A DNA stretch of 64,000 bases from Methanobacteriota archaeon. Its GTDB lineage: Archaea; Thermoplasmatota; Poseidoniia; Poseidoniales; Thalassarchaeaceae. Shown piece by piece: positions 1 through 64,000 of this stretch. Each line of letters starts with the position of its first letter. Position 1 is the stretch's first letter. The notes under the pieces were generated by a model. The model was not told where the DNA came from and did no database searches. It saw only the letters and a list, made by a program, of their open reading frames with translations. The DNA lies in the NCBI GenBank assembly GCA_011523055.1, contig WTHQ01000019.1, positions 25,282 through 89,281 on the forward strand, written 5' to 3'. The position numbers and the translations under genes are program-made.

Positions 1-117
1 ATCCTCTTCACCCTATTCCTCGCCATCTTCTCTGCCCTCCTATCCAACCATGCTGATATGCCGCGCTTTTTTGATGAGCTATTGAGAGTTGAATCTGGAT
101 GAGAATCAATATTCTGA
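1..117 (+). CDS. 3' end of a CDS running in from the left edge (hydrophobic C-terminus ...ILFTLFLAIFSALLSNHADMPRFFDELLRVESG*)
   Basis: Frame 1 is open from position 1 to TGA at 115-117. The translation is membrane-protein-like. No start is visible because the window truncates it. Confidence 0.3.
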
Positions 118-607
118 GTTCCTAGGTTCTGGCTCACTTCTATTCCACCGACTCGTATCTCCTCGGGCTCTTCCTTTCCTATGTCTAACTCTATTGATTC
201 TTTGTTAATTGATGAGACTCTGTCTGGGATGTTCATTTTCCTACTTTTCTTTCCCTTAGTTTCGAGTCTAGCCAGAGCATCATCGGCCCTCGACCAAAGA
301 CCAGCATCTTCTTGGCTGTATGTCTTGTTCAGCCTACTAATTGCACTGGACCTAAGATATTCGTGATCCTTGCTCCTATTGCCTTGAAAAAACAAAATTA
401 CACCAATTAGGAGCGCTATGACGTGCAAGATGATCTCACCATCTCTATCAGAATCTAAGACAGAGTCAAGTGCGGGAAGGGTCATTCTAAAGGAAAACAG
501 AATTATTGTTGGAGTCATGAACAAGGCAAATGAGACGGGAAAGGACCTGTTTGCCATAGACTACCCTGTCACATTCTTGAAATTAATGTGACCATTCAAT
601 CGTAGGT

Positions 608-1126
608 GTGATGTACATAATGCGATCCATCCGAGCCATGAGGGTCATTGTCGCAACCACGCTGCTTCCTCATGAGCAACCTGAGATCGTCGTAAGTGCC
701 ACACGTAGCCTCTTTCCTGATTGGAACCCTGAAGAAATCCCTGCAAGGAGGAAGTATCCTACTAAGGCCAATCCAATCAGGTTGGTCTCGGATGTTTCTA
801 GCCTAGAGAAATTAATTGAGAATTGCAAGGCAAACAGGATACTTGATACCGCCCTTGACGCAATGTCTTTGAATTCTGACGGAGATACAACCCATTTTTC
901 CCTCTCGAGGCAGGCAGCCTTGGCAGGTAGGTGCTCCTTCGTTATCGAGGAAGCTCCCGTTGGAGGGACCATCGATGTGACCTTGACCTGCGTGAATTTG
1001 GACGCATATCTCGCTGAAGTGACCTACCACACTGGCCGTGAGGAATACCCTCGATACCCTAATGACGAGTCCTCAATGAATGATGATGGGAGCTCTTCCA
1101 TATGGGTTTCAAAGAAGAGGAGATAG
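608..1126 (+). CDS. hypothetical protein (172 aa)
   Basis: Long ORF convergent with the downstream minus-strand gene. No recognisable motif. Confidence 0.3.
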   Translation: MMYIMRSIRAMRVIVATTLLPHEQPEIVVSATRSLFPDWNPEEIPARRKYPTKANPIRLVSDVSSLEKLIENCKANRILDTALDAMSLNSDGDTTHFSLSRQAALAGRCSFVIEEAPVGGTIDVTLTCVNLDAYLAEVTYHTGREEYPRYPNDESSMNDDGSSSIWVSKKRR

Positions 1127-1127
1127 C

Positions 1128-2144
1128 TCACGGAACTCCCTCTTCCATCCAGCGCCTCACAATGGGCAAGTCAGCTGGCAGCCAATTCAAAGAATCCAAT
1201 TCGCACCTCTCGAGCCATCTAGACATGTCATGCTCCTTGAGAACTATCAATGATGGGTCCACAACCCCACAGTCAACAACTCTGAGGACAACTAATCCAT
1301 CATCATAAATGTGGGAGACCTTAGCAACTTGTTTTTTTGCTGATACTGATATTGCAAGCTCCTCTAGCACCTCCCTCTCGACAGCATCAAGTGGACTTTC
1401 ATGCTCCTCGATTTTACCACCAGGGAACTCCCAGAACCCCGACCTCTTGTCTCCTGGTGGTCTCCTGCATGCTAGGACCCTCCCCAACTTATCCTTGATC
1501 AACGCTCCAACCACGTTCACAGTTGGGACCTGGGCTATCCCCCTAAGCAACTTGGTGACGAGGGTTGTTTGTCTTTGCAAAGGGATTCTCTCTATTGGTG
1601 GCAAATGGATGAACAAAATTGGTAACTTTATCTGGCTTTGTTCTCTCATCAGGAGTTCAGCGGAAAGGGTTCTGAAATATGCCTCATTGCAAACGAAGTT
1701 CCCGCAATCCGTGCTAAGCACCACATCATCGTGATCATCTGCAAACTCTCTCAGAAACTGCAGGTTGAAAGTAGTGTCAATGTATTCGTCAGCATCTCTC
1801 TGGATAGATGAGTCTCGCAACTGTCGTCCGGAATTATCTCGTGTCCTCATGTCAAGAATATTTTTCGCACGGATCTCGATGTTGATTTCGGTCCGATCCA
1901 TAGCAATGCCAAGCAATATCACTGCATCGAAATTGCCTGACAGGATGTCCTCCGCTGGCAACCGCGAGCCTCGTTCATCGACAGTTAGGATCTTCGAATG
2001 GATCGAGGCATTGACAGAATCTTCTGAACAGGACCTTGCGACATCCCAGGAATGGTTGGAATTCATTCCGTCGAATGGCTCGAAACCGGTAATCAGAACT
2101 CTTGCGTCCCCTTGACTCTTTGACAACAATAGCACCACGCACAA
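1128..2144 (-). CDS. pyroglutamyl-peptidase I (PCP) domain fused to a C-terminal NUDIX hydrolase domain
   Basis: N-terminal half: ITGFEPFDG...STDCGNFVCNEAYF...LFIHLPP, i.e. PCP-like Glu/Cys/His elements. C-terminal half carries a canonical NUDIX box GGKIEEHESPLDAVEREVLEELAI (Gx5Ex7REVxEELGI). Confidence 0.7.
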   Translation of the reverse strand: MCVVLLLSKSQGDARVLITGFEPFDGMNSNHSWDVARSCSEDSVNASIHSKILTVDERGSRLPAEDILSGNFDAVILLGIAMDRTEINIEIRAKNILDMRTRDNSGRQLRDSSIQRDADEYIDTTFNLQFLREFADDHDDVVLSTDCGNFVCNEAYFRTLSAELLMREQSQIKLPILFIHLPPIERIPLQRQTTLVTKLLRGIAQVPTVNVVGALIKDKLGRVLACRRPPGDKRSGFWEFPGGKIEEHESPLDAVEREVLEELAISVSAKKQVAKVSHIYDDGLVVLRVVDCGVVDPSLIVLKEHDMSRWLERCELDSLNWLPADLPIVRRWMEEGVP

Positions 2145-2188
2145 TTGGAAGGGATCAATTTTTTGTCAAGTAAGACCTCTCGATAGCC

Positions 2189-2518
2189 ATGACCTCCACG
2201 GAGCTCGCTGTCAGCATTGACCCGGCTCCACCTGCTAGGGCGACCCCCTTAGGTATTTTGAGGGCTATTTGGAACGAATTGAGTGGGGGGGTGGGGCCTT
2301 GGGGCGCTCTTCGGCCAGCCTTCTCAATCCTCCTGTCGTTTGTGCCATTTTTATTCCTGGGGCAGCATTTCAACAGGCAACACAGGAAAGGAGCATGGTG
2401 GTTTGTACTACAACTCCCGCTCTTGTTGACAGTGGTTCTATGGCCGTTAATTTATGCTTGGTCAATCATTGACTCTTGGTGGGTTTCAAACGGCATTGTC
2501 TCCGATCGCCCAGGCTGA
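2189..2518 (+). CDS. hypothetical small membrane protein (109 aa)
   Basis: ORF fills the gap between two minus-strand genes. Two predicted hydrophobic helices (FSILLSFVPFLFLG, WWFVLQLPLLLTVVLWPLIYAW). Confidence 0.3.
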   Translation: MTSTELAVSIDPAPPARATPLGILRAIWNELSGGVGPWGALRPAFSILLSFVPFLFLGQHFNRQHRKGAWWFVLQLPLLLTVVLWPLIYAWSIIDSWWVSNGIVSDRPG

Positions 2519-2520
2519 GC

Positions 2521-3093
2521 TCAAAAGTTCTCTGGAATTCTCATGGGGCTGAAAAGGTGGCCCGGACTTCTCGACTCCGATAGTTGGATTCGGATTAGCC
2601 TCTCCCAATCTCGTAACAAAGCCAACGCGGATGAGAAAGGAACCTCTACGGCGTTGATTGTGGTTCTCATCAGTGTATCTAGGATGTCCATCCTATCTTC
2701 ATCTAGCGATCCGAGTAGCCTGTCCAAAGGAAAGGAGTCTATCAGGGGCGACCTTGAATCGCCATCAAAGGGAGAGGGGGAGAGCAGGTGACTTGGTAGC
2801 CTTTCATCACTATCCTCGGCGACCCGCCGTAGCTCCTCGAGTAGGATCCTGATGTACTTGGAGACCACTAAGGCAACCTCAACCACTGGCATGTTGTATT
2901 GATTCACGAATGCTACCATGTTCTCCTGTATGAATAAGATCCTTTCACCCAGTGGATCTCGAGGATCGGGAATTTTCGATTTCTTGTCCAATGATGACAC
3001 CTCATGGCACTGTTCTGTCATCATACCTGATTGGGGAGCCCGAGTTACCACGGACTCCATCGAGCAAGTCATCCGCGATCTCGAACCTATCAT
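2521..3093 (-). CDS. hypothetical protein (190 aa; true start probably at an internal Met)
   Basis: ORF lies downstream of the giant gene on the same strand. Its first ~90 nt overlap the giant gene's 3' end, so a later start is likely. No motif recognised. Confidence 0.3.
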   Translation of the reverse strand: MIGSRSRMTCSMESVVTRAPQSGMMTEQCHEVSSLDKKSKIPDPRDPLGERILFIQENMVAFVNQYNMPVVEVALVVSKYIRILLEELRRVAEDSDERLPSHLLSPSPFDGDSRSPLIDSFPLDRLLGSLDEDRMDILDTLMRTTINAVEVPFSSALALLRDWERLIRIQLSESRSPGHLFSPMRIPENF

Positions 3094-6000
3094 TCAACCA
3101 ATCGCCGTCCGTATCCCAGTTAATCGGGCTCGTTCCCTCTGCTATTGAGTCCCCGTCAAAGTCTAGGAGCCACCAGCCGTATGGATACTCGCCTAAACCG
3201 GTATTGGGCAAGTGAAATTTGTCCCCAGCAAACCTTCCGAATGAATCGGTCCAGTTCCCGCTTAGTAGGACATTGTCATTGCTTGTGTCTATCTCCGTGT
3301 AGTCTTGATCGTTGTCATCAATCACAAGCGCATAGAGGGTGTCACTTTGGCTAATTCTGTTCATTCGGAGGTAATTCGTAGAGAGTGATACGCTGGATCC
3401 ACACAGCCCGAGGACCACCTCACGAAATTGCCATCCCTCCTGAACCTCATTCCCCCTGCAGTCGGTCAAGGGGGAAGCTCGGACTAGAGAGGGAGAAGAC
3501 AGGGATGCGTTCACAATTCCAAAATATTCTTGGAAATTGGTGTAGGGGACGTATTGGCAGCCTCCGAGGTTACACTCGAAATCACCATCTCTATCTGCAT
3601 CCCCTCCCACATCGGATGGGTCTGTTGGATCTAGAGTGAACCATGTCCAATTCAGTATCGGCCTGGAGATAGAGCCCCCATTGATGTTCACTGGCTTCCA
3701 ACTATTCGTGGATATTTGTTGCCAAACGACTTCGATTTGCATTAGTGATGACCAATTGTCATTGACCTCGTTCCAACCGAGGTGATACTCATAGAAATCA
3801 GGTAGCATGTCCCCATCCGTGTCGTTATCTAGTGGGTTTGTACCATACTTTAGCACCTCTCTGCCGTCAGAGAGGTTGAAATTTTGATTGTAGTTTGTAA
3901 CAGAACCGTCAATCGAAAACTCAGGCTGCATTAGAATTGAGTCTTGGTCCGTGTCATTTGATAGGGGTAATGTTCCGTTGTTGTATTCCATAAGGTTCGT
4001 GAACAACAAAGGCGTGGAGCCTGGGCTTATTTGCCCAGATGAGTTGAATGGTAGGAAGGTTCTGCTCTCCCAACTGCCTTGGACAGCGACATCATCCAAA
4101 CTGGTCCTGTCATACCAACCATCAGCGTCTGGGTCGTAGGAGCCGTCAAGGGGGTTCAATGGGTTGAGTGACCACCTCATCTGAGATTCTGGCAGTGGCA
4201 ACCACGTACCAAAGACAGAATAACAATACTCCCAACCATCCGGCAGCCCATCCATGTCGGAATCATCATCAGTGGGATCACTTATTCCAAGCAGGGTTTG
4301 ATTGAAGCTATCTGGGTCAAACTGGTTAATCAGTCCCATCCTCTCCAGGGACTGATCTGATTTGGTCGAAAAGGTTCTGTATAGGCTAGTTATCGCCTCC
4401 TCTTCTGAAAGCCCGTTCTCAAATTTCATCGCATTTATTGCATCCTTTGCGTAGGATACTGTCCCCATGCCTTGAGGAATAGTATCGATAGCGAGTAGCT
4501 TGCCATAGACCCTAGATTCATATTCAGCCAAATTGGTAAAGGACTCTGATGGAGATATCGTACCATCTCCATTGCAATCCCATGAGTCTTGGTCTGAGTC
4601 TCGATTCACATCCGTTGATGTTAATGGGTTGATTGACCATTGATTGGCCTCAAGGTCCCACTCAGTAAACCAATATTCGTATCCGTCACTCATACCGTCT
4701 CGGTCTGTGTCGGATTCACTTGGATCGGAAATTCCCAACAATGCACCCAACAAAGGCCTCACAAATCCTTCTGACTGCCAGTCGTTGAATTGAGAAATTG
4801 CGATGTGGGCCCTCCCCTGCTTGGTGAACAAAACCCTGTAAACCCTGTTCATTGATTCTAGTGCATCTAGTGACGTCGCCTCCTCGTAGAACCTGGGTGC
4901 ATCAGGAGGGGCAAGTGCGCCGTTCTCCGGGTTCGAATTCGTCAGGTTCAGTTCGACCAAGTCAGTCAGGCCATCGCGATCTGAATCAAACTGTCCATCA
5001 GACGGAACCAGTGGATTAAGAGTCCATGTTCCCTCTTCGTTATTCCATTTCGTGAAAATCATTTCTACCCCATCCAGCAGTCCGTCACCGTCTGTGTCTG
5101 GGTTGTTAGGATCGGCTGTGAGTGCACTATTGGGGTCCTTGGACCTCGCGGATTCTCCGAAAGACGCAGTTGAATCTGCGGTCAACCAAGGGGTTGGAAG
5201 CCAGTCCCCGCCGCTGTTTAGAAGGTAGAATTGAGGTGTGGTGATAAGTGAGTCGATCTCGCTCAGATTACCCTCTATAGAGTTGTACTCTTCCCAATTG
5301 GTCAGTCCGTCTCCATCTGGGTCTCCAACATCGTCATCCCCATTGACAGGATTCAGTGTCCACTTCTCCTCGAAGACGGACCATCTGGCGTGATATGCCT
5401 CCCAACCATCTGGCATCCCATCTGAGTCCGTGTCAGGGGAAACGGGGTTAGAGGCACCCACGTCTAGCTGTGTAATGTCAGTCAAGAGGCTGATAACCTC
5501 GGTGCTGGCTAGTTCTCCAAAGGACCCCTGTGGCTCGCTTATTTCGTCTGAGGAGTTGAACAGCCATGTCGTCAGATTCTCAGGGAGGCTCTCCGAGAAT
5601 GACCATGCCCCACCAACTAGAATTTCTGATCTCAGATGATATTCAAACCAATTGACAAATTCCTCCTCTTGGGATAGAATTCCGTCTCCGTTGACATCAT
5701 AGCCATCGCCATCTGGGTTTTCCATGGCATCAGACCCATTCAATGGGTTGATGCCTTGATTGTCGAGGTTCCAGGAACACGCATAGCGAGCCTCCCAACC
5801 ATCTGGCAGTGAGTCCCCGTCTGAATCAATGACATTAGGGTCTGTTGCAACCCAACTTAACGCGCTTGCTGACGACTCCCCATGAGTTATGAGTCCATTC
5901 TGTCTCACAGTCTCAAGCAAGACGGACCAGCGATACTCACAAGCGTTGGTGAGCCCATCACCGTCAGCGTCTTCATCTGCGTCGGTGGGATCGAGGGGGT

Positions 6001-8746
6001 CCAGTGTCCAGATGTTTCCGCCGGTATAGTCGTCGCCAATCCATCTTCTGTTCTTTATCTCCCACCCATCAGGCATGCCATCTCCGTCTGTGTCAGGGTT
6101 AGTCGGGTCGGTCGGGACGTCCGAGCCACCACCAGATCCGGAATTGAGCCACCCTGCTAGGTGAACTTGTCTGGCTAGTATGCCATCTGATTCATCGCAA
6201 ATTTGCTCAGGGACCCCTACACCGCCGGTTGAGAGGTAGTGGCATTGGAAGAGGGTAGAGTCGTAGAACCACCCCCAATACTCCTCCCCGTCCGACAACC
6301 CATCCCCGTCAGAATCGATCATTCGTGGGTCGGTGCCGTTGGATCCGTTCTCGGATGAGGAGACATAGCGATACTCATCCAAGTTTGTCCATTGGGCCTC
6401 AAATCCAAAGGGTCCTTCGACAATAAATCCGTCAATGTCCTCGTCTCGGGAGGAGTCAAACGGGTTCGTTGGATCAAGTCCGTGGTAGAATTCCCAGCCA
6501 TCGGGCATACCATCGTAGTCTGAGTCGCTTGAAGTTGGGTCCATTGGGTATATGTTCATGAATTTTCCAGGCTCTATTCCGGAGGCAAACCATCGTTGAC
6601 CGTCGGAAACCCATGAGGTTACATCTGAAATAGGCCCACTCACAGAAACTGGAGGGTCTATCATTCCTAATATCCCACTACCATCCCCCTCAAGTGCCCA
6701 CAGCCCGTCCCTGGAGCCAATAAGAAGCATGCCTGGGATCTGTTCCACAGAAAGGACATCGTTACCGCCGGACAACCAGGTATCGGGATTGAACATCCTG
6801 TCATTTGATATCGCAAACGTCGGTTCTAGAAAGAGGTCCTCTATGTCGATGAAATGTATCCCGGATGGAGTCCCGAGCCAGACTCCAGTGAGTTGGCCTA
6901 TCTCCCCATTGCTAGTCAATATCCCCGCTGGCTCGAGTACGTTGACGACGGACGACTTTGAGGAGTTGAGCAAGTCGGCTATCCCAACGAAGCTTTCAGC
7001 ATTCTCTTCGGTGTACACCCAAAGAGGTGAGCCAAAGGTCTCAGAAAGATCATTCGTTATCCAACGAATCAACCCGGAGTCAGTACCGACTAACAGGAGG
7101 GGGGTATCCCCCGGCCTATCCAGATGAAGGGATACAGTTCCTGTGGCGTTCCTCGAAGAAAGGATCTGTTCTAGAGCTTCCACTGCAGTGGGGCTCTCGA
7201 TGGTCAGTCTACCCTGGTCCGAATTAATTCTAGTAGTGTGTGCACCACCTTGGTTGCCGAGCAAGAGGAGTGCCCCGGGCCCCATCGAGGCTGATGTTGG
7301 ATTCACAGAGAGTATTGGATCAAATTCTAAGAAAAAGGAGGAGTCGAGATTCAATCCATCTTCGGTGAGGGGGAACGCACCAATGCCGAAGTTGGAGGAG
7401 AGTACCAACGCATTCGAGTCATCAGATAGGGTCAACAGGATTGAGTCGGTTATGGTGCCAGGCACAGGTTGTTGGAATGCTTGAGTTGTTTGGGAGATCG
7501 GGTCGAGAATAGTGACACTATTTCTGGAGGTGATAACTAGAGTTCCCAGGAGTTCAGAAACCTGTGTACTAACGATCGCCGAGTCAGAGATTGATGGCAC
7601 TGAGGTCTCAGTCAAAAATGAAGCTTCATCGGGCCTTTCTGATGAGCCGAGATACAAACCGGGCCGGACTGAGTAGCCATCATCTTCTGAAACTTGAAAT
7701 TCTTCATAATTACTCAGCGCTTCCCCCCACATGGATGTTGCGATGGAATTGTCAGGCGTGAGGAATCCGTCGCGGTTCGAATCCCAACCATCAAGATCCG
7801 TATCGACAATTGAGTCAGAGGCATTTCTGGGACTTAGGCCGTAATGATATTCCCAACCGTCTGATATTCCGTCTCCCGGTACAGCCAGAGGGGTCGGAAC
7901 GCCCTCAACGATAGCGTATGAGTCTGAGTCTGGATATCTTGGATCGCTCCCCAACCAACCAGGAATTCCAGTCTCAGTCTCGACTGTTGTTTGGCATGCT
8001 CCAACGGTTATTCCAGGGATTGGACCTTGACACCATAACCCGTCCCTCTCGTCGAGCCAGCCATTTGGTTGCGTGTACCTGTATTCCTCGGAGCTGGTGA
8101 AGCGCTCCCCAGGCTCTAGTACTCCATCTCTGTCAAAATCGTAGCCATCTCCGCAGCCCCAATCCAACAGCCCAATGCATTGGTCTGGATCTTCGATCGC
8201 ATCTCTTGGGTCAAGAGGGTCAAAATAGAGGCAAACCCAGGCGGTTGATGCTTGATCTATGTATCCAGCACCTCCGTCCGTACACATACTAATTTCGTAT
8301 CCATCAGGTAGTCCGTCCCCATCTGTGTCTGATTTCCTTGGATCAAGATACTCTCTGAACCCACTGTCTGTCTCCTCTGGCGATTTCCCAGTCAATGATA
8401 GTCGAGTGGAGAAGCAGGCCTCCAAGCTGTATGGCCAGCAGAATTCCTGGAGGGCGGTGGCTCCGTCCCGATCGTGGTCGCTGAGGTTGTCAGTAGAGTC
8501 TAGAGGATCCAGGCCGAGCACTATGAATTCTTCTTCTATCGTAGGAATTCCGATCGCGGAAGAGAATGCACTTTCGTGAACGTCGGGTATCTGATCTTCG
8601 TCAGTATCGACGGCTACCGGGGCCCCTCCAGTGGCCTCTTCCGGATTTACTGTTCCTACGGGGCTCTGCGGTCTTGTTTGTGATAGGAAAAGGACGCTTG
8701 AAAGCATGATTATTGCGAGAAATGCCGCAGTCTGTTTCCTCCGCAT
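3002..8746 (-). CDS. giant secreted calcium-binding repeat protein (1914 aa) with ~18 bacterial-type thrombospondin type-3-like repeats
   Basis: N-terminal signal peptide MRRKQTAAFLAIIMLSSVLFLSQT. Recurrent motif [DN]PxxxD[TS]DxDG[LM]xDGxE, for example DSDTDGDGLPDGYE, NPDTDGDGMPDGWE, DPNNPDTDGDGLLDGVE, DPTDDDSDMDGLPDGWEY. Trp/Tyr-rich spacers between repeats. Confidence 0.85.
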   Translation of the reverse strand: MRRKQTAAFLAIIMLSSVLFLSQTRPQSPVGTVNPEEATGGAPVAVDTDEDQIPDVHESAFSSAIGIPTIEEEFIVLGLDPLDSTDNLSDHDRDGATALQEFCWPYSLEACFSTRLSLTGKSPEETDSGFREYLDPRKSDTDGDGLPDGYEISMCTDGGAGYIDQASTAWVCLYFDPLDPRDAIEDPDQCIGLLDWGCGDGYDFDRDGVLEPGERFTSSEEYRYTQPNGWLDERDGLWCQGPIPGITVGACQTTVETETGIPGWLGSDPRYPDSDSYAIVEGVPTPLAVPGDGISDGWEYHYGLSPRNASDSIVDTDLDGWDSNRDGFLTPDNSIATSMWGEALSNYEEFQVSEDDGYSVRPGLYLGSSERPDEASFLTETSVPSISDSAIVSTQVSELLGTLVITSRNSVTILDPISQTTQAFQQPVPGTITDSILLTLSDDSNALVLSSNFGIGAFPLTEDGLNLDSSFFLEFDPILSVNPTSASMGPGALLLLGNQGGAHTTRINSDQGRLTIESPTAVEALEQILSSRNATGTVSLHLDRPGDTPLLLVGTDSGLIRWITNDLSETFGSPLWVYTEENAESFVGIADLLNSSKSSVVNVLEPAGILTSNGEIGQLTGVWLGTPSGIHFIDIEDLFLEPTFAISNDRMFNPDTWLSGGNDVLSVEQIPGMLLIGSRDGLWALEGDGSGILGMIDPPVSVSGPISDVTSWVSDGQRWFASGIEPGKFMNIYPMDPTSSDSDYDGMPDGWEFYHGLDPTNPFDSSRDEDIDGFIVEGPFGFEAQWTNLDEYRYVSSSENGSNGTDPRMIDSDGDGLSDGEEYWGWFYDSTLFQCHYLSTGGVGVPEQICDESDGILARQVHLAGWLNSGSGGGSDVPTDPTNPDTDGDGMPDGWEIKNRRWIGDDYTGGNIWTLDPLDPTDADEDADGDGLTNACEYRWSVLLETVRQNGLITHGESSASALSWVATDPNVIDSDGDSLPDGWEARYACSWNLDNQGINPLNGSDAMENPDGDGYDVNGDGILSQEEEFVNWFEYHLRSEILVGGAWSFSESLPENLTTWLFNSSDEISEPQGSFGELASTEVISLLTDITQLDVGASNPVSPDTDSDGMPDGWEAYHARWSVFEEKWTLNPVNGDDDVGDPDGDGLTNWEEYNSIEGNLSEIDSLITTPQFYLLNSGGDWLPTPWLTADSTASFGESARSKDPNSALTADPNNPDTDGDGLLDGVEMIFTKWNNEEGTWTLNPLVPSDGQFDSDRDGLTDLVELNLTNSNPENGALAPPDAPRFYEEATSLDALESMNRVYRVLFTKQGRAHIAISQFNDWQSEGFVRPLLGALLGISDPSESDTDRDGMSDGYEYWFTEWDLEANQWSINPLTSTDVNRDSDQDSWDCNGDGTISPSESFTNLAEYESRVYGKLLAIDTIPQGMGTVSYAKDAINAMKFENGLSEEEAITSLYRTFSTKSDQSLERMGLINQFDPDSFNQTLLGISDPTDDDSDMDGLPDGWEYCYSVFGTWLPLPESQMRWSLNPLNPLDGSYDPDADGWYDRTSLDDVAVQGSWESRTFLPFNSSGQISPGSTPLLFTNLMEYNNGTLPLSNDTDQDSILMQPEFSIDGSVTNYNQNFNLSDGREVLKYGTNPLDNDTDGDMLPDFYEYHLGWNEVNDNWSSLMQIEVVWQQISTNSWKPVNINGGSISRPILNWTWFTLDPTDPSDVGGDADRDGDFECNLGGCQYVPYTNFQEYFGIVNASLSSPSLVRASPLTDCRGNEVQEGWQFREVVLGLCGSSVSLSTNYLRMNRISQSDTLYALVIDDNDQDYTEIDTSNDNVLLSGNWTDSFGRFAGDKFHLPNTGLGEYPYGWWLLDFDGDSIAEGTSPINWDTDGDWLNDRFEIADDLLDGVRGNSGSPIRYDDRTVP

Positions 8747-8848
8747 GCTTCTCTCCGATGTGAATATGCTTCAGGAACGTATATCACCATAATGGAGCGG
8801 TGTTCGTACGAATTGTAGATATTTCCTATTGCTCTAGTTCTCGAGACA

Positions 8849-9697
8849 ATGATAGATTCATTCATTGATCGACTGGCTTGCCATGGGGTTGTGGTACTGG
8901 AAATAACTCACCTTGGCTCCGGTAGTTCCGGCAATTCAGTGGTGTACAAGAGTGACGAGGCGGTTTTCTTGATTGATTGCGGGTTTTCCACGAAACAAAT
9001 GGAAAAGAGGCTTTCTTTGGTAGGTATTAATCCTTCAGATGTCAATGACATCCTGATCACACACCACCACGCAGATCATTCTAAATCCGCATTAAAATCT
9101 GCAATGAAATGGGGCGCTCGGCTCCATTCTAACTTAGAGACAGCAATGAGGATGGGTTGGCAGCCAATTACAGAGGTCAGGACATTCGCAGATTTGGATC
9201 GCGTGGAAATTAATCACGAAATTAGTGTCATCCCAATTCCAGTTCCTCACAATGATGCAGAGAATGTAGCGTTCATTATCTCCATGAATGGGCAAAGAGC
9301 AGCTTACGTGACAGATCTGGGTGAGGCAACTGATGAGTTGAAAAAACACCTGAAGGGTTGCTCTCACATATCGATCGAGTCGAATTACGATCAGCAGAAA
9401 CTTATGGATGGCCCCTACCCAGATTCCTTGAAAAGAAGGATTTCCGGACGTGGTGGCCACCTTTCTAATCTGCAAACCGCGAGTATCCTACAAGAGGTTG
9501 TTACGCCATTGACGAAATCCATTGTCTTGTGCCATTTATCAGAGAAGAACAACGCACCTCACCTTGCGGAGAGTGAGACCCTGATGAAGATACACGACAT
9601 TTTTCAAGGTGACCTCTCAATCTCAGGCAGTTTGGGGCCAGACTTTACTCACGTTCTGGGGGTTGCCCCCTCCAAGAAGATACGTAGGGAAGTGTGA
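8849..9697 (+). CDS. MBL-fold metallo-hydrolase (YycJ/WalJ-like, COG1235)
   Basis: HLGSGSSGNS near the N-terminus; ILITHHHADH metal-binding motif; GGHLSN; conserved downstream His/Asp. Confidence 0.8.
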   Translation: MIDSFIDRLACHGVVVLEITHLGSGSSGNSVVYKSDEAVFLIDCGFSTKQMEKRLSLVGINPSDVNDILITHHHADHSKSALKSAMKWGARLHSNLETAMRMGWQPITEVRTFADLDRVEINHEISVIPIPVPHNDAENVAFIISMNGQRAAYVTDLGEATDELKKHLKGCSHISIESNYDQQKLMDGPYPDSLKRRISGRGGHLSNLQTASILQEVVTPLTKSIVLCHLSEKNNAPHLAESETLMKIHDIFQGDLSISGSLGPDFTHVLGVAPSKKIRREV

Positions 9698-12223
9698 CTA
9701 TCGCCCCATCAGTGCTCTATGCACTGAATTTTGGATTTCTTTCATCCGTTTGTGGGCCCCAATGTCCTTGAAAACTGACAAGGACCTTTGGAGGTAGGCT
9801 ACTCTCTCGGATCTGTCGCTTCCTATGGCCCCGAGGCGGGCGAGGATCTCTGCCTGTAGGAGCCTGAAGTCGTTCGCCTCGGCTATGGATAGTGCGTCTA
9901 GGTAATGCTCAGAGGCCTCACTGGTTCTACCGACATCAACAAGAACCTGGCCTAGAAGCATCTCTGTCTCCACCGCATTAGTTGGGTTTGCATCCTCAGA
10001 AAATGTTTCTAGTGCCGCATTGTAATGCAATAAAGACAGCTCCACGTCCTTGGACTTTGCATAGAACCTCCCCAGGATGGCCCTGGATCGGGCATGCAGT
10101 TGCTGTTTATCCAATTCCAACGTCAAATCGTGGGCGCTCATTGCATGTTTCCTCGCCTTCTCGGATTCTCCGATTTCTAGGAAGCCATCAGCCAGCCTTA
10201 GTTGTGCTGAGATCAATTCCCTTTGGTCCTCGACCTCTAGCATCTCCTCTACGTTTTGGTACACCTCCCTGGCTCTTCGATCGTCTCTCCTTTGTCTGAA
10301 AATGGCCCCCATGCTGATGTACGAGTCCGCAGCGCCCCTTGCATCCTTGGTCTTGATCTGGAGGCTGAGCGCCTGCCTCAGCGTTTCCAGCGCATCATCA
10401 AGAGCCCCACGCTTGACCTCAAGGTCTGCGCGTGTGGAAAGTATTCTCGACATCGACTTTGAGTCCTTGATTCGCCTTGTTATGGATGTGGCTGAGTCTA
10501 GCTCCTTCTCCGCTTCGTCCCAGTTGCCCTGTATCAGCAGAATCTCCCCTGACAGCTCATGTACCAATGCTTGGGTTTTAGCCTCAAGGGCATCACCTTC
10601 TATGCCTCTCAGAATGCCAAGCAATTCAGTGTGGCCACCTCGCACGAGATCCAGTCCGTGGCCCTCCAATACGTGAGCTAGGGCCTCGAGGTCCCCGGAC
10701 ATGCTGAGGTGGTGAAGGTGTTCTATCCTGTCCTCCGTAGTAACAGATTGTTTCCCGTACCATTCAGCTGCAGATTTGTGCAGGTCTCTTCGAATTTGCT
10801 CATCCATTGACCTTGATGAGAATTCTCTAACGAGGTCGTGAACGTCCAGTTCGTCTTGGTTTGCCCTCCGCGCAAGCCCACCCTCGATAAGGCTCTCAAT
10901 GGCATCTTGCGAGGTCGGCCTCGGGAGGGCTTCGGAGGGTATTGGCTCCCTGAAAACGCTAATTGCCCCTAGAATGTTCTTCTCTTCTGAGGTCAGTTTG
11001 CTGAAGATCTCCTTCTCGACGAAGGCTTCGAGAGTGGTGTGGACTGACCCTGTGAAGTTGCCCCTATTGATGAGTTCGAGTACTAGGGGGTGCCCCCTGG
11101 AGAGGGCGTATATGTGGGAGAATCCAGGGTCGTCGATGGTTGACATGGAGCTCAGTAGTTTCCTGCTGGCACTTCGATCCAGTCCCTCAAGCCTGAGGTA
11201 GGTTGAGACTGTTCGGCCCCTTGGGTCGAATTCCGGCAGCAGCCTCCTGAATGATCTGGTGAACAGCACCATTCCAGCCTCACCACACTCATCTATCCTT
11301 TCAGACACTGACACAAGGATTGTGACCAGGGCCTCGTCGCTTATTTTGTGGACGTCGTCAATCACAACGAGTGATGGATTCTTCCTCATCCCCTCGATGA
11401 TTATGTTGGAGCAAATCGAGGGGTTCGGAGTCTGGGCTCCTTCCAGATAGTCCGAGAGTTCCATTTGACCCATAAGGCCCAGCCACTCCCCCATCGCCTC
11501 CAGGAATGAGCGTGAGCCGTCCCTCTCCTGGCATCGGTGGAAAAGTAGGTTCCTACGGTGCGTGAAGCGTTCAATGACCTTTGCTGCAAGTGCGGTCTTA
11601 CCTATGCCCGCGATCCCTGGGACGACGATCGACGTTGAGGCTTCTTCCAGCAGGTTCGCGATTTTGTCTAGCTCAGCCTCCCTCCCAAAGAATTTCCTAA
11701 CACGGGGCAAGTCCGCCAAAGATGATGAGAATTGTCTTTCGATATGCTTTGTGAGGTCCCTCTCTATGAGTTCCGAGTTCAAGCTCGTTAGATCAATCGT
11801 AGCATCATCGTCCATGTACCTGAGTACGTCAACGTGTCGGAGATCTATGTCGGACTTAGACACCAGCTCAGATATCGATAGCTCCTGGATCATACCACCT
11901 GATTGGATGGTTTTCACCAATTTACCGGACACCGATTCCCAGACCTCGTCGGATAGTGAGACCCCCTCGTCTGTCAGAAAGTATGCTTTCCTCTTCCTGG
12001 TGACCCCTGTGATGTGAGCTTGTCTTTCGATGACATGGCCGGATTCCTTCAGTGAGCCTATCGCCCGTGGAACGTTTGATCTTGCAATCGAGACAGCGTT
12101 TGCAATTCCCATCTGTGATAGGGCGAAGGGAACCTCGACCCTATCGCGGTAGTCGGCGTAGTCCCTTAGGTGGAGGAGTATGCGGATTTGAACGCCAGGT
12201 CGTGATGTGTTGTGACGAGGCAT
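9698..12223 (-). CDS. STAND-type signal-transduction NTPase: N-terminal winged-helix DNA-binding domain, AAA/NB-ARC-like ATPase, C-terminal TPR array
   Basis: wHTH-like N-terminus (VQIRILLHLRDY...GIANAVSIARSNVPRAIGSLKESGHV). FFGREAELDKI followed by Walker A VVPGIAGIGKTALAAKV. Walker B-like LVVIDDVH. C-terminal ~350 aa of TPR-like helical repeats. Confidence 0.8.
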   Translation of the reverse strand: MPRHNTSRPGVQIRILLHLRDYADYRDRVEVPFALSQMGIANAVSIARSNVPRAIGSLKESGHVIERQAHITGVTRKRKAYFLTDEGVSLSDEVWESVSGKLVKTIQSGGMIQELSISELVSKSDIDLRHVDVLRYMDDDATIDLTSLNSELIERDLTKHIERQFSSSLADLPRVRKFFGREAELDKIANLLEEASTSIVVPGIAGIGKTALAAKVIERFTHRRNLLFHRCQERDGSRSFLEAMGEWLGLMGQMELSDYLEGAQTPNPSICSNIIIEGMRKNPSLVVIDDVHKISDEALVTILVSVSERIDECGEAGMVLFTRSFRRLLPEFDPRGRTVSTYLRLEGLDRSASRKLLSSMSTIDDPGFSHIYALSRGHPLVLELINRGNFTGSVHTTLEAFVEKEIFSKLTSEEKNILGAISVFREPIPSEALPRPTSQDAIESLIEGGLARRANQDELDVHDLVREFSSRSMDEQIRRDLHKSAAEWYGKQSVTTEDRIEHLHHLSMSGDLEALAHVLEGHGLDLVRGGHTELLGILRGIEGDALEAKTQALVHELSGEILLIQGNWDEAEKELDSATSITRRIKDSKSMSRILSTRADLEVKRGALDDALETLRQALSLQIKTKDARGAADSYISMGAIFRQRRDDRRAREVYQNVEEMLEVEDQRELISAQLRLADGFLEIGESEKARKHAMSAHDLTLELDKQQLHARSRAILGRFYAKSKDVELSLLHYNAALETFSEDANPTNAVETEMLLGQVLVDVGRTSEASEHYLDALSIAEANDFRLLQAEILARLGAIGSDRSERVAYLQRSLSVFKDIGAHKRMKEIQNSVHRALMGR

Positions 12224-12285
12224 GGAAGTAGGCTATACCCTTCTCAATGAAAAGGATTGTTTACACAAGATCATGATTGACGCCT

Positions 12286-15200
12286 TTAGGCTTGGTCCTC
12301 TGGGACCCATTCCCCTGCTTCGACGTCCCACAACCAACCAGGGTTCTCAGCATCCTTGATGAATCTCTGATCCTGTGAAGCTGTATGGTCATCAATCAAG
12401 TCGCCACCATCGAACTCAACGAATCTCGCTCCAAGCGCGCCGAGGGCCGCGAGCACCAGCAACAGTGCACCTATCAATCCCCATGGGAGGCTCCCATCAT
12501 CGTCGGATCCATCTGATATCTGTGCCCCTTCTATCGGGTCTCCAATGCCCATGGTGAATTGTGGGGTGACTGTCCCGACGATCCTGTTTGCCGGTATGAT
12601 GAGGTTCCAAGTGCTATCCTCCTTGACCACTGTTGAATTTGCAGGGTTGGTGTCGATGTAAGCCGTGACTGACCTACCAGGTATGCCAGTGCCCTGGAAT
12701 AGTATGCCCGTGTCGCCCGGCCCGAGAGTACTGGTTTCCGGCTCGTTGACTGAAAAGATAGTTGGGATTACAATGAAGTCAACGGGATCAGATTGGACCT
12801 TTGAACCAAACACGTCTTGTGCGATGAAGACAACGTTCTCCATGTTCCATTCCGACATGTCCGTTGTGTAGAAGGCCATCACGTCCGGATCATATGTAGC
12901 GATGCCACTTGAGTCGATCCTGATTCCAATGGCATGTTGATCATCGATGACTGCCATTATTATGTCCTGATCAGGGTCGGGATCTGAGAAGTGATTGGTC
13001 AGGTCGATGGTTATCGAAGTGCATCGGTCGAGCAGATCAAGGTTTTCGGCATCGCAATAGAGGGTGAATTCCTGCTGCCAGCCCTCGCTGTCGAAAATAG
13101 GACGGTTGTTTCCTCTGTTCGGGGGGTTGTCAGCAATGAACTCTATTTGGTCCCACTGCGAGTGACCAATTCCATCGAAGCTCCGTGCATGTATCGTGTA
13201 AGGTCGATCATGCTGTAGATTCCGGGAGTCCCATGATGTCGACCAATAATCTCCTTGGATTTCGGATCCTGTCAAGGTGATCGTGTCCACAACGATTCCG
13301 TCTATTGGGTCCCTGATTTCTATATCTATCCTGTTTACCTCTCCGTCAGGGTCCTGAGCGACTCCTGAAATCAGACTATTTTCTGATGCTGTTACGTATG
13401 AGCCATCAACTGGCTCCGATAGTTGCAATAGAGGTTTCCTGTTCTCATTATCGATTGTTAAAGTCAAAACCTGTGGATTGCACTCGTCAACGATGCCCAG
13501 ACAGAAGTCTGAGTCAGATGCCCAGATGGTAAAGGTGTAGTCATCTGAGGTTCTTGGCAGTGCTGCGTAACTCCATTCATACGTCCATGCGTTTCCAGTC
13601 CAAACAGCATCTGCGGGTGTGTCACTGTAGTACCCATCCCCCTCGATTATGAAATAGATGTCTTGAATATCGGAACCACAACTCAGAGGGCACCCATAGT
13701 CATCAGTTGCGATCCCTGAGAAGGTTATTTTTTTGTCTTCAATTCTGTGGGTTGTTGAGTCAGCTGGTTCTGAGACTGTTATCGATGGTGGTTGAGTGTT
13801 GAGTTTTACCGTCTTGGATACAATCTCGCTGTAATCGAGGCCGTCGAAGGACCGTATCTCGAACACATAGTCATCCTCCGGATACTCCGACATGTCCAAT
13901 GAGTATTCCCATGTCCTGAACGGATGATTTGTTCCAGTGACCTCTCCTGGCCCCATTCCAGACGTGTCAATGGCGGTGCCGGCATTCTCCCATGCCCCAG
14001 TAAATGGATCCTTCACCTCGACCCTGTGCACGTAACCCTTCTGTGCCCACCTAGACTCTTCCGCGGACGGGTAGACTCCGATCCACTCTCCGTCCCATGC
14101 TGTGCCTGTGATCGTGACTATTCTCTTGAAGGACGTGTCACTTGATTCATCCAGACTTATTGAGGGAGCGTCATTTTCCAGCGTCACCGTTCCCTCGTAG
14201 GTGGACTCTGGGAGAAGGAAGTCATACTGATAGTAACCTGACCCGAATTTGTACCCTGTTACGAAGTACTTTGACATCTCACGGCTACCAGTAGAGTAGT
14301 CACAGGAGTCATCCTGCGTGTCATAGAGGAGGTCGCCATCGTTGTCTATCCCATCCGAGCAAGAGTCCTCATACTCGTCATCTGCGAAGCCGTCTGGGTT
14401 GTCCCCTCCTTGCAGACCCCTGAAGTCGAGATGTGAGTTTGATGGTAGCGCGATCCATGGCGTCCTTCCGTCCTCGAGCGTCTCAAGGGAGTAGAGGTCA
14501 TTGCCCACTCCATCCTCGACTAGTATGTTCGCCCCAGGCACGGCCGTGCCATCTACTATGGCTTGGAACCTTACCATCTCCGCGCGCTTCACCTGTACAG
14601 AGTAGAATGTCGGCTGGGTCGCGATTTGAATCTTGGAGAGGTCCAAGTTCGCGACGTTGGAGAAAGTGAACACAGTGGAGTTGTTATCCATATTCAACGC
14701 CAATGGGAAGTCAAGGGGAGTGTAGTCGGGGCAGATAGCGCAGCTCGTTGTTTGATGAGGCACTATATTTGTGTCCCAGTCCCCATCCGGATTACCATCG
14801 TTGTCGTTGTCTACGACTCCCGGCCATGCTTCTTGATCGTCCCATGAGAGCTTGACCGGCACTTCCCCAGCAGGGGCGTCTGGAATTGTTTCCGATTGGA
14901 CCGTGACCGATGATTTCGTCACATTGTAGGTGCTAGTGACCCCGTTCCATAGATTCTCGGTGAAATATGCAAGTGTGCCATATTGTTGAGCTCCAGCGGC
15001 ACCCGTGTCAAAGTTCTGGAGGACAGCACCCTGAGAATTTAGGTTCCAGGTGTTCCTCTGGACATTGAGCAACGCCCCCGTTGCCCTGATTCCGTCGGCG
15101 GACCCGCTTGCGGTGAAGACGTTATCGACAAGTGTCGCACCTGCCCTGTGAACCATCACGACCGGACACGTAAACTCCCCGTCCCAGTGCGTATTGGACT

Positions 15201-16533
15201 GGCATGTGCCGGTCCCGAGGCTTGAGACCTGGTTGTTTGCGAAGTACAGCCTTCTGACATCGGGGTTATCGCCGACCCAATAGTCTCCGGCAATCACTGG
15301 CTCCCTTGCAGTGTCGCTGATCGTGTTGTTCTGTGCGTCTACGTCGAATGAGCCTATGAGCCAGAGCCCATTCCAACCACCAATCGGCCCGATGTCATTT
15401 CCGTGTATAGTCGCACGACTGGACTGGATGGCGATTCCCGAGCCACTCGCTGCCCCGCTGAGGTCATTTTCATGGATCTCGGCTAGAGATCCCGCATAGG
15501 CGGTTATCGGAGTGCCGTCTGCGGTTGTGATGACATTATTGGAAACGTTGGTCGGGTACTCATTCGAGCCGATGGTAATCATTCCGTTTATGTCCACGCC
15601 ATTGCAATTTACGTTGATTGTGGAATCCGTGACCTTACCGGCTGAGGACCTGTAGCTGAGCCCGAAATCTCCACTGATGACGTTTATGTTTCTGAAGTCT
15701 GCGAATGATTCTTCGACCCAAACCGCTGATCGGCCGTTATCCTGATTTCGACACCCTCTCTCAGTGGATATGAAATCGGAGTTCTCGAAGGTGATGGGGA
15801 TGCTTCCTGTGCCTCCCCCATAAATCTGGACAGCGTTCCCTGTGACTCCACTCTGCTCATCATTTCCAACTGTGTAGGTGCCACCAACGAATCTTGGTTG
15901 GGCGAGCTCCGTTGCTAGTACGCTTGAGGTGTTGGTGTCCGTGAACTGGAGCTCCACCAATTCAGGGGATGCCCCCTGGAGCACTAGGGCCCCATAACGG
16001 AATTGGTTCACCGTGGGAACTGGAAATGGGACGCCCCATGCCGACTCGATATCGAGGAACTGAAGTACAGTCTCAGACAGATCTATTGTACTGCGGATGA
16101 TTATGCCCTCGCCACATGAAGGGTCCTCGATACCAAGGGTGGATGTTCCATAGGACATACCATCGCAGTCCCCCTTGGCGGACGCGTTGGATGGATCTAG
16201 CCAGGTCATCGATATGCGACTGGAGGCAGAGGCGTCCTGGGAAGCCCCGCAAGATGCCGCGCCGACGCAGAGATTCCCACGGGCCTCCAATGAGGTTCCA
16301 TTGGAGAATGTGACTTCAGTGGATGGCTCGATTATCAATTTTGCACCAGGTGAGATGATTATGTCACCGCTGACGGTATGCGACCCAGACCATGTCTCTA
16401 TTGAGTTGATGTAGCCTGAGCTGGTTGTATTCTGGGCGGACACTGAGGAAGCGGGGCCTACCAATGCAGCCAATGTTGAAAGTAGTAGAATGGTCACCAG
16501 CGCTCTGCTCTTCAATCCGGCCAACTCGCCCAT
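12286..16533 (-). CDS. giant cell-surface protein (~1415 aa): right-handed parallel beta-helix region, acidic DNDGD-type calcium-binding motifs, multiple Ig-like domains, C-terminal TM anchor
   Basis: Start chosen at the internal Met MGELAGLKSRALVTILLLSTLAALVGPASSVSAQ (signal peptide); the annotated ORF extends to 16752. PbH1-like repeats (NNVITTADG...IHGNDIG...NNTISDT...). DNDNDGNPDGDWD and IDNDGDLLYD motifs. C-terminal LPWGLIGALLLVLAALGALGA helix. Confidence 0.85.
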   Translation of the reverse strand: MGELAGLKSRALVTILLLSTLAALVGPASSVSAQNTTSSGYINSIETWSGSHTVSGDIIISPGAKLIIEPSTEVTFSNGTSLEARGNLCVGAASCGASQDASASSRISMTWLDPSNASAKGDCDGMSYGTSTLGIEDPSCGEGIIIRSTIDLSETVLQFLDIESAWGVPFPVPTVNQFRYGALVLQGASPELVELQFTDTNTSSVLATELAQPRFVGGTYTVGNDEQSGVTGNAVQIYGGGTGSIPITFENSDFISTERGCRNQDNGRSAVWVEESFADFRNINVISGDFGLSYRSSAGKVTDSTINVNCNGVDINGMITIGSNEYPTNVSNNVITTADGTPITAYAGSLAEIHENDLSGAASGSGIAIQSSRATIHGNDIGPIGGWNGLWLIGSFDVDAQNNTISDTAREPVIAGDYWVGDNPDVRRLYFANNQVSSLGTGTCQSNTHWDGEFTCPVVMVHRAGATLVDNVFTASGSADGIRATGALLNVQRNTWNLNSQGAVLQNFDTGAAGAQQYGTLAYFTENLWNGVTSTYNVTKSSVTVQSETIPDAPAGEVPVKLSWDDQEAWPGVVDNDNDGNPDGDWDTNIVPHQTTSCAICPDYTPLDFPLALNMDNNSTVFTFSNVANLDLSKIQIATQPTFYSVQVKRAEMVRFQAIVDGTAVPGANILVEDGVGNDLYSLETLEDGRTPWIALPSNSHLDFRGLQGGDNPDGFADDEYEDSCSDGIDNDGDLLYDTQDDSCDYSTGSREMSKYFVTGYKFGSGYYQYDFLLPESTYEGTVTLENDAPSISLDESSDTSFKRIVTITGTAWDGEWIGVYPSAEESRWAQKGYVHRVEVKDPFTGAWENAGTAIDTSGMGPGEVTGTNHPFRTWEYSLDMSEYPEDDYVFEIRSFDGLDYSEIVSKTVKLNTQPPSITVSEPADSTTHRIEDKKITFSGIATDDYGCPLSCGSDIQDIYFIIEGDGYYSDTPADAVWTGNAWTYEWSYAALPRTSDDYTFTIWASDSDFCLGIVDECNPQVLTLTIDNENRKPLLQLSEPVDGSYVTASENSLISGVAQDPDGEVNRIDIEIRDPIDGIVVDTITLTGSEIQGDYWSTSWDSRNLQHDRPYTIHARSFDGIGHSQWDQIEFIADNPPNRGNNRPIFDSEGWQQEFTLYCDAENLDLLDRCTSITIDLTNHFSDPDPDQDIIMAVIDDQHAIGIRIDSSGIATYDPDVMAFYTTDMSEWNMENVVFIAQDVFGSKVQSDPVDFIVIPTIFSVNEPETSTLGPGDTGILFQGTGIPGRSVTAYIDTNPANSTVVKEDSTWNLIIPANRIVGTVTPQFTMGIGDPIEGAQISDGSDDDGSLPWGLIGALLLVLAALGALGARFVEFDGGDLIDDHTASQDQRFIKDAENPGWLWDVEAGEWVPEDQA

Positions 16534-16582
16534 GCTTGCACTCGGCGTGTCAACAGATATAACCCTAGGCGGGATATGGGAG

Positions 16583-17815
16583 TCACCAGTTGTCTGCGGA
16601 GGCCTCGATGGCATCTCGCCATGCCACAGCATCAAGCATGCCATATCCTGATCTCGGATCGTGGCCGATCTGGTCTTTCGTTTGTTTTGCGCTCTCGGCA
16701 AGTGCCCTCTTGAAATGATGAATGCGGTCCTCATCGTAATCCTCGAGGTCAAGAAGGTCTTTTTCAGAGAGATCCTGGAGGATCAATGACAAGGTAGCGG
16801 TGACAAACATGGTAGCGTCACTTGTACCGGTTGAATATGCATAGGGTGGAGATTTCTCACTGGAAACGGTGGATAGAATGTAGGACCCAGGGGCTAGGAT
16901 CTCAGGCTTTTGGTTCGGCCAGACTCTAACTGACTCAGTGTATGGGTCGAAGTCCGAACCGATTGAGGTGTTTGACCAAGGCGTCAGAAACCTGTCATAC
17001 GCACCGACGCTGATGACTCCCTCTACGTTTGCGGGCGTTGATACGTCTAGATTGTTCGGTCCGGCGTTGCCCGCCGCGGCAACGACGAAGATCCCACTAT
17101 CAAGTGCATCGTTGACTGCGGTGGAAACGGATCTCGATGCTTGTTGGGAAGATGCCTCGAATGGGCCGCCCAGTGACAAGCTGATAATGTTCACCTGTTG
17201 AGAAACACGGCACCACTGGATGGCATCTGCAACTCTGATGCTATTGCCGGTGGTGCCCTCTGGACCTAGGCCGACCGCTATGCTTAGTGTCACACCCTTT
17301 GCCATGCCGCTCAATGGGCCAGATCCGTTCGAGACGAGCAACCCGGCCATGGCGGTGCCATGGTGAGATTGGCTAACGTCCCTAACCGAATCATGCTGAA
17401 ATGCGTAAAAGTCCCTGAATCCAACTAGATTCATTTTTTGGAGATCGGGGTGCGAGGCATCTATCCCCGTGTCGACTATGCATACTTTGATCCCGCTTCC
17501 GTCCAATCCCTCATTGGCTAGGTCCCTCACTCCTGAGGACTCATATGCCCAGTCCGAGGCAGGGAGGTACGGGGTCAATAATGGTTGGATCATCGGCCAG
17601 AGCAGCATCATAACGATCATTGTCGCGGCCCCCCCGACCGCACCATATGGCCATACGAAGGTGGAGATTGAGGTCATCGGCCTCCGAAGGTCCCTGGCCT
17701 CGAGGTCAGAGAGGCCATAGGCCTCCCCAGGATACCCTTCCGCCTCTTTGTCGACCGCTGTCAGGATGGCACGGTCCCCCGGTTCTGGCATCAACTCGAC
17801 GCCATCGCCAGGCAC
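16583..17815 (-). CDS. subtilisin-like serine protease (peptidase S8) with N-terminal TM segment
   Basis: Catalytic Asp VCIVDTGID, His HGTAMAGL, Ser GTSDATMFVTA. N-terminal hydrophobic helix GAVGGAATMIVMMLLWPMIQPLL. Alternative start at MTSIS possible. Confidence 0.85.
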   Translation of the reverse strand: MPGDGVELMPEPGDRAILTAVDKEAEGYPGEAYGLSDLEARDLRRPMTSISTFVWPYGAVGGAATMIVMMLLWPMIQPLLTPYLPASDWAYESSGVRDLANEGLDGSGIKVCIVDTGIDASHPDLQKMNLVGFRDFYAFQHDSVRDVSQSHHGTAMAGLLVSNGSGPLSGMAKGVTLSIAVGLGPEGTTGNSIRVADAIQWCRVSQQVNIISLSLGGPFEASSQQASRSVSTAVNDALDSGIFVVAAAGNAGPNNLDVSTPANVEGVISVGAYDRFLTPWSNTSIGSDFDPYTESVRVWPNQKPEILAPGSYILSTVSSEKSPPYAYSTGTSDATMFVTATLSLILQDLSEKDLLDLEDYDEDRIHHFKRALAESAKQTKDQIGHDPRSGYGMLDAVAWRDAIEASADNW

Positions 17816-17835
17816 TGCTACCCACCTACGCTCAG

Positions 17836-20800
17836 TCAGAAGGGCGCGTTGGGTTTCCTTCCGGGCCTTCTGGTCAATAGGATCAAGAGGCCCCCGAGAA
17901 TGACGATTAGCACGACCATCAAAACTTGGGTGGCATTTCCAGCCTCATCGACACTTGGAGACTGGAGGTTGTATTTCTTTGTGTAAGGGTCCTCAGAGGA
18001 CTCCTTCCCGTCAACCGATTCTATTGAGAAAACGATCCAAGCATCCCCTTGAGTGAGTGAGCTGAAGTTAAGGTCCAAGAATGCCGTGTCTTGGCCACCT
18101 GCAGGAATCGAGAGGACTGTACTAGCGTTGATGCCGGATAGCTCTGCTTGAGCGGAGGTCTTGTGGTCCGCCCTGACCACTACCTCTCCTGCTTCAACCA
18201 AACCATTGTTTTCTACTGTCAGCACCACAGTCTGAGTTGATCCATAGACAGGGTCCTTGCCCCCTCCCAACCATGAAACACTATCTCTATCGATCGATAT
18301 GACGGCAAACTGCGCGCTTACCTCAAGCACAACTGGTTGGTATTCAGTCTGATCGCCGCCGATGACGTACATGGTTAGCGAGAACGGCTCGTCTGTGGCA
18401 GCCTCTGGCGCACTCAGTACGACGGATACTGCTTGGCTTTCGAACGCCCCAACGGTGACCGACTGCACGCCGGTCCTCGTCCAACCTTCGGGCAAGGCAT
18501 CATCGTCAAATGAGATCGCGAACACCTCGTCCGAATTCCCATCGTTCTGGAACGTTAGCTGTAGGTTTTGCTGGGATCCCGGCCTGACGCCATACAACTC
18601 ATCGGGTTCCTCCGCTAGGCTCCAACCAGTAGTCTTTGGGACGTTGACCATTACCTCAACGTCCTCATTGACCCCATTGTCTGATGATATCTGAATGGCC
18701 ACTGCCCGTCCGTCGGGGAAGTGCCGTGCCACAGTGGAGTTCGGGGGCGTAATCTTGACACTGATGGTCTTCTGGTCGTCATCAATTGACATTAGTAGGG
18801 TCGTAGAATCGGTGTACTCCCCGGACCCGTTGTCAATTTGGATCGCCCATTCGGCTGAGTCGGTGCCTGGTACTGTGGCCCTTATGTTGAATTCATCTGA
18901 TGTCTCATGGCCCTCGTAGTCAATGACGACCTCGACGAATATTGGGTCGTAACCCCCCATACCATCGAGTTCTGCGACAAGTATTCCGGCTTCGTCGACG
19001 ATGGCGGATGTTGATGAGCCCACAGACGCCGATATGGCGCTATTTGAGATTCTATTGAACCTCAGGTCGATTGGTGCAGTCTCGAATGAGTCCGAAATGG
19101 TTGACGAGGGGATGCTGATGGACTGGCCTGCCTCGTATGCCATGGTCCTATCCTGCTGGTGGACCTCGAAATCCCCAGAGACGGTAACAGAACCCGATGG
19201 GAGTAGTACCCTGATTTCTCCGTTTGAGGGCACAGCCAGCCTCCATTCTACTGAGGGGCCTGACTCCATGAGAAGCGTTATCTCATCGGCTAGGATATCG
19301 GAGCCATCCAGGTCCATGTCGATTGAGGAGATGGAGTGGAGTCCGCCCTCGTAGTCGATCCATGAGCCATTCATCACGAGCCATCCCCCGGGCACGAGGT
19401 CAACGTCCGCTTGGCCCCCATCCACTAGATCTGCGAATATGGGGGCGAAGGCGACCAGGTTTCTGGATTCATCACGGATCTGTAGCACGTACCTGCCGGG
19501 CTCAAGATCAACGGACCATGTCCCGTCCCAATCCTGTCCCCCTCCCTTGTCAGCTGAGACTGATGGCATTGCGAATCCCTCTCTTGGGACCAATAGGATT
19601 TCAATATCGTCCGACCAGGCGGGATCCACTGATTCACCGAGGTATGTGATGCTGCCTCTGGCCGTGACCGTACCTGCTGTGAGTTCGACATCTAGGTCGA
19701 CTGGCGCGCTCTCGATGGAAGTGTTGGCTTCCATGGTCGCGAATCCGTCTTTTTCGACTGTTATAGAAAGGGTGACATTCGACCGCACCAACGTTGAGTA
19801 TGTTCCAGACTCATCAGTGGTGATTTCCACTGTGGACTGTCCGTCATCCACCAATATGGTAGCATTGGATACTCCCTCTGCGACATCTGCTTGGCCGTCC
19901 TTGTCGAAGTCCCAGAACACCTTCCCAGAGAGGGTGACCTCCCTCTGCGCTTGGAGTGTTACTTCCCTGAGCTGCCCTGCTTGAACCTGGTCAATGTGCG
20001 TCTCTTGAATGACTATCCTGACGCCACCGACCTCTTCGTCATGGCTTATGCTCCAGTTGCCTGGGACGACGTTTGCTGACGAGGAACCAGTTTCGTTCGT
20101 GATGGGCATCTTCACCGAACCCAGGCCATCCTGCGACTCGAGGAATAGTCTCTGGCCCGCAACAGGGCTGGAGGACTCAGTGTCGAGTATCGTTATGTTC
20201 AACGTGGCCATCTCTGTGAGTTCCAATGTCATTTCAGGGGACTCTGAGCCTGCGATTACCTCGACATGGGACCTGACTCCTAGCACAGTGTTGTCACCGG
20301 GCTCAAAGCCATCAATCTCAATTATTGTTTGCCCTGTTGGCAGCAGGGCGAGTATGTTGCCGTCTTCATTGGTCCTCAGCGTTGTCACTGTCACAGGATC
20401 CGTGTCAATGTTCCTGAATTTCACATCCAAATCAGGAACAGGGGCCAGGAGTTGGTCAAGGATGGTGACATTGACGACCCCCTCTGGATCAAACCCTATG
20501 TCTCTGGCAAGGGATGTTGGTTGGTAGGGAACCTGTAGATTGGTGTCACCAGTTAGGATCCTCGTGCCGAAGAGAGTCTCGTCCGGGTTAAGGATGGATG
20601 TCTCGATGACGTAGTTGCCCGGTTCCAGCTCTATGTTCGCGGATCCTGTCGTGGATGTTGTTAGGTTCCGCTCGATTCCATTTGGGTTGAGTGGGACGAT
20701 CCTGAAGTCCGCAACTACGCCACTGCCGTTCGTGAAATTGCCATCCCCTGAGGTGTCGATGAAAGCAAACAGGTCCAAGGTGCTGTTGACTGGTGTTATG

Positions 20801-23800
20801 GTTATCTCTATCGTTGTTCCTTGCTCCGTGGTGATCGGGTTGTGATCTAAATTGGAGTCCAACAAAGAGACGGTCCAATCTCCAACAGGGAGTGCTATCT
20901 CGAAGTTCCCAATTTCGTCGACTTCGGAGGTCCAGGTTACTGCAGAGGACTCGTTGGTCGCAATGACGGATAGCCTCTCCCACCCTAGGATCGAATCCTC
21001 GTAAAGGTAGGTTCCTCGGTTCACGGTAACTATTCCCTCATACACCACTCCTTTTCGAGTTACGAGGCTGATGGGTTGGTTCTCCTCAGAGGTGAAGACG
21101 ACTAGTCCATCCACCAGGTTGCCCAAGCCGACCGTCGATGTTACTGTGACGTTTTCGCCCACGGGCAATGTGAATTCGAAATTACCATCCTCATCTGCCA
21201 CGGTGGATATCTCGAAGCCATCCCATCTCGCTACGACTTCGGCGTACTGGACAAAGTCATCCGGCCCAGGTGGGGTGTCATCATCCGATGTGAGAACTGT
21301 GCCCAGGAGCTGGGAGCTTGTTCTGAATTGAACTGTTTTGTACATGTCCTGATCGAGGGCTATTCGCTCCCATACCTGGGTGTTGCCAAGGGTGTAGTTC
21401 AATAGGTATTCACCGGGTAGTAGCTCTGCTTTGTAGGTCTCAGAATCTTGGTCATAAGCCATGTCAAAGACCTCATTGTTTGAAGAGTGCTGTATCTGCA
21501 AGTCGAGACCTCTGACCAAATCTCCAGTTTCAGATTGCAACGAGATTTCAAGATCGGCTGTGACAGGTACTATCAGATCGAGGGAGATGGCTCCTGACTC
21601 GGCGTCCTCTGGCGATAGCTCCGCCACGACATCGAAGAATCCATCGGAGTCGGAGTCGTATGATATCGTGTGTGGTCTTGCCGGGATCGGTCTAATTTCG
21701 ATGGTCCCACCCTCGCTGATGTCTATGGTGCAGGGCGACGATATTTTCAGGGCACAATCACCAGGTTCGTTCTGGCTCTGTAGGTCTGTATCAGTGAGTA
21801 CCACGCTCCCTGTGGCGGGAGTGCCATCTTCTTGCAGAAGGGTGGCGGTTACAGAGAGGCCGTCCACCTGGATGAGTCGGGTTTCCGTGGCAGGGGTCCT
21901 CAGGATGGAGAACTTCTCGGAAACTTCGACCTCCTGGCCGGTGTCCATTACAACGCTTACGCTGTATTCACCAGGGATGGCGTCTGATAAGTGGAAGGTG
22001 CCCTCACGTACCATCTGACCACTGAACACTCCGTCCCCTTGGAAGACACCGTTACCGGAAATTTTTCCAGAGGCCCCGTCCTGAACTACGAATCTACCAG
22101 CTGCTGTAAATGAGGCGTTGTCATAATGGCGAATGAACTCAGACTGACCGTTGGAGACGAATCTTCCCGTTGCATTCACTGACCCGGAGACCAGTATGTC
22201 GCCACTTTGGGTCAGACAGGTCTCAGAGCCGACAGGCATGGTGTCGTTGTCGCCACAGGTAGTCGGTTCGGATCCCTCGGAAAGGGCTCCGTTCAGGATA
22301 CCGTTCCCGTTGAAGGTTCCAGTACCAGAAACTGACTGGTTATTCCTTATCGTTTGGCTCAGTGTTCCTGTGAAGCCCTCTGCCCGTGCTGGGCTCGAGG
22401 AGTCGAACTGCCCGATCCCATCGAACACTGCACTGCCCTCTCCTGCGAAGTAGAGGCCCTCGCCCTCGATCGACCCGGATGATGTCGATATTGAGTAACC
22501 GGGGTGGGAAGCAGAGGGGTCGGCTGGCGTGAGGACGACCGTGGCGTTCTTTATCGGGTCGCCTGCAAAGGAAGGGTCTCCTGCCCACTGGACCTGCCCT
22601 GTGGAGGTGACGGCGGGTACGCTAACATCAACTGCCAGGGTCGCCTCTCCGTTGCTGTGCCCCTCCTCTCCGTCAACCATGATAACCTGAGAGCCCAGGT
22701 ATGTGGTTCCTGCAACCCCGCCCAGTATTGCGGTGATTGGGTTGATGGTTCGGTCCTCGCCGTCGACTTGCTCTCGGGTGATATCGGAAAGCATGTCGAA
22801 GGCGCCCGACTCTATCTGGGCCCTTGCATCGGTTTCGTCTACTGATCCGTAGAAAGCGCTAACCCTTATCTTCCCAGATGGTATGGTCGAGGTGAATTGG
22901 CCTAGGTCATTGGCCGTCTCGGATCCGATGGGTATCCAGTAGGTCCTGGGGTCGGTGTCCATTCCTTCCTCTGAGCTGAATGCGTCCCTCTCAATCAGAA
23001 TTTTCGCATTTGGCACCGGCTCCCCTGTTTCTAGAGTCACCGTGCCGGTTAGCGTGGCACCGCTGTAATACTTGAGTATCTTGACATTGGAGTTCGCATT
23101 TCCGATCGCGTTGTAGTACTGGCTGGGGTCGACACGTGGGTCACTCCAGTTGTAAATGTCAGGTGTGCCGTCGGCATCCGAGTCCAAGTAGTCAGAACCA
23201 TCGTCGTGGTAGTTCGCCAACACGAAGTGGTTCATCATGGCCCCCGGCAGGGCGTAAGCGTTCCTGAGGGGGGTGTCGGGGGTTCCTGATCTTGACCATG
23301 TAGGTCCGGGTTGCCCAGTATTACCAGGGTCGAGACCCAAAGAGGTAGTTCCATAGCCTACGTAAATTTTCGAGAGGAATGTCTCGAAGAACTCTGGCTG
23401 TTGGATGTAGTCAATGTCCTCAAGTGCGATTATCTGACTCTGGTCTGTTATTGCTCCAGACTGTTGTCGGACGATGTCATCAAGGTACTCCTGCTCATAC
23501 TCACCCGCCGTACGGGGGATAATCGGGCCGTCGCCCCTTCGAGTGAGGTAGCTGCTCGAGATGTAGTCTTCTGGATCCAGTCCCGCTAGGGTAGTGGGGG
23601 CATAGAAAATACCCGTGGTTTGGCCTCCGTGGTAATTGTAACCATCGTAGAAAAGACCACCGAGTGGGTATAGTCTGTCATCAATGGCGAAATATCTCAC
23701 GTCGGTGCTTCTCTGGGTGGTCTCCCCTATTCTACCCTCAAAGGTCTGTACTTCATGCTCTACCTCACTTAGGTCCGAAACTAGTCCTACTATCTGGTCT

Positions 23801-26800
23801 AGGTTGAGTGTATGGGTGATGAATGCTCTGCCAACCGCCAGTTTCGCGTTGTTCCTGTGGATTCCGGTTGACAGGTCGTTGTAGTCCTCAATCAGGTCAG
23901 AAGTGTACCTGTAGTCGCCAATAATGTAGTGAGTTGGGCTGGGGGAGAAGTAACTGGATGAGGACCTAGTTGTGTTGAAGAGACGCATGGCTTCGTTTGG
24001 GTCGTCCATGCGCTCACCGACTATCTCTCCGTCCTCGAGCACGTACCAACCAGACTTGGAGGGCAGACCGGTAGTTGACAAGAATGACCCACTTAGTAGT
24101 TGGACACCACCATCCTCGTGTATGAGTGCGAGCGAACGTGCCTCCACGTCTTCTACCGACATGCTGTGTATTCTCTCTAGTTCCCTGATTTGATTATCCT
24201 GGAAATAATGGCCTAGTGCCTCCCGATTGTCTTCATCTGTGACTCCACCCATTCTGAGGGCGTTCATTACCAGCAGGGCGAGGACGTCCTCCTGGCCTGA
24301 GCTGAGTAGGATGTTCCCCGAGATTGGTATTCCAGATTGGAAATTGTCTGCGACCGTGGGGTGCTGTCCGTGGGAAAGCGCTTGGAACCCATAGTCCCAC
24401 CAAGATAGGAAGGCAGGGCGTTCTGTGAAGGCGGTTTCTGAGTCCTGTTCGGATAGCCACTCATAGGCCATGTTCCAGCCCCCTCCATTGAAGCCTGGCC
24501 CAAAGGTACCTAGGTACCAACAGCCACTCGTGCAACGCTCGTCCGGCGAGTATTGGTTGGAGTTGAGGACGGAGAAACCTAGAACCTCGTACCGCAGCAC
24601 ATCCGGCATTATCCCCTGGATGGTCTCATCAACGTCACCAGCAGAAGAGTCACCACGGGGTATCCCTGAATCTATGCCGTAGGTGGCGTGTTGGGAGAAA
24701 ACGATGAGCAGGACCATCAGCGCAGCTGGTACGCCTGGCCTTGATCGGCTAGCGGAGAAAGTGCTGTTGAACCGTGCCCTTGGAGATCCGATGCCTGTTT
24801 TCTTCCAGTGTTTGACAAATTCTGCTGGGTTGGCGTAAGCCCACATGGCAGTGAGACCTATGCCGCCTACGACTGCCATCGGGGGCCCTGCGTTGAATAT
24901 GAACCTACCAGCGGTCCAGGACATATAGGACGCGACAACTATCCATGTTCCTAGAGTGAATGATGCTGTGTCCTCGTTCCTTCCACCCCTCCACATCAGC
25001 ATAACCCCATAGCCAATCGCGGCGATGGTCACGATTGGGCCGAATGAGGCGAACAGGATGCCCCTGTCTGGAGCCTGTGCCTCTCCAATGGTTGAGAAGA
25101 CCTTGTTCTTCGAGAAGTAGAAGCCACCAGTGGTTAGGATGTCCCAACCGGCGTACCACCCAAGGGCCTGCAAGGCGTAGAGGACTCCCAACACGGTTAG
25201 CGTGAGCGTGGCAGTGGTTGTGAAGACCATGAGCCATGGTTTGTCCCTAGACGCGGAAATAACGTAACCAAGGCCGAGTGTGAACCCTAGCATGTAGATC
25301 ATGGGGGCCATGCCGCTTGGGTTTGTCAGCAGGTTCATCCCTGGCCAGATGTAGAATGGGAGCGGGATTATGATCGCGGCAGCAAGCATCTGTAGCATCG
25401 CGGATGTGATGGGAAGCGTGTCCCTCCCCCTAAACAGATTAAGGAATACTATGCCCGAGTACCCCAGGAAGAGGATTCCTGGCGCGTAGACGAATCCCTT
25501 CCAAGCAAGCCCAGCGGTTGCGAATGAGATTCCTGAGAGGGTCGCGTAGACCATGGTGGTCCTCTGCGAGTGCCACATGAACCTGATTCCCGCGAGGATG
25601 TACAAAGGGTTCCAAGAGGTTCTAGAGAATAGACGATCCTGCCTCATGCCCATCATGGACCTGACCCACCAGTAGAATCCCAGTGTGAGGAAGAACATGG
25701 CGAATGAATCGTGGTCTGCCAACCCGAAGGTCGAGTGAGTGATGTGGCCCGGCATGAATGCTATCAACCAAGCAGATGCGATGCCTGCCAGAGGGGAGTG
25801 GAACCTTCTGGCCATCGCCGCCACGGGGAGCACTATTAGCGCGCCCCAGATTGCAGGCTGGGCTTCCACTGACCACCAAACTGCTTCCGAGAGAGACATG
25901 TCCGCCACCCACGACAGAAATATTCCTCCGAGGGCGAGTGACCATGAGAAGAGGGGCGGCCGGGGGTTGAGCCCCCCCACAGGGTAATTGCGGTCTGCGT
26001 CAAACACAAGGTGGGCCCTCTCATAGGCGACGTAATCGATGATTCGCTTCATGTACCATGGATCAGATCCCCCAGACATGTCCCACTCCCCGATAATCGA
26101 GGCGTTCATGGCAGGAATTACGTTCCACACGACTCGGACGATGAAACCTACTACGAGGGCCATGCCGACCAGGATGGCGTAGTTGTGATTTTGCCACCAC
26201 CTTCTGAGATGTGAAGGTTCCCTGAGGGGGGCCATAGCACCTAGATGTCCCCTTGAGGCCAGAACAATGATGCCGACATTCGACCAGAAGGTAATGAGCA
26301 ACCAAAGGATCATCGGATAAGAGCCGTCGTCTGTCAGAGCAGCAGGGAAACCGGATACTCCGACGTCACTCAATCTCCCAAGAGTGTAAATTACCCAATT
26401 CAGAGATGCCACGGATGCTAGGACATTCCATCTTTCTGCTTTGAATAGGCAGACGACCATGACCACAGCAGCGGAGAAAAGGCCCCAGAAGGGCCCGAGA
26501 AAGGCGCCATTGTCGTAGACCGATGGATCATCTATGGTAGCCAGCCAGACCATGGGAACCAGGAGTGAGGTCATAATCGCACCGGCAGCGAGATGGATGG
26601 ATTTGTTCTTGATGTCGAACGGCAGCTCCGAGAGCATGCCCGACCTGCTATTTCTGTCAAGGGTCTTGGACAGCATCAACGAGACGTAGAGGGCGCCCAT
26701 TACCATAACGGAGGCCATTGAAGAGAACCTAGCGCCCAGATAGGCGCGGGCGGCATCGGTCTGTGAGCCGTCCGGAATCTCTGAATTCAGCGCGTATATC

Positions 26801-27210
26801 ACAGCGAAGTAAATTCCGATGATGCTTCCGACGAGGAAATTCGCCTCAATCGGCCTGCCCTTCGAAGTCAGGACATGTGTCCCCATGGAAGTGAGGAGGA
26901 ATGTTATGCATAGCGCTGCAGGGGCGACAAGGGAGGCTCCAAGAGAGGTAGCTATGAGAATGGTAGGGGCTATCCAATCGTCGAGTTTCGTCACAGAGGG
27001 GTGCTCCGAGCTAATCCTCCCGAAAGCCGCGCCAGTGGCAGCCACGGCTGGAAGAGCGAGGAGGGCTATTTCGTCCGTCCATCCATTCAGTCCCGAGACC
27101 TGTGCAGTGATCAAGAACACAAAAAAGGCGGCTGCCAACAGGATTGGGCCGCCAAGTATGCCTTTCATCGAGGCTGCATCGGTGTTGCCGTTTTTGTCTA
27201 TCATTTTCAT
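17836..27210 (-). CDS. aglB: giant (3124 aa) membrane protein: extra N-terminal polytopic domain + AglB/STT3 oligosaccharyltransferase core + ~2000-aa Ig-like/beta-sandwich ectodomain + C-terminal TM anchor
   Basis: STT3 signature WWDYGFQ (codons at 24388-24402). EL1-type motif GSDPWYMKRIIDYVAYERAHLVFDADRNYP. TIxE-like TIGEAQAPD. More than 20 predicted TM helices in the first ~850 aa. Long ectodomain of repeated ~100-aa beta-sandwich units. Ends ...QVLMVVLIVILGGLLILLTRRPGRKPNAPF. Confidence 0.8.
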   Translation of the reverse strand: MKMIDKNGNTDAASMKGILGGPILLAAAFFVFLITAQVSGLNGWTDEIALLALPAVAATGAAFGRISSEHPSVTKLDDWIAPTILIATSLGASLVAPAALCITFLLTSMGTHVLTSKGRPIEANFLVGSIIGIYFAVIYALNSEIPDGSQTDAARAYLGARFSSMASVMVMGALYVSLMLSKTLDRNSRSGMLSELPFDIKNKSIHLAAGAIMTSLLVPMVWLATIDDPSVYDNGAFLGPFWGLFSAAVVMVVCLFKAERWNVLASVASLNWVIYTLGRLSDVGVSGFPAALTDDGSYPMILWLLITFWSNVGIIVLASRGHLGAMAPLREPSHLRRWWQNHNYAILVGMALVVGFIVRVVWNVIPAMNASIIGEWDMSGGSDPWYMKRIIDYVAYERAHLVFDADRNYPVGGLNPRPPLFSWSLALGGIFLSWVADMSLSEAVWWSVEAQPAIWGALIVLPVAAMARRFHSPLAGIASAWLIAFMPGHITHSTFGLADHDSFAMFFLTLGFYWWVRSMMGMRQDRLFSRTSWNPLYILAGIRFMWHSQRTTMVYATLSGISFATAGLAWKGFVYAPGILFLGYSGIVFLNLFRGRDTLPITSAMLQMLAAAIIIPLPFYIWPGMNLLTNPSGMAPMIYMLGFTLGLGYVISASRDKPWLMVFTTTATLTLTVLGVLYALQALGWYAGWDILTTGGFYFSKNKVFSTIGEAQAPDRGILFASFGPIVTIAAIGYGVMLMWRGGRNEDTASFTLGTWIVVASYMSWTAGRFIFNAGPPMAVVGGIGLTAMWAYANPAEFVKHWKKTGIGSPRARFNSTFSASRSRPGVPAALMVLLIVFSQHATYGIDSGIPRGDSSAGDVDETIQGIMPDVLRYEVLGFSVLNSNQYSPDERCTSGCWYLGTFGPGFNGGGWNMAYEWLSEQDSETAFTERPAFLSWWDYGFQALSHGQHPTVADNFQSGIPISGNILLSSGQEDVLALLVMNALRMGGVTDEDNREALGHYFQDNQIRELERIHSMSVEDVEARSLALIHEDGGVQLLSGSFLSTTGLPSKSGWYVLEDGEIVGERMDDPNEAMRLFNTTRSSSSYFSPSPTHYIIGDYRYTSDLIEDYNDLSTGIHRNNAKLAVGRAFITHTLNLDQIVGLVSDLSEVEHEVQTFEGRIGETTQRSTDVRYFAIDDRLYPLGGLFYDGYNYHGGQTTGIFYAPTTLAGLDPEDYISSSYLTRRGDGPIIPRTAGEYEQEYLDDIVRQQSGAITDQSQIIALEDIDYIQQPEFFETFLSKIYVGYGTTSLGLDPGNTGQPGPTWSRSGTPDTPLRNAYALPGAMMNHFVLANYHDDGSDYLDSDADGTPDIYNWSDPRVDPSQYYNAIGNANSNVKILKYYSGATLTGTVTLETGEPVPNAKILIERDAFSSEEGMDTDPRTYWIPIGSETANDLGQFTSTIPSGKIRVSAFYGSVDETDARAQIESGAFDMLSDITREQVDGEDRTINPITAILGGVAGTTYLGSQVIMVDGEEGHSNGEATLAVDVSVPAVTSTGQVQWAGDPSFAGDPIKNATVVLTPADPSASHPGYSISTSSGSIEGEGLYFAGEGSAVFDGIGQFDSSSPARAEGFTGTLSQTIRNNQSVSGTGTFNGNGILNGALSEGSEPTTCGDNDTMPVGSETCLTQSGDILVSGSVNATGRFVSNGQSEFIRHYDNASFTAAGRFVVQDGASGKISGNGVFQGDGVFSGQMVREGTFHLSDAIPGEYSVSVVMDTGQEVEVSEKFSILRTPATETRLIQVDGLSVTATLLQEDGTPATGSVVLTDTDLQSQNEPGDCALKISSPCTIDISEGGTIEIRPIPARPHTISYDSDSDGFFDVVAELSPEDAESGAISLDLIVPVTADLEISLQSETGDLVRGLDLQIQHSSNNEVFDMAYDQDSETYKAELLPGEYLLNYTLGNTQVWERIALDQDMYKTVQFRTSSQLLGTVLTSDDDTPPGPDDFVQYAEVVARWDGFEISTVADEDGNFEFTLPVGENVTVTSTVGLGNLVDGLVVFTSEENQPISLVTRKGVVYEGIVTVNRGTYLYEDSILGWERLSVIATNESSAVTWTSEVDEIGNFEIALPVGDWTVSLLDSNLDHNPITTEQGTTIEITITPVNSTLDLFAFIDTSGDGNFTNGSGVVADFRIVPLNPNGIERNLTTSTTGSANIELEPGNYVIETSILNPDETLFGTRILTGDTNLQVPYQPTSLARDIGFDPEGVVNVTILDQLLAPVPDLDVKFRNIDTDPVTVTTLRTNEDGNILALLPTGQTIIEIDGFEPGDNTVLGVRSHVEVIAGSESPEMTLELTEMATLNITILDTESSSPVAGQRLFLESQDGLGSVKMPITNETGSSSANVVPGNWSISHDEEVGGVRIVIQETHIDQVQAGQLREVTLQAQREVTLSGKVFWDFDKDGQADVAEGVSNATILVDDGQSTVEITTDESGTYSTLVRSNVTLSITVEKDGFATMEANTSIESAPVDLDVELTAGTVTARGSITYLGESVDPAWSDDIEILLVPREGFAMPSVSADKGGGQDWDGTWSVDLEPGRYVLQIRDESRNLVAFAPIFADLVDGGQADVDLVPGGWLVMNGSWIDYEGGLHSISSIDMDLDGSDILADEITLLMESGPSVEWRLAVPSNGEIRVLLPSGSVTVSGDFEVHQQDRTMAYEAGQSISIPSSTISDSFETAPIDLRFNRISNSAISASVGSSTSAIVDEAGILVAELDGMGGYDPIFVEVVIDYEGHETSDEFNIRATVPGTDSAEWAIQIDNGSGEYTDSTTLLMSIDDDQKTISVKITPPNSTVARHFPDGRAVAIQISSDNGVNEDVEVMVNVPKTTGWSLAEEPDELYGVRPGSQQNLQLTFQNDGNSDEVFAISFDDDALPEGWTRTGVQSVTVGAFESQAVSVVLSAPEAATDEPFSLTMYVIGGDQTEYQPVVLEVSAQFAVISIDRDSVSWLGGGKDPVYGSTQTVVLTVENNGLVEAGEVVVRADHKTSAQAELSGINASTVLSIPAGGQDTAFLDLNFSSLTQGDAWIVFSIESVDGKESSEDPYTKKYNLQSPSVDEAGNATQVLMVVLIVILGGLLILLTRRPGRKPNAPF

Positions 27211-27312
27211 TCACCCAGTACAGCCGAGGCTGTCCAGCATCGCGGCCACCTTGCCTCTCCATTTAAGCGGGACGGTCACATTGTCAACAGGGAAGTGGCG
27301 ATGACATCCCGA

Positions 27313-28578
27313 TCAGCGTTCCTCGAGAGCCCTGTGGCCTATGTCGCGCCTGTAGTGTCCACCTTTGAGTTCAACTTTGGACATTCGGGCATACGCATTC
27401 CGCACTGCGCCCTCAAGGTTGTCCGAGATGCCCGTCACGCTCAACACCCTCCCTCCGGAGGAAAGCACATCATTTTCCTCTCTCATGGTGCCTGCGTGGT
27501 GAATGATAGCCTCGATCTTTGAATCCTCTTCAAAGATTCCCGTAAGTGCTCGTCCTTTCTTGGGATTTTCTGGATATCCCTCGGATGCTAGTACGACCGT
27601 TGCAGCATGCTTCGGGCTAACCTCTAGGTCAAATTCTGACAATCTCCCCGTAGAGGTCGCCCAGAGGAGGTCTCCTAGGTCTGATTCGATTAGTGGCAGG
27701 GTTACCTGGGTCTCCGGATCCCCTAGCCTCACGTTGAACTCCACTACTTTGGGCATCTCTTCCTCTATCATCAGACCGACGTATAGGCAGCCTCTGTAAG
27801 GTGAAGTCTGGCTCGAAAGGTAATCGTACATTGGCTGTATGATTCTTTCGACAACATGGCACATGACGGATTCCGTGACGATTGGCGCGGGGGAATACGC
27901 GCCCATGCCACCTGTGTTTGGGCCTTCATCTTGATCATTGAGCCTCTTGTGGTCTTGGCTTGTTGGAAGAACCGAGAATCCGGATTCGTCCATTAGGACA
28001 AGGATTGATGCCTCTTCTCCAGGGAGAAACTCCTCGATTAGGACCCTACCGTCCATTTCTACCGCTTCTCTGGCAGCAGCCATAGCCAATGCATAGTCCT
28101 CTGTTACGGTCACGCCCTTGCCAGCAGCCAGGCCGTCTCTTTTGATCACCCATGGATTTGAGAATCCCTGCAGGGCTTCTTCGATTTGGGATGGGTGATT
28201 GATCACAATTGACCCCGCGGTCGGAATGCCCAAGCTGTCCATTATTCGCTTGGCGTGTTGCTTAGATCCCTCCAATTTCGCTCCTTCTGCATTGGGCCCA
28301 AAGCAGGGGACCCCCATTTCCCTAAGTCTGTCAGCCAGACCGGCTACGAGCGGGGCCTCAGGCCCAATTACCACAAGGTCTGCGTTCAGATGGGCCGCTA
28401 GTTCGCAGAGAGAATCAATGTCGTCAGCACTAACATCATGGTTCAACCCCACCTCAGATGTGCCAGCGTTTCCTGGTGCTATGTGAATTTCAGACACCGA
28501 TTTCGATTTAGCCAGTCCCAGCGATATGGCATGTTCTCTCCCACCAGATCCAACGATCAGCACGCGGCCATCCTTCAT
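27313..28578 (-). CDS. purD: phosphoribosylamine--glycine ligase
   Basis: MKDGRVLIVGSGGREHAISLGL N-terminus. ATP-grasp region and C-terminal GARS motifs (VLSVTG..., RRDIGHRA). Confidence 0.9.
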   Translation of the reverse strand: MKDGRVLIVGSGGREHAISLGLAKSKSVSEIHIAPGNAGTSEVGLNHDVSADDIDSLCELAAHLNADLVVIGPEAPLVAGLADRLREMGVPCFGPNAEGAKLEGSKQHAKRIMDSLGIPTAGSIVINHPSQIEEALQGFSNPWVIKRDGLAAGKGVTVTEDYALAMAAAREAVEMDGRVLIEEFLPGEEASILVLMDESGFSVLPTSQDHKRLNDQDEGPNTGGMGAYSPAPIVTESVMCHVVERIIQPMYDYLSSQTSPYRGCLYVGLMIEEEMPKVVEFNVRLGDPETQVTLPLIESDLGDLLWATSTGRLSEFDLEVSPKHAATVVLASEGYPENPKKGRALTGIFEEDSKIEAIIHHAGTMREENDVLSSGGRVLSVTGISDNLEGAVRNAYARMSKVELKGGHYRRDIGHRALEER

Positions 28579-28615
28579 GGCTCCCGCAAGGTGTAGGGGC
28601 ATATGACTCAATTCA

Positions 28616-29293
28616 TCAGTAGGGTACTGATTTCAGGCCCAGCTTGAAGCCGAGAATGTTGGTTAACCTGTGCATGACGGGCGTGAGAATTAGTAATCCG
28701 ATGACATATGGCCTCACGGTCTCCTCGAAAAAGATCGTGTCCTCGAACATGAGCGCTGTGCACGCGAAAATGGCTAACGCAAAGGGTATGGTGTCCAAGA
28801 GAGGGGCGCGTGAGGAGATTTCCCCCTCTCTCTTAAGGCCTCTTCGCCTTTTGAAAAACGACCCTATGCTGTCCCCAAGCATACAAGAAAATCCAAGCGT
28901 GAATCCAATGATTGCAGCAGAAACAATAGGATCCTCATTGTAGGCGAAGGATTCACTGGGCAGGTTTCCAACAGGATCCAGCAATGGCCGGTGTTCAGCG
29001 GTCGTCCTTCCACCCCATAATGTATGGGCGAGAACAGTTAGAACAGCTGAAAACACCGCGCCACCGAAGAGGCCTTCCCATGATTTTCCATCCCCTAAGA
29101 CCCTGTTACCATCGTACCAGTTTCTACCAAAGTCGATCTTGTGGCTTTGAAACTTCAGAATATCAGGGATCCACTTTCCAAACAACATAGCCCCCGTGTT
29201 GGCTAGATATGCTGGACCAAAGAGAATTATCACGGATATGACGTTTAAGACAACTTCCATCAAAGAATCACTCGGGAGCAACTCGCTTGCCAC
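28616..29293 (-). CDS. carS: CDP-archaeol synthase (CDP-2,3-bis-O-geranylgeranyl-sn-glycerol synthase)
   Basis: Close motif-level match to archaeal CarS: IDFGRNWYDGNRVLGDGKSWEGLFGG, MLGDSIGSFFKRRRG, and C-terminal KLGLKSVPY. Confidence 0.85.
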   Translation of the reverse strand: MASELLPSDSLMEVVLNVISVIILFGPAYLANTGAMLFGKWIPDILKFQSHKIDFGRNWYDGNRVLGDGKSWEGLFGGAVFSAVLTVLAHTLWGGRTTAEHRPLLDPVGNLPSESFAYNEDPIVSAAIIGFTLGFSCMLGDSIGSFFKRRRGLKREGEISSRAPLLDTIPFALAIFACTALMFEDTIFFEETVRPYVIGLLILTPVMHRLTNILGFKLGLKSVPY

Positions 29294-29338
29294 GATTCAG
29301 CGTGCCGACGCCTTTGACTTAACTATGACCTGTGTTGG

Positions 29339-31051
29339 GTGATATTGATGTCCTTCTTCCTGTTGAGCACCACCATGCGAACTGCCATATGGTCGATATT
29401 GACTGTCTTGATCGTGCTATCGATGAATGTCGTTGCACAAACAGAGGAAATCAACTCAGATATTGTGTGGGATACCGACCGATCACACTCAGGGACGATC
29501 ATAGTTTCCTCTGGACACTCGCTGACAATCGAAAACTCGATCGTCAACATGGGTGAGGGGTCTGGTATCGTGGTAGAGGAAGGAGGAAGACTGGAAATAC
29601 TCGACTCCGAGTTGACCGCGACAAGCCCGCCTGTTGGCATCGTTGGATTTGGTTACGGGATCGGAAACAAGGCCTCCTCATTCAAAATCCCAGCAAGTGA
29701 CTATGATTCGAGTTTCAAGGCTACAATAATGCCTCAAGACGGAGGCTCATTCTTCGGGTTTGAATTCATGATTGAAGGAGGCGAATCAATTTATGGTAAT
29801 GAGTCCGAAATGGTGATTGATTTTGACTCCCAAGCCTCCGATACCTGGATAACCATCCTTGGAATTCCAACAAACATTGTCGGAATTGCACTCTTGGAAA
29901 TGGAGTTTGATGGCGGAAATGTTATCCAGATACCCGGAGTAGATCTTGAGACCAAGAACATGAGGCCATCTGGCTCATTTGGGTTCCATATTAGTTCCAA
30001 TGGGTTGGTCGAGATTACTGGCTCTAAGATTTTAGGGGGTAGTTTGCAATTTGATGGTGAAGCAAGTATTGTTGACAGTACGCTCAACAGAAGTACGCCA
30101 GTCATTGCAATGTCTGATGTCGCTGAGATCTCAATGTCTGATGTCTCAATCTCTTGGTCTCTGGATGATCATGACCTCAGGATGGGTCCGTCCACGACTC
30201 TCTCCACAAGTTCCGTGGAATGGTCAGGGGGTTTGACAGATAGATGGGAGAGGAGAGTGGGTCAGCAGATGGTTGAGTTCTCATCCTCCGGCGTGGTTTA
30301 CAGTGTCCAGGGGCTCGGTTACCAACAATCGAATTTGGGATCCTTGATCTCTGATCAAAATGGCATGGGAATCATTGGCTCAGGGGCTGAAAGAGTTGTT
30401 GAAATTGGCTGGGCAATAGACTCTGATCAGTATAACCAGTCACCCATCTGGGTCGAGCAGGCGGTAGTAATCACCGAACTATACCGGACTGCTTGGAATC
30501 CCCAATCTGAGGTCGAGGACTACGGCGGACGCGTGGCAGTTGACTGGAACAAATCGACTGTCATCGCCAAGGCCGGATCTCCAGACGTCATATCCTGGAA
30601 TTCACCAGATATTCACATCCTGTCAATGAGTCATGATGGAGAGTTATCCGCTGACCCAAACAAGGGTTGGAAGGGCAATGTTTCAATCGCCAACACAGGT
30701 AACTCCGACGCAATCGTCTACTTTGTGTGCGATGATGCAGAGACAGGTCTCAGGCAATCCATCGGCGATTCTTATGTCGGAGGTAAAATCGAGGCAGGGG
30801 GCACAGAAGGATTCCCGATCAATTGGACGCCAGTCGGAGAGGGCGATATGGCCATCACCTGCTCAATTCTTACCCCCAGCCAACTCGTCGAGGAAGATAC
30901 CTGGGGAGGTGGTTCTATCACATCGCCCATTATCAGTTTCAGCGTGCAGGAAACAGGCGAAGCTGGAAGCGCTATACCTGCTCTGGTGGCAATGGTTGGC
31001 GCGGCCCTAATCATGGGATTCTACACATTCAGGAGATCGAAATCAGCATGA
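29339..31051 (+). CDS. hypothetical secreted surface protein with C-terminal TM anchor (beta-helix-like N-terminal region)
   Basis: Signal peptide MRTAIWSILTVLIVLSMNVVAQT. SGHSLTIENSIVNMGEGSGIVVEEGGRLEILDSEL repeat-like strands. Ends AIPALVAMVGAALIMGFYTFRRSKSA. Confidence 0.6.
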   Translation: MILMSFFLLSTTMRTAIWSILTVLIVLSMNVVAQTEEINSDIVWDTDRSHSGTIIVSSGHSLTIENSIVNMGEGSGIVVEEGGRLEILDSELTATSPPVGIVGFGYGIGNKASSFKIPASDYDSSFKATIMPQDGGSFFGFEFMIEGGESIYGNESEMVIDFDSQASDTWITILGIPTNIVGIALLEMEFDGGNVIQIPGVDLETKNMRPSGSFGFHISSNGLVEITGSKILGGSLQFDGEASIVDSTLNRSTPVIAMSDVAEISMSDVSISWSLDDHDLRMGPSTTLSTSSVEWSGGLTDRWERRVGQQMVEFSSSGVVYSVQGLGYQQSNLGSLISDQNGMGIIGSGAERVVEIGWAIDSDQYNQSPIWVEQAVVITELYRTAWNPQSEVEDYGGRVAVDWNKSTVIAKAGSPDVISWNSPDIHILSMSHDGELSADPNKGWKGNVSIANTGNSDAIVYFVCDDAETGLRQSIGDSYVGGKIEAGGTEGFPINWTPVGEGDMAITCSILTPSQLVEEDTWGGGSITSPIISFSVQETGEAGSAIPALVAMVGAALIMGFYTFRRSKSA

Positions 31052-32254
31052 TTGAACGGCATTCCAGCTCTCGGATGTGTATTGGCCAGCGTCATTCAAA
31101 TTGGTCTCCTCGTACAAGTAATAGCTCGTGTGTTGGATAGATTCTGTAGACCATGGATCTAGGTTTTGTCCTACTATTGTGAGAGAATAACATCCGAAAC
31201 CAGATTCCATCCAATCCTCCTTCAGTATCACAGATCTATCAATGTCCTGGGCCACGGTGCTGCCACCTAACCTCATACTGGGGCCTGAGTCACCGATATA
31301 TGCTGATCCGGAGCCGTACTCACCGCCAACTGAAAGCCATGTAGCGGTTGTGTGCCTTACCTCTATCACTGGATAGTCTATGGAATCTGAGCCCTCGTAG
31401 GTCATGACTACATCCAAATCGTAGTCGGCAAAAGGCATGGCTGCTATGAATTCCTGCGAGGAGCCCAATAGTCCGGCTGTGACATCCAGTGCAACACCCG
31501 AGAGACAGCGATCCTTCGTGGATCCCTCACAATCTTGCGTCTTGAAAGACGGGGTGGCAGTCACATCAACCCCCGTGAGGGTTCTCGATAGGGCGTTGGA
31601 GTCGAGGTTCCTTTCCCATGTGTTGCCATCTATCTCAACGATAATGCGATATTCCGAATCTGGCAAGGCATTCTCATTGTAGAATGCTTGAATGGGTATT
31701 TTCAGCCGACCATAGTCTCCCTGCCCATCTTCTTTGTCTATCGTGAGGCTCGAGGTAGAGGTGTAAGAATAAGATCCTTGGGCAATAGTGACGGAGGCAT
31801 CATATGTTCCTGAGCCACCATTTTGCCTGATCTTCAGTACCAGTTCATCGGTTTCCTCATCGTGCTCAATTTGTCCGAGGGACATCTCCCCAGTCAGAAG
31901 GAGTGCGATGGCAAAGTTAGAAGACAGGAGGAGTATGAATGACATGCCTACCGCTATTGTCGGCAATGAAGCAGGGGCAGGCCGGCCGATCGAGATCCAT
32001 ATCGCCCCGCCCGAAATAAAGAGGACTGCGGCGGAGAGGTAACCTGCATTTTCACCGATGAAGATTCCGCCAAACCACATCACTATGAAGTACGGGACAA
32101 CCATGCCTCCGAGGATGAGCATTGCCAGCCTAGAATTGGAATTCATATCATTTTGCCGCGATGGTTTGCTGGAGCCTGATGGTTCGGTGTGGCCCAAATC
32201 AGCATTGCCAGTTTGTTGTTTTGCCGCCTTCTCCAGGAGTCCCCCGTTCGACAT
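31043..32254 (-). CDS. hypothetical membrane protein (3 N-terminal TM helices + extracellular domain)
   Basis: Hydrophobic helices LAMLILGGMVVPYFIVMWFGGIF, YLSAAVLFISGGAIWISI, IAVGMSFILLLSSNFAIALLL, followed by a Ser/Thr/Asp-rich soluble domain. Confidence 0.55.
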   Translation of the reverse strand: MSNGGLLEKAAKQQTGNADLGHTEPSGSSKPSRQNDMNSNSRLAMLILGGMVVPYFIVMWFGGIFIGENAGYLSAAVLFISGGAIWISIGRPAPASLPTIAVGMSFILLLSSNFAIALLLTGEMSLGQIEHDEETDELVLKIRQNGGSGTYDASVTIAQGSYSYTSTSSLTIDKEDGQGDYGRLKIPIQAFYNENALPDSEYRIIVEIDGNTWERNLDSNALSRTLTGVDVTATPSFKTQDCEGSTKDRCLSGVALDVTAGLLGSSQEFIAAMPFADYDLDVVMTYEGSDSIDYPVIEVRHTTATWLSVGGEYGSGSAYIGDSGPSMRLGGSTVAQDIDRSVILKEDWMESGFGCYSLTIVGQNLDPWSTESIQHTSYYLYEETNLNDAGQYTSESWNAVQSC

Positions 32255-32320
32255 GTTGGCACTCCCACGGTGAAGAGCCTGTTATGAAGCAGTCGACGTG
32301 AGGGGCGTTGCTGCGTCTGA

Positions 32321-33268
32321 TTAGAGCGTTGGGGCCTCGAGCGGGATCACGTTCCCATCTTCATCAATCGCAGGAACATTGTCTTTCCTTGGGCCCCGGC
32401 CTGCTAGAGCAGCGGCTGCGAGCGCGGAAATCATCATTGTACCTACAATCTCAAATCCAGGTAGGTAGATTCCTCTAATGTAGATCGTCATGGTCTGTAT
32501 CTGATAATCTGCTATTCCGACAGTCTTGATGGAGTAGTCACTAGTTGCCTTGAAGTTGAGGTTGTAGTATTTGTCAGTCCACCCTTGGTTCTTGGGCGTT
32601 CTCATCTGAACGTATATTTTCTGAGGGGGGGCCATCGACTCGATTTCCACTGAGACAAGGGGTATGCTCAGTTGAAATCCCTCATCATTGAGCTCTTCCC
32701 TGTTATCAATCCCTATGGCAAACCTGTCCATGGCGTTCCCGTCATTGTGTACCGCAAAGACAAGGTTAGTATCGACTTTTGGTCTCAATTGTATGAACGC
32801 AACGTCGCTTTCAACCCTCAGTCGGCTGAATTGCCTAATGATTGCCAACACAGTGTACGTCGAAGGTGAGCTCGTCACAGGTACGCCGTTTGCTTGTGTA
32901 ACTTCTGCTGTGATCGCTACGGTTTGGGATCCCTCAGGTGCCCTAAGATCGGCCCTCAAGGTTACCTGGAAAGATGCGGACAAGCCATTTCCGACTGTAA
33001 CGCTGGCAGGCCCTGAATACGCTAGGTTGCCTGCTTGTATCCTTATCTCTACCTTAACCTGGTGTACAGAGGGATTCTCGAGGTTGCAGTTTACGATCGT
33101 AGAGCGTGGAGCACCTGGCTCTACGTCGATAGGCGAGGGTTGAGAACAAGTGAGAGTGATATCCGGTACAGCCCCTTGGGCCTGGACAGCAGCAGCACCC
33201 GCCCATGTGCTGAGCACGTAGACAACAAGTATCATCACGGCTCCTCGTGCTGACCTGCGGGCTGTCAT
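32321..33268 (-). CDS. hypothetical secreted protein with two CARDB/Ig-like beta-sandwich domains and C-terminal PGF-like TM anchor
   Basis: Start set at MTARRSARGAVMILVVYVLSTWAGAAAVQA (signal peptide); the ORF extends to 33364. C-terminus ...YLPGFEIVGTMMISALAAAALAGRGPRKD. Confidence 0.55.
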   Translation of the reverse strand: MTARRSARGAVMILVVYVLSTWAGAAAVQAQGAVPDITLTCSQPSPIDVEPGAPRSTIVNCNLENPSVHQVKVEIRIQAGNLAYSGPASVTVGNGLSASFQVTLRADLRAPEGSQTVAITAEVTQANGVPVTSSPSTYTVLAIIRQFSRLRVESDVAFIQLRPKVDTNLVFAVHNDGNAMDRFAIGIDNREELNDEGFQLSIPLVSVEIESMAPPQKIYVQMRTPKNQGWTDKYYNLNFKATSDYSIKTVGIADYQIQTMTIYIRGIYLPGFEIVGTMMISALAAAALAGRGPRKDNVPAIDEDGNVIPLEAPTL

Positions 33269-33376
33269 ATTGAAGCCTTCAGGATAAGCCGTATTTAGCG
33301 GTTCTTCAGTGATGGATGAATTATCGGTCTTTTGAGTGCACAATTTGTGATCACCGATTTCCAAACAGACGGTTTC

Positions 33377-33453
33377 TGGTGGACCCGACCGGATTTGAAC
33401 CGATGACCACCCGGTTATGAGCCGGGCGCTCTAACCAACTGAGCTACGGGTCC
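33377..33453 (-). tRNA. tRNA with CAU anticodon (elongator Met or Ile2), CCA encoded
   Basis: Reverse complement reads GGACCCGUAGCUCAGUUGGUUAGAGCGCCCGGCUCAUAACCGGGUGGUCAUCGGUUCAAAUCCGGUCGGGUCCACCA. 7-bp acceptor stem GGACCCG/CGGGUCC. D, anticodon (CCCGG-CUCAUAA-CCGGG) and T arms all fold canonically. Confidence 0.85.
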
Positions 33454-33654
33454 CCGTGCTTGACGCGACAGTTCACAGATTTGGATGTTCTCGATAATCA
33501 ATGTTGGAAGTAGACATGAGATTCTTCGAGAATAGTGAGGTAATCACGGCTCTAACTCCTAGTAACCACCATATTACTGTTAGAAAATCACGTTTCCACG
33601 TGACTAAGTAGATACTTGCATCCACAGTAAGTGTGAACTAAAACACTTATTCGG

Positions 33655-36378
33655 TTGTTCCCCCCCGGGCGTAACGATAACATGTCTGGCAACCGCTCTG
33701 GAACCTATCTCATAGTTGGAATTATCCTAATTGGATTGAACGCATTTGCATTCGCACCGTACGTGTCGGACGCCACATTGGAAACAGTTCGAGATACAGT
33801 TGAGTCAGGTTATGATGACGAGGAGGATTACTCAGGGGATGATGAGTGGTCTGAATCAGTATCGCAGCGGACGTACTTCGCATACTCAATGACTAACCCG
33901 TCAGATGTGTTGGAAGGAAATGCTCCGGAATTTACCAAAATGGGCCCATTTATCTACAATGTCACAGTCCACAATGACCTGCTGGGATGGAACTCAGAAA
34001 ATGCAACAATAACATACTCTTCATATGACGTGTTCGAGCATTGTGCTGATTGCGTGTGGGAGGATTCCGACGGAGTGGAACATCAATCGCTTCCCGAGGA
34101 TACGCAAGTTACCAATCAAAACATCCTGTGGAACACCCAATTGATAGCCGGCATCTCTACCGGAATCCAATACGGTGAGCAGTTTGCCAAGGCAGGATTC
34201 ACCAAGAGCATGATGACCTATGACATGATGTATCTTGCACCGAGCATGGACACTGCGGATCAGATCTCAGAACTTGTGTCTGGCGCAGAAGCCGCTATTG
34301 ACGCCCAAACGGGTGGTCAGCTGGATGCACTAACGGTTTCGGCGATGGCTGACGCTATGGTTCTTGACGGTTTCTTCGCAAGTTGGAATGCAACCCTTGA
34401 TGACGCCCAGAGACAAGGCCTTGGAGCCGACGTGATGTCACCTGACTTCAGCGCTGCGGCAGGTTCGATAATGAATAGCGCCGTAGACGCAAGCAGCCAA
34501 GAATGCATGGCCTTGACCTGCGACTATGGACCATGGATGGTCGCAGCATGGGGTGAGCCCAGCTCAGTGATTACCCCCCTCCGTGCGGACCTACTGGGAT
34601 ATGGCACCACCGATCCTGTTGAAATGACTCTTATGGATTGGGCGGTGTACGCAGGCGCTGCGTCCATGATGCAGGCGAACGGAGCTGGGGTCCCCCCGGA
34701 GCTTGCCTCGAACGAATCAAACTCACACAAAGTTGGGGTTCTCACAGGCTACGATTTCAAGTCAAGCAGCGGTGAAATCTACGTGGATGAACTCAATTAC
34801 TTCCTGTTCGGAGTGAATGAAGCCACAGGATACCCAGCGGGGATGCTCGCCGAACAGGACCTGAGTGGAATTCCCCTCTACGGAGTGGTTCTCTCGTTGC
34901 TACCCCTCACTGCTAGCCCCCCAGACTACATGGGTTACATCGAGGAGTACAGCATACCTGGCATCCTAACTATGCAGGGCGTCGCTGGTTGGTCATCAGG
35001 CTGGCAGCTTGCAGAGACCCATTTCCCAATGCGCGTTGTCAACCCCGCAGCCTCTGGAACAATGGATGCCGACACGTGGTGGAAGATGTCTTTCGGAGGG
35101 GAAGAGCCTCTGCTAGGCGGAAACATAGCTGTGGGACTAAACAGGAACATGGCGGCAGGAGAGGGTTCAAACCTCGCACTAGAAAAGGTAGATGAGATTC
35201 TCTACGATGGGCCGTATGCATTGACAAACTCTGACATGGCAACGATGTTCATGTACGGGGAGTTGTCAGGAATGACATTCCCCATGACAGCTAGTGGCCC
35301 TGGAGTCGGCGGGGTCCAGAGCGTCTGGGATGATTCCCATGTCGCAGGCATGTACGGAATTTCTGAATCCGATGCTTCCCTATTGAGGTCATGGGTCAAC
35401 GATCTGATGTTCGGACAGGTAGTCGGCCTGCTATTGAACTTCCAATATGGTGCTGGCCCTCTAACCACCCAATCAATCAGCAACTGGCTGTATGGCTGGT
35501 CGGACCCTGTCCTTGTGGGCCTATACGGCGCTGAGAACAGTTGGGTCAGCCTTGAGACAAATGCCACCTACTATGGGAGCGGAGGGCTTTCAACCGGCGA
35601 TTACAGCGTCTATGAGGAAACCACGTCCGCCGATGGAGGGACCCCTGGGCTGCGGGTCGCGGAAGGCTACCTCGATTCCGAAACGGGCGAGATCTACGGA
35701 ATGGGGCCTGACATGCCATGGAGATCGGATTCAGCTGAGGAGGCCACTCTCGGTCTGTTGTCTAGTCACGTTGGAAATGACCTAACCGATCAATCAGGAG
35801 CGATCGGTGGCATCGTCAATGACCCAGATGAACCTCAATTGGTGAACTTAGTGGGCTATGCTCTCGCAGAGACAGAAGTGATTGGCGACATCGTGTTCAA
35901 GGACATTCCAATGGTTCATCACAGAGTATCTCTAGAACCAACGGAGAACCAAATCCAAGCCAAGCTAATCGGCTCTGGCACGGTTATCGACGTTCTTCCA
36001 GGCGCCTTGCCAGTCTACTTTGAATCCAACGTTGACATCTACGTCGAGGAAATAACGGGTATCGCGATGTATGGGAAGAGCAAATCGACCTTCCACCTCG
36101 ACCTGAGGGGTCCTGGGATGATGGATCCAGTTCTAAACGTGGACACGCATCCAGTGTTCGAGATCCATACCGCTAGCGAGATCGGGGACGATGATGCAGG
36201 AAGTTTCGTGTCCGCCGTCATTGACAACCAGGGAATGTTCTTCTGGACTGACTTCGGGTCAGGGGCTGATGGTTCAACAGATGACCTCGTCGACTTCTTG
36301 GCATTCGGAATCTATGTCTTGGCGGTCGGGCTTCTAGTAGCGGGAGCCAGGGGCCGCTCGTCCACAGAAGCCGAGTAA
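33655..36378 (+). CDS. hypothetical large surface protein (907 aa) with N-terminal signal/TM and C-terminal TM anchor
   Basis: N-terminus GTYLIVGIILIGLNAFAFAPYVS. C-terminus LVDFLAFGIYVLAVGLLVAGARGRSSTEAE. No recognisable catalytic motif. Start may be Met at 33682. Confidence 0.6.
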   Translation: MFPPGRNDNMSGNRSGTYLIVGIILIGLNAFAFAPYVSDATLETVRDTVESGYDDEEDYSGDDEWSESVSQRTYFAYSMTNPSDVLEGNAPEFTKMGPFIYNVTVHNDLLGWNSENATITYSSYDVFEHCADCVWEDSDGVEHQSLPEDTQVTNQNILWNTQLIAGISTGIQYGEQFAKAGFTKSMMTYDMMYLAPSMDTADQISELVSGAEAAIDAQTGGQLDALTVSAMADAMVLDGFFASWNATLDDAQRQGLGADVMSPDFSAAAGSIMNSAVDASSQECMALTCDYGPWMVAAWGEPSSVITPLRADLLGYGTTDPVEMTLMDWAVYAGAASMMQANGAGVPPELASNESNSHKVGVLTGYDFKSSSGEIYVDELNYFLFGVNEATGYPAGMLAEQDLSGIPLYGVVLSLLPLTASPPDYMGYIEEYSIPGILTMQGVAGWSSGWQLAETHFPMRVVNPAASGTMDADTWWKMSFGGEEPLLGGNIAVGLNRNMAAGEGSNLALEKVDEILYDGPYALTNSDMATMFMYGELSGMTFPMTASGPGVGGVQSVWDDSHVAGMYGISESDASLLRSWVNDLMFGQVVGLLLNFQYGAGPLTTQSISNWLYGWSDPVLVGLYGAENSWVSLETNATYYGSGGLSTGDYSVYEETTSADGGTPGLRVAEGYLDSETGEIYGMGPDMPWRSDSAEEATLGLLSSHVGNDLTDQSGAIGGIVNDPDEPQLVNLVGYALAETEVIGDIVFKDIPMVHHRVSLEPTENQIQAKLIGSGTVIDVLPGALPVYFESNVDIYVEEITGIAMYGKSKSTFHLDLRGPGMMDPVLNVDTHPVFEIHTASEIGDDDAGSFVSAVIDNQGMFFWTDFGSGADGSTDDLVDFLAFGIYVLAVGLLVAGARGRSSTEAE

Positions 36379-36387
36379 GTCGCACGC

Positions 36388-36852
36388 CTAGGCACTGAGG
36401 CAGTGAGAGATTACTGATTCGTAATCCGGCTGAACCCCTGGGTTCTCCGCTGCCCATGCGTAGCTCACCCTTCCATCCGGCTCAATCACGAAAATTGATC
36501 TCGTTGCCACGGTGTACCCGGGTATTACAAAATCATGGTAAGTCACCCCGAATGAGTCAATCACAGACCTGTGAACATCAGAGAGAAGGGGGAAGGCGAT
36601 TCCGCTCTGCTGGGCAAAGGCCGCATTGGAAAACGGTGCGTCAACTGAAATTCCCACCACACTGCACCCCGTATTTTCGAGGTCGGACATCATGTCTGTC
36701 AGTGTGCACATCTCCTCAGTGCATACCCCAGTGAAAGCAGCGGGGTAGAATGCAACTAACAACCTTGAATCTAGATGGTCGCGGCTATCGAATATCGACT
36801 TGTCTTGTGCAGTCAACTGGAAATCAGGTGCAACATCACCAACGCTCAGCAT
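36388..36852 (-). CDS. bcp: peroxiredoxin (Bcp/PrxQ-type thiol peroxidase)
   Basis: MLSVGDVAPDF...FYPAAFTGVCTEE (peroxidatic Cys motif). Start set at the MLSVGD Met rather than the ORF start at 36894. Confidence 0.8.
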   Translation of the reverse strand: MLSVGDVAPDFQLTAQDKSIFDSRDHLDSRLLVAFYPAAFTGVCTEEMCTLTDMMSDLENTGCSVVGISVDAPFSNAAFAQQSGIAFPLLSDVHRSVIDSFGVTYHDFVIPGYTVATRSIFVIEPDGRVSYAWAAENPGVQPDYESVISHCLSA

Positions 36853-36893
36853 ATAGGGTCCATGATGGGCAGGGTTCACCAACCCTCCGGTCA

Positions 36894-38630
36894 TTACATC
36901 CTGCTCGGAGCATCCATGCCAAGCAGGTTCAACCCATGTTCAAGGATCCTTCCTGTGATCCGGCATAGTTCGATTCTCTGATCCCTTATCTCTTTGTTCT
37001 CGGTTAAAACTGGACAGTTTTCGTAGAATGAGCCGAATGCTTGTGACATCTTGTGTAAATGTTTGCAGATTCTGCTGGGTGCTAGATCTGCCAGGGCGTG
37101 GTCCACAGCCTCTGGGTACTTCAAAACCTCTCGGGCTAGCTTCATCTCGTGTTCGCTAGCCAGCTCAAAGGATGTGAATTCCGTGCCTCCTTGGCTATGC
37201 CTTTCCTTGTTCAAGATGCTGTTAATCCTAGCATGGGCGTATTGGATGTAGGGGCCTGTCTCCCCTTCAAAACTCAGCATTTTGTCCCAATCAAAAATAT
37301 AGTCCTTGGTCCTGTCTGATTTAAGATCAGAGTATTTCACCGCCCCGATACCAATGCTCCGGGCGAGAATCCTGAGATCTTCTTTGGAGATGTCCGGATT
37401 CCTTTCCAAGACCGCTACTGAGGCTCTCTCAATTGCTTCATTCAGGAGATCTAGAAGTCTTATGGCCTCCCCGCTCCTACTCTTCAACTTCCCACCATCA
37501 GGCCCGAGCACCAGTCCAAAGGAAACGTGCGTGGCGGTATGGCGATCCCCCATGAGGCCGCCTTTCCTCGCGCTAGCAAAGACCATCTCGAAGTGTTGTT
37601 TTTGCTCAGCCCCCACGACATAGATCAAATCATCCGCATTGAGCCTCTGTGTTCTGTCAGAAATACACGCCAGATCTGTTGTTGCATAATTGTACCCTCC
37701 ATCGCTCTTTCGGATAATGAGAGGCAGGGGGTCGCCATCCCTGTTAACCCAATCCCCTGGATAGATTACTAGTGCCCCGTTGTTCGTCTCAAGTATTCCT
37801 TTTTCATGAAGTTGTTCAACTAATCCCGGCAACAAAGGATCGTATTTTGATTCGCCCATCACATCATCCCTCGTCAAGAGTACGCCGAGCAACTCGTAGA
37901 CCTCTTGGAAATGGCCCATTGATATGTCAACCAGCTGGCTCCATCTCTGAAGGGTTGGCCCATCCCCGGCCTGCAGTGAGACAACCCTCTCCCGGGCCCT
38001 TTGACGGAAGTTTTCGTCTTCATCGAACTTAATTCGGCACTCCCTGTAAAATTCCCCCAAGTCGGAGAGCGCTTCCACGGGGTCGATACCATCGGAGTCG
38101 AGATCCTCAAGCCTCTCAATCAACATGCCAAAAGGAGTGCCCCAATCTCCAACATGATTCTCTCGAATTACTCGATTTCCCTTTGCCTCGAAAATGCGGG
38201 CCAGAGAGTCACCGATGACCGTGGACCTCAGATGGCCCACGTGCATTTCCTTGGCAATGTTCGGTGAGGAGTAGTCTACAACGACTGTTCTTTGGGAGGC
38301 TTTTTCCACCCCCAAAGTTGGATGCCTGCAAATATCGACTAGCCTGGAGGAAACCCAACCCGAACTCGCTCTGAAGTTAACATAGCCAGCCTTGGAACTG
38401 ACATTTGCGATTCCAACTAAGTGTGGGGCCAATATCTCTGCTGCCTCATCAGCAATATCCACTGGCGACCTCTTCAGGACACCTGAAAACCTGTGGAATG
38501 GAACTGCCAAGTCCCCGTGGGACTTGTCGGTAGCATCACCAATTATCGATCTTGGGTCGAGGTTATCTATGCCAATGCTTGACAGGACGTGGTCCATCCC
38601 AGTGGCTACAGGTTCGACCAAATCACGCAT
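36894..38630 (-). CDS. argS: arginine--tRNA ligase
   Basis: Class I HIGH-type motif SPNIAKEMHVGHLRSTVIGD. ArgRS-typical N-terminal add domain and C-terminal DALR anticodon-binding region. Confidence 0.9.
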   Translation of the reverse strand: MRDLVEPVATGMDHVLSSIGIDNLDPRSIIGDATDKSHGDLAVPFHRFSGVLKRSPVDIADEAAEILAPHLVGIANVSSKAGYVNFRASSGWVSSRLVDICRHPTLGVEKASQRTVVVDYSSPNIAKEMHVGHLRSTVIGDSLARIFEAKGNRVIRENHVGDWGTPFGMLIERLEDLDSDGIDPVEALSDLGEFYRECRIKFDEDENFRQRARERVVSLQAGDGPTLQRWSQLVDISMGHFQEVYELLGVLLTRDDVMGESKYDPLLPGLVEQLHEKGILETNNGALVIYPGDWVNRDGDPLPLIIRKSDGGYNYATTDLACISDRTQRLNADDLIYVVGAEQKQHFEMVFASARKGGLMGDRHTATHVSFGLVLGPDGGKLKSRSGEAIRLLDLLNEAIERASVAVLERNPDISKEDLRILARSIGIGAVKYSDLKSDRTKDYIFDWDKMLSFEGETGPYIQYAHARINSILNKERHSQGGTEFTSFELASEHEMKLAREVLKYPEAVDHALADLAPSRICKHLHKMSQAFGSFYENCPVLTENKEIRDQRIELCRITGRILEHGLNLLGMDAPSRM

Positions 38631-38634
38631 AATA

Positions 38635-39882
38635 TCAATTCCAAGGGTACCTCAGAATGGCTGCTATCCCACCAAAGCTGTTGGCAAGAGTCGCCCCTTC
38701 TTCAGAATCTAGAGACACTAAGGAGACATTTGACGAGGTCCTTGCCGCCAAGAGGCTCAACTCATCCACTATATCCATGGTCCTCTCTTCGTCCTCATTT
38801 GGGGAACCAGTGCCACACTTCGGGCAGTCTGGTATGTCAGATCTTGATTGCTGTGAAGTCTCCCACTCGTGGTCACAGGCCTTGCAGGCCCATCCAACTC
38901 GTCGTATCCTCAACCCCTCTGAAAGTAACAGTGTCTCCACTGCCCCTTGTTCCAGGGCAGCCCTGATGAAAACCTCCCCGAACGTTGCCTTGGGGTTAGT
39001 TTGCATGACTTCTCTCAAGAACCTATCAACGAGTTCTCTTTCGGCGTCTAAGTCGATTTTATCCATTAGTGAGCCAGCCCTTTGAACGAGCTCCCTCAAG
39101 CCACTCTCATTCGAGTATCCAACATCAAAGTAGGGCTCCCTAACCAGTTTCTTTATTTCATGGTGGAGGTAGTCGTTTTTCATCACGAAGTCCTTGGTCC
39201 CACCTGGCCCTCCGACGATGATCCCCCGGATGTTCTCAATGTTAGGTAGCCAGTAGGAGCAGGCGTGCTCGGTTGCTCTCTTGAAGAAGTTGTGGGCTGC
39301 CTCTTCAATTAGCCTCTCGAATCTCTGAGCTGATTGGCCCCCTTGCCTGTGTTTTCCCATTATGTTGCTCTGCAGTTCTTCCTGGCAGTGGATCCTCTTT
39401 CCTGTCGCTATCCCGTAAGCAGCTTCACCCCTGTCAATAACAAAAAGCCCGTATGACGTTCGATCGATCAACATCTCCTCGAGTTGTGAAATCTCGAAGC
39501 TCGAGTCGCACCTATACCTGAACGATTGGAGTGTGTCAGGGGGGTCATCAAGTACTATCGAGGCTAACCTAGTTTTGTTGTTCCCGATGATCACGTGTCC
39601 CACAAACAGGGCAATGCCCCTCTCTCCAGGGGTATTGTAGCGATTCAAGGTCGCTATAGCCGATTCAATGGCGTCCTGAACGTGTTTTTTCGTGGACTTG
39701 GACTTGATGTTTGCAGCCTGCCCTGCCTCTTGAGATAGCTGTTGCCTGACATCGTGTATCTTTTTGTCTGGGGGAATTATCACGGAAACAAGTTCTGTCC
39801 CCATCCCCTTCATTCCCCTCAGATCCTCAAGGGCCTTCTTCAGCCTTAGTCGACGATATTGCTGTTCGGGATCGTCGGACAT
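38635..39882 (-). CDS. prf1: peptide chain release factor aRF1
   Basis: NIKS motif (AANIKSKSTKK) and GGQ motif (HRQGGQSAQRF). Start set at MSDDPEQQYRRLRLKK by comparison with canonical aRF1 N-termini; the ORF extends to 39999. Confidence 0.9.
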   Translation of the reverse strand: MSDDPEQQYRRLRLKKALEDLRGMKGMGTELVSVIIPPDKKIHDVRQQLSQEAGQAANIKSKSTKKHVQDAIESAIATLNRYNTPGERGIALFVGHVIIGNNKTRLASIVLDDPPDTLQSFRYRCDSSFEISQLEEMLIDRTSYGLFVIDRGEAAYGIATGKRIHCQEELQSNIMGKHRQGGQSAQRFERLIEEAAHNFFKRATEHACSYWLPNIENIRGIIVGGPGGTKDFVMKNDYLHHEIKKLVREPYFDVGYSNESGLRELVQRAGSLMDKIDLDAERELVDRFLREVMQTNPKATFGEVFIRAALEQGAVETLLLSEGLRIRRVGWACKACDHEWETSQQSRSDIPDCPKCGTGSPNEDEERTMDIVDELSLLAARTSSNVSLVSLDSEEGATLANSFGGIAAILRYPWN

Positions 39883-39977
39883 GGATACGACCTGTATCCA
39901 ACCCAGAGGGCTAGATTGATGAAGGCTGTGGGGGGAGTCGACGAGTTCTTGATATCCGTTGACCCTTTGGGGTTGCC

Positions 39978-40679
39978 GTGGACGCTTGTGTTCTGGCACT
40001 CGGAGGGAGTCTGCTGACTGATGATTCCACGGTTTTTGGGGATTGGATCAGGGGAGTGGCTAGAATATTGGAGCCCAGATCCCCACCCATGCACCCCACT
40101 GTTGTTGTGGTTGGCGGGGGCGTATCTGCCAGGAAGGGCATCAGCATGGTAATCAATTCTACCGACAACCCATTGGCTCATGACAGGGTGGGAATTTCCG
40201 CTACACGCTTGAATGCAACAATCATCCGAGAATGTTTGTCAGCATACGGAATAATCGTGGCCGAAAGGTTGCCAAGTAGCGCCTCCGAAGCGGTTGAGAT
40301 CTCGAGCAATGGAGTGGTTGTCATGGGTGGCACCCATCCAGGGCATACAACTGATTACGTGGCAATCGAGGTCGCTTCAAAATTCTCTGCAGGAAATTGT
40401 ATCATAGCCACGAATGTATCACATGTTTATTCCTCTGACCCCAAAGTTGACCCGGATGCTATGCCCATGGAGATGGTGGACCACGAAACTTTGAGGCAAC
40501 TGGTTGGAGAGCCTGGCGATCACCAGGCCGGAGGGAGGTCTGTCGTTGACCCAGTGGGGGCGGCCTTGGCCAGAGAGAAGAAGATTGAGCTCTCCATCCT
40601 AGATGGAAAGGACCTTGTTGCTCTAGAATCTGCCATAATCGGGAACAAGTTCCGGGGCACGCGAGTGACGAACAATTGA
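39978..40679 (+). CDS. pyrH: uridylate (UMP) kinase, archaeal type
   Basis: Amino-acid-kinase-fold motifs: VLALGGS, VVVVGGG, TDYVAIEVA, ATNVSHVYSSDP, VDPVGAALAREKKIELSILDG. Confidence 0.8.
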   Translation: MDACVLALGGSLLTDDSTVFGDWIRGVARILEPRSPPMHPTVVVVGGGVSARKGISMVINSTDNPLAHDRVGISATRLNATIIRECLSAYGIIVAERLPSSASEAVEISSNGVVVMGGTHPGHTTDYVAIEVASKFSAGNCIIATNVSHVYSSDPKVDPDAMPMEMVDHETLRQLVGEPGDHQAGGRSVVDPVGAALAREKKIELSILDGKDLVALESAIIGNKFRGTRVTNN

Positions 40680-40909
40680 TGGGTGGAACTGTGTCACAGA
40701 ACAGAAAGAGTCGGAATACATTGACTCCCCACCGGCACTGCACCGTTTGTTGGACGCCCATCCCCTTGGATAGGGACCCTGCCATTTGCAGGGAGGAGGC
40801 TTGTGCGGTCACACAATCTAAGCGCGAAGCGTCAAGAAAGCGCTTCACGATCATGCTGTACCTGTTTCCCGCAATTGCGTTGGTTCTGGCCTTCCTGTCA
40901 GCAATGTAG
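40676..40909 (+). CDS. small zinc-ribbon membrane protein (77 aa)
   Basis: Start overlaps the pyrH stop (TGATG). CTVCW...CREEAC four-Cys cluster followed by C-terminal TM helix LYLFPAIALVLAFLSAM. Confidence 0.4.
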   Translation: MMGGTVSQNRKSRNTLTPHRHCTVCWTPIPLDRDPAICREEACAVTQSKREASRKRFTIMLYLFPAIALVLAFLSAM

Positions 40910-40940
40910 GCGCAATCATCATTTCACATAGCCCCTGACC

Positions 40941-41531
40941 GTGGCCATGCGAGTCGTGCGTGTACTGTCCATACTGCCCGGTGCTGTTGGGGTGGCTTGC
41001 ATGCTGATAGGGGGGTTGAGCACCCTTGGTTTCAGCCTCGACTCGGAAAGGATAGAGATTCCAATCGTGCCTTGCAGTGATGCCTCTGAGGAGGGTTGTC
41101 TTGTGGGCATGACGGGGTCTGACCTAGACGTTCCTGGAGGCTTTATCCTATTGGACGTCAAGATGGGAATCGAATGGAGCGAGCCGTCGAAGAGTTGGAT
41201 AGGAGTGGTGGATTCTGCTTATGCGGAGGATTGCCCCCCCAACTCGGATGGTCTGACGCCATGCAACAAAGACGATTTCCAATACATATCGGGCGGACCT
41301 GACGCAGACGGTGAGTTTTCACTGGATCTTCAACCAGGGTCATACAGATTTGTTTCTGCAGGCAAGGAAGGGGCAGATCTCGATGAGCAACTGGTGGTGA
41401 TTCAACCCGTGATAGCACTAGCCCCTTTCTTGGAGTTGGTTCTGATGATAGTTGGGCTAGTACTCCTCATTTGCGCCATTGAAATGATTTACCCGGTAGA
41501 GGTTTTGTGGAGAAGATTCCAAAAAATCTGA
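40941..41531 (+). CDS. hypothetical secreted/membrane-anchored protein (196 aa)
   Basis: N-terminal hydrophobic segment VLSILPGAVGVACMLIGGL. C-terminal TM LAPFLELVLMIVGLVLLICAI. Confidence 0.45.
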   Translation: MAMRVVRVLSILPGAVGVACMLIGGLSTLGFSLDSERIEIPIVPCSDASEEGCLVGMTGSDLDVPGGFILLDVKMGIEWSEPSKSWIGVVDSAYAEDCPPNSDGLTPCNKDDFQYISGGPDADGEFSLDLQPGSYRFVSAGKEGADLDEQLVVIQPVIALAPFLELVLMIVGLVLLICAIEMIYPVEVLWRRFQKI

Positions 41532-41575
41532 TTCCACAGGGTTTCATTGAATAACCCCTTTGCTTTGAGAGTGTC

Positions 41576-41695
41576 ATGAAGTCCCAGAAATGTGCTAACT
41601 GCAACACACCTGTTGAGGTTGAGGGGCTCCCAAGGTCATATGGTGGATTTTACCTGTATTGCAAGGTCTGTGGAAACAATTGGCTAGTCGAATAA
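41576..41695 (+). CDS. small zinc-ribbon protein (39 aa), not in the supplied ORF track
   Basis: MKSQKCANCNTPVEVEGLPRSYGGFYLYCKVCGNNWLVE*, with CxxC...CxxC. Its 3' end overlaps the convergent NOG1 gene stop by a few nt. Confidence 0.4.
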   Translation: MKSQKCANCNTPVEVEGLPRSYGGFYLYCKVCGNNWLVE

Positions 41696-42748
41696 GACCT
41701 CTTTGATCTCATTATCCTCTCTGTGCCAACCTTCTGGCAACTCAAGAGGGTCCCCCACTGCATCCGCGTCGATCTCATGCACAAGCCGCTCACGCAACTC
41801 TTCCAGACCAAACGATTCTATCGAGCTGACCTTGATCGCACCCGGTATGCTCCCTTCAAAATGTAAGTCTGATTTTGAATGAATCAGCAGAATTTTCCGC
41901 GCACGAATCAATGTCTTTACCTCATCTAACAGACTAAATTGTTCGTCGAGGTCAGTCCCTCCTGATCCCGAGGGGTCGATGAGGAACAGTACTACATCCC
42001 CCACATTCTCCAAGGCAGCTATGGCTTGCATCTCAATAGCATTACGTTGATCATTCGGACGGTCTAGGAGGCCAGGGGTATCGACCATCTGGTACTTCCT
42101 CCTTCTGTGCACAAAATGACCTAGGTGGAGCCTCTTGGTGGTAAATGGGTAGGCCGCAACTTCAGGATCCCCAGAAGATAATGCTGTGATCAATGCGGAT
42201 TTGCCTACGTTAGGGGAGCCTGCGACGACTATGCAGGGATCGCTTGCGTCGATAGAGGGCAATTCGCGAAGTACGTCTCTAGCACGGTTCAGCCACTCTA
42301 GTTCAGGGCCCAATTGCTCCAGAACTGATGCGAACCTACCATATGCAGACCTCCTACTATTGTGAAATTCTTCTATTTTCCTTATTCTCAGCATTTCAGA
42401 TTGAATTCTTCCTGAAATTTTCCTGATTTGTTCTGCCCCCCATTGTATGGCCCCCAAATTCTTCCTGTATTCATCAGCGCCAACGGATGCGTCGATCAGG
42501 GCTTGGTCGAAATCCGAGAGAGAATTTAGACTTGGCCACTTTGAAACCCAGTCCAATAGTGTGGTAGCTATTGTATCTGAGGATGATTGTACCATCCTAT
42601 TCATTTGTTTTCTGACTCTGTGATATTTGTCCGGATCGTCGACCAATCCTGACATCTTGCTCGCACGTCGAAAGGACTTGTCAATTATTTCCTGGGGGAG
42701 TAAAACCGTTGGAATTTTCCTCCATTCCGCAGTAGCCACGATTACCAC
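41684..42748 (-). CDS. NOG1-family GTP-binding protein
   Basis: G1 VVAGSPNVGKSALI, G2 FTTK, G3 DTPGLLDRP, G4 HSKSD. NOG1-type N-terminal helical domain. Confidence 0.8.
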   Translation of the reverse strand: MVIVATAEWRKIPTVLLPQEIIDKSFRRASKMSGLVDDPDKYHRVRKQMNRMVQSSSDTIATTLLDWVSKWPSLNSLSDFDQALIDASVGADEYRKNLGAIQWGAEQIRKISGRIQSEMLRIRKIEEFHNSRRSAYGRFASVLEQLGPELEWLNRARDVLRELPSIDASDPCIVVAGSPNVGKSALITALSSGDPEVAAYPFTTKRLHLGHFVHRRRKYQMVDTPGLLDRPNDQRNAIEMQAIAALENVGDVVLFLIDPSGSGGTDLDEQFSLLDEVKTLIRARKILLIHSKSDLHFEGSIPGAIKVSSIESFGLEELRERLVHEIDADAVGDPLELPEGWHREDNEIKEVLFD

Positions 42749-42845
42749 CCAAGAGGCCCTGCTAAGGCTTTGGTATTGAATTGCATTGATTACGAATACA
42801 CTACGTCCCGTCTTCCTTATTTATCCCGGATGTTGGGCGTTGGTC

Positions 42846-43295
42846 ATGGCTGGTGGGAACCCCAAGGATGAAGCGGTGGTACCGGACTGGGCGATTGACC
42901 TGTACAAATCATACGGATCCCCGGATCTATCAACTCACGACGACGTGTATGTGGGCCCATTGATAGGCCGGAAGTCGGGATTGAGGAAAGACGACATAGT
43001 CGAGATGGTCATTGATGCCCGTGCTGTCAGGGAGGAACAGCAGAATGTGATTAGAGGCATGTTGATTTCCACGGGTCGAAGCTCAATTGACCTGTTGGAT
43101 GAGGACGGTAGTTTCCGCTCATTTTCCCGGGATGTCGTTGTTGAAATCCGCCTAATTGCCCACATGCGACCACAATACATCGACGATGATGAGCTTCTCT
43201 TCTTTGAGCGAGAAGATATGCGAAGAAGGACGAGCGTCAGCGAGCAGGCCGAAAGGAAAGCAGATGGACATGATGACTCACATGTCTGGGGTTGA
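42846..43295 (+). CDS. hypothetical protein
   Basis: ORF divergent from the NOG1 gene. Start chosen at MAGGNPKD. No motif recognised. Confidence 0.4.
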   Translation: MAGGNPKDEAVVPDWAIDLYKSYGSPDLSTHDDVYVGPLIGRKSGLRKDDIVEMVIDARAVREEQQNVIRGMLISTGRSSIDLLDEDGSFRSFSRDVVVEIRLIAHMRPQYIDDDELLFFEREDMRRRTSVSEQAERKADGHDDSHVWG

Positions 43296-43299
43296 TTTG

Positions 43300-43632
43300 A
43301 TGTCGACTCTATCAGACAAAAAATGCGTACCATGCCAAGGGGGCGTCCCTTCCCTCTCAGAAACTGAGATAATGCAGTTGATGCCAGAACTCAATCAATC
43401 TTGGAAGGTGATTGACAATCACCATCTCAAGAGATCATTTGGATTCCCGGATTTCTCCTCTGCCCTCTCATTCGTGAACCAAGTAGGAGAAATCTGTGAA
43501 GAACAAGGACACCATGCTGACTTTGAGCTTGGATGGGGCCGGGTCGTGGTCCTGATTTGGACTCACAAGATAGACGGTCTCGTGGAGTCTGATTTCATAT
43601 TAGCCTCGAAAATAGACGAAATCGGTGTATGA
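43300..43632 (+). CDS. pterin-4a-carbinolamine dehydratase (PCD/DCoH)
   Basis: PCD signature EEQGHHADFELGWGRVVVLIWTHKIDGL. Start set at MSTLSDKK; the ORF track starts earlier in a frame overlapping the upstream gene. Confidence 0.75.
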   Translation: MSTLSDKKCVPCQGGVPSLSETEIMQLMPELNQSWKVIDNHHLKRSFGFPDFSSALSFVNQVGEICEEQGHHADFELGWGRVVVLIWTHKIDGLVESDFILASKIDEIGV

Positions 43633-43918
43633 GATGGATGATGGGGGTCTGCGCATTCATGCGTTCATATGCACGAACAATCGCGATCCTGCCCATCCGA
43701 AGAAATCCTGTGGTTCCAGAGGGGCATTGGATATATTGTCACAACTAAAGAAGATGGCTAGAGAGTCTGGATTGAATGATGTTAGGATCAATAAATCTGG
43801 CTGTCTGGGCAAGTGCGAGGAGGGGCCCGCATGCGTTGTGTACCCAGAGGGGAATTGGCACAGACTCTCCCTAGACGAAGATGAGATGAGGAATTTCGTT
43901 CTCGGTCTGAGTGAGTAA
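43625..43918 (+). CDS. thioredoxin-like [2Fe-2S] ferredoxin
   Basis: Cys at positions 16, 29, 60 and 64 (spacing 13 and 4), matching the Trx-like 2Fe-2S ferredoxin ligand pattern. Contains GCLGKCEEGP. Confidence 0.6.
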   Translation: MYEMDDGGLRIHAFICTNNRDPAHPKKSCGSRGALDILSQLKKMARESGLNDVRINKSGCLGKCEEGPACVVYPEGNWHRLSLDEDEMRNFVLGLSE

Positions 43919-43954
43919 TCAGTTTCCTAATTTTCTCAATCTCTGGCTCCATGT

Positions 43955-45016
43955 CTACAGCGCGAAGTACGCTTCTATACCCGGAACATTGGAAACGGCA
44001 TCACCGTATGTCTGCAAGTGCATCTCAGCATTTGTGGGGATTAGTTCCTCAGTGTCCAACAAGTCCCTGAGAATCTCTTTACCTACTTGATCATCACTCA
44101 GCGAGGCTAGTGCCTGCTGAATTGTAATTACTGTCATAGCATCCATGTTGGCTGGGTTGTAAATTGCAGGATGGCTTGGGGCCTGGGCGAAAGGCGGGAG
44201 CATAACAACCTCGTCCCTCTCGAGGCACCAGTCGTAAGCGAGATCACCTTCGCAATGAGAGTCGAATGTCGTGTCCTTAACTAATGCAACGTCGCCAGTT
44301 CCATCCATCATGCACCTCATTGCACCCATGTAGGAGGAATATGGAGTACTTCCCCTGGGTATGCTTGAGTCTTCGGAGAAGAAATTTTGCACTGTTGCCT
44401 CCAAGGAGTCGATCTCCTCCGGATCACCAACGACTTGCGCATATCCATTTCCAATGAGGTAGCCCATAGGAATCAACATGCCCGCGGATTTCAGCCACCC
44501 AGTGTGACATGACGTTTTACCCTCCATCTTGGCAAATGGGTCTGTATCAGGATCGTCGTCTGAGTATGCTGATGCAATGTCGGAGTCGGCCCTTACCCAA
44601 GCCGTGGCGTTGTAGTACGTTCGTCCATCAGACTTCGTCTCAGCCGCCAACACATCCAGGCCATAAACCTCCCATGCCAACCACGCAGCAGCGCCATCCA
44701 TGAATCCTATGTCCGCATTGCCCTTGTCTATCGCCTCGATCATTGATCCAGAATCTGGGACAGGATAGATCTCCACGCCCCATTGATCACCTAGGATTAG
44801 GCTCAACTTGTCGGCTAGATGTTGGGGGTTGGTATCCAAATTGCTGTAGTCTTCCTGCACTTGGTAGGCGATTGTAAGGCAATTCTTCCCTTCACTGCAT
44901 TCGCCGTCATCTTGCTCACTTATGCCCATGAATACACCGACCATTAAGATCAGCAAAATCACAATTGAAATCCACTGTTTTTCTTTGGACGCCGTAGTCA
45001 AACCAGACGTTGCCAT
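43955..45016 (-). CDS. membrane-anchored single-lobe transferrin-family protein
   Basis: Motif-by-motif match to a transferrin lobe: TYYNATAWV (cf. FYYAVAVV), KTSCHTGWLKSAGMLIPMGYL (cf. [20 protein letters not shown]), NFFS, GDVALVKDTTF (cf. GDVAFVKHST), AQAPSHPAIY (cf. AQVPSHTVVA). Putative Fe ligands Asp/Tyr/Tyr/His conserved. N-terminal TM WISIVILLILMVGVFMGI. Confidence 0.7.
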   Translation of the reverse strand: MATSGLTTASKEKQWISIVILLILMVGVFMGISEQDDGECSEGKNCLTIAYQVQEDYSNLDTNPQHLADKLSLILGDQWGVEIYPVPDSGSMIEAIDKGNADIGFMDGAAAWLAWEVYGLDVLAAETKSDGRTYYNATAWVRADSDIASAYSDDDPDTDPFAKMEGKTSCHTGWLKSAGMLIPMGYLIGNGYAQVVGDPEEIDSLEATVQNFFSEDSSIPRGSTPYSSYMGAMRCMMDGTGDVALVKDTTFDSHCEGDLAYDWCLERDEVVMLPPFAQAPSHPAIYNPANMDAMTVITIQQALASLSDDQVGKEILRDLLDTEELIPTNAEMHLQTYGDAVSNVPGIEAYFAL

Positions 45017-45029
45017 GGGGCGGCGAAAA

Positions 45030-45062
45030 TGTGATCTTCAATAAAGATTAGGTTAGCCTAAA
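45030..45062 (-). promoter_or_regulatory. putative archaeal TATA/BRE promoter for the transferrin-like gene
   Basis: AT-rich AAAAATTATAAATTATTTG about 20-45 nt upstream of the start at 45016. On the minus strand it reads TTTATAATTTTT. Confidence 0.25.
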
Positions 45063-45082
45063 AATTATAAATTATTTGTGAT

Positions 45083-46570
45083 TCACACACTCGGATCAGC
45101 TAAAATAGGGTTTTCAACATACAGACTCGGTCCGCTGCTGAGATAGCACATGACTCCTCTCCGACTCCGGGAGTCTTCTGGAGTCGAGTCGTCCCCAGAT
45201 GCACAGGATCCGGTACAACCATCTGCGAATGCTATGAAAACTCGGCCATCCCTGTCTATGTGTAGGTCATTGAAGTCCAGGAGGTTCCTATTGGACCCCC
45301 CGATATCCCTGCAATCACCACTATTCAGGCAAATGCTCCCAATTTGTACGGGATCCGATGTGACTCTATGTGTCTGAAACACTGGATTGGCATCCAGAGC
45401 GTTCAAGCTGTAAGTTACGTAGAGGTGGTATGTCACGTTGGAGTTTGCGTAATGGGCATTCCCATCCCATGGCTCTCCATCTAGGTTTGGTTGACCAATT
45501 TGGGATGAATTCTCGCTACCGAGGTATGTGATGGCTATCCTTCCTGGGTCTCCTGCGTCCACTTGAGGGAAAACAGACGAGATAATCTCCACGGGGCTTA
45601 TCCTGATGCTATCTTGCTCCCATGTCTCCCCAGAATCCGTACTCCTCGACATGTAGACCCCCTCGTCGGCACCGGTCCAGATGTGGTAAGCGTTGGACTG
45701 TGTGTCGGTTGCTACTTCTGAGTTCTTACGGGGGTACGGGGTGCCTGAATCCTCACCCATGGTCTCTGCAAACCAAGTAAACCCATTGTCCTTTGAAACG
45801 ATGACCGTCGGGGTCTCCACCCTCGGGGTGACGTACACCGTCCCGTCAGGTGCAGAGGTGATTGCTCCATGGAGTCCGCCATCCGTGGTGGCAAGTCCGA
45901 TTACCTGGCCTCCAGCCTCGAATGACGCGCCCCCGTCAAAGCTCGTGAAACAGAAAATTCCTGCCAATTTGTTGTAGCAGTAGTAGACCGCTTGATCATA
46001 AAAGGACTGTGATACTTGGCCAAAGGCCCCATAGCCACTCGTCGTCCAAGGACCTGTTGCCAATTTGATATGATCATTTATTGGAGTCGTTCCTGAATCG
46101 TGGGGGTTACCGATCCAAGTGTCGCCATCATCATCGCTCCAACAAATCCAAGAGGTTTCCAGACCTTGCATTTGAACGTTGAATATCCTATCTGTGACTG
46201 GGTCAACCCAACCCCATGGGTCATTGGTTTGAAATGCGCACATTGGTCCGGTGACATCCTCCCAGGTCTCGCCATAATCACATGATCTCATGACTTTTTC
46301 AAATGCGATAAAGAATACGCATCCCGTTGAGGTCACCCCGATACTGGGCTCTGCTCCGTCTTGGCCCACGTCACTTAGGTTGAATACCATCCTGATTGGC
46401 TCCATGTCAATCGGCAAACCATCAGCTCCAGTTACGAACACGCCCTCCATCTCTGTTGGGGGGGTCGGCTCGGCGAGCTGCTTGCTGTTTTGAAGGCAAC
46501 CCGATGCCGGCATCAGGGCTAACATCAGGGCAAATGAGACTGCGATCCCTTGTCGGTTCACAGGTTGCAT
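45083..46570 (-). CDS. secreted BNR/Asp-box repeat (sialidase-like beta-propeller) protein, probable lipoprotein
   Basis: Signal peptide with Cys (ALMLALMPASGC). Asp-box motifs SRSTDSGETW, CDYGETWEDV, DDDGDTWIG, DNGFTWF, SFDGGASF. Confidence 0.7.
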   Translation of the reverse strand: MQPVNRQGIAVSFALMLALMPASGCLQNSKQLAEPTPPTEMEGVFVTGADGLPIDMEPIRMVFNLSDVGQDGAEPSIGVTSTGCVFFIAFEKVMRSCDYGETWEDVTGPMCAFQTNDPWGWVDPVTDRIFNVQMQGLETSWICWSDDDGDTWIGNPHDSGTTPINDHIKLATGPWTTSGYGAFGQVSQSFYDQAVYYCYNKLAGIFCFTSFDGGASFEAGGQVIGLATTDGGLHGAITSAPDGTVYVTPRVETPTVIVSKDNGFTWFAETMGEDSGTPYPRKNSEVATDTQSNAYHIWTGADEGVYMSRSTDSGETWEQDSIRISPVEIISSVFPQVDAGDPGRIAITYLGSENSSQIGQPNLDGEPWDGNAHYANSNVTYHLYVTYSLNALDANPVFQTHRVTSDPVQIGSICLNSGDCRDIGGSNRNLLDFNDLHIDRDGRVFIAFADGCTGSCASGDDSTPEDSRSRRGVMCYLSSGPSLYVENPILADPSV

Positions 46571-46625
46571 TCATGACAGGTGAACTTGAACTCTACTGAA
46601 CTTTGTCCGATATCAATCGGTGTCA

Positions 46626-47036
46626 TTACAATCTAACAGGCCTAGTGGCTCCGCAAGCCTGGCACTTCAGTAAGGTTGTGCGATCTTCCTTGATGAAGCG
46701 AGTGTCTGGTGCCCTGCATTGACCACAGAGGATGTAGTTCTTGACATAGGCGACTATTTTCTCCTTGATACGCTTGGGGGGCACTCTGCCCTTCAGCAAT
46801 ATTCTGGTATTTTCCTGAGTACCTGATGTTCCCAACTCGTTGATCAGAAACTGATAAACATGATTTGGGTCTCGATCCATCGAGTCCACGATTGAAGAAA
46901 AGTTCCGCAAGATGGTTTGATTGCCCTCCAACAAGATCTCAGGCTCGGGCATGGTCCACCTTGCCCTTTCACTGATGTCCTTGGGTATGAGGCCACGGGC
47001 CCGGTCGAGTAGTGACTCATAATCGAACGATCCCAT
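46626..47036 (-). CDS. translation initiation factor 2 subunit beta
   Basis: eIF2B_5 domain with C-terminal zinc ribbon YILCGQCRAPDT...LKCQACGA. Confidence 0.85.
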   Translation of the reverse strand: MGSFDYESLLDRARGLIPKDISERARWTMPEPEILLEGNQTILRNFSSIVDSMDRDPNHVYQFLINELGTSGTQENTRILLKGRVPPKRIKEKIVAYVKNYILCGQCRAPDTRFIKEDRTTLLKCQACGATRPVRL

Positions 47037-47088
47037 GGCCCAGCGTGCAGACTATCCCTTTTCACCCCACCGGAGATGATATTGGTAA

Positions 47089-47556
47089 GTGTCCACATCG
47101 AAGGCCATGGTGAGACCAGTTGAGGTAAAGGTCGTTAGGACTCATGCAGATGCGACTCTGCCGGAGAAAGCATCTGAATTCGCTGCAGGATGGGACATAA
47201 GAGCCTTGGAGGAGACCGTGGTGTCGTTCCGTAGTTCGGTCATGGTCCCAACAGGAATAAGAATCGCTATACCAGAGGGTTATGAGGGACAGATCAGAGC
47301 TCGATCCTCGTTGGGGAAAAAGGGCTTGATTTTACCGCATAGCATAGGAACCATAGACTCGGACTACAGAGGGGACCTCTACGTTCTGATGACGTGGATA
47401 GGCGAAGGGGACTCCTATGTGATAAGGAAAAAAGAGAGGATAGCACAACTGGTCATAGCGCCTATCCCGGAAGCGACATTCAGGGAAGTTGGGATTGAGG
47501 AATTAGGTGTTACGAAACGCGGCGAAGGGGGATTCGGCTCCACTGGTCGGTTCTGA
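47089..47556 (+). CDS. dut: dUTP diphosphatase
   Basis: Trimeric dUTPase motifs AAGWDI, RSSLGKKG, GTIDSDYRGDL, RIAQLVI, KRGEGGFGSTG. Confidence 0.85.
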   Translation: MSTSKAMVRPVEVKVVRTHADATLPEKASEFAAGWDIRALEETVVSFRSSVMVPTGIRIAIPEGYEGQIRARSSLGKKGLILPHSIGTIDSDYRGDLYVLMTWIGEGDSYVIRKKERIAQLVIAPIPEATFREVGIEELGVTKRGEGGFGSTGRF

Positions 47557-47614
47557 TGTAGTATTGATAGTATGTGCGAAGCATTCTTGATACATGGGCT
47601 CCCCTTAATGGACA

Positions 47615-48199
47615 ATGCCGCCTCAATCGATAGATGAACTCCGATCGACTGTGGCAGCTATGAAGGCCAAGGGTTTGAACTCTCAACAGATCGCTGATGA
47701 GCTATCGCTTTCCCAGACCACGATACAATGGCTTTCATCCAGCCAGGCCCCCGTTGAGGATCACCCCGTGGACATCAGAGTTGGTTGGAGATCGATTGCC
47801 GTGAAGGGTGAAAGGATAGAATCCGTCTCCGAAATTTTTGCGGATATAATGTTGGAGGAGGTTGGAACTGACGTGGATGCGATTGTGGGAATCTCGATTA
47901 ATGGAATTCCATTTGCAACCTGCATTGCGGCTGGCATGGACCTTGAGCTCAGCATAGCACGAACCATAAGCGAAGAAGAAGGAGGGCATTTGTCCGAGGT
48001 GTTTGCTGGAATCAAGGGGAAGAGAGTCGTTGTCATTGATGACGTGGTATCATCTGGAATGACCATGCGGAAGACGATCGAGCACCTGACAAACTCAGGT
48101 GCAGAGGTGATCTTGTGCCTTGTATTGGTAAACAAAACATGGATGGACGAGTTAGACGGAGTGCCATTGAGAGCACTAGTTAGGGCGGCAAGAATCTGA
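47615..48199 (+). CDS. PyrE-like phosphoribosyltransferase-domain protein with N-terminal HTH (GfcR-family regulator)
   Basis: N-terminal HTH LNSQQIADELSLSQTTIQWL. PRPP-binding motif VVVIDDVVSSGMTM. Confidence 0.65.
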   Translation: MPPQSIDELRSTVAAMKAKGLNSQQIADELSLSQTTIQWLSSSQAPVEDHPVDIRVGWRSIAVKGERIESVSEIFADIMLEEVGTDVDAIVGISINGIPFATCIAAGMDLELSIARTISEEEGGHLSEVFAGIKGKRVVVIDDVVSSGMTMRKTIEHLTNSGAEVILCLVLVNKTWMDELDGVPLRALVRAARI

Positions 48200-48203
48200 G
48201 TGT

Positions 48204-49778
48204 GTGCACATGCATTGGGCGAACCATGCCGCGATTAGACTGTCCCAGAGGGAGGGCATACAGACAATCGCATCTGGGATCACTCCCTCGGGAAGTTTCC
48301 ACATCGGACACCTGAGGGAGATTCTCACTGCAGAGATGATCCACAGGTCGTGTATTGACATCGGCCTGCAATCAAGATACATCTTCATTGTCGACAGCAT
48401 GGACCCCCTCCGGAGAGTGTATCCATTCCTGAGCGAAGAATACCAGGATTTCATTGGGAAGCCCTTGGCCAACATACCTGCGCCGGGCCCCGAGGGAAGG
48501 CCTGATCCCACTTTGGGAAGTTATGCTGACCACTTCCTCAGGCCATTCCTGGTGGCTCTGAAAGCGATAGGAGTTTCACCAGAATTAGTCATGAGTCACG
48601 AAGTATATTCATCTGGAAAAATGGAAGGGAAGATAGACGAGGCAATATCGAAGCGCTCTGAAATCAGAGAGATAATTGAGTCTATTTCCGGCAGGGAACT
48701 CCACGAGGATTGGTTCCCATACAACCCCTTGGGGTCAGATGGTAGTTTCGATGGAGTCAAGGTGTTGGGCTACGAAAATCCCTACGTTCATTGGATAGAT
48801 GAAAAGGGAGTGGAAGGGAAAAGCGACATCCGCAAGGGACAGGGTAAAATGCCATGGAGAGTGGATTGGTCTGCCCGCTGGGGCCTTCACGGGATCACCT
48901 GCGAACCAGCAGGAAAGGATCATGGGGCAGCAGGGGGCTCTTACGACACAGGAATTCCAATATCAAGGACACTTGGCTACGAACCCCCTGAAAAAATGGT
49001 CTATGAATGGATCCAGATCAAGGGGGGCGGTCCGATGTCAAGCTCAAGTGGGAACACGATCGGCCCAATAGAAGCTCTCGAGATTGTTCCCCCTGAGATT
49101 ATTCGCTTCCTGATCGCGAGAACGAAGATGGGGAAACACATCGACTTTGATACAGGGAACATGCTCTTCGAAATAGCAGATGAGTACGAAAGGCTTTCAT
49201 CAAGCCCGCCGGTAGTTGATGTGAGTGCTCCTAGGAGGAAGCAGGTCGCGGCACAAACGGCGTTAGGAGCTCTAAAGTTGAGTCAAATAAAACCCGGGGA
49301 AGATCCAGGTTCTGATCAAGTCCCCCTCAGGCATCTTGCTATGCTCGCCCAGGTTAGATCAGGGGATCAAGAAGTTTGGTCGTCCTTAGTTAGGTCAGGC
49401 CACATTGAAGGTCTCCCCAGTGAGTCTTTGAAGACCCGGCTGAGAAAAATGAGGGATTGGATTGCTAGTGACCATTTTCCTGATGAGCATAGAATTCATA
49501 TTTCGACAAAAATACCTGATGCGATCCTGACGGACTTATCTTCCTCTCAGAAGGACTTCCTCCTCTCCCTATCCGTCTCTCTGGAAGCATGTGAATGGTC
49601 AGAGCCCGAGATAAATTCAGCTCTCCTCAGAACCATGGACGACAGCGAACTATCGAGAAAGGAGTGCTACTCGTTAGTCTACAAGGCACTAATTGGGCGT
49701 GATCGAGGGCCCAAAGTCTCCACTTTGATCACTGAATGCGACAGGAGCATTATGGTAAATCTGCTGAATTCCATCTAG
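48204..49778 (+). CDS. lysK: lysine--tRNA ligase, class I
   Basis: HIGH-type motif SGSFHIGHLREI; class I LysRS KMSKS variant PMSSSSGNTIGP. Confidence 0.9.
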   Translation: MHMHWANHAAIRLSQREGIQTIASGITPSGSFHIGHLREILTAEMIHRSCIDIGLQSRYIFIVDSMDPLRRVYPFLSEEYQDFIGKPLANIPAPGPEGRPDPTLGSYADHFLRPFLVALKAIGVSPELVMSHEVYSSGKMEGKIDEAISKRSEIREIIESISGRELHEDWFPYNPLGSDGSFDGVKVLGYENPYVHWIDEKGVEGKSDIRKGQGKMPWRVDWSARWGLHGITCEPAGKDHGAAGGSYDTGIPISRTLGYEPPEKMVYEWIQIKGGGPMSSSSGNTIGPIEALEIVPPEIIRFLIARTKMGKHIDFDTGNMLFEIADEYERLSSSPPVVDVSAPRRKQVAAQTALGALKLSQIKPGEDPGSDQVPLRHLAMLAQVRSGDQEVWSSLVRSGHIEGLPSESLKTRLRKMRDWIASDHFPDEHRIHISTKIPDAILTDLSSSQKDFLLSLSVSLEACEWSEPEINSALLRTMDDSELSRKECYSLVYKALIGRDRGPKVSTLITECDRSIMVNLLNSI

Positions 49779-52700
49779 ATGGTGCCTATCGTCAAACTCC
49801 TGGGCTCAGGTAAACCCTTGGCCATCTCAGAAATAGCGAGTACTTCCATTGTGGCGCCAGACAGGGTAGTGACGAATGGTATGTTCAACTCAACTGCCAG
49901 CCTTCTCATCATGTTTCCATCCAAGACCGCGCCGCCGGAATTTGTTGGTGTATTGATGATCAACTGGATCCTCCCCTCCCTCATGAGGTCCAATGCATCG
50001 GGAGACCCTTGTTCAGTTATCCGGAAGGCGTTGTTCACCTCCAGACCGCCTATCTCCCTTAGTGCCGCAGCCGTTCCACGAGTCGCATAGAGTTCGAATC
50101 CCAATTCTTTGAGGGATTTGGCGAGGGGGATTATTGAGTCTTTGTCGGCATCCTTCACTGTGAGGTATACGCCACCTTGGGTTGGAACGGGAATTTCGGT
50201 AGCCATCCTGGCTTTCAGATAAGCTGCGGCAGCGTTCTCGTGGGACCCCATGACCTCTCCTGTGGATTTCATCTCTGGCCCGGGAGCTGGGTCCAACCCA
50301 CGCAGTTTGATGAAGGGGAATACTGGGGCCTTGACTGCGACGGCGTCTTCTTGCCTCTCCGGAATATCCAGATCGGACAGCCTATCTCCCATCGTCAGTC
50401 GTGCTGCTATCCTCGCAAGTGGTATGCCGGTTGATTTTGCAACGAATGGGAAGGTCCTGGACCCCCGAGGATTCACCTCTAGGACATACAGGAGATCCCC
50501 CTTGATTGCGTATTGGATGTTGAAGCAACCGATTACACCTAGCTCTAGTCCGATTATTCGCGTCCATTCTTCGACGATGGAGAGGATTCTATCCGGGACG
50601 TTTTGGGTCGGGATGAAGCATGTAGAGTCGCCTGAGTGAATTCCAGCTTCCTCAAGATGTTCCATGACAGCGCCGATCAGGACCTCTTTGCCATCACATA
50701 CAGCATCCACGTCAAGTTCGATGGCGTTGCCGAGGTATTCATCTACTAGCAAGGGTTTCTCCGGTGCTACGTAGGCCTCGTTCATGTATGCCTCTAGCTG
50801 AATATCATCTGTCAGGACCTCCATGCCTCTACCTCCTAGGACATATGATGGTCGGATCAGGACTGGGTACCCTATGGTCTGGGCAGCAGCTCGAACTGCT
50901 TGGGGGTCGATGGCTGTAGCCCCTCGTGGCATCCTGAGATTGTACCTCCGAGCAAAATCCTCGAACCTATGCCTGTCACTTGCCTCGTCAACGGAATCTG
51001 GTGAAGTTCCAGCCATTTTCAGTGATATTCCCATCTTCTCAAGGTGGTCAAGTTGGCCTTCGATCGGCAGCGCGAGATTGATGGCGGTTTGGCCGCCGAA
51101 TTGAAGGAGGATGCCATCAGCTTGCTCACGTAGCAATATTTCCAAGACAGATTCTAGCGTTAGTGGGTCGAAGTAGAGTCTATCGCTCGTGTCAAAATCA
51201 GTGGAGACGGTCTCTGGGTTGTTGTTGATGATGATGGCCTCGTGCCCCATGTCCCGAATTGCTCCAACAGCATGGACGCACCCATAATCGAACTCTATGC
51301 CTTGGCCTATCCTAATTGGTCCTGAGCCAATGACGACGATGCGTTCGACCCCCTCCTTAGGCTTTTGAGGCGTAACATCAACCCCCTCACGGGCATCCCC
51401 TCCCTCATACGTCGAGTAATAGTAAGGGGTAACTGCGGCGAACTCGGCCGCACAGGAGTCGACCATTCTGAAGACTGGATGGATCCCCAGCGAGTGTCTG
51501 TGCCTCGTCATCAACTCCGTGGTTTGATTTTCTCCTTCTATTGAGAAGCCATTCATAGCATCGGATATGTGGGCATCGGAGAATCCATATCCTTTCCACC
51601 TCCTGATTCTACCTTCATCTAGATCTGCAACCTTGTTATTTTCGCCATAGTCTAGAATTTCCCCTTCAATGGTGGCCATGATCTGGAACCTATGCAAGAA
51701 CCATCGCGTGACGCCTCCTGTCAACTCCCTGACCTTCTCGATGCCCCACCCTCTCCTGAATGCCTCGAACAAGGCCCCCATTCTCCTATCAGATGGGATT
51801 GTCAGCCATTCCTCCAAAGTCTCGTCACTGAGGGGGGTGGTGGATCGCTCATCATTGGTCTCGCCCCCCGACGCATCGGCCATGGTCAGAGGCCTGGGGT
51901 GGGGTGATCCGTATTCTAGGCTGGACCAAGCCTTGAGGAATGCCTCCTCGAAGCGCCTACCGATTGCCATCACCTCCCCAGTTGATTTCATCGAGGTTCC
52001 AATCGTTCTGTCTGCAGTCCTGAATTTGTCGAATGGCCACCTTGGGATTTTGACCACGCAATAGTCCAGGGTGGGTTCGAATGCGGCGGTCGTCCCTTCG
52101 CCAGTTATTGGGTTTGGGAGTTCATCCAAGGTGTATCCGACTGCAATAAGAGCGGCCATTCTCGCTATTGGGTATCCTGTGGCCTTGGATGCCAGAGCCG
52201 ACGATCGACTTACCCGAGGATTGACTTCGATGACCCTGTAATCACCAGTCGATTGCTCGACTGCAAATTGAACATTGCATCCGCCTTTGATGTTCAGCCT
52301 TCGGATCAGTCTCAGTGCGGCATCCCTGAGTATTTGATGATCCTTGTCAGACAAGGTCTGTTGTGGGGCTACTACAACGGATTCACCAGTATGTACGCCC
52401 ATTGGGTCTAGATTCTCCATGGTGCAGACAATGATAGCGTTGTCTGAGGAGTCCCTCATTACCTCATACTCGTGCTCCTGCCATCCGAGTATGCTCTCCT
52501 CGATTAGCACTTGACCTATGGATGAGTGCAATATGCCCTGTTGGGCGATCTCCACCAACTCGCCTGTGTTGAATGCAGTGCCGCCTCCGAGCCCTCCCAA
52601 TGTGAATGCTGGTCTGATCAGGAGAGGGTATGCGCCCAAGTCCTCGGCTGCTTCAAGGACCTCTTCGACAGAGCTGCAGGCGATTGCCCTGCAAACGGGC

Positions 52701-53122
52701 AGTCCGATCTCCTCACAGACTTTCTTGAAGCGATCCCTGTCCTCAGCATCGTCTATCGCATCAAGGTCACAGCCGATTAGTTCGACTCCCAGCCTGGCCA
52801 ACGTCCCATCATGGGCGAGTGCCGTGGCAATGTTCAGGGCAGTCTGGCCGCCCATGCCCGCCAGCAATGCGTCAGGAGACTCGATCTCCAATATCCTAGT
52901 GACAACCTCGGGCAATAACGGCTCGATGTAGATCTTGTCAGCCATCTCAGGATCATTCTGAATGGTTGCGGGATTGGAGTTGATCAGAATCACCTCATAA
53001 CCATCATCCCTGAGTGCCCTACACGCTTGGGACCCCGAAAAGTCGAACTCGGCAGCCTGCCCAATTCTTATCGGGCCAGACCCAAGGATGACGATACGTT
53101 GCAAGTCGTTCCTTCGTGGCAT
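49775..53122 (-). CDS. carB: carbamoyl-phosphate synthase large subunit
   Basis: IVILGSGPIRIGQAAEFDFSGSQA N-terminus. Duplicated ATP-grasp halves (second half IVVIGSGPIRIGQGIEFDYG). MGS-like C-terminus. Confidence 0.95.
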   Translation of the reverse strand: MPRRNDLQRIVILGSGPIRIGQAAEFDFSGSQACRALRDDGYEVILINSNPATIQNDPEMADKIYIEPLLPEVVTRILEIESPDALLAGMGGQTALNIATALAHDGTLARLGVELIGCDLDAIDDAEDRDRFKKVCEEIGLPVCRAIACSSVEEVLEAAEDLGAYPLLIRPAFTLGGLGGGTAFNTGELVEIAQQGILHSSIGQVLIEESILGWQEHEYEVMRDSSDNAIIVCTMENLDPMGVHTGESVVVAPQQTLSDKDHQILRDAALRLIRRLNIKGGCNVQFAVEQSTGDYRVIEVNPRVSRSSALASKATGYPIARMAALIAVGYTLDELPNPITGEGTTAAFEPTLDYCVVKIPRWPFDKFRTADRTIGTSMKSTGEVMAIGRRFEEAFLKAWSSLEYGSPHPRPLTMADASGGETNDERSTTPLSDETLEEWLTIPSDRRMGALFEAFRRGWGIEKVRELTGGVTRWFLHRFQIMATIEGEILDYGENNKVADLDEGRIRRWKGYGFSDAHISDAMNGFSIEGENQTTELMTRHRHSLGIHPVFRMVDSCAAEFAAVTPYYYSTYEGGDAREGVDVTPQKPKEGVERIVVIGSGPIRIGQGIEFDYGCVHAVGAIRDMGHEAIIINNNPETVSTDFDTSDRLYFDPLTLESVLEILLREQADGILLQFGGQTAINLALPIEGQLDHLEKMGISLKMAGTSPDSVDEASDRHRFEDFARRYNLRMPRGATAIDPQAVRAAAQTIGYPVLIRPSYVLGGRGMEVLTDDIQLEAYMNEAYVAPEKPLLVDEYLGNAIELDVDAVCDGKEVLIGAVMEHLEEAGIHSGDSTCFIPTQNVPDRILSIVEEWTRIIGLELGVIGCFNIQYAIKGDLLYVLEVNPRGSRTFPFVAKSTGIPLARIAARLTMGDRLSDLDIPERQEDAVAVKAPVFPFIKLRGLDPAPGPEMKSTGEVMGSHENAAAAYLKARMATEIPVPTQGGVYLTVKDADKDSIIPLAKSLKELGFELYATRGTAAALREIGGLEVNNAFRITEQGSPDALDLMREGRIQLIINTPTNSGGAVLDGNMMRRLAVELNIPFVTTLSGATMEVLAISEMAKGLPEPRSLTIGTI

Positions 53123-54444
53123 TATGCTCTGCTCCTTACGCCTTGGGCTGATTTCAAGTGAGTTGCGACCATTGACTCGAATCGATCGAAGAGGAGTGAT
53201 GCGTCATGGGGTCCGGGGCAAGCTTCGGGATGGAATTGAATTGTGAAACAAGGCTTGTCCAAGAGATCCAGTCCCTCGACAGTCCCGTCGTTTGCGTTAA
53301 CATACCTGACTTGGAATTCTGACTCCAGTGTATTTCCGCAGGAGTCGGAGAGGGCCCCAGAGGGATGTGGAGCCAACATCCCCCTAGATGGGTCCTCGAC
53401 AGCAAACCCATGGTTCTGGCTAGTGATGTGGACCTTGTTGGATTGCAGATCTAGAACTGGCTGATTCGCACCCCTGTGTCCATATCTCAACTTGTATGTT
53501 CTCAAGCCGGCGGCAAGTCCCATGAGCTGATGTCCAAGGCAGATTCCCATGACTGGAAATTCCTTTCTTACCGCTTCAGCCAAACATTCCTTCACCCTGC
53601 TAGCTGCGCCAGGATGGGCTGGATCCCCTGGGCCGTTTGAAGCGAAAAACGCGACGGGGCTCCAGGCCTCGATGATTTCATCGAAAGACATGTCTGCTGG
53701 GCACCAGACGACTTCGAACCTCCTGCTTAGCTCTCTGAGAATGTTGAACTTGATTCCACAGTCAAGAACTGCTAGTCGTGGCAACGGCAGGCCTTCGTTA
53801 GAAGTAGCCCCCTGATTTAGGATCACGGGCGATGGTATTGTTACCTCGGCTACCAAATCACACTCGTCAGGTGGGCGCATTGATTTGAGTGTGTTTGCCA
53901 TATCTTGCTCCATTGCCAACGGCCCAAATATTGCAAGCATCGTACCATGCTCCCTCACTATTCTGGTCAGCGAACGGGTGTCTACGTCGCAAATTCCAGG
54001 AGTGCCATGGATTGCTAGAAAGTCATGCACACTTCCGATCGAGTCCCGATGGTCTGGTTGGAGCATCAGTTCCCTGCATACAATCCCCCTTGGGTGTATT
54101 CCAGAGGACTCACTCAGCCCTTGGTGAATCCCATAATTTCCTAAGAGGGGCCATGTGAATGTGAGGATCTGCCCATTAAACGAAGGATCGGTCATACTCT
54201 CCTGATAACCGCACATTCCCGTTGTGAATACCAACTCACCCATACCGATTCCACATGATCCGAATAGCCTACCTTCAAGCCTAGTTCCGTCTGCGAGTAG
54301 TAGTAGGCCTTCTGGCCCGGTAAATTCGGGTACCTGGGAGGACTCGAGTAAAATATCAGCCGCATCTTCAAAATTTGGTGGATCAGTTACTCCTTGTTGC
54401 CCGACCCCGGGGCTGAAAGTGCCACGGTTCGGAGCCTTTGACAT
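53122..54444 (-). CDS. carA: carbamoyl-phosphate synthase small subunit (glutamine amidotransferase)
   Basis: CPSase_sm N-terminal domain (LLLADGTRLEGRLFG). GATase triad region GICLGHQLM...HPE. Carries ~40 extra N-terminal residues relative to canonical CarA. Confidence 0.9.
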   Translation of the reverse strand: MSKAPNRGTFSPGVGQQGVTDPPNFEDAADILLESSQVPEFTGPEGLLLLADGTRLEGRLFGSCGIGMGELVFTTGMCGYQESMTDPSFNGQILTFTWPLLGNYGIHQGLSESSGIHPRGIVCRELMLQPDHRDSIGSVHDFLAIHGTPGICDVDTRSLTRIVREHGTMLAIFGPLAMEQDMANTLKSMRPPDECDLVAEVTIPSPVILNQGATSNEGLPLPRLAVLDCGIKFNILRELSRRFEVVWCPADMSFDEIIEAWSPVAFFASNGPGDPAHPGAASRVKECLAEAVRKEFPVMGICLGHQLMGLAAGLRTYKLRYGHRGANQPVLDLQSNKVHITSQNHGFAVEDPSRGMLAPHPSGALSDSCGNTLESEFQVRYVNANDGTVEGLDLLDKPCFTIQFHPEACPGPHDASLLFDRFESMVATHLKSAQGVRSRA

Positions 54445-54477
54445 CAGTTATGTTGGCATAATGCGATTCTTATACAT

Positions 54478-55050
54478 TCACAAAGGTTCCTTCTTTCTGT
54501 CGAATATCGACTTCCCACTTTTCGAGGGCAAAACCTTGATTTCTGGATTGGAAAACCTACTTTCCAAGGCTACGGACTTGAACCACTCTGACATTGTGAT
54601 GGCTAGGGCGGCTACCTCAGAATGTGGTTGGTTGCCAACTGATACGTTGTAATCGGCGATCCCAAACAACTCACCTGGCACCTTTGCCCCTCCTACGACC
54701 AACGCGACAGGGCGATCGCGCCTTACCTTCGGCAGTGCCTCTAGGTGGCTTTCACCATACATCGTAAGGTGAATCACAGTTCCAGCAGGACAGTCTTCAC
54801 CTCCTTGTTTGAATTTTTTGAGATACCCCATTGGATTTGTACCAAAGCGGGCATTGAATTTGCCTCCGAATCTCCCGGAGACCTCTGTCAATGTTTGGAC
54901 GATGCTCGGATCGTGATCTCCAAAGATTACCATTCCATCGGCACCCAGGGCTCTGGCGGTGAGGCCCAAGTGGGAGGTCATCCTCTTGTCACGATCGACT
55001 CGGTGTCCAAGTCGGATTACATCAAAAGTTGGTAGCCAGTCCATGTCCAC
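54478..55050 (-). CDS. tRNA (cytidine56-2'-O)-methyltransferase
   Basis: IRLGHRVDRDKRMTSHLGLTARALGADGM matches the aTrm56 SPOUT N-terminus. Confidence 0.75.
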   Translation of the reverse strand: MDMDWLPTFDVIRLGHRVDRDKRMTSHLGLTARALGADGMVIFGDHDPSIVQTLTEVSGRFGGKFNARFGTNPMGYLKKFKQGGEDCPAGTVIHLTMYGESHLEALPKVRRDRPVALVVGGAKVPGELFGIADYNVSVGNQPHSEVAALAITMSEWFKSVALESRFSNPEIKVLPSKSGKSIFDRKKEPL

Positions 55051-55053
55051 GGC

Positions 55054-55677
55054 TCATGGAAACGGTGTTTGCTCATCATCCTCACCCTCGTTATACTCCT
55101 TAGCTACCTCAAAAACGTCAAACGGGAGATAATGGTGTTGCCCTAGGACCCATGAGAGGAGTATTGCACTGATACCACTCATGACAGCTAGGTATGTCAA
55201 AAGTGAAAGAACAGCGAGTCGTGTAGTCGCAGCAAGTGCGATGGTTACCTCGTCGATGGAACCCACCAATAGGAGCCCTATTGGTTCAATTATCAGGTAA
55301 GCGACGAGAAGGGCTGTTCCACCACCAAAAAGGAGGGCCCACGGAGTGCCTCTATAGCTCCCAAAAACGAAGACTACGGTAGATAGGAGGACTAAAATCG
55401 GAACAACGATGCTGGCTGTTTGAAATTCCAGGCCGAGCAGCGAGCTCGGTATGTCTGAGTCTCCGAGTTGAGCCCCTCCCTTCGCGACTGTTATCCACCA
55501 GACCAAGGCGGCAGCCATAGCATAGGCACCCGAGAGAAGTCCAGCGTTGGTCATTAGACTTCTCATATGGTGGGAATCAGTCGGATTATGCCTTAGGACG
55601 ATGGACTGCATCAATTCTGCAGTCTCTGGTGGTATAGGGTCTTCATTACGGTCTTCTGACCCCCCCTCCTCTATCAT
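55054..55677 (-). CDS. hypothetical polytopic membrane protein
   Basis: Five or six predicted TM helices. Acidic C-terminus. Confidence 0.5.
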   Translation of the reverse strand: MIEEGGSEDRNEDPIPPETAELMQSIVLRHNPTDSHHMRSLMTNAGLLSGAYAMAAALVWWITVAKGGAQLGDSDIPSSLLGLEFQTASIVVPILVLLSTVVFVFGSYRGTPWALLFGGGTALLVAYLIIEPIGLLLVGSIDEVTIALAATTRLAVLSLLTYLAVMSGISAILLSWVLGQHHYLPFDVFEVAKEYNEGEDDEQTPFP

Positions 55678-55715
55678 CGTGCACCATCCAATTCCATTAC
55701 ATCATAAAGCCAACG

Positions 55716-56582
55716 TTGTTTCCGACGTCCGTGAGCGCAGACTTGGGGGGTCCTGGGTTCCACGGGACGGGCTCTGGACCAGCACTGATGGGAGTCGTAA
55801 ACGTAACTCCTGACTCATTTTATTCCAGGTCAAGGGTATCGGGGGTCGAAGAAGGCATAATTCGTTCCTTAGAGATGATTGAACAGGGCGCTTCGATAAT
55901 TGACATAGGGGGGGAGTCTACTCGGCCCGGTTCTAAACCAGTGTCAACAGACGAGGAGGTTTCAAGAGTGATTCCTGTGATAGAAGGTGTATTGGAAGCC
56001 TATCCAGAAGCGATTATTTCGGTGGATACCAGCAAGCCATCAGTTGCCAAACGAGCCATCTCCTCAGGGTGTAGGATGGTGAATGATGTAACTGGCGCGA
56101 TCGACCATGAGATGATCGATCTTGTTGCCTCGACCGACTCATGGATTTGCGTGATGCACATGAAAGGTGTACCTAGCGACATGCAAAATGACCCCAAGTA
56201 TGGAGATGTCGTATCAGAGGTCAGGAGTTTTCTGGGCACAAGGGTTTCTTCGTTGTTGGACGCAGGGGTAGAAAGAAACAAGATTCTGGTAGACCCCGGA
56301 ATAGGGTTCGGCAAGACTCTGGCACACAATTTGGAGCTATTGAAGAGCGGTCGTGACATAATTCCGGAAGAGGGTGTCGGCATTCTATGGGGAGTCAGTA
56401 GGAAGAGATTATTCGCTGACTTGCTTGGCAGAAATGACGTTGATGAGCGCTTGCCCGGCACATTAGGAGTAGCGGCCGCGGGGTACTTGGCTGAGATTGA
56501 TGTTCTCAGAGTTCATGACGTAATGGCCCATTCTGACTTGATTCGATCTTTGCACTCAAGTATTCATGGAAGTGAGGTCTGA
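55716..56582 (+). CDS. folP: dihydropteroate synthase
   Basis: MGVVNVTPDSFY...IIDIGGESTRPGS...VDPGIGFGK pterin-binding motifs. Confidence 0.85.
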   Translation: MFPTSVSADLGGPGFHGTGSGPALMGVVNVTPDSFYSRSRVSGVEEGIIRSLEMIEQGASIIDIGGESTRPGSKPVSTDEEVSRVIPVIEGVLEAYPEAIISVDTSKPSVAKRAISSGCRMVNDVTGAIDHEMIDLVASTDSWICVMHMKGVPSDMQNDPKYGDVVSEVRSFLGTRVSSLLDAGVERNKILVDPGIGFGKTLAHNLELLKSGRDIIPEEGVGILWGVSRKRLFADLLGRNDVDERLPGTLGVAAAGYLAEIDVLRVHDVMAHSDLIRSLHSSIHGSEV

Positions 56583-57745
56583 TGAGCAGCCCGATACTAG
56601 ACCTTAGCCCGGAAATCAGAGTCGTGGGAACAGCACACGTAAGTAAAAAATCAATACAGTTGGTTGAGGAGCAAATCTCGGAATTCAAACCGGATGTAGT
56701 CGCAGTAGAGCTCTGTAGCTCAAGATTATCCTCATTGAAAAATCCAACTGCTTTGGATGATGAGGATCTGTTGTCTATAATTAAGGACGGGAGGTCAGGG
56801 ATGATATTGCTCCAATCTGCCCTCGCCGGTCAGCAGAGAAGAATGGGCATCGACCATGGAGAGAAACCAGGAGCCGAGTTGCTTGCAGCTATCGATATTG
56901 CCCAAGAGGATGCTATCCCTGTCGAGTTGATAGACAGGGACATTGTAACGACGCTCAAAAGGTCTTGGAAAAAAATGGGCATCCTAGAGAAATTCAGAGT
57001 TCTGAACGCACTACTGTGGGAGAATGATTCAGAAGATCCCGAGGATGTAGAAGCCCTCTTGGAAGACTCGGACATGCTTACCAGAGTCCTAGAAGAGGCG
57101 CGAGTCGTCGCACCCAATGCAGGCTCCGTGTTAATCGATGAGCGAGACAGATATATGGCGAACAAAATCAACATGCTATCCAATCGGGGACGGATATTGG
57201 CAGTGGTCGGAGCAGGTCATCTCAAAGGAATAGAGAGGGAATGGGAGACAACACGGGAAAAGGACTCTGAACAGGTAATTTCAGACCTTGAAAGAATCCC
57301 GAAACCAGCAAGATGGCCAAAATTGGTCGTAGGACTGATTCCTGCCATGCTTATAGGCATTTTAGGATGGATGTGGTATAATGGAGATCTTTCGGGTATC
57401 GAGGACACACTAGGGTATTGGATGGTTGCCAATGCTGCATTGGCTGGACTGGGGGTTGCTGTAGCAGGTGGGCATCCGGCCTCAATCATGGTTGGGGCCA
57501 TCGTTTCTCCATTTACGTCATTAAATCCTGCATTAGCAGCCGGTTGGTTTGCTGGTTACACCCAATACAAACTGCAAGGACCGACGGGGTTGGATGCGAG
57601 GGAGTTCCTATTGGTAGAGGACATCAAAAGCCTGTGGAAGAACCGTGTAGGTAGGATCCTCCTTGTCACTGCCTTTGGAAACCTCGGCTCCTCGTTGGGC
57701 GCTTGGTTGGCAGGTGCCGCGATACTGGGATCCGTGTTGGGCTAG
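56582..57745 (+). CDS. TraB/PrgY/GumN-family protein
   Basis: IRVVGTAHVSKKSIQLVEEQISEFKPDVVAVELC and GAGHL motifs typical of the TraB family. Two C-terminal TM helices. Confidence 0.75.
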   Translation: MSSPILDLSPEIRVVGTAHVSKKSIQLVEEQISEFKPDVVAVELCSSRLSSLKNPTALDDEDLLSIIKDGRSGMILLQSALAGQQRRMGIDHGEKPGAELLAAIDIAQEDAIPVELIDRDIVTTLKRSWKKMGILEKFRVLNALLWENDSEDPEDVEALLEDSDMLTRVLEEARVVAPNAGSVLIDERDRYMANKINMLSNRGRILAVVGAGHLKGIEREWETTREKDSEQVISDLERIPKPARWPKLVVGLIPAMLIGILGWMWYNGDLSGIEDTLGYWMVANAALAGLGVAVAGGHPASIMVGAIVSPFTSLNPALAAGWFAGYTQYKLQGPTGLDAREFLLVEDIKSLWKNRVGRILLVTAFGNLGSSLGAWLAGAAILGSVLG

Positions 57746-57999
57746 CCCGAGGGATTGTGAGTCATTCCCCAATCAAGGCGTGCCCAACTCCTCTCATGGA
57801 TGTAATACAAGAGCATCTTCGTCACTATCTCAAGACTAGCCACTGTTGCAGCCAATGAGGTTGCCTCTCCCCCTGAAATTCCCATATCGGCACCAATCCA
57901 CCTCGCAGCGAAGAACGTTAGTATGAACGTGTCAGTAGTGGCGATTAGCCTCCATGTCATCGTTTTCACAAAGCTTCGAGAGGGTTTGGCTTGGTCCAT
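57742..57999 (-). CDS. small membrane protein (DUF-type, 85 aa)
   Basis: Two TM helices. No functional motif recognised. Confidence 0.4.
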   Translation of the reverse strand: MDQAKPSRSFVKTMTWRLIATTDTFILTFFAARWIGADMGISGGEATSLAATVASLEIVTKMLLYYIHERSWARLDWGMTHNPSG

Positions 58000-58036
58000 G
58001 TTGGCTCACCAGGCCATTTGGATTTCTCTATTTCGG

Positions 58037-59275
58037 CTACATGGATTCAATCAGTACTGCGATCCCTTGCCCTCCGCCAATGCAAGCAGTAGCGATCCCG
58101 AGCCCTCCGCCAGACCTCTGGAGCTCCAACGCCAAAGTGTGGAGTAGCCTGGTGCCAGTAGCCGCCAGGGGATGGCCGAGCCCAACTGCGCCACCATTCA
58201 CATTCACGATTTCTTGATCTATACCGAGGTCCTTCATACAAGCAACTGCCTGGCCCGCGAATGCCTCGTTTATCTCCCATCGGGAAACGTCGCTTACGTT
58301 GAGGCCTGCCCTATCTAGCGCCATCCTGGAGGAGGGGACTGGCCCATATGCCATGATGGCTGGCTCTAGGCCTACAATACCCCATGACAGGATCCTTGCC
58401 AGCGGTTGATCACCGTCCAACTTGGCCTTTTCGTGCGACTTGATTACCAAGGCTGCAGCACCATCTACGATCCCAGATGCATTGCCCGCGGTGACCAGGG
58501 AGTCCGGGCCGAAGTGGGTTCGTAGGTTGGAAAGTGTCTGCTTCGTGGTGCCTGGGACAAAATGATCCTCGTCATCAGGACCAATAATCCTGTCACCCGC
58601 CTTCACTGGGACGATTTCCTCCATCCATGTTCCCTTTCTGATGCTCTCTTCTGTTCTTTGGTGGCTCAACGCAGCGAATGCGTCTGCTTGCTCGCGGGAT
58701 ACTCCAAGCCTCCTGCACAATTCATCGCTTGTCTGTGCCATGAATTTGTTTGATATAGAGTCTAATAGGTTGGTAAAAAGGTAGTCTTCCATGTCCTTTT
58801 CCAGTGTTTCTCCATTTTTTGGTGGTCGGCCGAGTCGATTTTTATGTCGAGTGCCCCTTAGGACCATGGGAGCCTGACTAAGGTTCTCCATGCCTCCTGC
58901 GACCACAGTCTGTGCCTCGCCAAGCATAATCATCTGGGCTGCTGAGACCACGGATTGAGCTCCACTGCCACATAGGCGGTTGAGAGTGAGCATAGGTGTC
59001 TCTTGAGGTATCCCCGCTCTGAGGCCTGCATGCCTCGCCCCGAAGATTGCTTGGCCAGAGGTCTGTAGTGCGTGGCCCATCACGACATGGTCTACTGATT
59101 TCGGATCTGTTCCTGTGGATTCAATAGCCCCCTTTATGACCTCAGTCCCGAGATCCTCAGCAGATAGTTCGGCGAGAAGTCCCCCTTTCTCACCATCGCC
59201 TCTTTTCCCCCCAGACCATTCGCAAAAGGGGGTTCTTTTTCCACCGATGATTACAACTTCGTTGGCCATGAGCAT
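58037..59275 (-). CDS. acetyl-CoA C-acetyltransferase (thiolase)
   Basis: N-terminal VVIIGGKRTPF. Active-site Cys region LNRLCGSG. C-terminal GLGIATACIGGGQGIA. Start set at MLMANEVV. Confidence 0.85.
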   Translation of the reverse strand: MLMANEVVIIGGKRTPFCEWSGGKRGDGEKGGLLAELSAEDLGTEVIKGAIESTGTDPKSVDHVVMGHALQTSGQAIFGARHAGLRAGIPQETPMLTLNRLCGSGAQSVVSAAQMIMLGEAQTVVAGGMENLSQAPMVLRGTRHKNRLGRPPKNGETLEKDMEDYLFTNLLDSISNKFMAQTSDELCRRLGVSREQADAFAALSHQRTEESIRKGTWMEEIVPVKAGDRIIGPDDEDHFVPGTTKQTLSNLRTHFGPDSLVTAGNASGIVDGAAALVIKSHEKAKLDGDQPLARILSWGIVGLEPAIMAYGPVPSSRMALDRAGLNVSDVSRWEINEAFAGQAVACMKDLGIDQEIVNVNGGAVGLGHPLAATGTRLLHTLALELQRSGGGLGIATACIGGGQGIAVLIESM

Positions 59276-59289
59276 CGGAAAATGTCCGG

Positions 59290-60273
59290 CTACATGAGGA
59301 TAACTAGAGCCGAGGCGGTCGCCGCCATCATGCAAATTGTGGAGATTGCCCCAACAGTCAATATGGGTCTCGACGCACTTAGAAGATCTTCAAATTGGAT
59401 GCTCATCCCAATCATCACAAGAATTGGAACCATCAATATGCTCCCAGAGTATTCCATTGGCTGTGAGAGTGATTCAGGCAGTAGAAAGGACGAGGCTACG
59501 GATGCTACAATGAACCCAGGAAGAAACATAGGGATCCTCGAGAGAGCTTTCGAAGTGTTTCCATCTATTTCTCCTGCCCTTGATGAAAAGGTGGCTGCTA
59601 ATGGTACGACGAGTAATAAGGCCAGCACCCTGGTCAGCTTCGTTCCAGATGCAAGCACTAGAGCATCTCCGCCCATTGCCTCGCCGGCTGCTATTGCCTG
59701 AGGGACTGCGTGGACGGTTGCGCCTGCCCATATCCCTGCTGCATCTGTGTGGAGCCCGATGACCCTAGCCATTATCGGAACCGAGAGGAAGGTGGCCAGA
59801 CCAAGTATGTTTACTACTGCTAGGATAGATCCAGTCTGTTTTGTAGAGAGTCGCAGACTAGGTGCTACGGCGAGCACCGCACTATTCCCACAAATTGCTC
59901 CACCGGCCCCTAGAGCGAAGGCTTCGATTCTGTCGATGCCAAGGGCTCTTGAAAGCAACATTGTGCATGTGAAGGCCGTAAAAATCGAGGTGGCAATTGT
60001 AACCAATCCTACGAAGCCGATGTGATCAGAGAATACGACCTTAATGTCCAAACCGAAACCGAGGAGTATGATCGCAAGGGGGAGTAAGGTATTGACCCAT
60101 ACTTTGTTGACGAGGGGGTCCATGTTCACTTTTTTTGAAATTAGTAGTCCGAACAAAAAACCCATTGTCCCGGTTCCAAATGACAGCAACCCTCGCGCGT
60201 TCAGAGCATAGTCAACAAAAATGGACAATAGGCTAATTGTCAGGACCGTTAAGATCCAAATCGATCTAGCCAA
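59290..60273 (-). CDS. polytopic membrane transporter (possibly UPF0324/YeiH-like)
   Basis: About 10 predicted TM helices. Family assignment is tentative and rests on size and topology only. Confidence 0.5.
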   Translation of the reverse strand: MARSIWILTVLTISLLSIFVDYALNARGLLSFGTGTMGFLFGLLISKKVNMDPLVNKVWVNTLLPLAIILLGFGLDIKVVFSDHIGFVGLVTIATSIFTAFTCTMLLSRALGIDRIEAFALGAGGAICGNSAVLAVAPSLRLSTKQTGSILAVVNILGLATFLSVPIMARVIGLHTDAAGIWAGATVHAVPQAIAAGEAMGGDALVLASGTKLTRVLALLLVVPLAATFSSRAGEIDGNTSKALSRIPMFLPGFIVASVASSFLLPESLSQPMEYSGSILMVPILVMIGMSIQFEDLLSASRPILTVGAISTICMMAATASALVILM

Positions 60274-60289
60274 CGGCTCACCGTTAGTA

Positions 60290-61780
60290 TTACTCTGGTT
60301 CTTCCTTATTCATGGTTCCCAAGAACTCGGGTAGATCCACGCCTGCATTTCTTGCCACGTCATGAAGTGGAGGGAGGCTTCTCACGAGGCTGCTGACGAA
60401 GTCAGAGGTTGCAGATCCATCAGCGGAACCACCTCCGTCCCACACGGTAATGCTGTCTATCTTGAGGTTCTTTATTGCCTCAACCTGCGCTGAAACCATC
60501 TCCTCGATCTTCTCGACCATCAAGAGAGTGGCTGCAGCCTTGGGGTCGCCACCGGTGCTGGTAACTAGGTTAGCGTAACCCTCCGCTTTAGCTTGCAACA
60601 CCTTCTGAACACCAGCGGCCTCGGCCTCGTATTGCATTAGGACGGCATCTGCCTGGCCAGCAGCTATTCTCCTTTGGCGCTCTGCCTCGGCTTCTGCGGC
60701 GATCTCGATCTGTTGTTTCTGAATGTTCTCCCTAACGATGTCGCTTGCCCGCAACCGTTCCTCTTCCTCTACATACTTCGATTTCTGGATCTCGGCCTCG
60801 GCTTGAGCCTTGGCAATCTCGGCTCTTTGCTTTGCTAGTGCCTCTGCTTCAGCTAGATCGGCATTAACCTTCGCGATCTGTGCTTGTGAGGAGTTCTCGC
60901 CCTCTACGGCGATGGCTTCTTGCTCATTTACGAAGACACGTTGGTCTGCCTCAGCCGCCTTCTTCCCCTTTTCTGCTTGGGCCATGTTTTCCGCAACTTG
61001 AATTTCCCTGGCCCTGTCGGCCTCTGCGGAACCCACGGCACCATCCCTCTCAGCGTTGGCAACGTCCACGCGGGCCCTCTCGACGGCCTCTGATGCGGCC
61101 TTCTTACCAATGCTCTCGATGTAATTGGATTCATCGGTTATGTCGACTATGTTGACGTTGATGAGGTACAAACCGACCTTGTTCAGCTCTGCGTCAACAT
61201 TTGTCCTGATGAGGTCAAGGAAGGCGTCCCTATCTTGGTTTATTTGCTCTATGGTGAGCGTCGCTACGGTAAGCCTCAACTGTCCGAATATTATCTCCTT
61301 GGCCATTTCCTCGACTTGGTCGAGATTGAGTTCCAGCAACCTTTCTGCAGCCGAGCTCATTATTCTGGGGTCGGTGGAGACACCGATTGTGAAGGTGCTT
61401 GGTACGTTTATCCTAATGTTCTGTTGGGAGAGAGCGTTCCTCATGTCTATATTGATGGTCATCGGTGTAAGTGAAATGTAGCTGTAATCCTGGATAAGTG
61501 GCCACACAAGTGTTGCTCCGCCGTGTATTACCTTGGAGGCTTCAGCGCCAGCGGTTCGGCCGTAGATGACCATGATTTTATCCGGAGGGCACCTCTTGTA
61601 ACGCTGGGCAAAGAAGATTACAACCGCAACAAGGAGGAGGATGCTCACGAACATTAGCACCCCAACAGCTGCAGCCGCACCCCCTCCATCGTCCTCCTGC
61701 GCAGAGACTACGGGGGCTAACAATATGGCGTTCAAAACAGCGAGGATGGTCGCGTGGCCTCGATGGGACATGGTGCCCAC
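60290..61780 (-). CDS. flotillin-like SPFH/band-7 protein
   Basis: N-terminal TM hairpin, SPFH domain, and a long Ala/Glu-rich coiled-coil flotillin region (AEAEALAKQRAEIAKAQAEAE). Confidence 0.8.
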   Translation of the reverse strand: MGTMSHRGHATILAVLNAILLAPVVSAQEDDGGGAAAAVGVLMFVSILLLVAVVIFFAQRYKRCPPDKIMVIYGRTAGAEASKVIHGGATLVWPLIQDYSYISLTPMTINIDMRNALSQQNIRINVPSTFTIGVSTDPRIMSSAAERLLELNLDQVEEMAKEIIFGQLRLTVATLTIEQINQDRDAFLDLIRTNVDAELNKVGLYLINVNIVDITDESNYIESIGKKAASEAVERARVDVANAERDGAVGSAEADRAREIQVAENMAQAEKGKKAAEADQRVFVNEQEAIAVEGENSSQAQIAKVNADLAEAEALAKQRAEIAKAQAEAEIQKSKYVEEEERLRASDIVRENIQKQQIEIAAEAEAERQRRIAAGQADAVLMQYEAEAAGVQKVLQAKAEGYANLVTSTGGDPKAAATLLMVEKIEEMVSAQVEAIKNLKIDSITVWDGGGSADGSATSDFVSSLVRSLPPLHDVARNAGVDLPEFLGTMNKEEPE

Positions 61781-61836
61781 TCGGCAATGGAGGATATGAA
61801 GCCTGTGCCGTCTTCTGGGTTTCTACTACGGGTAGA

Positions 61837-62445
61837 TCACTCTTCTTCGGGGGCGTACTTCATTGGCTCAACTATCAATATAGTTCCTACTACTGCCTTG
61901 ACCGTTACTGTTTCCTCATTGGCTATCATAGACCCGTCTACGGACTTAGCGTCGTATTGCCTTAGCGAGCCCTTGATGCTGACCGAGACCTGTCCGGTTC
62001 CGCCTTCCGGGATCCTTAGATATACTGTACCGCTTGTTCCCACCGCGTCGTCTATCTCGATTGTGCCCTCGGCTTGGAGGGCTATGAAGAATTGGAAGAC
62101 TTTGCCAGTCGCGAACATCGAGGCGCCACCAGAAATTCCGCCTACAATAATTGCGAGAACTTCAGGTCCACCGGACTGCATTACGATGATTCCAGTTAGT
62201 CCGAAAAACATCATGAAGGCCATTACGCCTTGGAAGGTAAGTGCCTTGAACGAGGCATCAGCCCCCATCGCATCGATGTCGACCCCAAAAACACCCTCTG
62301 CAATGTCACCTATCCCACCGAGGACGACCACTAAAACCAACCACAACAGGAAAAGAACTCCGCCGATGACAGCGGAGGCCCCGAACATTAGCTCAACTCC
62401 TGTGGCATCTAACAACCCGAACACAAAATCGATGATTCCAACCAT
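61837..62445 (-). CDS. NfeD-family membrane protein (flotillin-associated)
   Basis: Multi-TM N-terminal half plus C-terminal OB-fold-like soluble domain (GTVYLRIPEGGTGQVSVSIKG). Located immediately upstream of the flotillin gene, as in yuaF-yuaG. Confidence 0.7.
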   Translation of the reverse strand: MVGIIDFVFGLLDATGVELMFGASAVIGGVLFLLWLVLVVVLGGIGDIAEGVFGVDIDAMGADASFKALTFQGVMAFMMFFGLTGIIVMQSGGPEVLAIIVGGISGGASMFATGKVFQFFIALQAEGTIEIDDAVGTSGTVYLRIPEGGTGQVSVSIKGSLRQYDAKSVDGSMIANEETVTVKAVVGTILIVEPMKYAPEEE

Positions 62446-62489
62446 GGCAAGCCTAGGTGAGATTCACAGATAGTGCTGTCGATTGTTTT

Positions 62490-62747
62490 CTATCTTTTGA
62501 GCCAAATGCCGTACATCCTCTCGAGAGCCAGTATTGGGCCAACGCTCAAGCCAGTTGCCATTCCTGCAAAAACGATTGAAAATCCGTGATCAAACCATGT
62601 GTTGGCCAGAGAGTACGAGGAGAGGCACACTCCTGCAAGCAATATGGGTATCAGGACCCTTCTCAGGAAGATATAGTACCCCCCAAGCCCATCGAAGGCC
62701 GGGTTTCCCGTTACCTGATCGATGATCTTGCCAGCCTTGGTCATCAT
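62490..62747 (-). CDS. small membrane protein (85 aa)
   Basis: Two TM helices. In-line with the NfeD/flotillin genes. Confidence 0.4.
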   Translation of the reverse strand: MMTKAGKIIDQVTGNPAFDGLGGYYIFLRRVLIPILLAGVCLSSYSLANTWFDHGFSIVFAGMATGLSVGPILALERMYGIWLKR

Positions 62748-62753
62748 CGATCC

Positions 62754-63104
62754 TCACGATGAGATTATGCTACCCAATACATCCAAGGACCCGATGACCA
62801 TCAGGATTATCGGCACACTCCACCAACCTGCCCTATTCACAATTGTCCTGTCATCAACTCTTGTAATTCGTCCTTGATCGTCCCTATCCAGGCGCGTCTT
62901 TTCCAATTTTGAATAAGAATTGTCGAATTCTTTTTGATACTTCCCAACGGATGTGAGGAAGTAGATTGCCAACAGGGCAGTGGTTCCACCGGTCACACCG
63001 AAAATTTCGGCAACAGCATTGACACCCTGATCCTGTAAGTATTGCCAAAGCATTAGTTGGGCCACGGCTAGTAGCCCAATCATGACTGAGTCCGATCTTG
63101 CCAT
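62754..63104 (-). CDS. small membrane protein (116 aa)
   Basis: Three predicted TM helices. Separated by 6 nt from the next small ORF on the same strand. Confidence 0.4.
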   Translation of the reverse strand: MARSDSVMIGLLAVAQLMLWQYLQDQGVNAVAEIFGVTGGTTALLAIYFLTSVGKYQKEFDNSYSKLEKTRLDRDDQGRITRVDDRTIVNRAGWWSVPIILMVIGSLDVLGSIISS

Positions 63105-63151
63105 GTACCCAAGATGCAGTAACTATTGATCAAATCTTGCCCTTATTCCAC

Positions 63152-63607
63152 TCATCTGAGGTGCTTTGGTCTTCCGTTCCAAATCCCCCAAGTACCCTTC
63201 CCGATCGCGATTACTCTTTCCTCTTGATCCCTTATCTCCCCTTGAACATGCGCTATGGATCGACCTCTCCTGAGAACGGTCCCTGTGCAAATGAGTCCAC
63301 TATTCACCTTGGCAGCATTGATGTAGGATATGTCCAATTGAGCAGTCGCACACCACTCCTCCTCGCTCAATGAAGAGACTGTGGCCCCTCCCATCGCTGT
63401 ATCCAACAACGTCGCTTGTAGACCTCCATGAGCTACGCCACCCTTATTCAGGTGACTTTCGTCTACTTTGACCCCCACTGAGCATTTTCCATTTGACATG
63501 GAGATGAGCTCGATTCCGAGGGATTCCTGAAGTTTGCCGATGTGGGGAAATGACCGGGAGCCTTCACTTGCCATTGTCGATACGCCCCTTCCCACCGTTT
63601 TTTTCAT
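63152..63607 (-). CDS. PaaI-family hotdog-fold thioesterase
   Basis: [18 protein letters not shown] motif (HGG...D...G). Start is uncertain: Met at 63631, 63607 or 63574. Confidence 0.7.
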
Positions 63608-64000
63608 GCCACTCCAGTTTGCACAGCCCATAATCGACTATACAGCCCAGATAGTTGTATCAATTCATCGTGGGAGCCCATCTCGGTTATTCCCCCTGAA
63701 TCCAGTACTGCGATTCTATCGGCATTACGAACCGTAGATAGCCTGTGCGCGATTATGATAGTTGTCCTGTTCTTAGAGAGTTTCTCTATCGATCTTTGCA
63801 GAGCTGCCTCTGTTTCGTTATCGACATTGCTGGTCGCTTCATCCAGCACGAGTATCGGGGCATCCTTCAGGACCGCTCTGGCGATCGCTAACCTCTGCCT
63901 CTGACCGCCTGACAGCCTGTGTCCGTCTTCTCCAACTTCCGTCTCCCAGCCATCGGGGAGGGTCCGTATGAACTCCATCGCCTCTGCTATGTTTGCTGAG
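63604..64000 (-). CDS. ABC transporter ATP-binding/permease protein, C-terminal part (gene continues past the window end)
   Basis: ABC signature [14 protein letters not shown]. Walker [11 protein letters not shown]-loop IIIAHRLST. The reading frame stays open to position 64000. Confidence 0.8.

Follow-up and report, generated by a model that had tools for sequence, protein, structure and literature searches.

A membrane-anchored transferrin-type protein of marine Poseidoniales archaea with a predicted role in metal-repressed iron uptake

Transferrin is the textbook iron carrier of animals. Transferrins also bind other tri- and tetravalent ions. The 'bacterial transferrins' FbpA and FutA, of the FbpABC and FutABC systems, are class II binding proteins in which Tyr ligands, together with a synergistic anion, hold naked Fe(III) for delivery to an ABC importer; in FbpA the ligands are His/Glu/Tyr/Tyr and the anion is phosphate or carbonate. 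FutABC is described in PMC7676907, which also relays from McQuaid 2018 that the phytotransferrin ISIP2a/Fea1 captures Fe(III) at the surface of marine plankton in a carbonate-dependent manner, and that transferrin has been proposed to descend from phosphonate-binding periplasmic proteins. Phosphonate transport has been listed as a core trait of Marine Group II (MGII) archaea (Tully 2019). No description of an archaeal or MGII transferrin was returned by a literature search whose scope did not extend to the phylogeny of McQuaid et al. (2018).

The gene considered here lies in a 64-kb stretch of archaeal DNA, the whole of which is referred to as the window. The gene and the two principal regions of its product are as follows.

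43955..45016, minus strand: coding sequence of a 353-aa transferrin-type binding protein (ORF listing, PF00405/PF12974 and PDB matches)
44921..44977, minus strand: N-terminal TM anchor or uncleaved signal, residues ~14-32 (WISIVILLILMVGVFMGIS; hydropathy scan, AlphaFold2 helix)
43958..44884, minus strand: predicted two-domain class II periplasmic-binding-protein/transferrin-lobe fold, residues ~45-353 (AlphaFold2, Foldseek)

The ORF has an ATG start and a stop codon at 43955-43957, and it contains every motif quoted in a preliminary description of this DNA: GFMDGAAAW (residue 104), TYYNATAWV (133), KTSCHTGWLKSAGMLIPMGYL (167), NFFS (211), YSSYMGAMRCM (226), GDVALVKDTTF (241) and AQAPSHPAIY (277). 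The archaeal setting reported there is borne out by window genes for aRF1, a NOG1-type GTPase, aIF2-beta, CDP-archaeol synthase, aTrm56 and class I LysRS. A chance ORF was ruled out by the conserved family and by many exact copies, the identical protein being called on many marine contigs, and eukaryotic contamination of the contig was ruled out by archaeal markers on both sides and by the same synteny in many assemblies.

Lys11 and Lys13 precede a single hydrophobic segment (~14-32 by hydropathy scan; AlphaFold2 helix 11-32), in agreement with the signal-anchor or TM segment proposed earlier. More distant orthologs carry a lipobox (LAGC or LSGC) in place of the TM helix at the same position; thus, surface tethering appears to be conserved by two means, and the protein is best read as a surface-tethered, membrane-anchored binding protein. 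It shares a surface anchor with ISIP2a/Fea1 (PF07692), which differs in belonging to an unrelated fold family and in that the diatom phytotransferrin is internalised by endocytosis.

A Pfam scan at E<=10 returned two families for the protein and none besides. The top match was PF12974 (Phosphonate-bd), at 70.3 bits (threshold 27) over profile positions 6-240 of 242, while PF00405 (Transferrin) scored 65.9 bits (E 4.8e-18; gathering score 20.3) in two stretches. The nearly complete Phosphonate-bd match, the phosphonate-type names given to the family by JGI and NCBI ('phosphonate ABC transporter substrate-binding protein') and the core-trait listing of phosphonate transport for MGII (Tully 2019) all favor reading the protein as a PhnD-type binding protein for phosphonate, phosphite or organophosphate that feeds a PhnCE phosphonate importer. 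Although the generic profile leads by 4 bits, both Pfam models pass, and the protein falls far below the cutoffs of the PhnD equivalog TIGR03431 (27.8 vs 261.1) and of the NCBIfam phosphate/phosphite/phosphonate subfamily TIGR01098 (46.6 vs 112.05). A monolobal family HMM scored human transferrin at 102 bits vs 12 bits for E. coli PhnD (EcPhnD), and none of the transferrin-type family genes was recovered by tblastn with EcPhnD. The comparison with EcPhnD is based on this HMM and a multiple alignment rather than on hhalign with a mixed monolobal and bilobal alignment, which matched EcPhnD weakly (64% probability, 79 columns).

Direct comparisons likewise favored transferrin and, with the PF00405 score, place the resemblance well beyond chance. 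The best 60 phmmer matches in the PDB all belong to the transferrin family (E ~1e-22) and include transferrins, lactoferrins, ovotransferrin, melanotransferrin and inhibitor of carbonic anhydrase. Identity of the Poseidoniales family to eukaryotic transferrins is ~26-32% per lobe, vs ~15% to EcPhnD. The AlphaFold2 model (pLDDT 88.6, pTM 0.80) found transferrin N-lobes as its best Foldseek matches (1nft, E 3.5e-16, 23-24% identity over ~365 columns), transferrin-lobe matches having probability 1.00 and TM 0.5-0.65. PtxB was also among the top structural matches (18% identity), which lends something to the phosphonate reading, and fold alone has no power to separate transferrin from PtxB. The protein consists of one lobe, and the bilobal architecture typical of transferrins is absent. 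The earlier assignment to a monolobal transferrin family is therefore upheld by the PF00405 score, the PDB matches and the single-lobe length, and, within the PhnD/transferrin superfamily, the protein is best assigned to the transferrin type. The names in current databases point to an annotation problem, in that proteins with a transferrin site are systematically called phosphonate-binding.

The binding site was located by alignment, and residue equivalence was checked against ovotransferrin and a PDB-validated sequence of human transferrin (hTf).

44696..44698, minus strand: codon of Asp107, equivalent to hTf Asp63, putative Fe ligand; invariant in 121/121 (alignments)
44612..44614, minus strand: codon of Tyr135, equivalent to hTf Tyr95, putative Fe ligand, aligned with EcPhnD Tyr93; invariant (alignments)
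44330..44332, minus strand: codon of Tyr229, equivalent to hTf Tyr188, putative Fe ligand, where PhnD has His157; invariant (alignments)
44171..44173, minus strand: codon of His282, equivalent to hTf His249, putative Fe ligand, where PhnD has Asp205; invariant (alignments)
44456..44518, minus strand: putative anion-site block KTSCHTGWLKSAGMLIPMGYL, with C170, H171, T172, G173, K176, S177 and G179 invariant (alignments)

The four ligand positions singled out in the preliminary description thus align with those of hTf. Its account of the anion region, with Thr kept and Arg replaced by Lys, is also accurate: Thr172 corresponds to Thr120, Lys176 to Arg124 and Cys170 to Cys118, and Ser177-Ala178-Gly179 matches the helix N-terminus at hTf Ser125-Ala126-Gly127. 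C170 and C235, equivalent to hTf C118 and C194, form a predicted disulfide and, like D107, Y135, Y229, H282, T172 and K176, are invariant in all 121 family members. Because diverged paralogs have lost the binding-site residues, conservation of these residues is not merely structural. The ligand residues of the E. coli protein, which we take to be Y93, S127, T128, S129, H157 and D205 (PhnD-2AEP structure), are largely replaced in the present family according to the multiple alignment: only the Tyr93 equivalent is retained, and the remaining five positions hold K176, S177, A178, Y229 and H282, which are the transferrin set and argue against phosphonate as the ligand.

With eukaryotic transferrins the family thus shares the two-domain lobe, the Asp/Tyr/Tyr/His ligands, the Thr, basic residue and helix N-terminus of the anion site, the CHTG motif and the core Cys pair, and bilobal forms occur in the same archaea. 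Unlike them, the focal protein is a single lobe of ~310 residues that is free of transferrin-specific insertions and of most disulfides, has Lys for Arg and a membrane or lipid anchor (lipid in distant orthologs), and lacks the dilysine pH trigger. FbpA and FutA, the closest analogues in function, are of a different sequence family, as the absence of any Pfam match beyond PF12974 and PF00405 at E<=10 indicates; at the residue level the resemblance of FbpA to the present family is convergent, not homologous.

Prokaryotic members of the transferrin family had been described as rare in the preliminary account, which is wrong for the Poseidoniales lineage: the transferrin-type family is widespread there, with 455 loci in GTDB species-representative genomes and >600 clusters at 90% identity, and all 120 homologs among the matches listed carry PF00405. 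Bilobal paralogs of 660-711 aa occur in the same archaeal order, one of which (P0121) has D-Y-T-K-Y-H in both lobes.

Gene neighborhoods of relatives link the family to an ABC importer. Operons in the order transferrin-type protein, ABC_tran, BPD_transp_1 are found, as are divergent and nearby arrangements, and within <=10 kb of the gene at 80 GTDB loci a PhnC-like gene is present in 45 and a PhnE-like gene in 39. The partner permeases score above the PhnE equivalog cutoff, the ATPases match PhnC best, and a GDPD gene is a frequent upstream neighbor, all of which could speak for phosphonate or organophosphate uptake. However, the GDPD has no signal peptide, and tblastn found no match to the C-P lyase genes PhnG/H/I/J in the 1.65 Mb made up of the window and 106 loci. 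The neighbors also include a FEA1-related lipoprotein (26/80 loci; 348 bits), flavodoxin (10/80), FecCD/Peripla_BP_2 genes and a DtxR-type repressor gene divergent from the transferrin-type operon. The family accordingly resembles PhnD, PtxB and HtxB, as they occur with PhnCE (PF12974, TIGR03431, TIGR01097), in superfamily, compact architecture, homologous pocket positions and operon partners, and differs from them in the PhnD thresholds, the transferrin residues of its pocket, the missing C-P lyase genes and a regulon of metal type. With Fea1, flavodoxin and DtxR tied to the family by neighborhood and operator, the phosphonate-binding explanation is highly improbable.

An operator within the promoter of the focal gene connects these loci.

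45048..45061, strand not assigned: palindromic operator TTAGGCTAACCTAA, putative DtxR-family repressor site, 32-45 nt upstream of the ATG
45040..45071, minus strand: promoter region with TATA-like TTTATAA (45065-45071) and CTTTATT (45040-45046) flanking the operator (read from the sequence)

The family motif is TTTAGG-N4-CCTAAA, with the core TTAGG-N4-CCTAA. The core occurs once in the 64-kb window, in this promoter, against 0.01 occurrences expected in the window, and the operator lies upstream of nearly all orthologs. Across related loci, 155 sites were counted in 1.26 Mb vs 0.85 in shuffles, and 144 of the 155 are <=160 nt upstream of transferrin-like, Fea1, phnC or DtxR genes. Three copies stand between the DtxR gene and the transferrin-like operon at loci L014 and L093, one of them identical to the focal site. 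In orthologs, AAATTTTAT follows the palindrome directly, and the A/T-rich elements may represent an archaeal TATA box. The classical DtxR box is 19 bp long, with a spacer unlike that of TTAGG-N4-CCTAA, and it was rejected as a description of this operator, the conserved element being a palindrome of 14-16 bp with a 4-nt spacer. The promoter-overlapping operator is most likely a putative site for a metal-dependent repressor of the DtxR family.

Because the relatives' genes are linked to an ABC importer and to a metal-repressor regulon, iron uptake is favored over the annotated phosphonate transport. We consider it fairly likely that the protein binds Fe(III) with (bi)carbonate at the cell surface, to which it is tethered, as part of an ABC uptake regulon under metal repression. 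Fe(III) would be bound together with synergistic (bi)carbonate through Asp107, Tyr135, Tyr229 and His282, and the anion would be held by Thr172, Lys176 and the helix N-terminus at residues 177-179. The regulon of Poseidoniales (MGII) would further comprise the bilobal paralogs, the FEA1-related lipoprotein, the PhnC-like ATPase and the PhnE-type permease, and a DtxR-family repressor acting on TTAGG-N4-CCTAA would allow these genes to be expressed under iron scarcity. Once loaded, the protein would dock on the permease and pass on its iron for ATP-driven import, a mode of delivery consistent with the lack of the pH-sensitive dilysine trigger of endocytosed transferrin. The archaeal family is tied in this way to an importer and a repressor operator, in contrast to the receptor-mediated endocytosis of eukaryotic transferrins. 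Extracellular capture of ferric iron, as suggested in the preliminary description, is in keeping with the gene context and the shared operator; however, the protein does not appear to act as a free-standing trap, since its relatives seem to serve as the binding protein of a PhnCE-type importer.

A different cargo has also to be weighed, namely another hard metal or chelate (Mn(III), Al, Ti, V, or Fe with an organic anion), with a manganese or general metal regulon. The best NCBIfam match of the adjacent repressor is MntR, at 99 bits, which is below the cutoff and ahead of DtxR; the anion-site Arg is replaced by Lys; and transferrin entries with Yb, Al, Cr and V adducts are among the PDB matches. 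Yet the canonical site for Fe(III)-carbonate is made up of D-Y-Y-H, Thr and a basic residue, ichthyosporean transferrin lobes in which every ligand is retained likewise have Lys at the Arg position, and the co-regulated Fea1 gene and the flavodoxin and FecCD genes nearby are classically associated with low iron. A cargo other than Fe(III)-carbonate is therefore judged unlikely.

The focal genome itself leaves room for a surface concentrator or store of iron without an ABC partner, akin to algal Fea1/ISIP2a. PhnCE genes were found neither in the 64-kb window nor within <=10 kb of the gene in the closest relatives (71-75% identity group), and Fea1 is absent from the window. In many genomes, moreover, the PhnCE operon begins directly with the bilobal paralog and not with the monolobal ortholog. 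The gene immediately downstream at 57/80 loci encodes an extracellular GSDH-family (PQQ dehydrogenase-like) lipoprotein, a possible redox partner were iron passed to another route, for instance reduction and then uptake by a divalent-metal transporter. That neighbor is lost in the focal genome, however, archaea lack endocytosis, the monolobal gene lies in an operon with PhnCE or divergent from it in the 49-59% identity groups, and the operator is common to the monolobal gene and phnC. A concentrator without an ABC partner, passing its iron to another route, seems quite improbable on these grounds. Delivery to a PhnCE-type importer is preferred also for the focal genome, which may encode its partner at a distance: a PhnE homolog (P0455) and a 701-aa bilobal paralog lie on ~1.5-Mb contigs whose link to a focal contig is through the ENA series only.

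If this reading is true, a core MGII trait would be reassigned from phosphorus to iron acquisition, and an archaeal low-iron regulon would be defined that consists of transferrin-like proteins, a FEA1-related lipoprotein, a PhnCE-type importer, a DtxR-type repressor and the operator. Iron uptake of a very abundant group of ocean archaea would depend on carbonate chemistry, and, more tentatively, carbonate- and pH-sensitive iron acquisition would extend from phytoplankton to marine archaea, in co-regulation with a homolog of phytotransferrin (Fea1), which is represented by the co-located MGII lipoprotein under the same operator.

The family further bears on the origin of transferrin. In a neighbor-joining tree of all 89 lobes, bootstrap values at deep nodes were 10-33%, and the tree of canonical-ligand lobes only had the same topology with values of 50-68%. 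The archaeal clade appears, with moderate support, as sister to eukaryotic transferrins; bootstrap values of 50-68% are too weak for a direction of transfer to be claimed. We hold it as a tentative view, somewhat short of even odds, that eukaryotic transferrins have their prokaryotic sister, or their source, in the Poseidoniales proteins, which would be a living intermediate. Were this so, a PhnD-like ABC binding protein would already have gained the Asp-Tyr-Tyr-His/carbonate site, the CHTG motif and the core disulfide, and bilobal duplication would also have arisen before, or independently of, recruitment by holozoan eukaryotes. As an abundant intermediate at the sequence level, which combines the iron site of transferrin with a compact scaffold like that of PhnD and is still coupled to PhnCE, the family makes the descent of transferrin from phosphonate-binding proteins testable by biochemistry and phylogenetics. 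PhnD-like binding proteins from Nitrosopumilus and Heimdallarchaeota (P0246, P0201) differ in that they lack both the conserved Cys pairs and the TTAGG-N4-CCTAA operator, have Gly in place of Arg or Lys (D-Y-T-G-Y-H), and match Pfam Phosphonate-bd only, any Transferrin signal being faint at best; with the present family they share ~30% identity, the putative Fe ligands D-Y-Y-H plus Thr and an operon with ABC ATPase and permease genes.

The transferrin-like (Tf-like) gene of the window represents a widespread Poseidoniales (Marine Group II, MGII) family that is predicted to act as the substrate-binding partner in a PhnCE-type ABC importer.

43955-45016, minus strand: Tf-like ORF, ATG start, 353 aa

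All of the motifs quoted in the preliminary description were found in the 353-aa translation, in the order stated, and the proposed membrane tether was borne out as well. Residues ~14-32 form one strongly hydrophobic segment, preceded by Lys11 and Lys13 and modeled by AlphaFold2 as a helix; this TM helix is the form seen in the focal subgroup, the alternative in orthologs being a lipobox (LAGC/LSGC). Because one or the other is present, the protein is predicted to be tethered outside the membrane, as expected of an archaeal binding protein.

The archaeal context also held. The ORF is surrounded by archaeal genes (aRF1, a NOG1-type GTPase, aIF2-beta, dUTPase, CDP-archaeol synthase, aTrm56, and class I LysRS), and the neighboring genes encode a BNR-like lipoprotein (45083-46570), a Cys-rich protein, and pterin-4a-carbinolamine dehydratase. 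Gene calls in 68 blocks from publicly available marine assemblies (e.g., GCA_038111775.1) include the identical protein with the same neighbors, so an assembly chimera or eukaryotic contamination was ruled out. Although dozens of assemblies contain this exact protein, the best GTDB species-representative match was only 75% identical; the focal species, or this contig of it, seems to be absent among GTDB r232 species representatives. The Cys-rich ORF is convergent with the Tf-like gene.

43625-43918, plus strand: 97-aa Cys-rich ORF

Its position is conserved in other assemblies (94 aa there, without a Pfam match), and its C...C...CLGxCxxGPxC pattern gives the impression of a candidate thioredoxin-like [2Fe-2S] ferredoxin.

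Several comparisons indicated that the original reading of a transferrin-family protein was essentially right. The Pfam Transferrin profile (PF00405) was matched at 65.9 bits (cutoff 20.3), although Phosphonate-bd (PF12974), from the same clan, scored higher (70.3 bits, nearly full profile). The NCBIfam PhnD equivalog was missed by a wide margin (27.8 vs. a cutoff of 261), as was the phosphate/phosphite/phosphonate subfamily model (46.6 vs. 112). In a PDB sequence search, the best 60 of 96 matches (top E 1e-22) all belonged to the transferrin family, comprising transferrins, lactoferrins, ovotransferrins, melanotransferrin, and inhibitor of carbonic anhydrase. A family HMM built from 90 monolobal members gave 102 bits for human transferrin versus 12 bits for the authentic E. 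coli PhnD (EcPhnD) from NC_000913.3; hhalign profile-sequence comparison with PhnD reached 64% probability over 79 columns only, and none of these Tf-like genes was matched by EcPhnD in tblastn. An exhaustive phmmer search of 1.84 billion cluster representatives did not draw in the very large generic PhnD family, since it returned only 311 matches at E<=1e-3. The AlphaFold2 model was confident (pLDDT 88.6, pTM 0.80), and transferrin N-lobes ranked first in Foldseek (1nft, E 3.5e-16; 23-24% identity, ~365 columns), but the PhnD-family phosphite-binding protein PtxB, also alike in fold, was a close second (18% identity, ~300 columns). Sequence and site residues discriminate transferrin from PhnD-type proteins, while fold alone does not.

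The binding site was mapped in two ways, by phmmer alignment to ovotransferrin and by the family HMM against human serotransferrin, the sequence of which was checked against PDB 5dyh_A (698 aa, one mismatch, corrected).

Residues of the focal protein and their human transferrin counterparts
D107: D63
Y135: Y95
Y229: Y188
H282: H249
T172: T120
K176: R124
S177-A178-G179: S125-A126-G127
C170 / C235: C118 / C194

This one-to-one correspondence, with all mapped residues invariant in the query and 120 homologs (identity down to ~45%), confirmed the conserved ligand positions and the replacement of the human anion-site Arg by Lys. At the same columns of a multiple alignment, EcPhnD carries Y93, S127-T128-S129, H157, and D205, which we take to be the 2-aminoethylphosphonate-binding residues of the PhnD structure. 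The pocket thus appears to be homologous to that of PhnD, with its chemistry switched to the transferrin set. Diverged archaeal paralogs lose site residues (e.g., the P0122 lobes, D-Y-T-K-F-D and A-H-T-D-P-E), which argues that invariance in the focal orthogroup reflects function rather than fold. Unlike serum transferrin, which has a pH-sensitive dilysine pair, the focal protein is missing the second Lys (the K296 position holds Q in it and G in most orthologs).

No transporter adjoins the focal gene in the window, and PhnE, Fea1, GSDH, and DtxR homologs are absent from all 64 kb. A partial generic ABC ATPase gene at the very end of the window (63679-63951, minus strand) was rejected as a partner, being only 29% identical to PhnC-like partners. 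In orthologs, Fea1, flavodoxin, FecCD, and DtxR-type genes lie nearby. The ortholog P0109 (51% identity) is encoded first in a Tf-like - ABC_tran - BPD_transp_1 operon, with a 10-nt gap before the ATPase gene. The gene for P0089 (58% identity; 57% in the 80-locus survey) is divergent from ABC_tran and BPD_transp_1 genes, and its vicinity also holds genes for a Fea1-domain protein, a flavodoxin, and a transporter of the Peripla_BP_2/FecCD type. The gene for P0068 and that for a DtxR-type repressor (Fe_dep_repress + FeoA) point away from each other, and the P0068 gene is followed by ABC_tran, BPD_transp_1, and an HmuY-like gene. Permeases of these relatives exceed the NCBIfam PhnE equivalog cutoff (218-227 bits vs. 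216.7), and the best NCBIfam match of the ATPases, sub-threshold, is PhnC. Within 10 kb of the Tf-like gene in the 80 best GTDB loci, a GSDH-family lipoprotein gene (usually directly downstream) was found in 57, PhnC-like genes in 45, PhnE-like genes in 39, GDPD (without signal peptide) in 39, Fea1 in 26, and flavodoxin in 10. At 62-68% identity, the monolobal gene has within a few kb a Fea1-Tf2-PhnC-PhnE cluster headed by a bilobal paralog (Tf2); at ~50%, PhnCE is preceded by monolobal genes in tandem. The C-P lyase core genes PhnG/H/I/J were absent from 1.65 Mb (window plus 106 loci).

The Fea1 protein is a FEA1-related lipoprotein (NCBIfam NF038033, 348 bits; Pfam Fea1), homologous to the algal Fea1/ISIP2a phytotransferrin family. 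Because its gene adjoins Tf-like genes, two eukaryote-type carbonate/Fe(III) binding families would lie side by side in an archaeon. Examples of this gene and of the GSDH gene are found in related loci L009 and L006.

L009 4699-5955, minus strand: FEA1-related lipoprotein gene beside Tf-like genes, TTAGG-N4-CCTAA operator in front
L009 9086-10264, plus strand: GSDH-family lipoprotein (PQQ glucose/sorbosone dehydrogenase-like, PF07995)
L006 11078-12283, plus strand: GSDH-family lipoprotein

In most Poseidoniales loci having it, the GSDH gene lies <=80 nt downstream of the monolobal Tf-like gene on the same strand and is probably co-transcribed with it; the focal window has lost this gene. The lipoprotein might act as a redox partner for iron release.

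A shared operator extends this linkage to the focal gene.

45048-45061: operator palindrome TTAGGCTAACCTAA in the focal promoter

This is the sole TTAGG-N4-CCTAA match in the window (0.01 expected). The palindrome lies 30-50 nt upstream of nearly all orthologs, usually as TTTAGGnnnnCCTAAA with an A/T-rich, TATA-like tract directly after it. A count over 84 related loci (1.26 Mb) gave 155 exact sites versus 0.85 in shuffles, and 144 of these sites lie <=160 nt upstream of a Tf-like (69), Fea1 (43), phnC (30), or DtxR-type (2) gene. In L014 and L093, three copies, one identical to the focal site, lie in the intergenic stretch from which the repressor gene and the Tf-like operon diverge; the motif is absent from the Nitrosopumilus and Heimdallarchaeota loci examined. 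Its arms match the outer ones of the classical DtxR/IdeR box consensus, with different spacing. We infer both the role of the DtxR-type repressor (best NCBIfam match MntR, below cutoff) as cognate regulator and its metal. The Tf-like family and the phytotransferrin homolog would share one predicted metal-repressor regulon, to which the focal gene, physically apart from the cluster, clearly appears to belong. Ligand mapping, gene context, and shared operator together suggest that the proposed role in iron capture is essentially right.

The supposed rarity of prokaryotic members was wrong for Poseidoniales, in which the family is common: 616 clusters were listed by a word-index search, and a GTDB scan with one genome per species gave 455 loci, the best 80 being essentially all from MAGs and single-cell genomes of Poseidoniales (Poseidoniaceae, Thalassarchaeaceae). 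Three contigs carry bacterial labels (L016, Pedosphaera sp. MAG; L051, Rhodobacteraceae MAG; L091, Yoonia sp. MAG), with Tf-like genes of 50-74% identity. Because L016 and L051 show the gene order GDPD-Tf-GSDH known from MGII, and the order in L091 is Tf-PhnC-PhnE, with phnC/phnE 99-100% identical to those of scaffold L012, which bears a Poseidoniales ortholog, these are most likely mis-binned archaeal contigs.

The existence of bilobal paralogs (660-711 aa, by cluster names) in the same archaea means that lobe duplication happened there too. P0121 keeps D-Y-T-K-Y-H in both lobes, while one or both lobes of P0122, P0123, P0127, P0129, and P0130 lack part or all of the iron ligand set through loss, paralleling the degenerate lobes of animal melanotransferrin and inhibitor of carbonic anhydrase. 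Bilobal genes are often first in a PhnC-PhnE operon (e.g., L098 5073-7178). The nearest eukaryotic relatives are amphioxus LTF and multi-lobe proteins of Ichthyosporea (Chromosphaera, Creolimax, Amoebidium, Ichthyophonus, Sphaeroforma, Abeoforma), whose lobes have the anion-site Lys and a second Cys pair (C255/C264) in common with the archaeal proteins. A more distant archaeal group without conserved Cys pairs has D-Y-T-G-Y-H at the transferrin ligand positions, matches only Phosphonate-bd in Pfam, and is encoded in operons of binding protein, ATPase, and permease.

L095 6001-8706: Nitrosopumilus Cys-less locus, PhnD-annotated
L096 6001-8831: Heimdallarchaeota Cys-less locus, PhnD-annotated

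This 'phosphonate' annotation may deserve re-examination too. The Nitrosopumilus operon lies a few genes downstream of CbtA/CbtB cobalt transporter genes.

Neighbor-joining trees of individual lobes, rooted on EcPhnD, gave the order PhnD, then the Cys-less group, then Thermoplasmatota proteins versus eukaryotic lobes, and in this point estimate archaeal sequences never fell inside metazoan or ichthyosporean lobes. Support was weak. It was 10-33% with all 89 lobes; when 52 canonical lobes were analyzed with the Cys-less group and EcPhnD (57 sequences), monophyly of eukaryotes received 50%, that of archaea 61%, and the union of both to the exclusion of the Cys-less group 68%. Mean identity was 20% between PhnD and the Cys-less group, 30% between that group and Thermoplasmatota, and 28% between Thermoplasmatota and eukaryotic lobes, which were 21% identical to the Cys-less group and 15% to PhnD. 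An early holozoan may instead have passed the gene to archaea, where a PhnCE operon then captured it. Because of the tree order, the identity gradient, and the retained coupling to an ABC transporter, a prokaryote-first history, with the archaeal family sister to or source of eukaryotic transferrins, is favored but not proven.

According to a review (PMC7676907), McQuaid et al., 2018, showed that transferrin and phytotransferrin both originated among the phosphonate-binding periplasmic proteins. No account of a transferrin from archaea or MGII turned up in the literature searched; the McQuaid et al. tree may include members of the present family. Because some members bear the NCBI name 'PhnD/SsuA/transferrin family substrate-binding protein,' the proteins are databased but functionally uninterpreted; what is new here is a transferrin lobe as a putative ABC-transporter binding protein in archaea, which makes the origin of transferrins testable. 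'The transport of phosphonates' is among the core traits of MGII (Tully, 2019; PMC6336850), plausibly reflecting the PhnCDE-like system described here, and this core trait would then be reassigned from phosphonate to iron.

Other genes in the window include the following.

33655-36378, plus strand: 907-aa archaeal protein matching the CD36 scavenger-receptor family (PF01130, 39.3 bits vs. cutoff 26.5)
17836-27210, minus strand: 3124-aa ORF, STT3 oligosaccharyltransferase N-terminal domain and CarboxypepD_reg domains
12286-16752, minus strand: 1488-aa ORF, beta-helix
3002-8746, minus strand: 1914-aa ORF, TSP3 repeats
16583-17815, minus strand: subtilase
9698-12223, minus strand: 841-aa STAND-type NTPase (AAA_16/NB-ARC) fused to TPR repeats

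The CD36 family is normally eukaryotic, and the same match is precomputed for the ortholog in other assemblies (L002-L005). The giant ORFs, with the subtilase beside them, probably encode large surface or secreted proteins, and the STT3 fusion is unusual.
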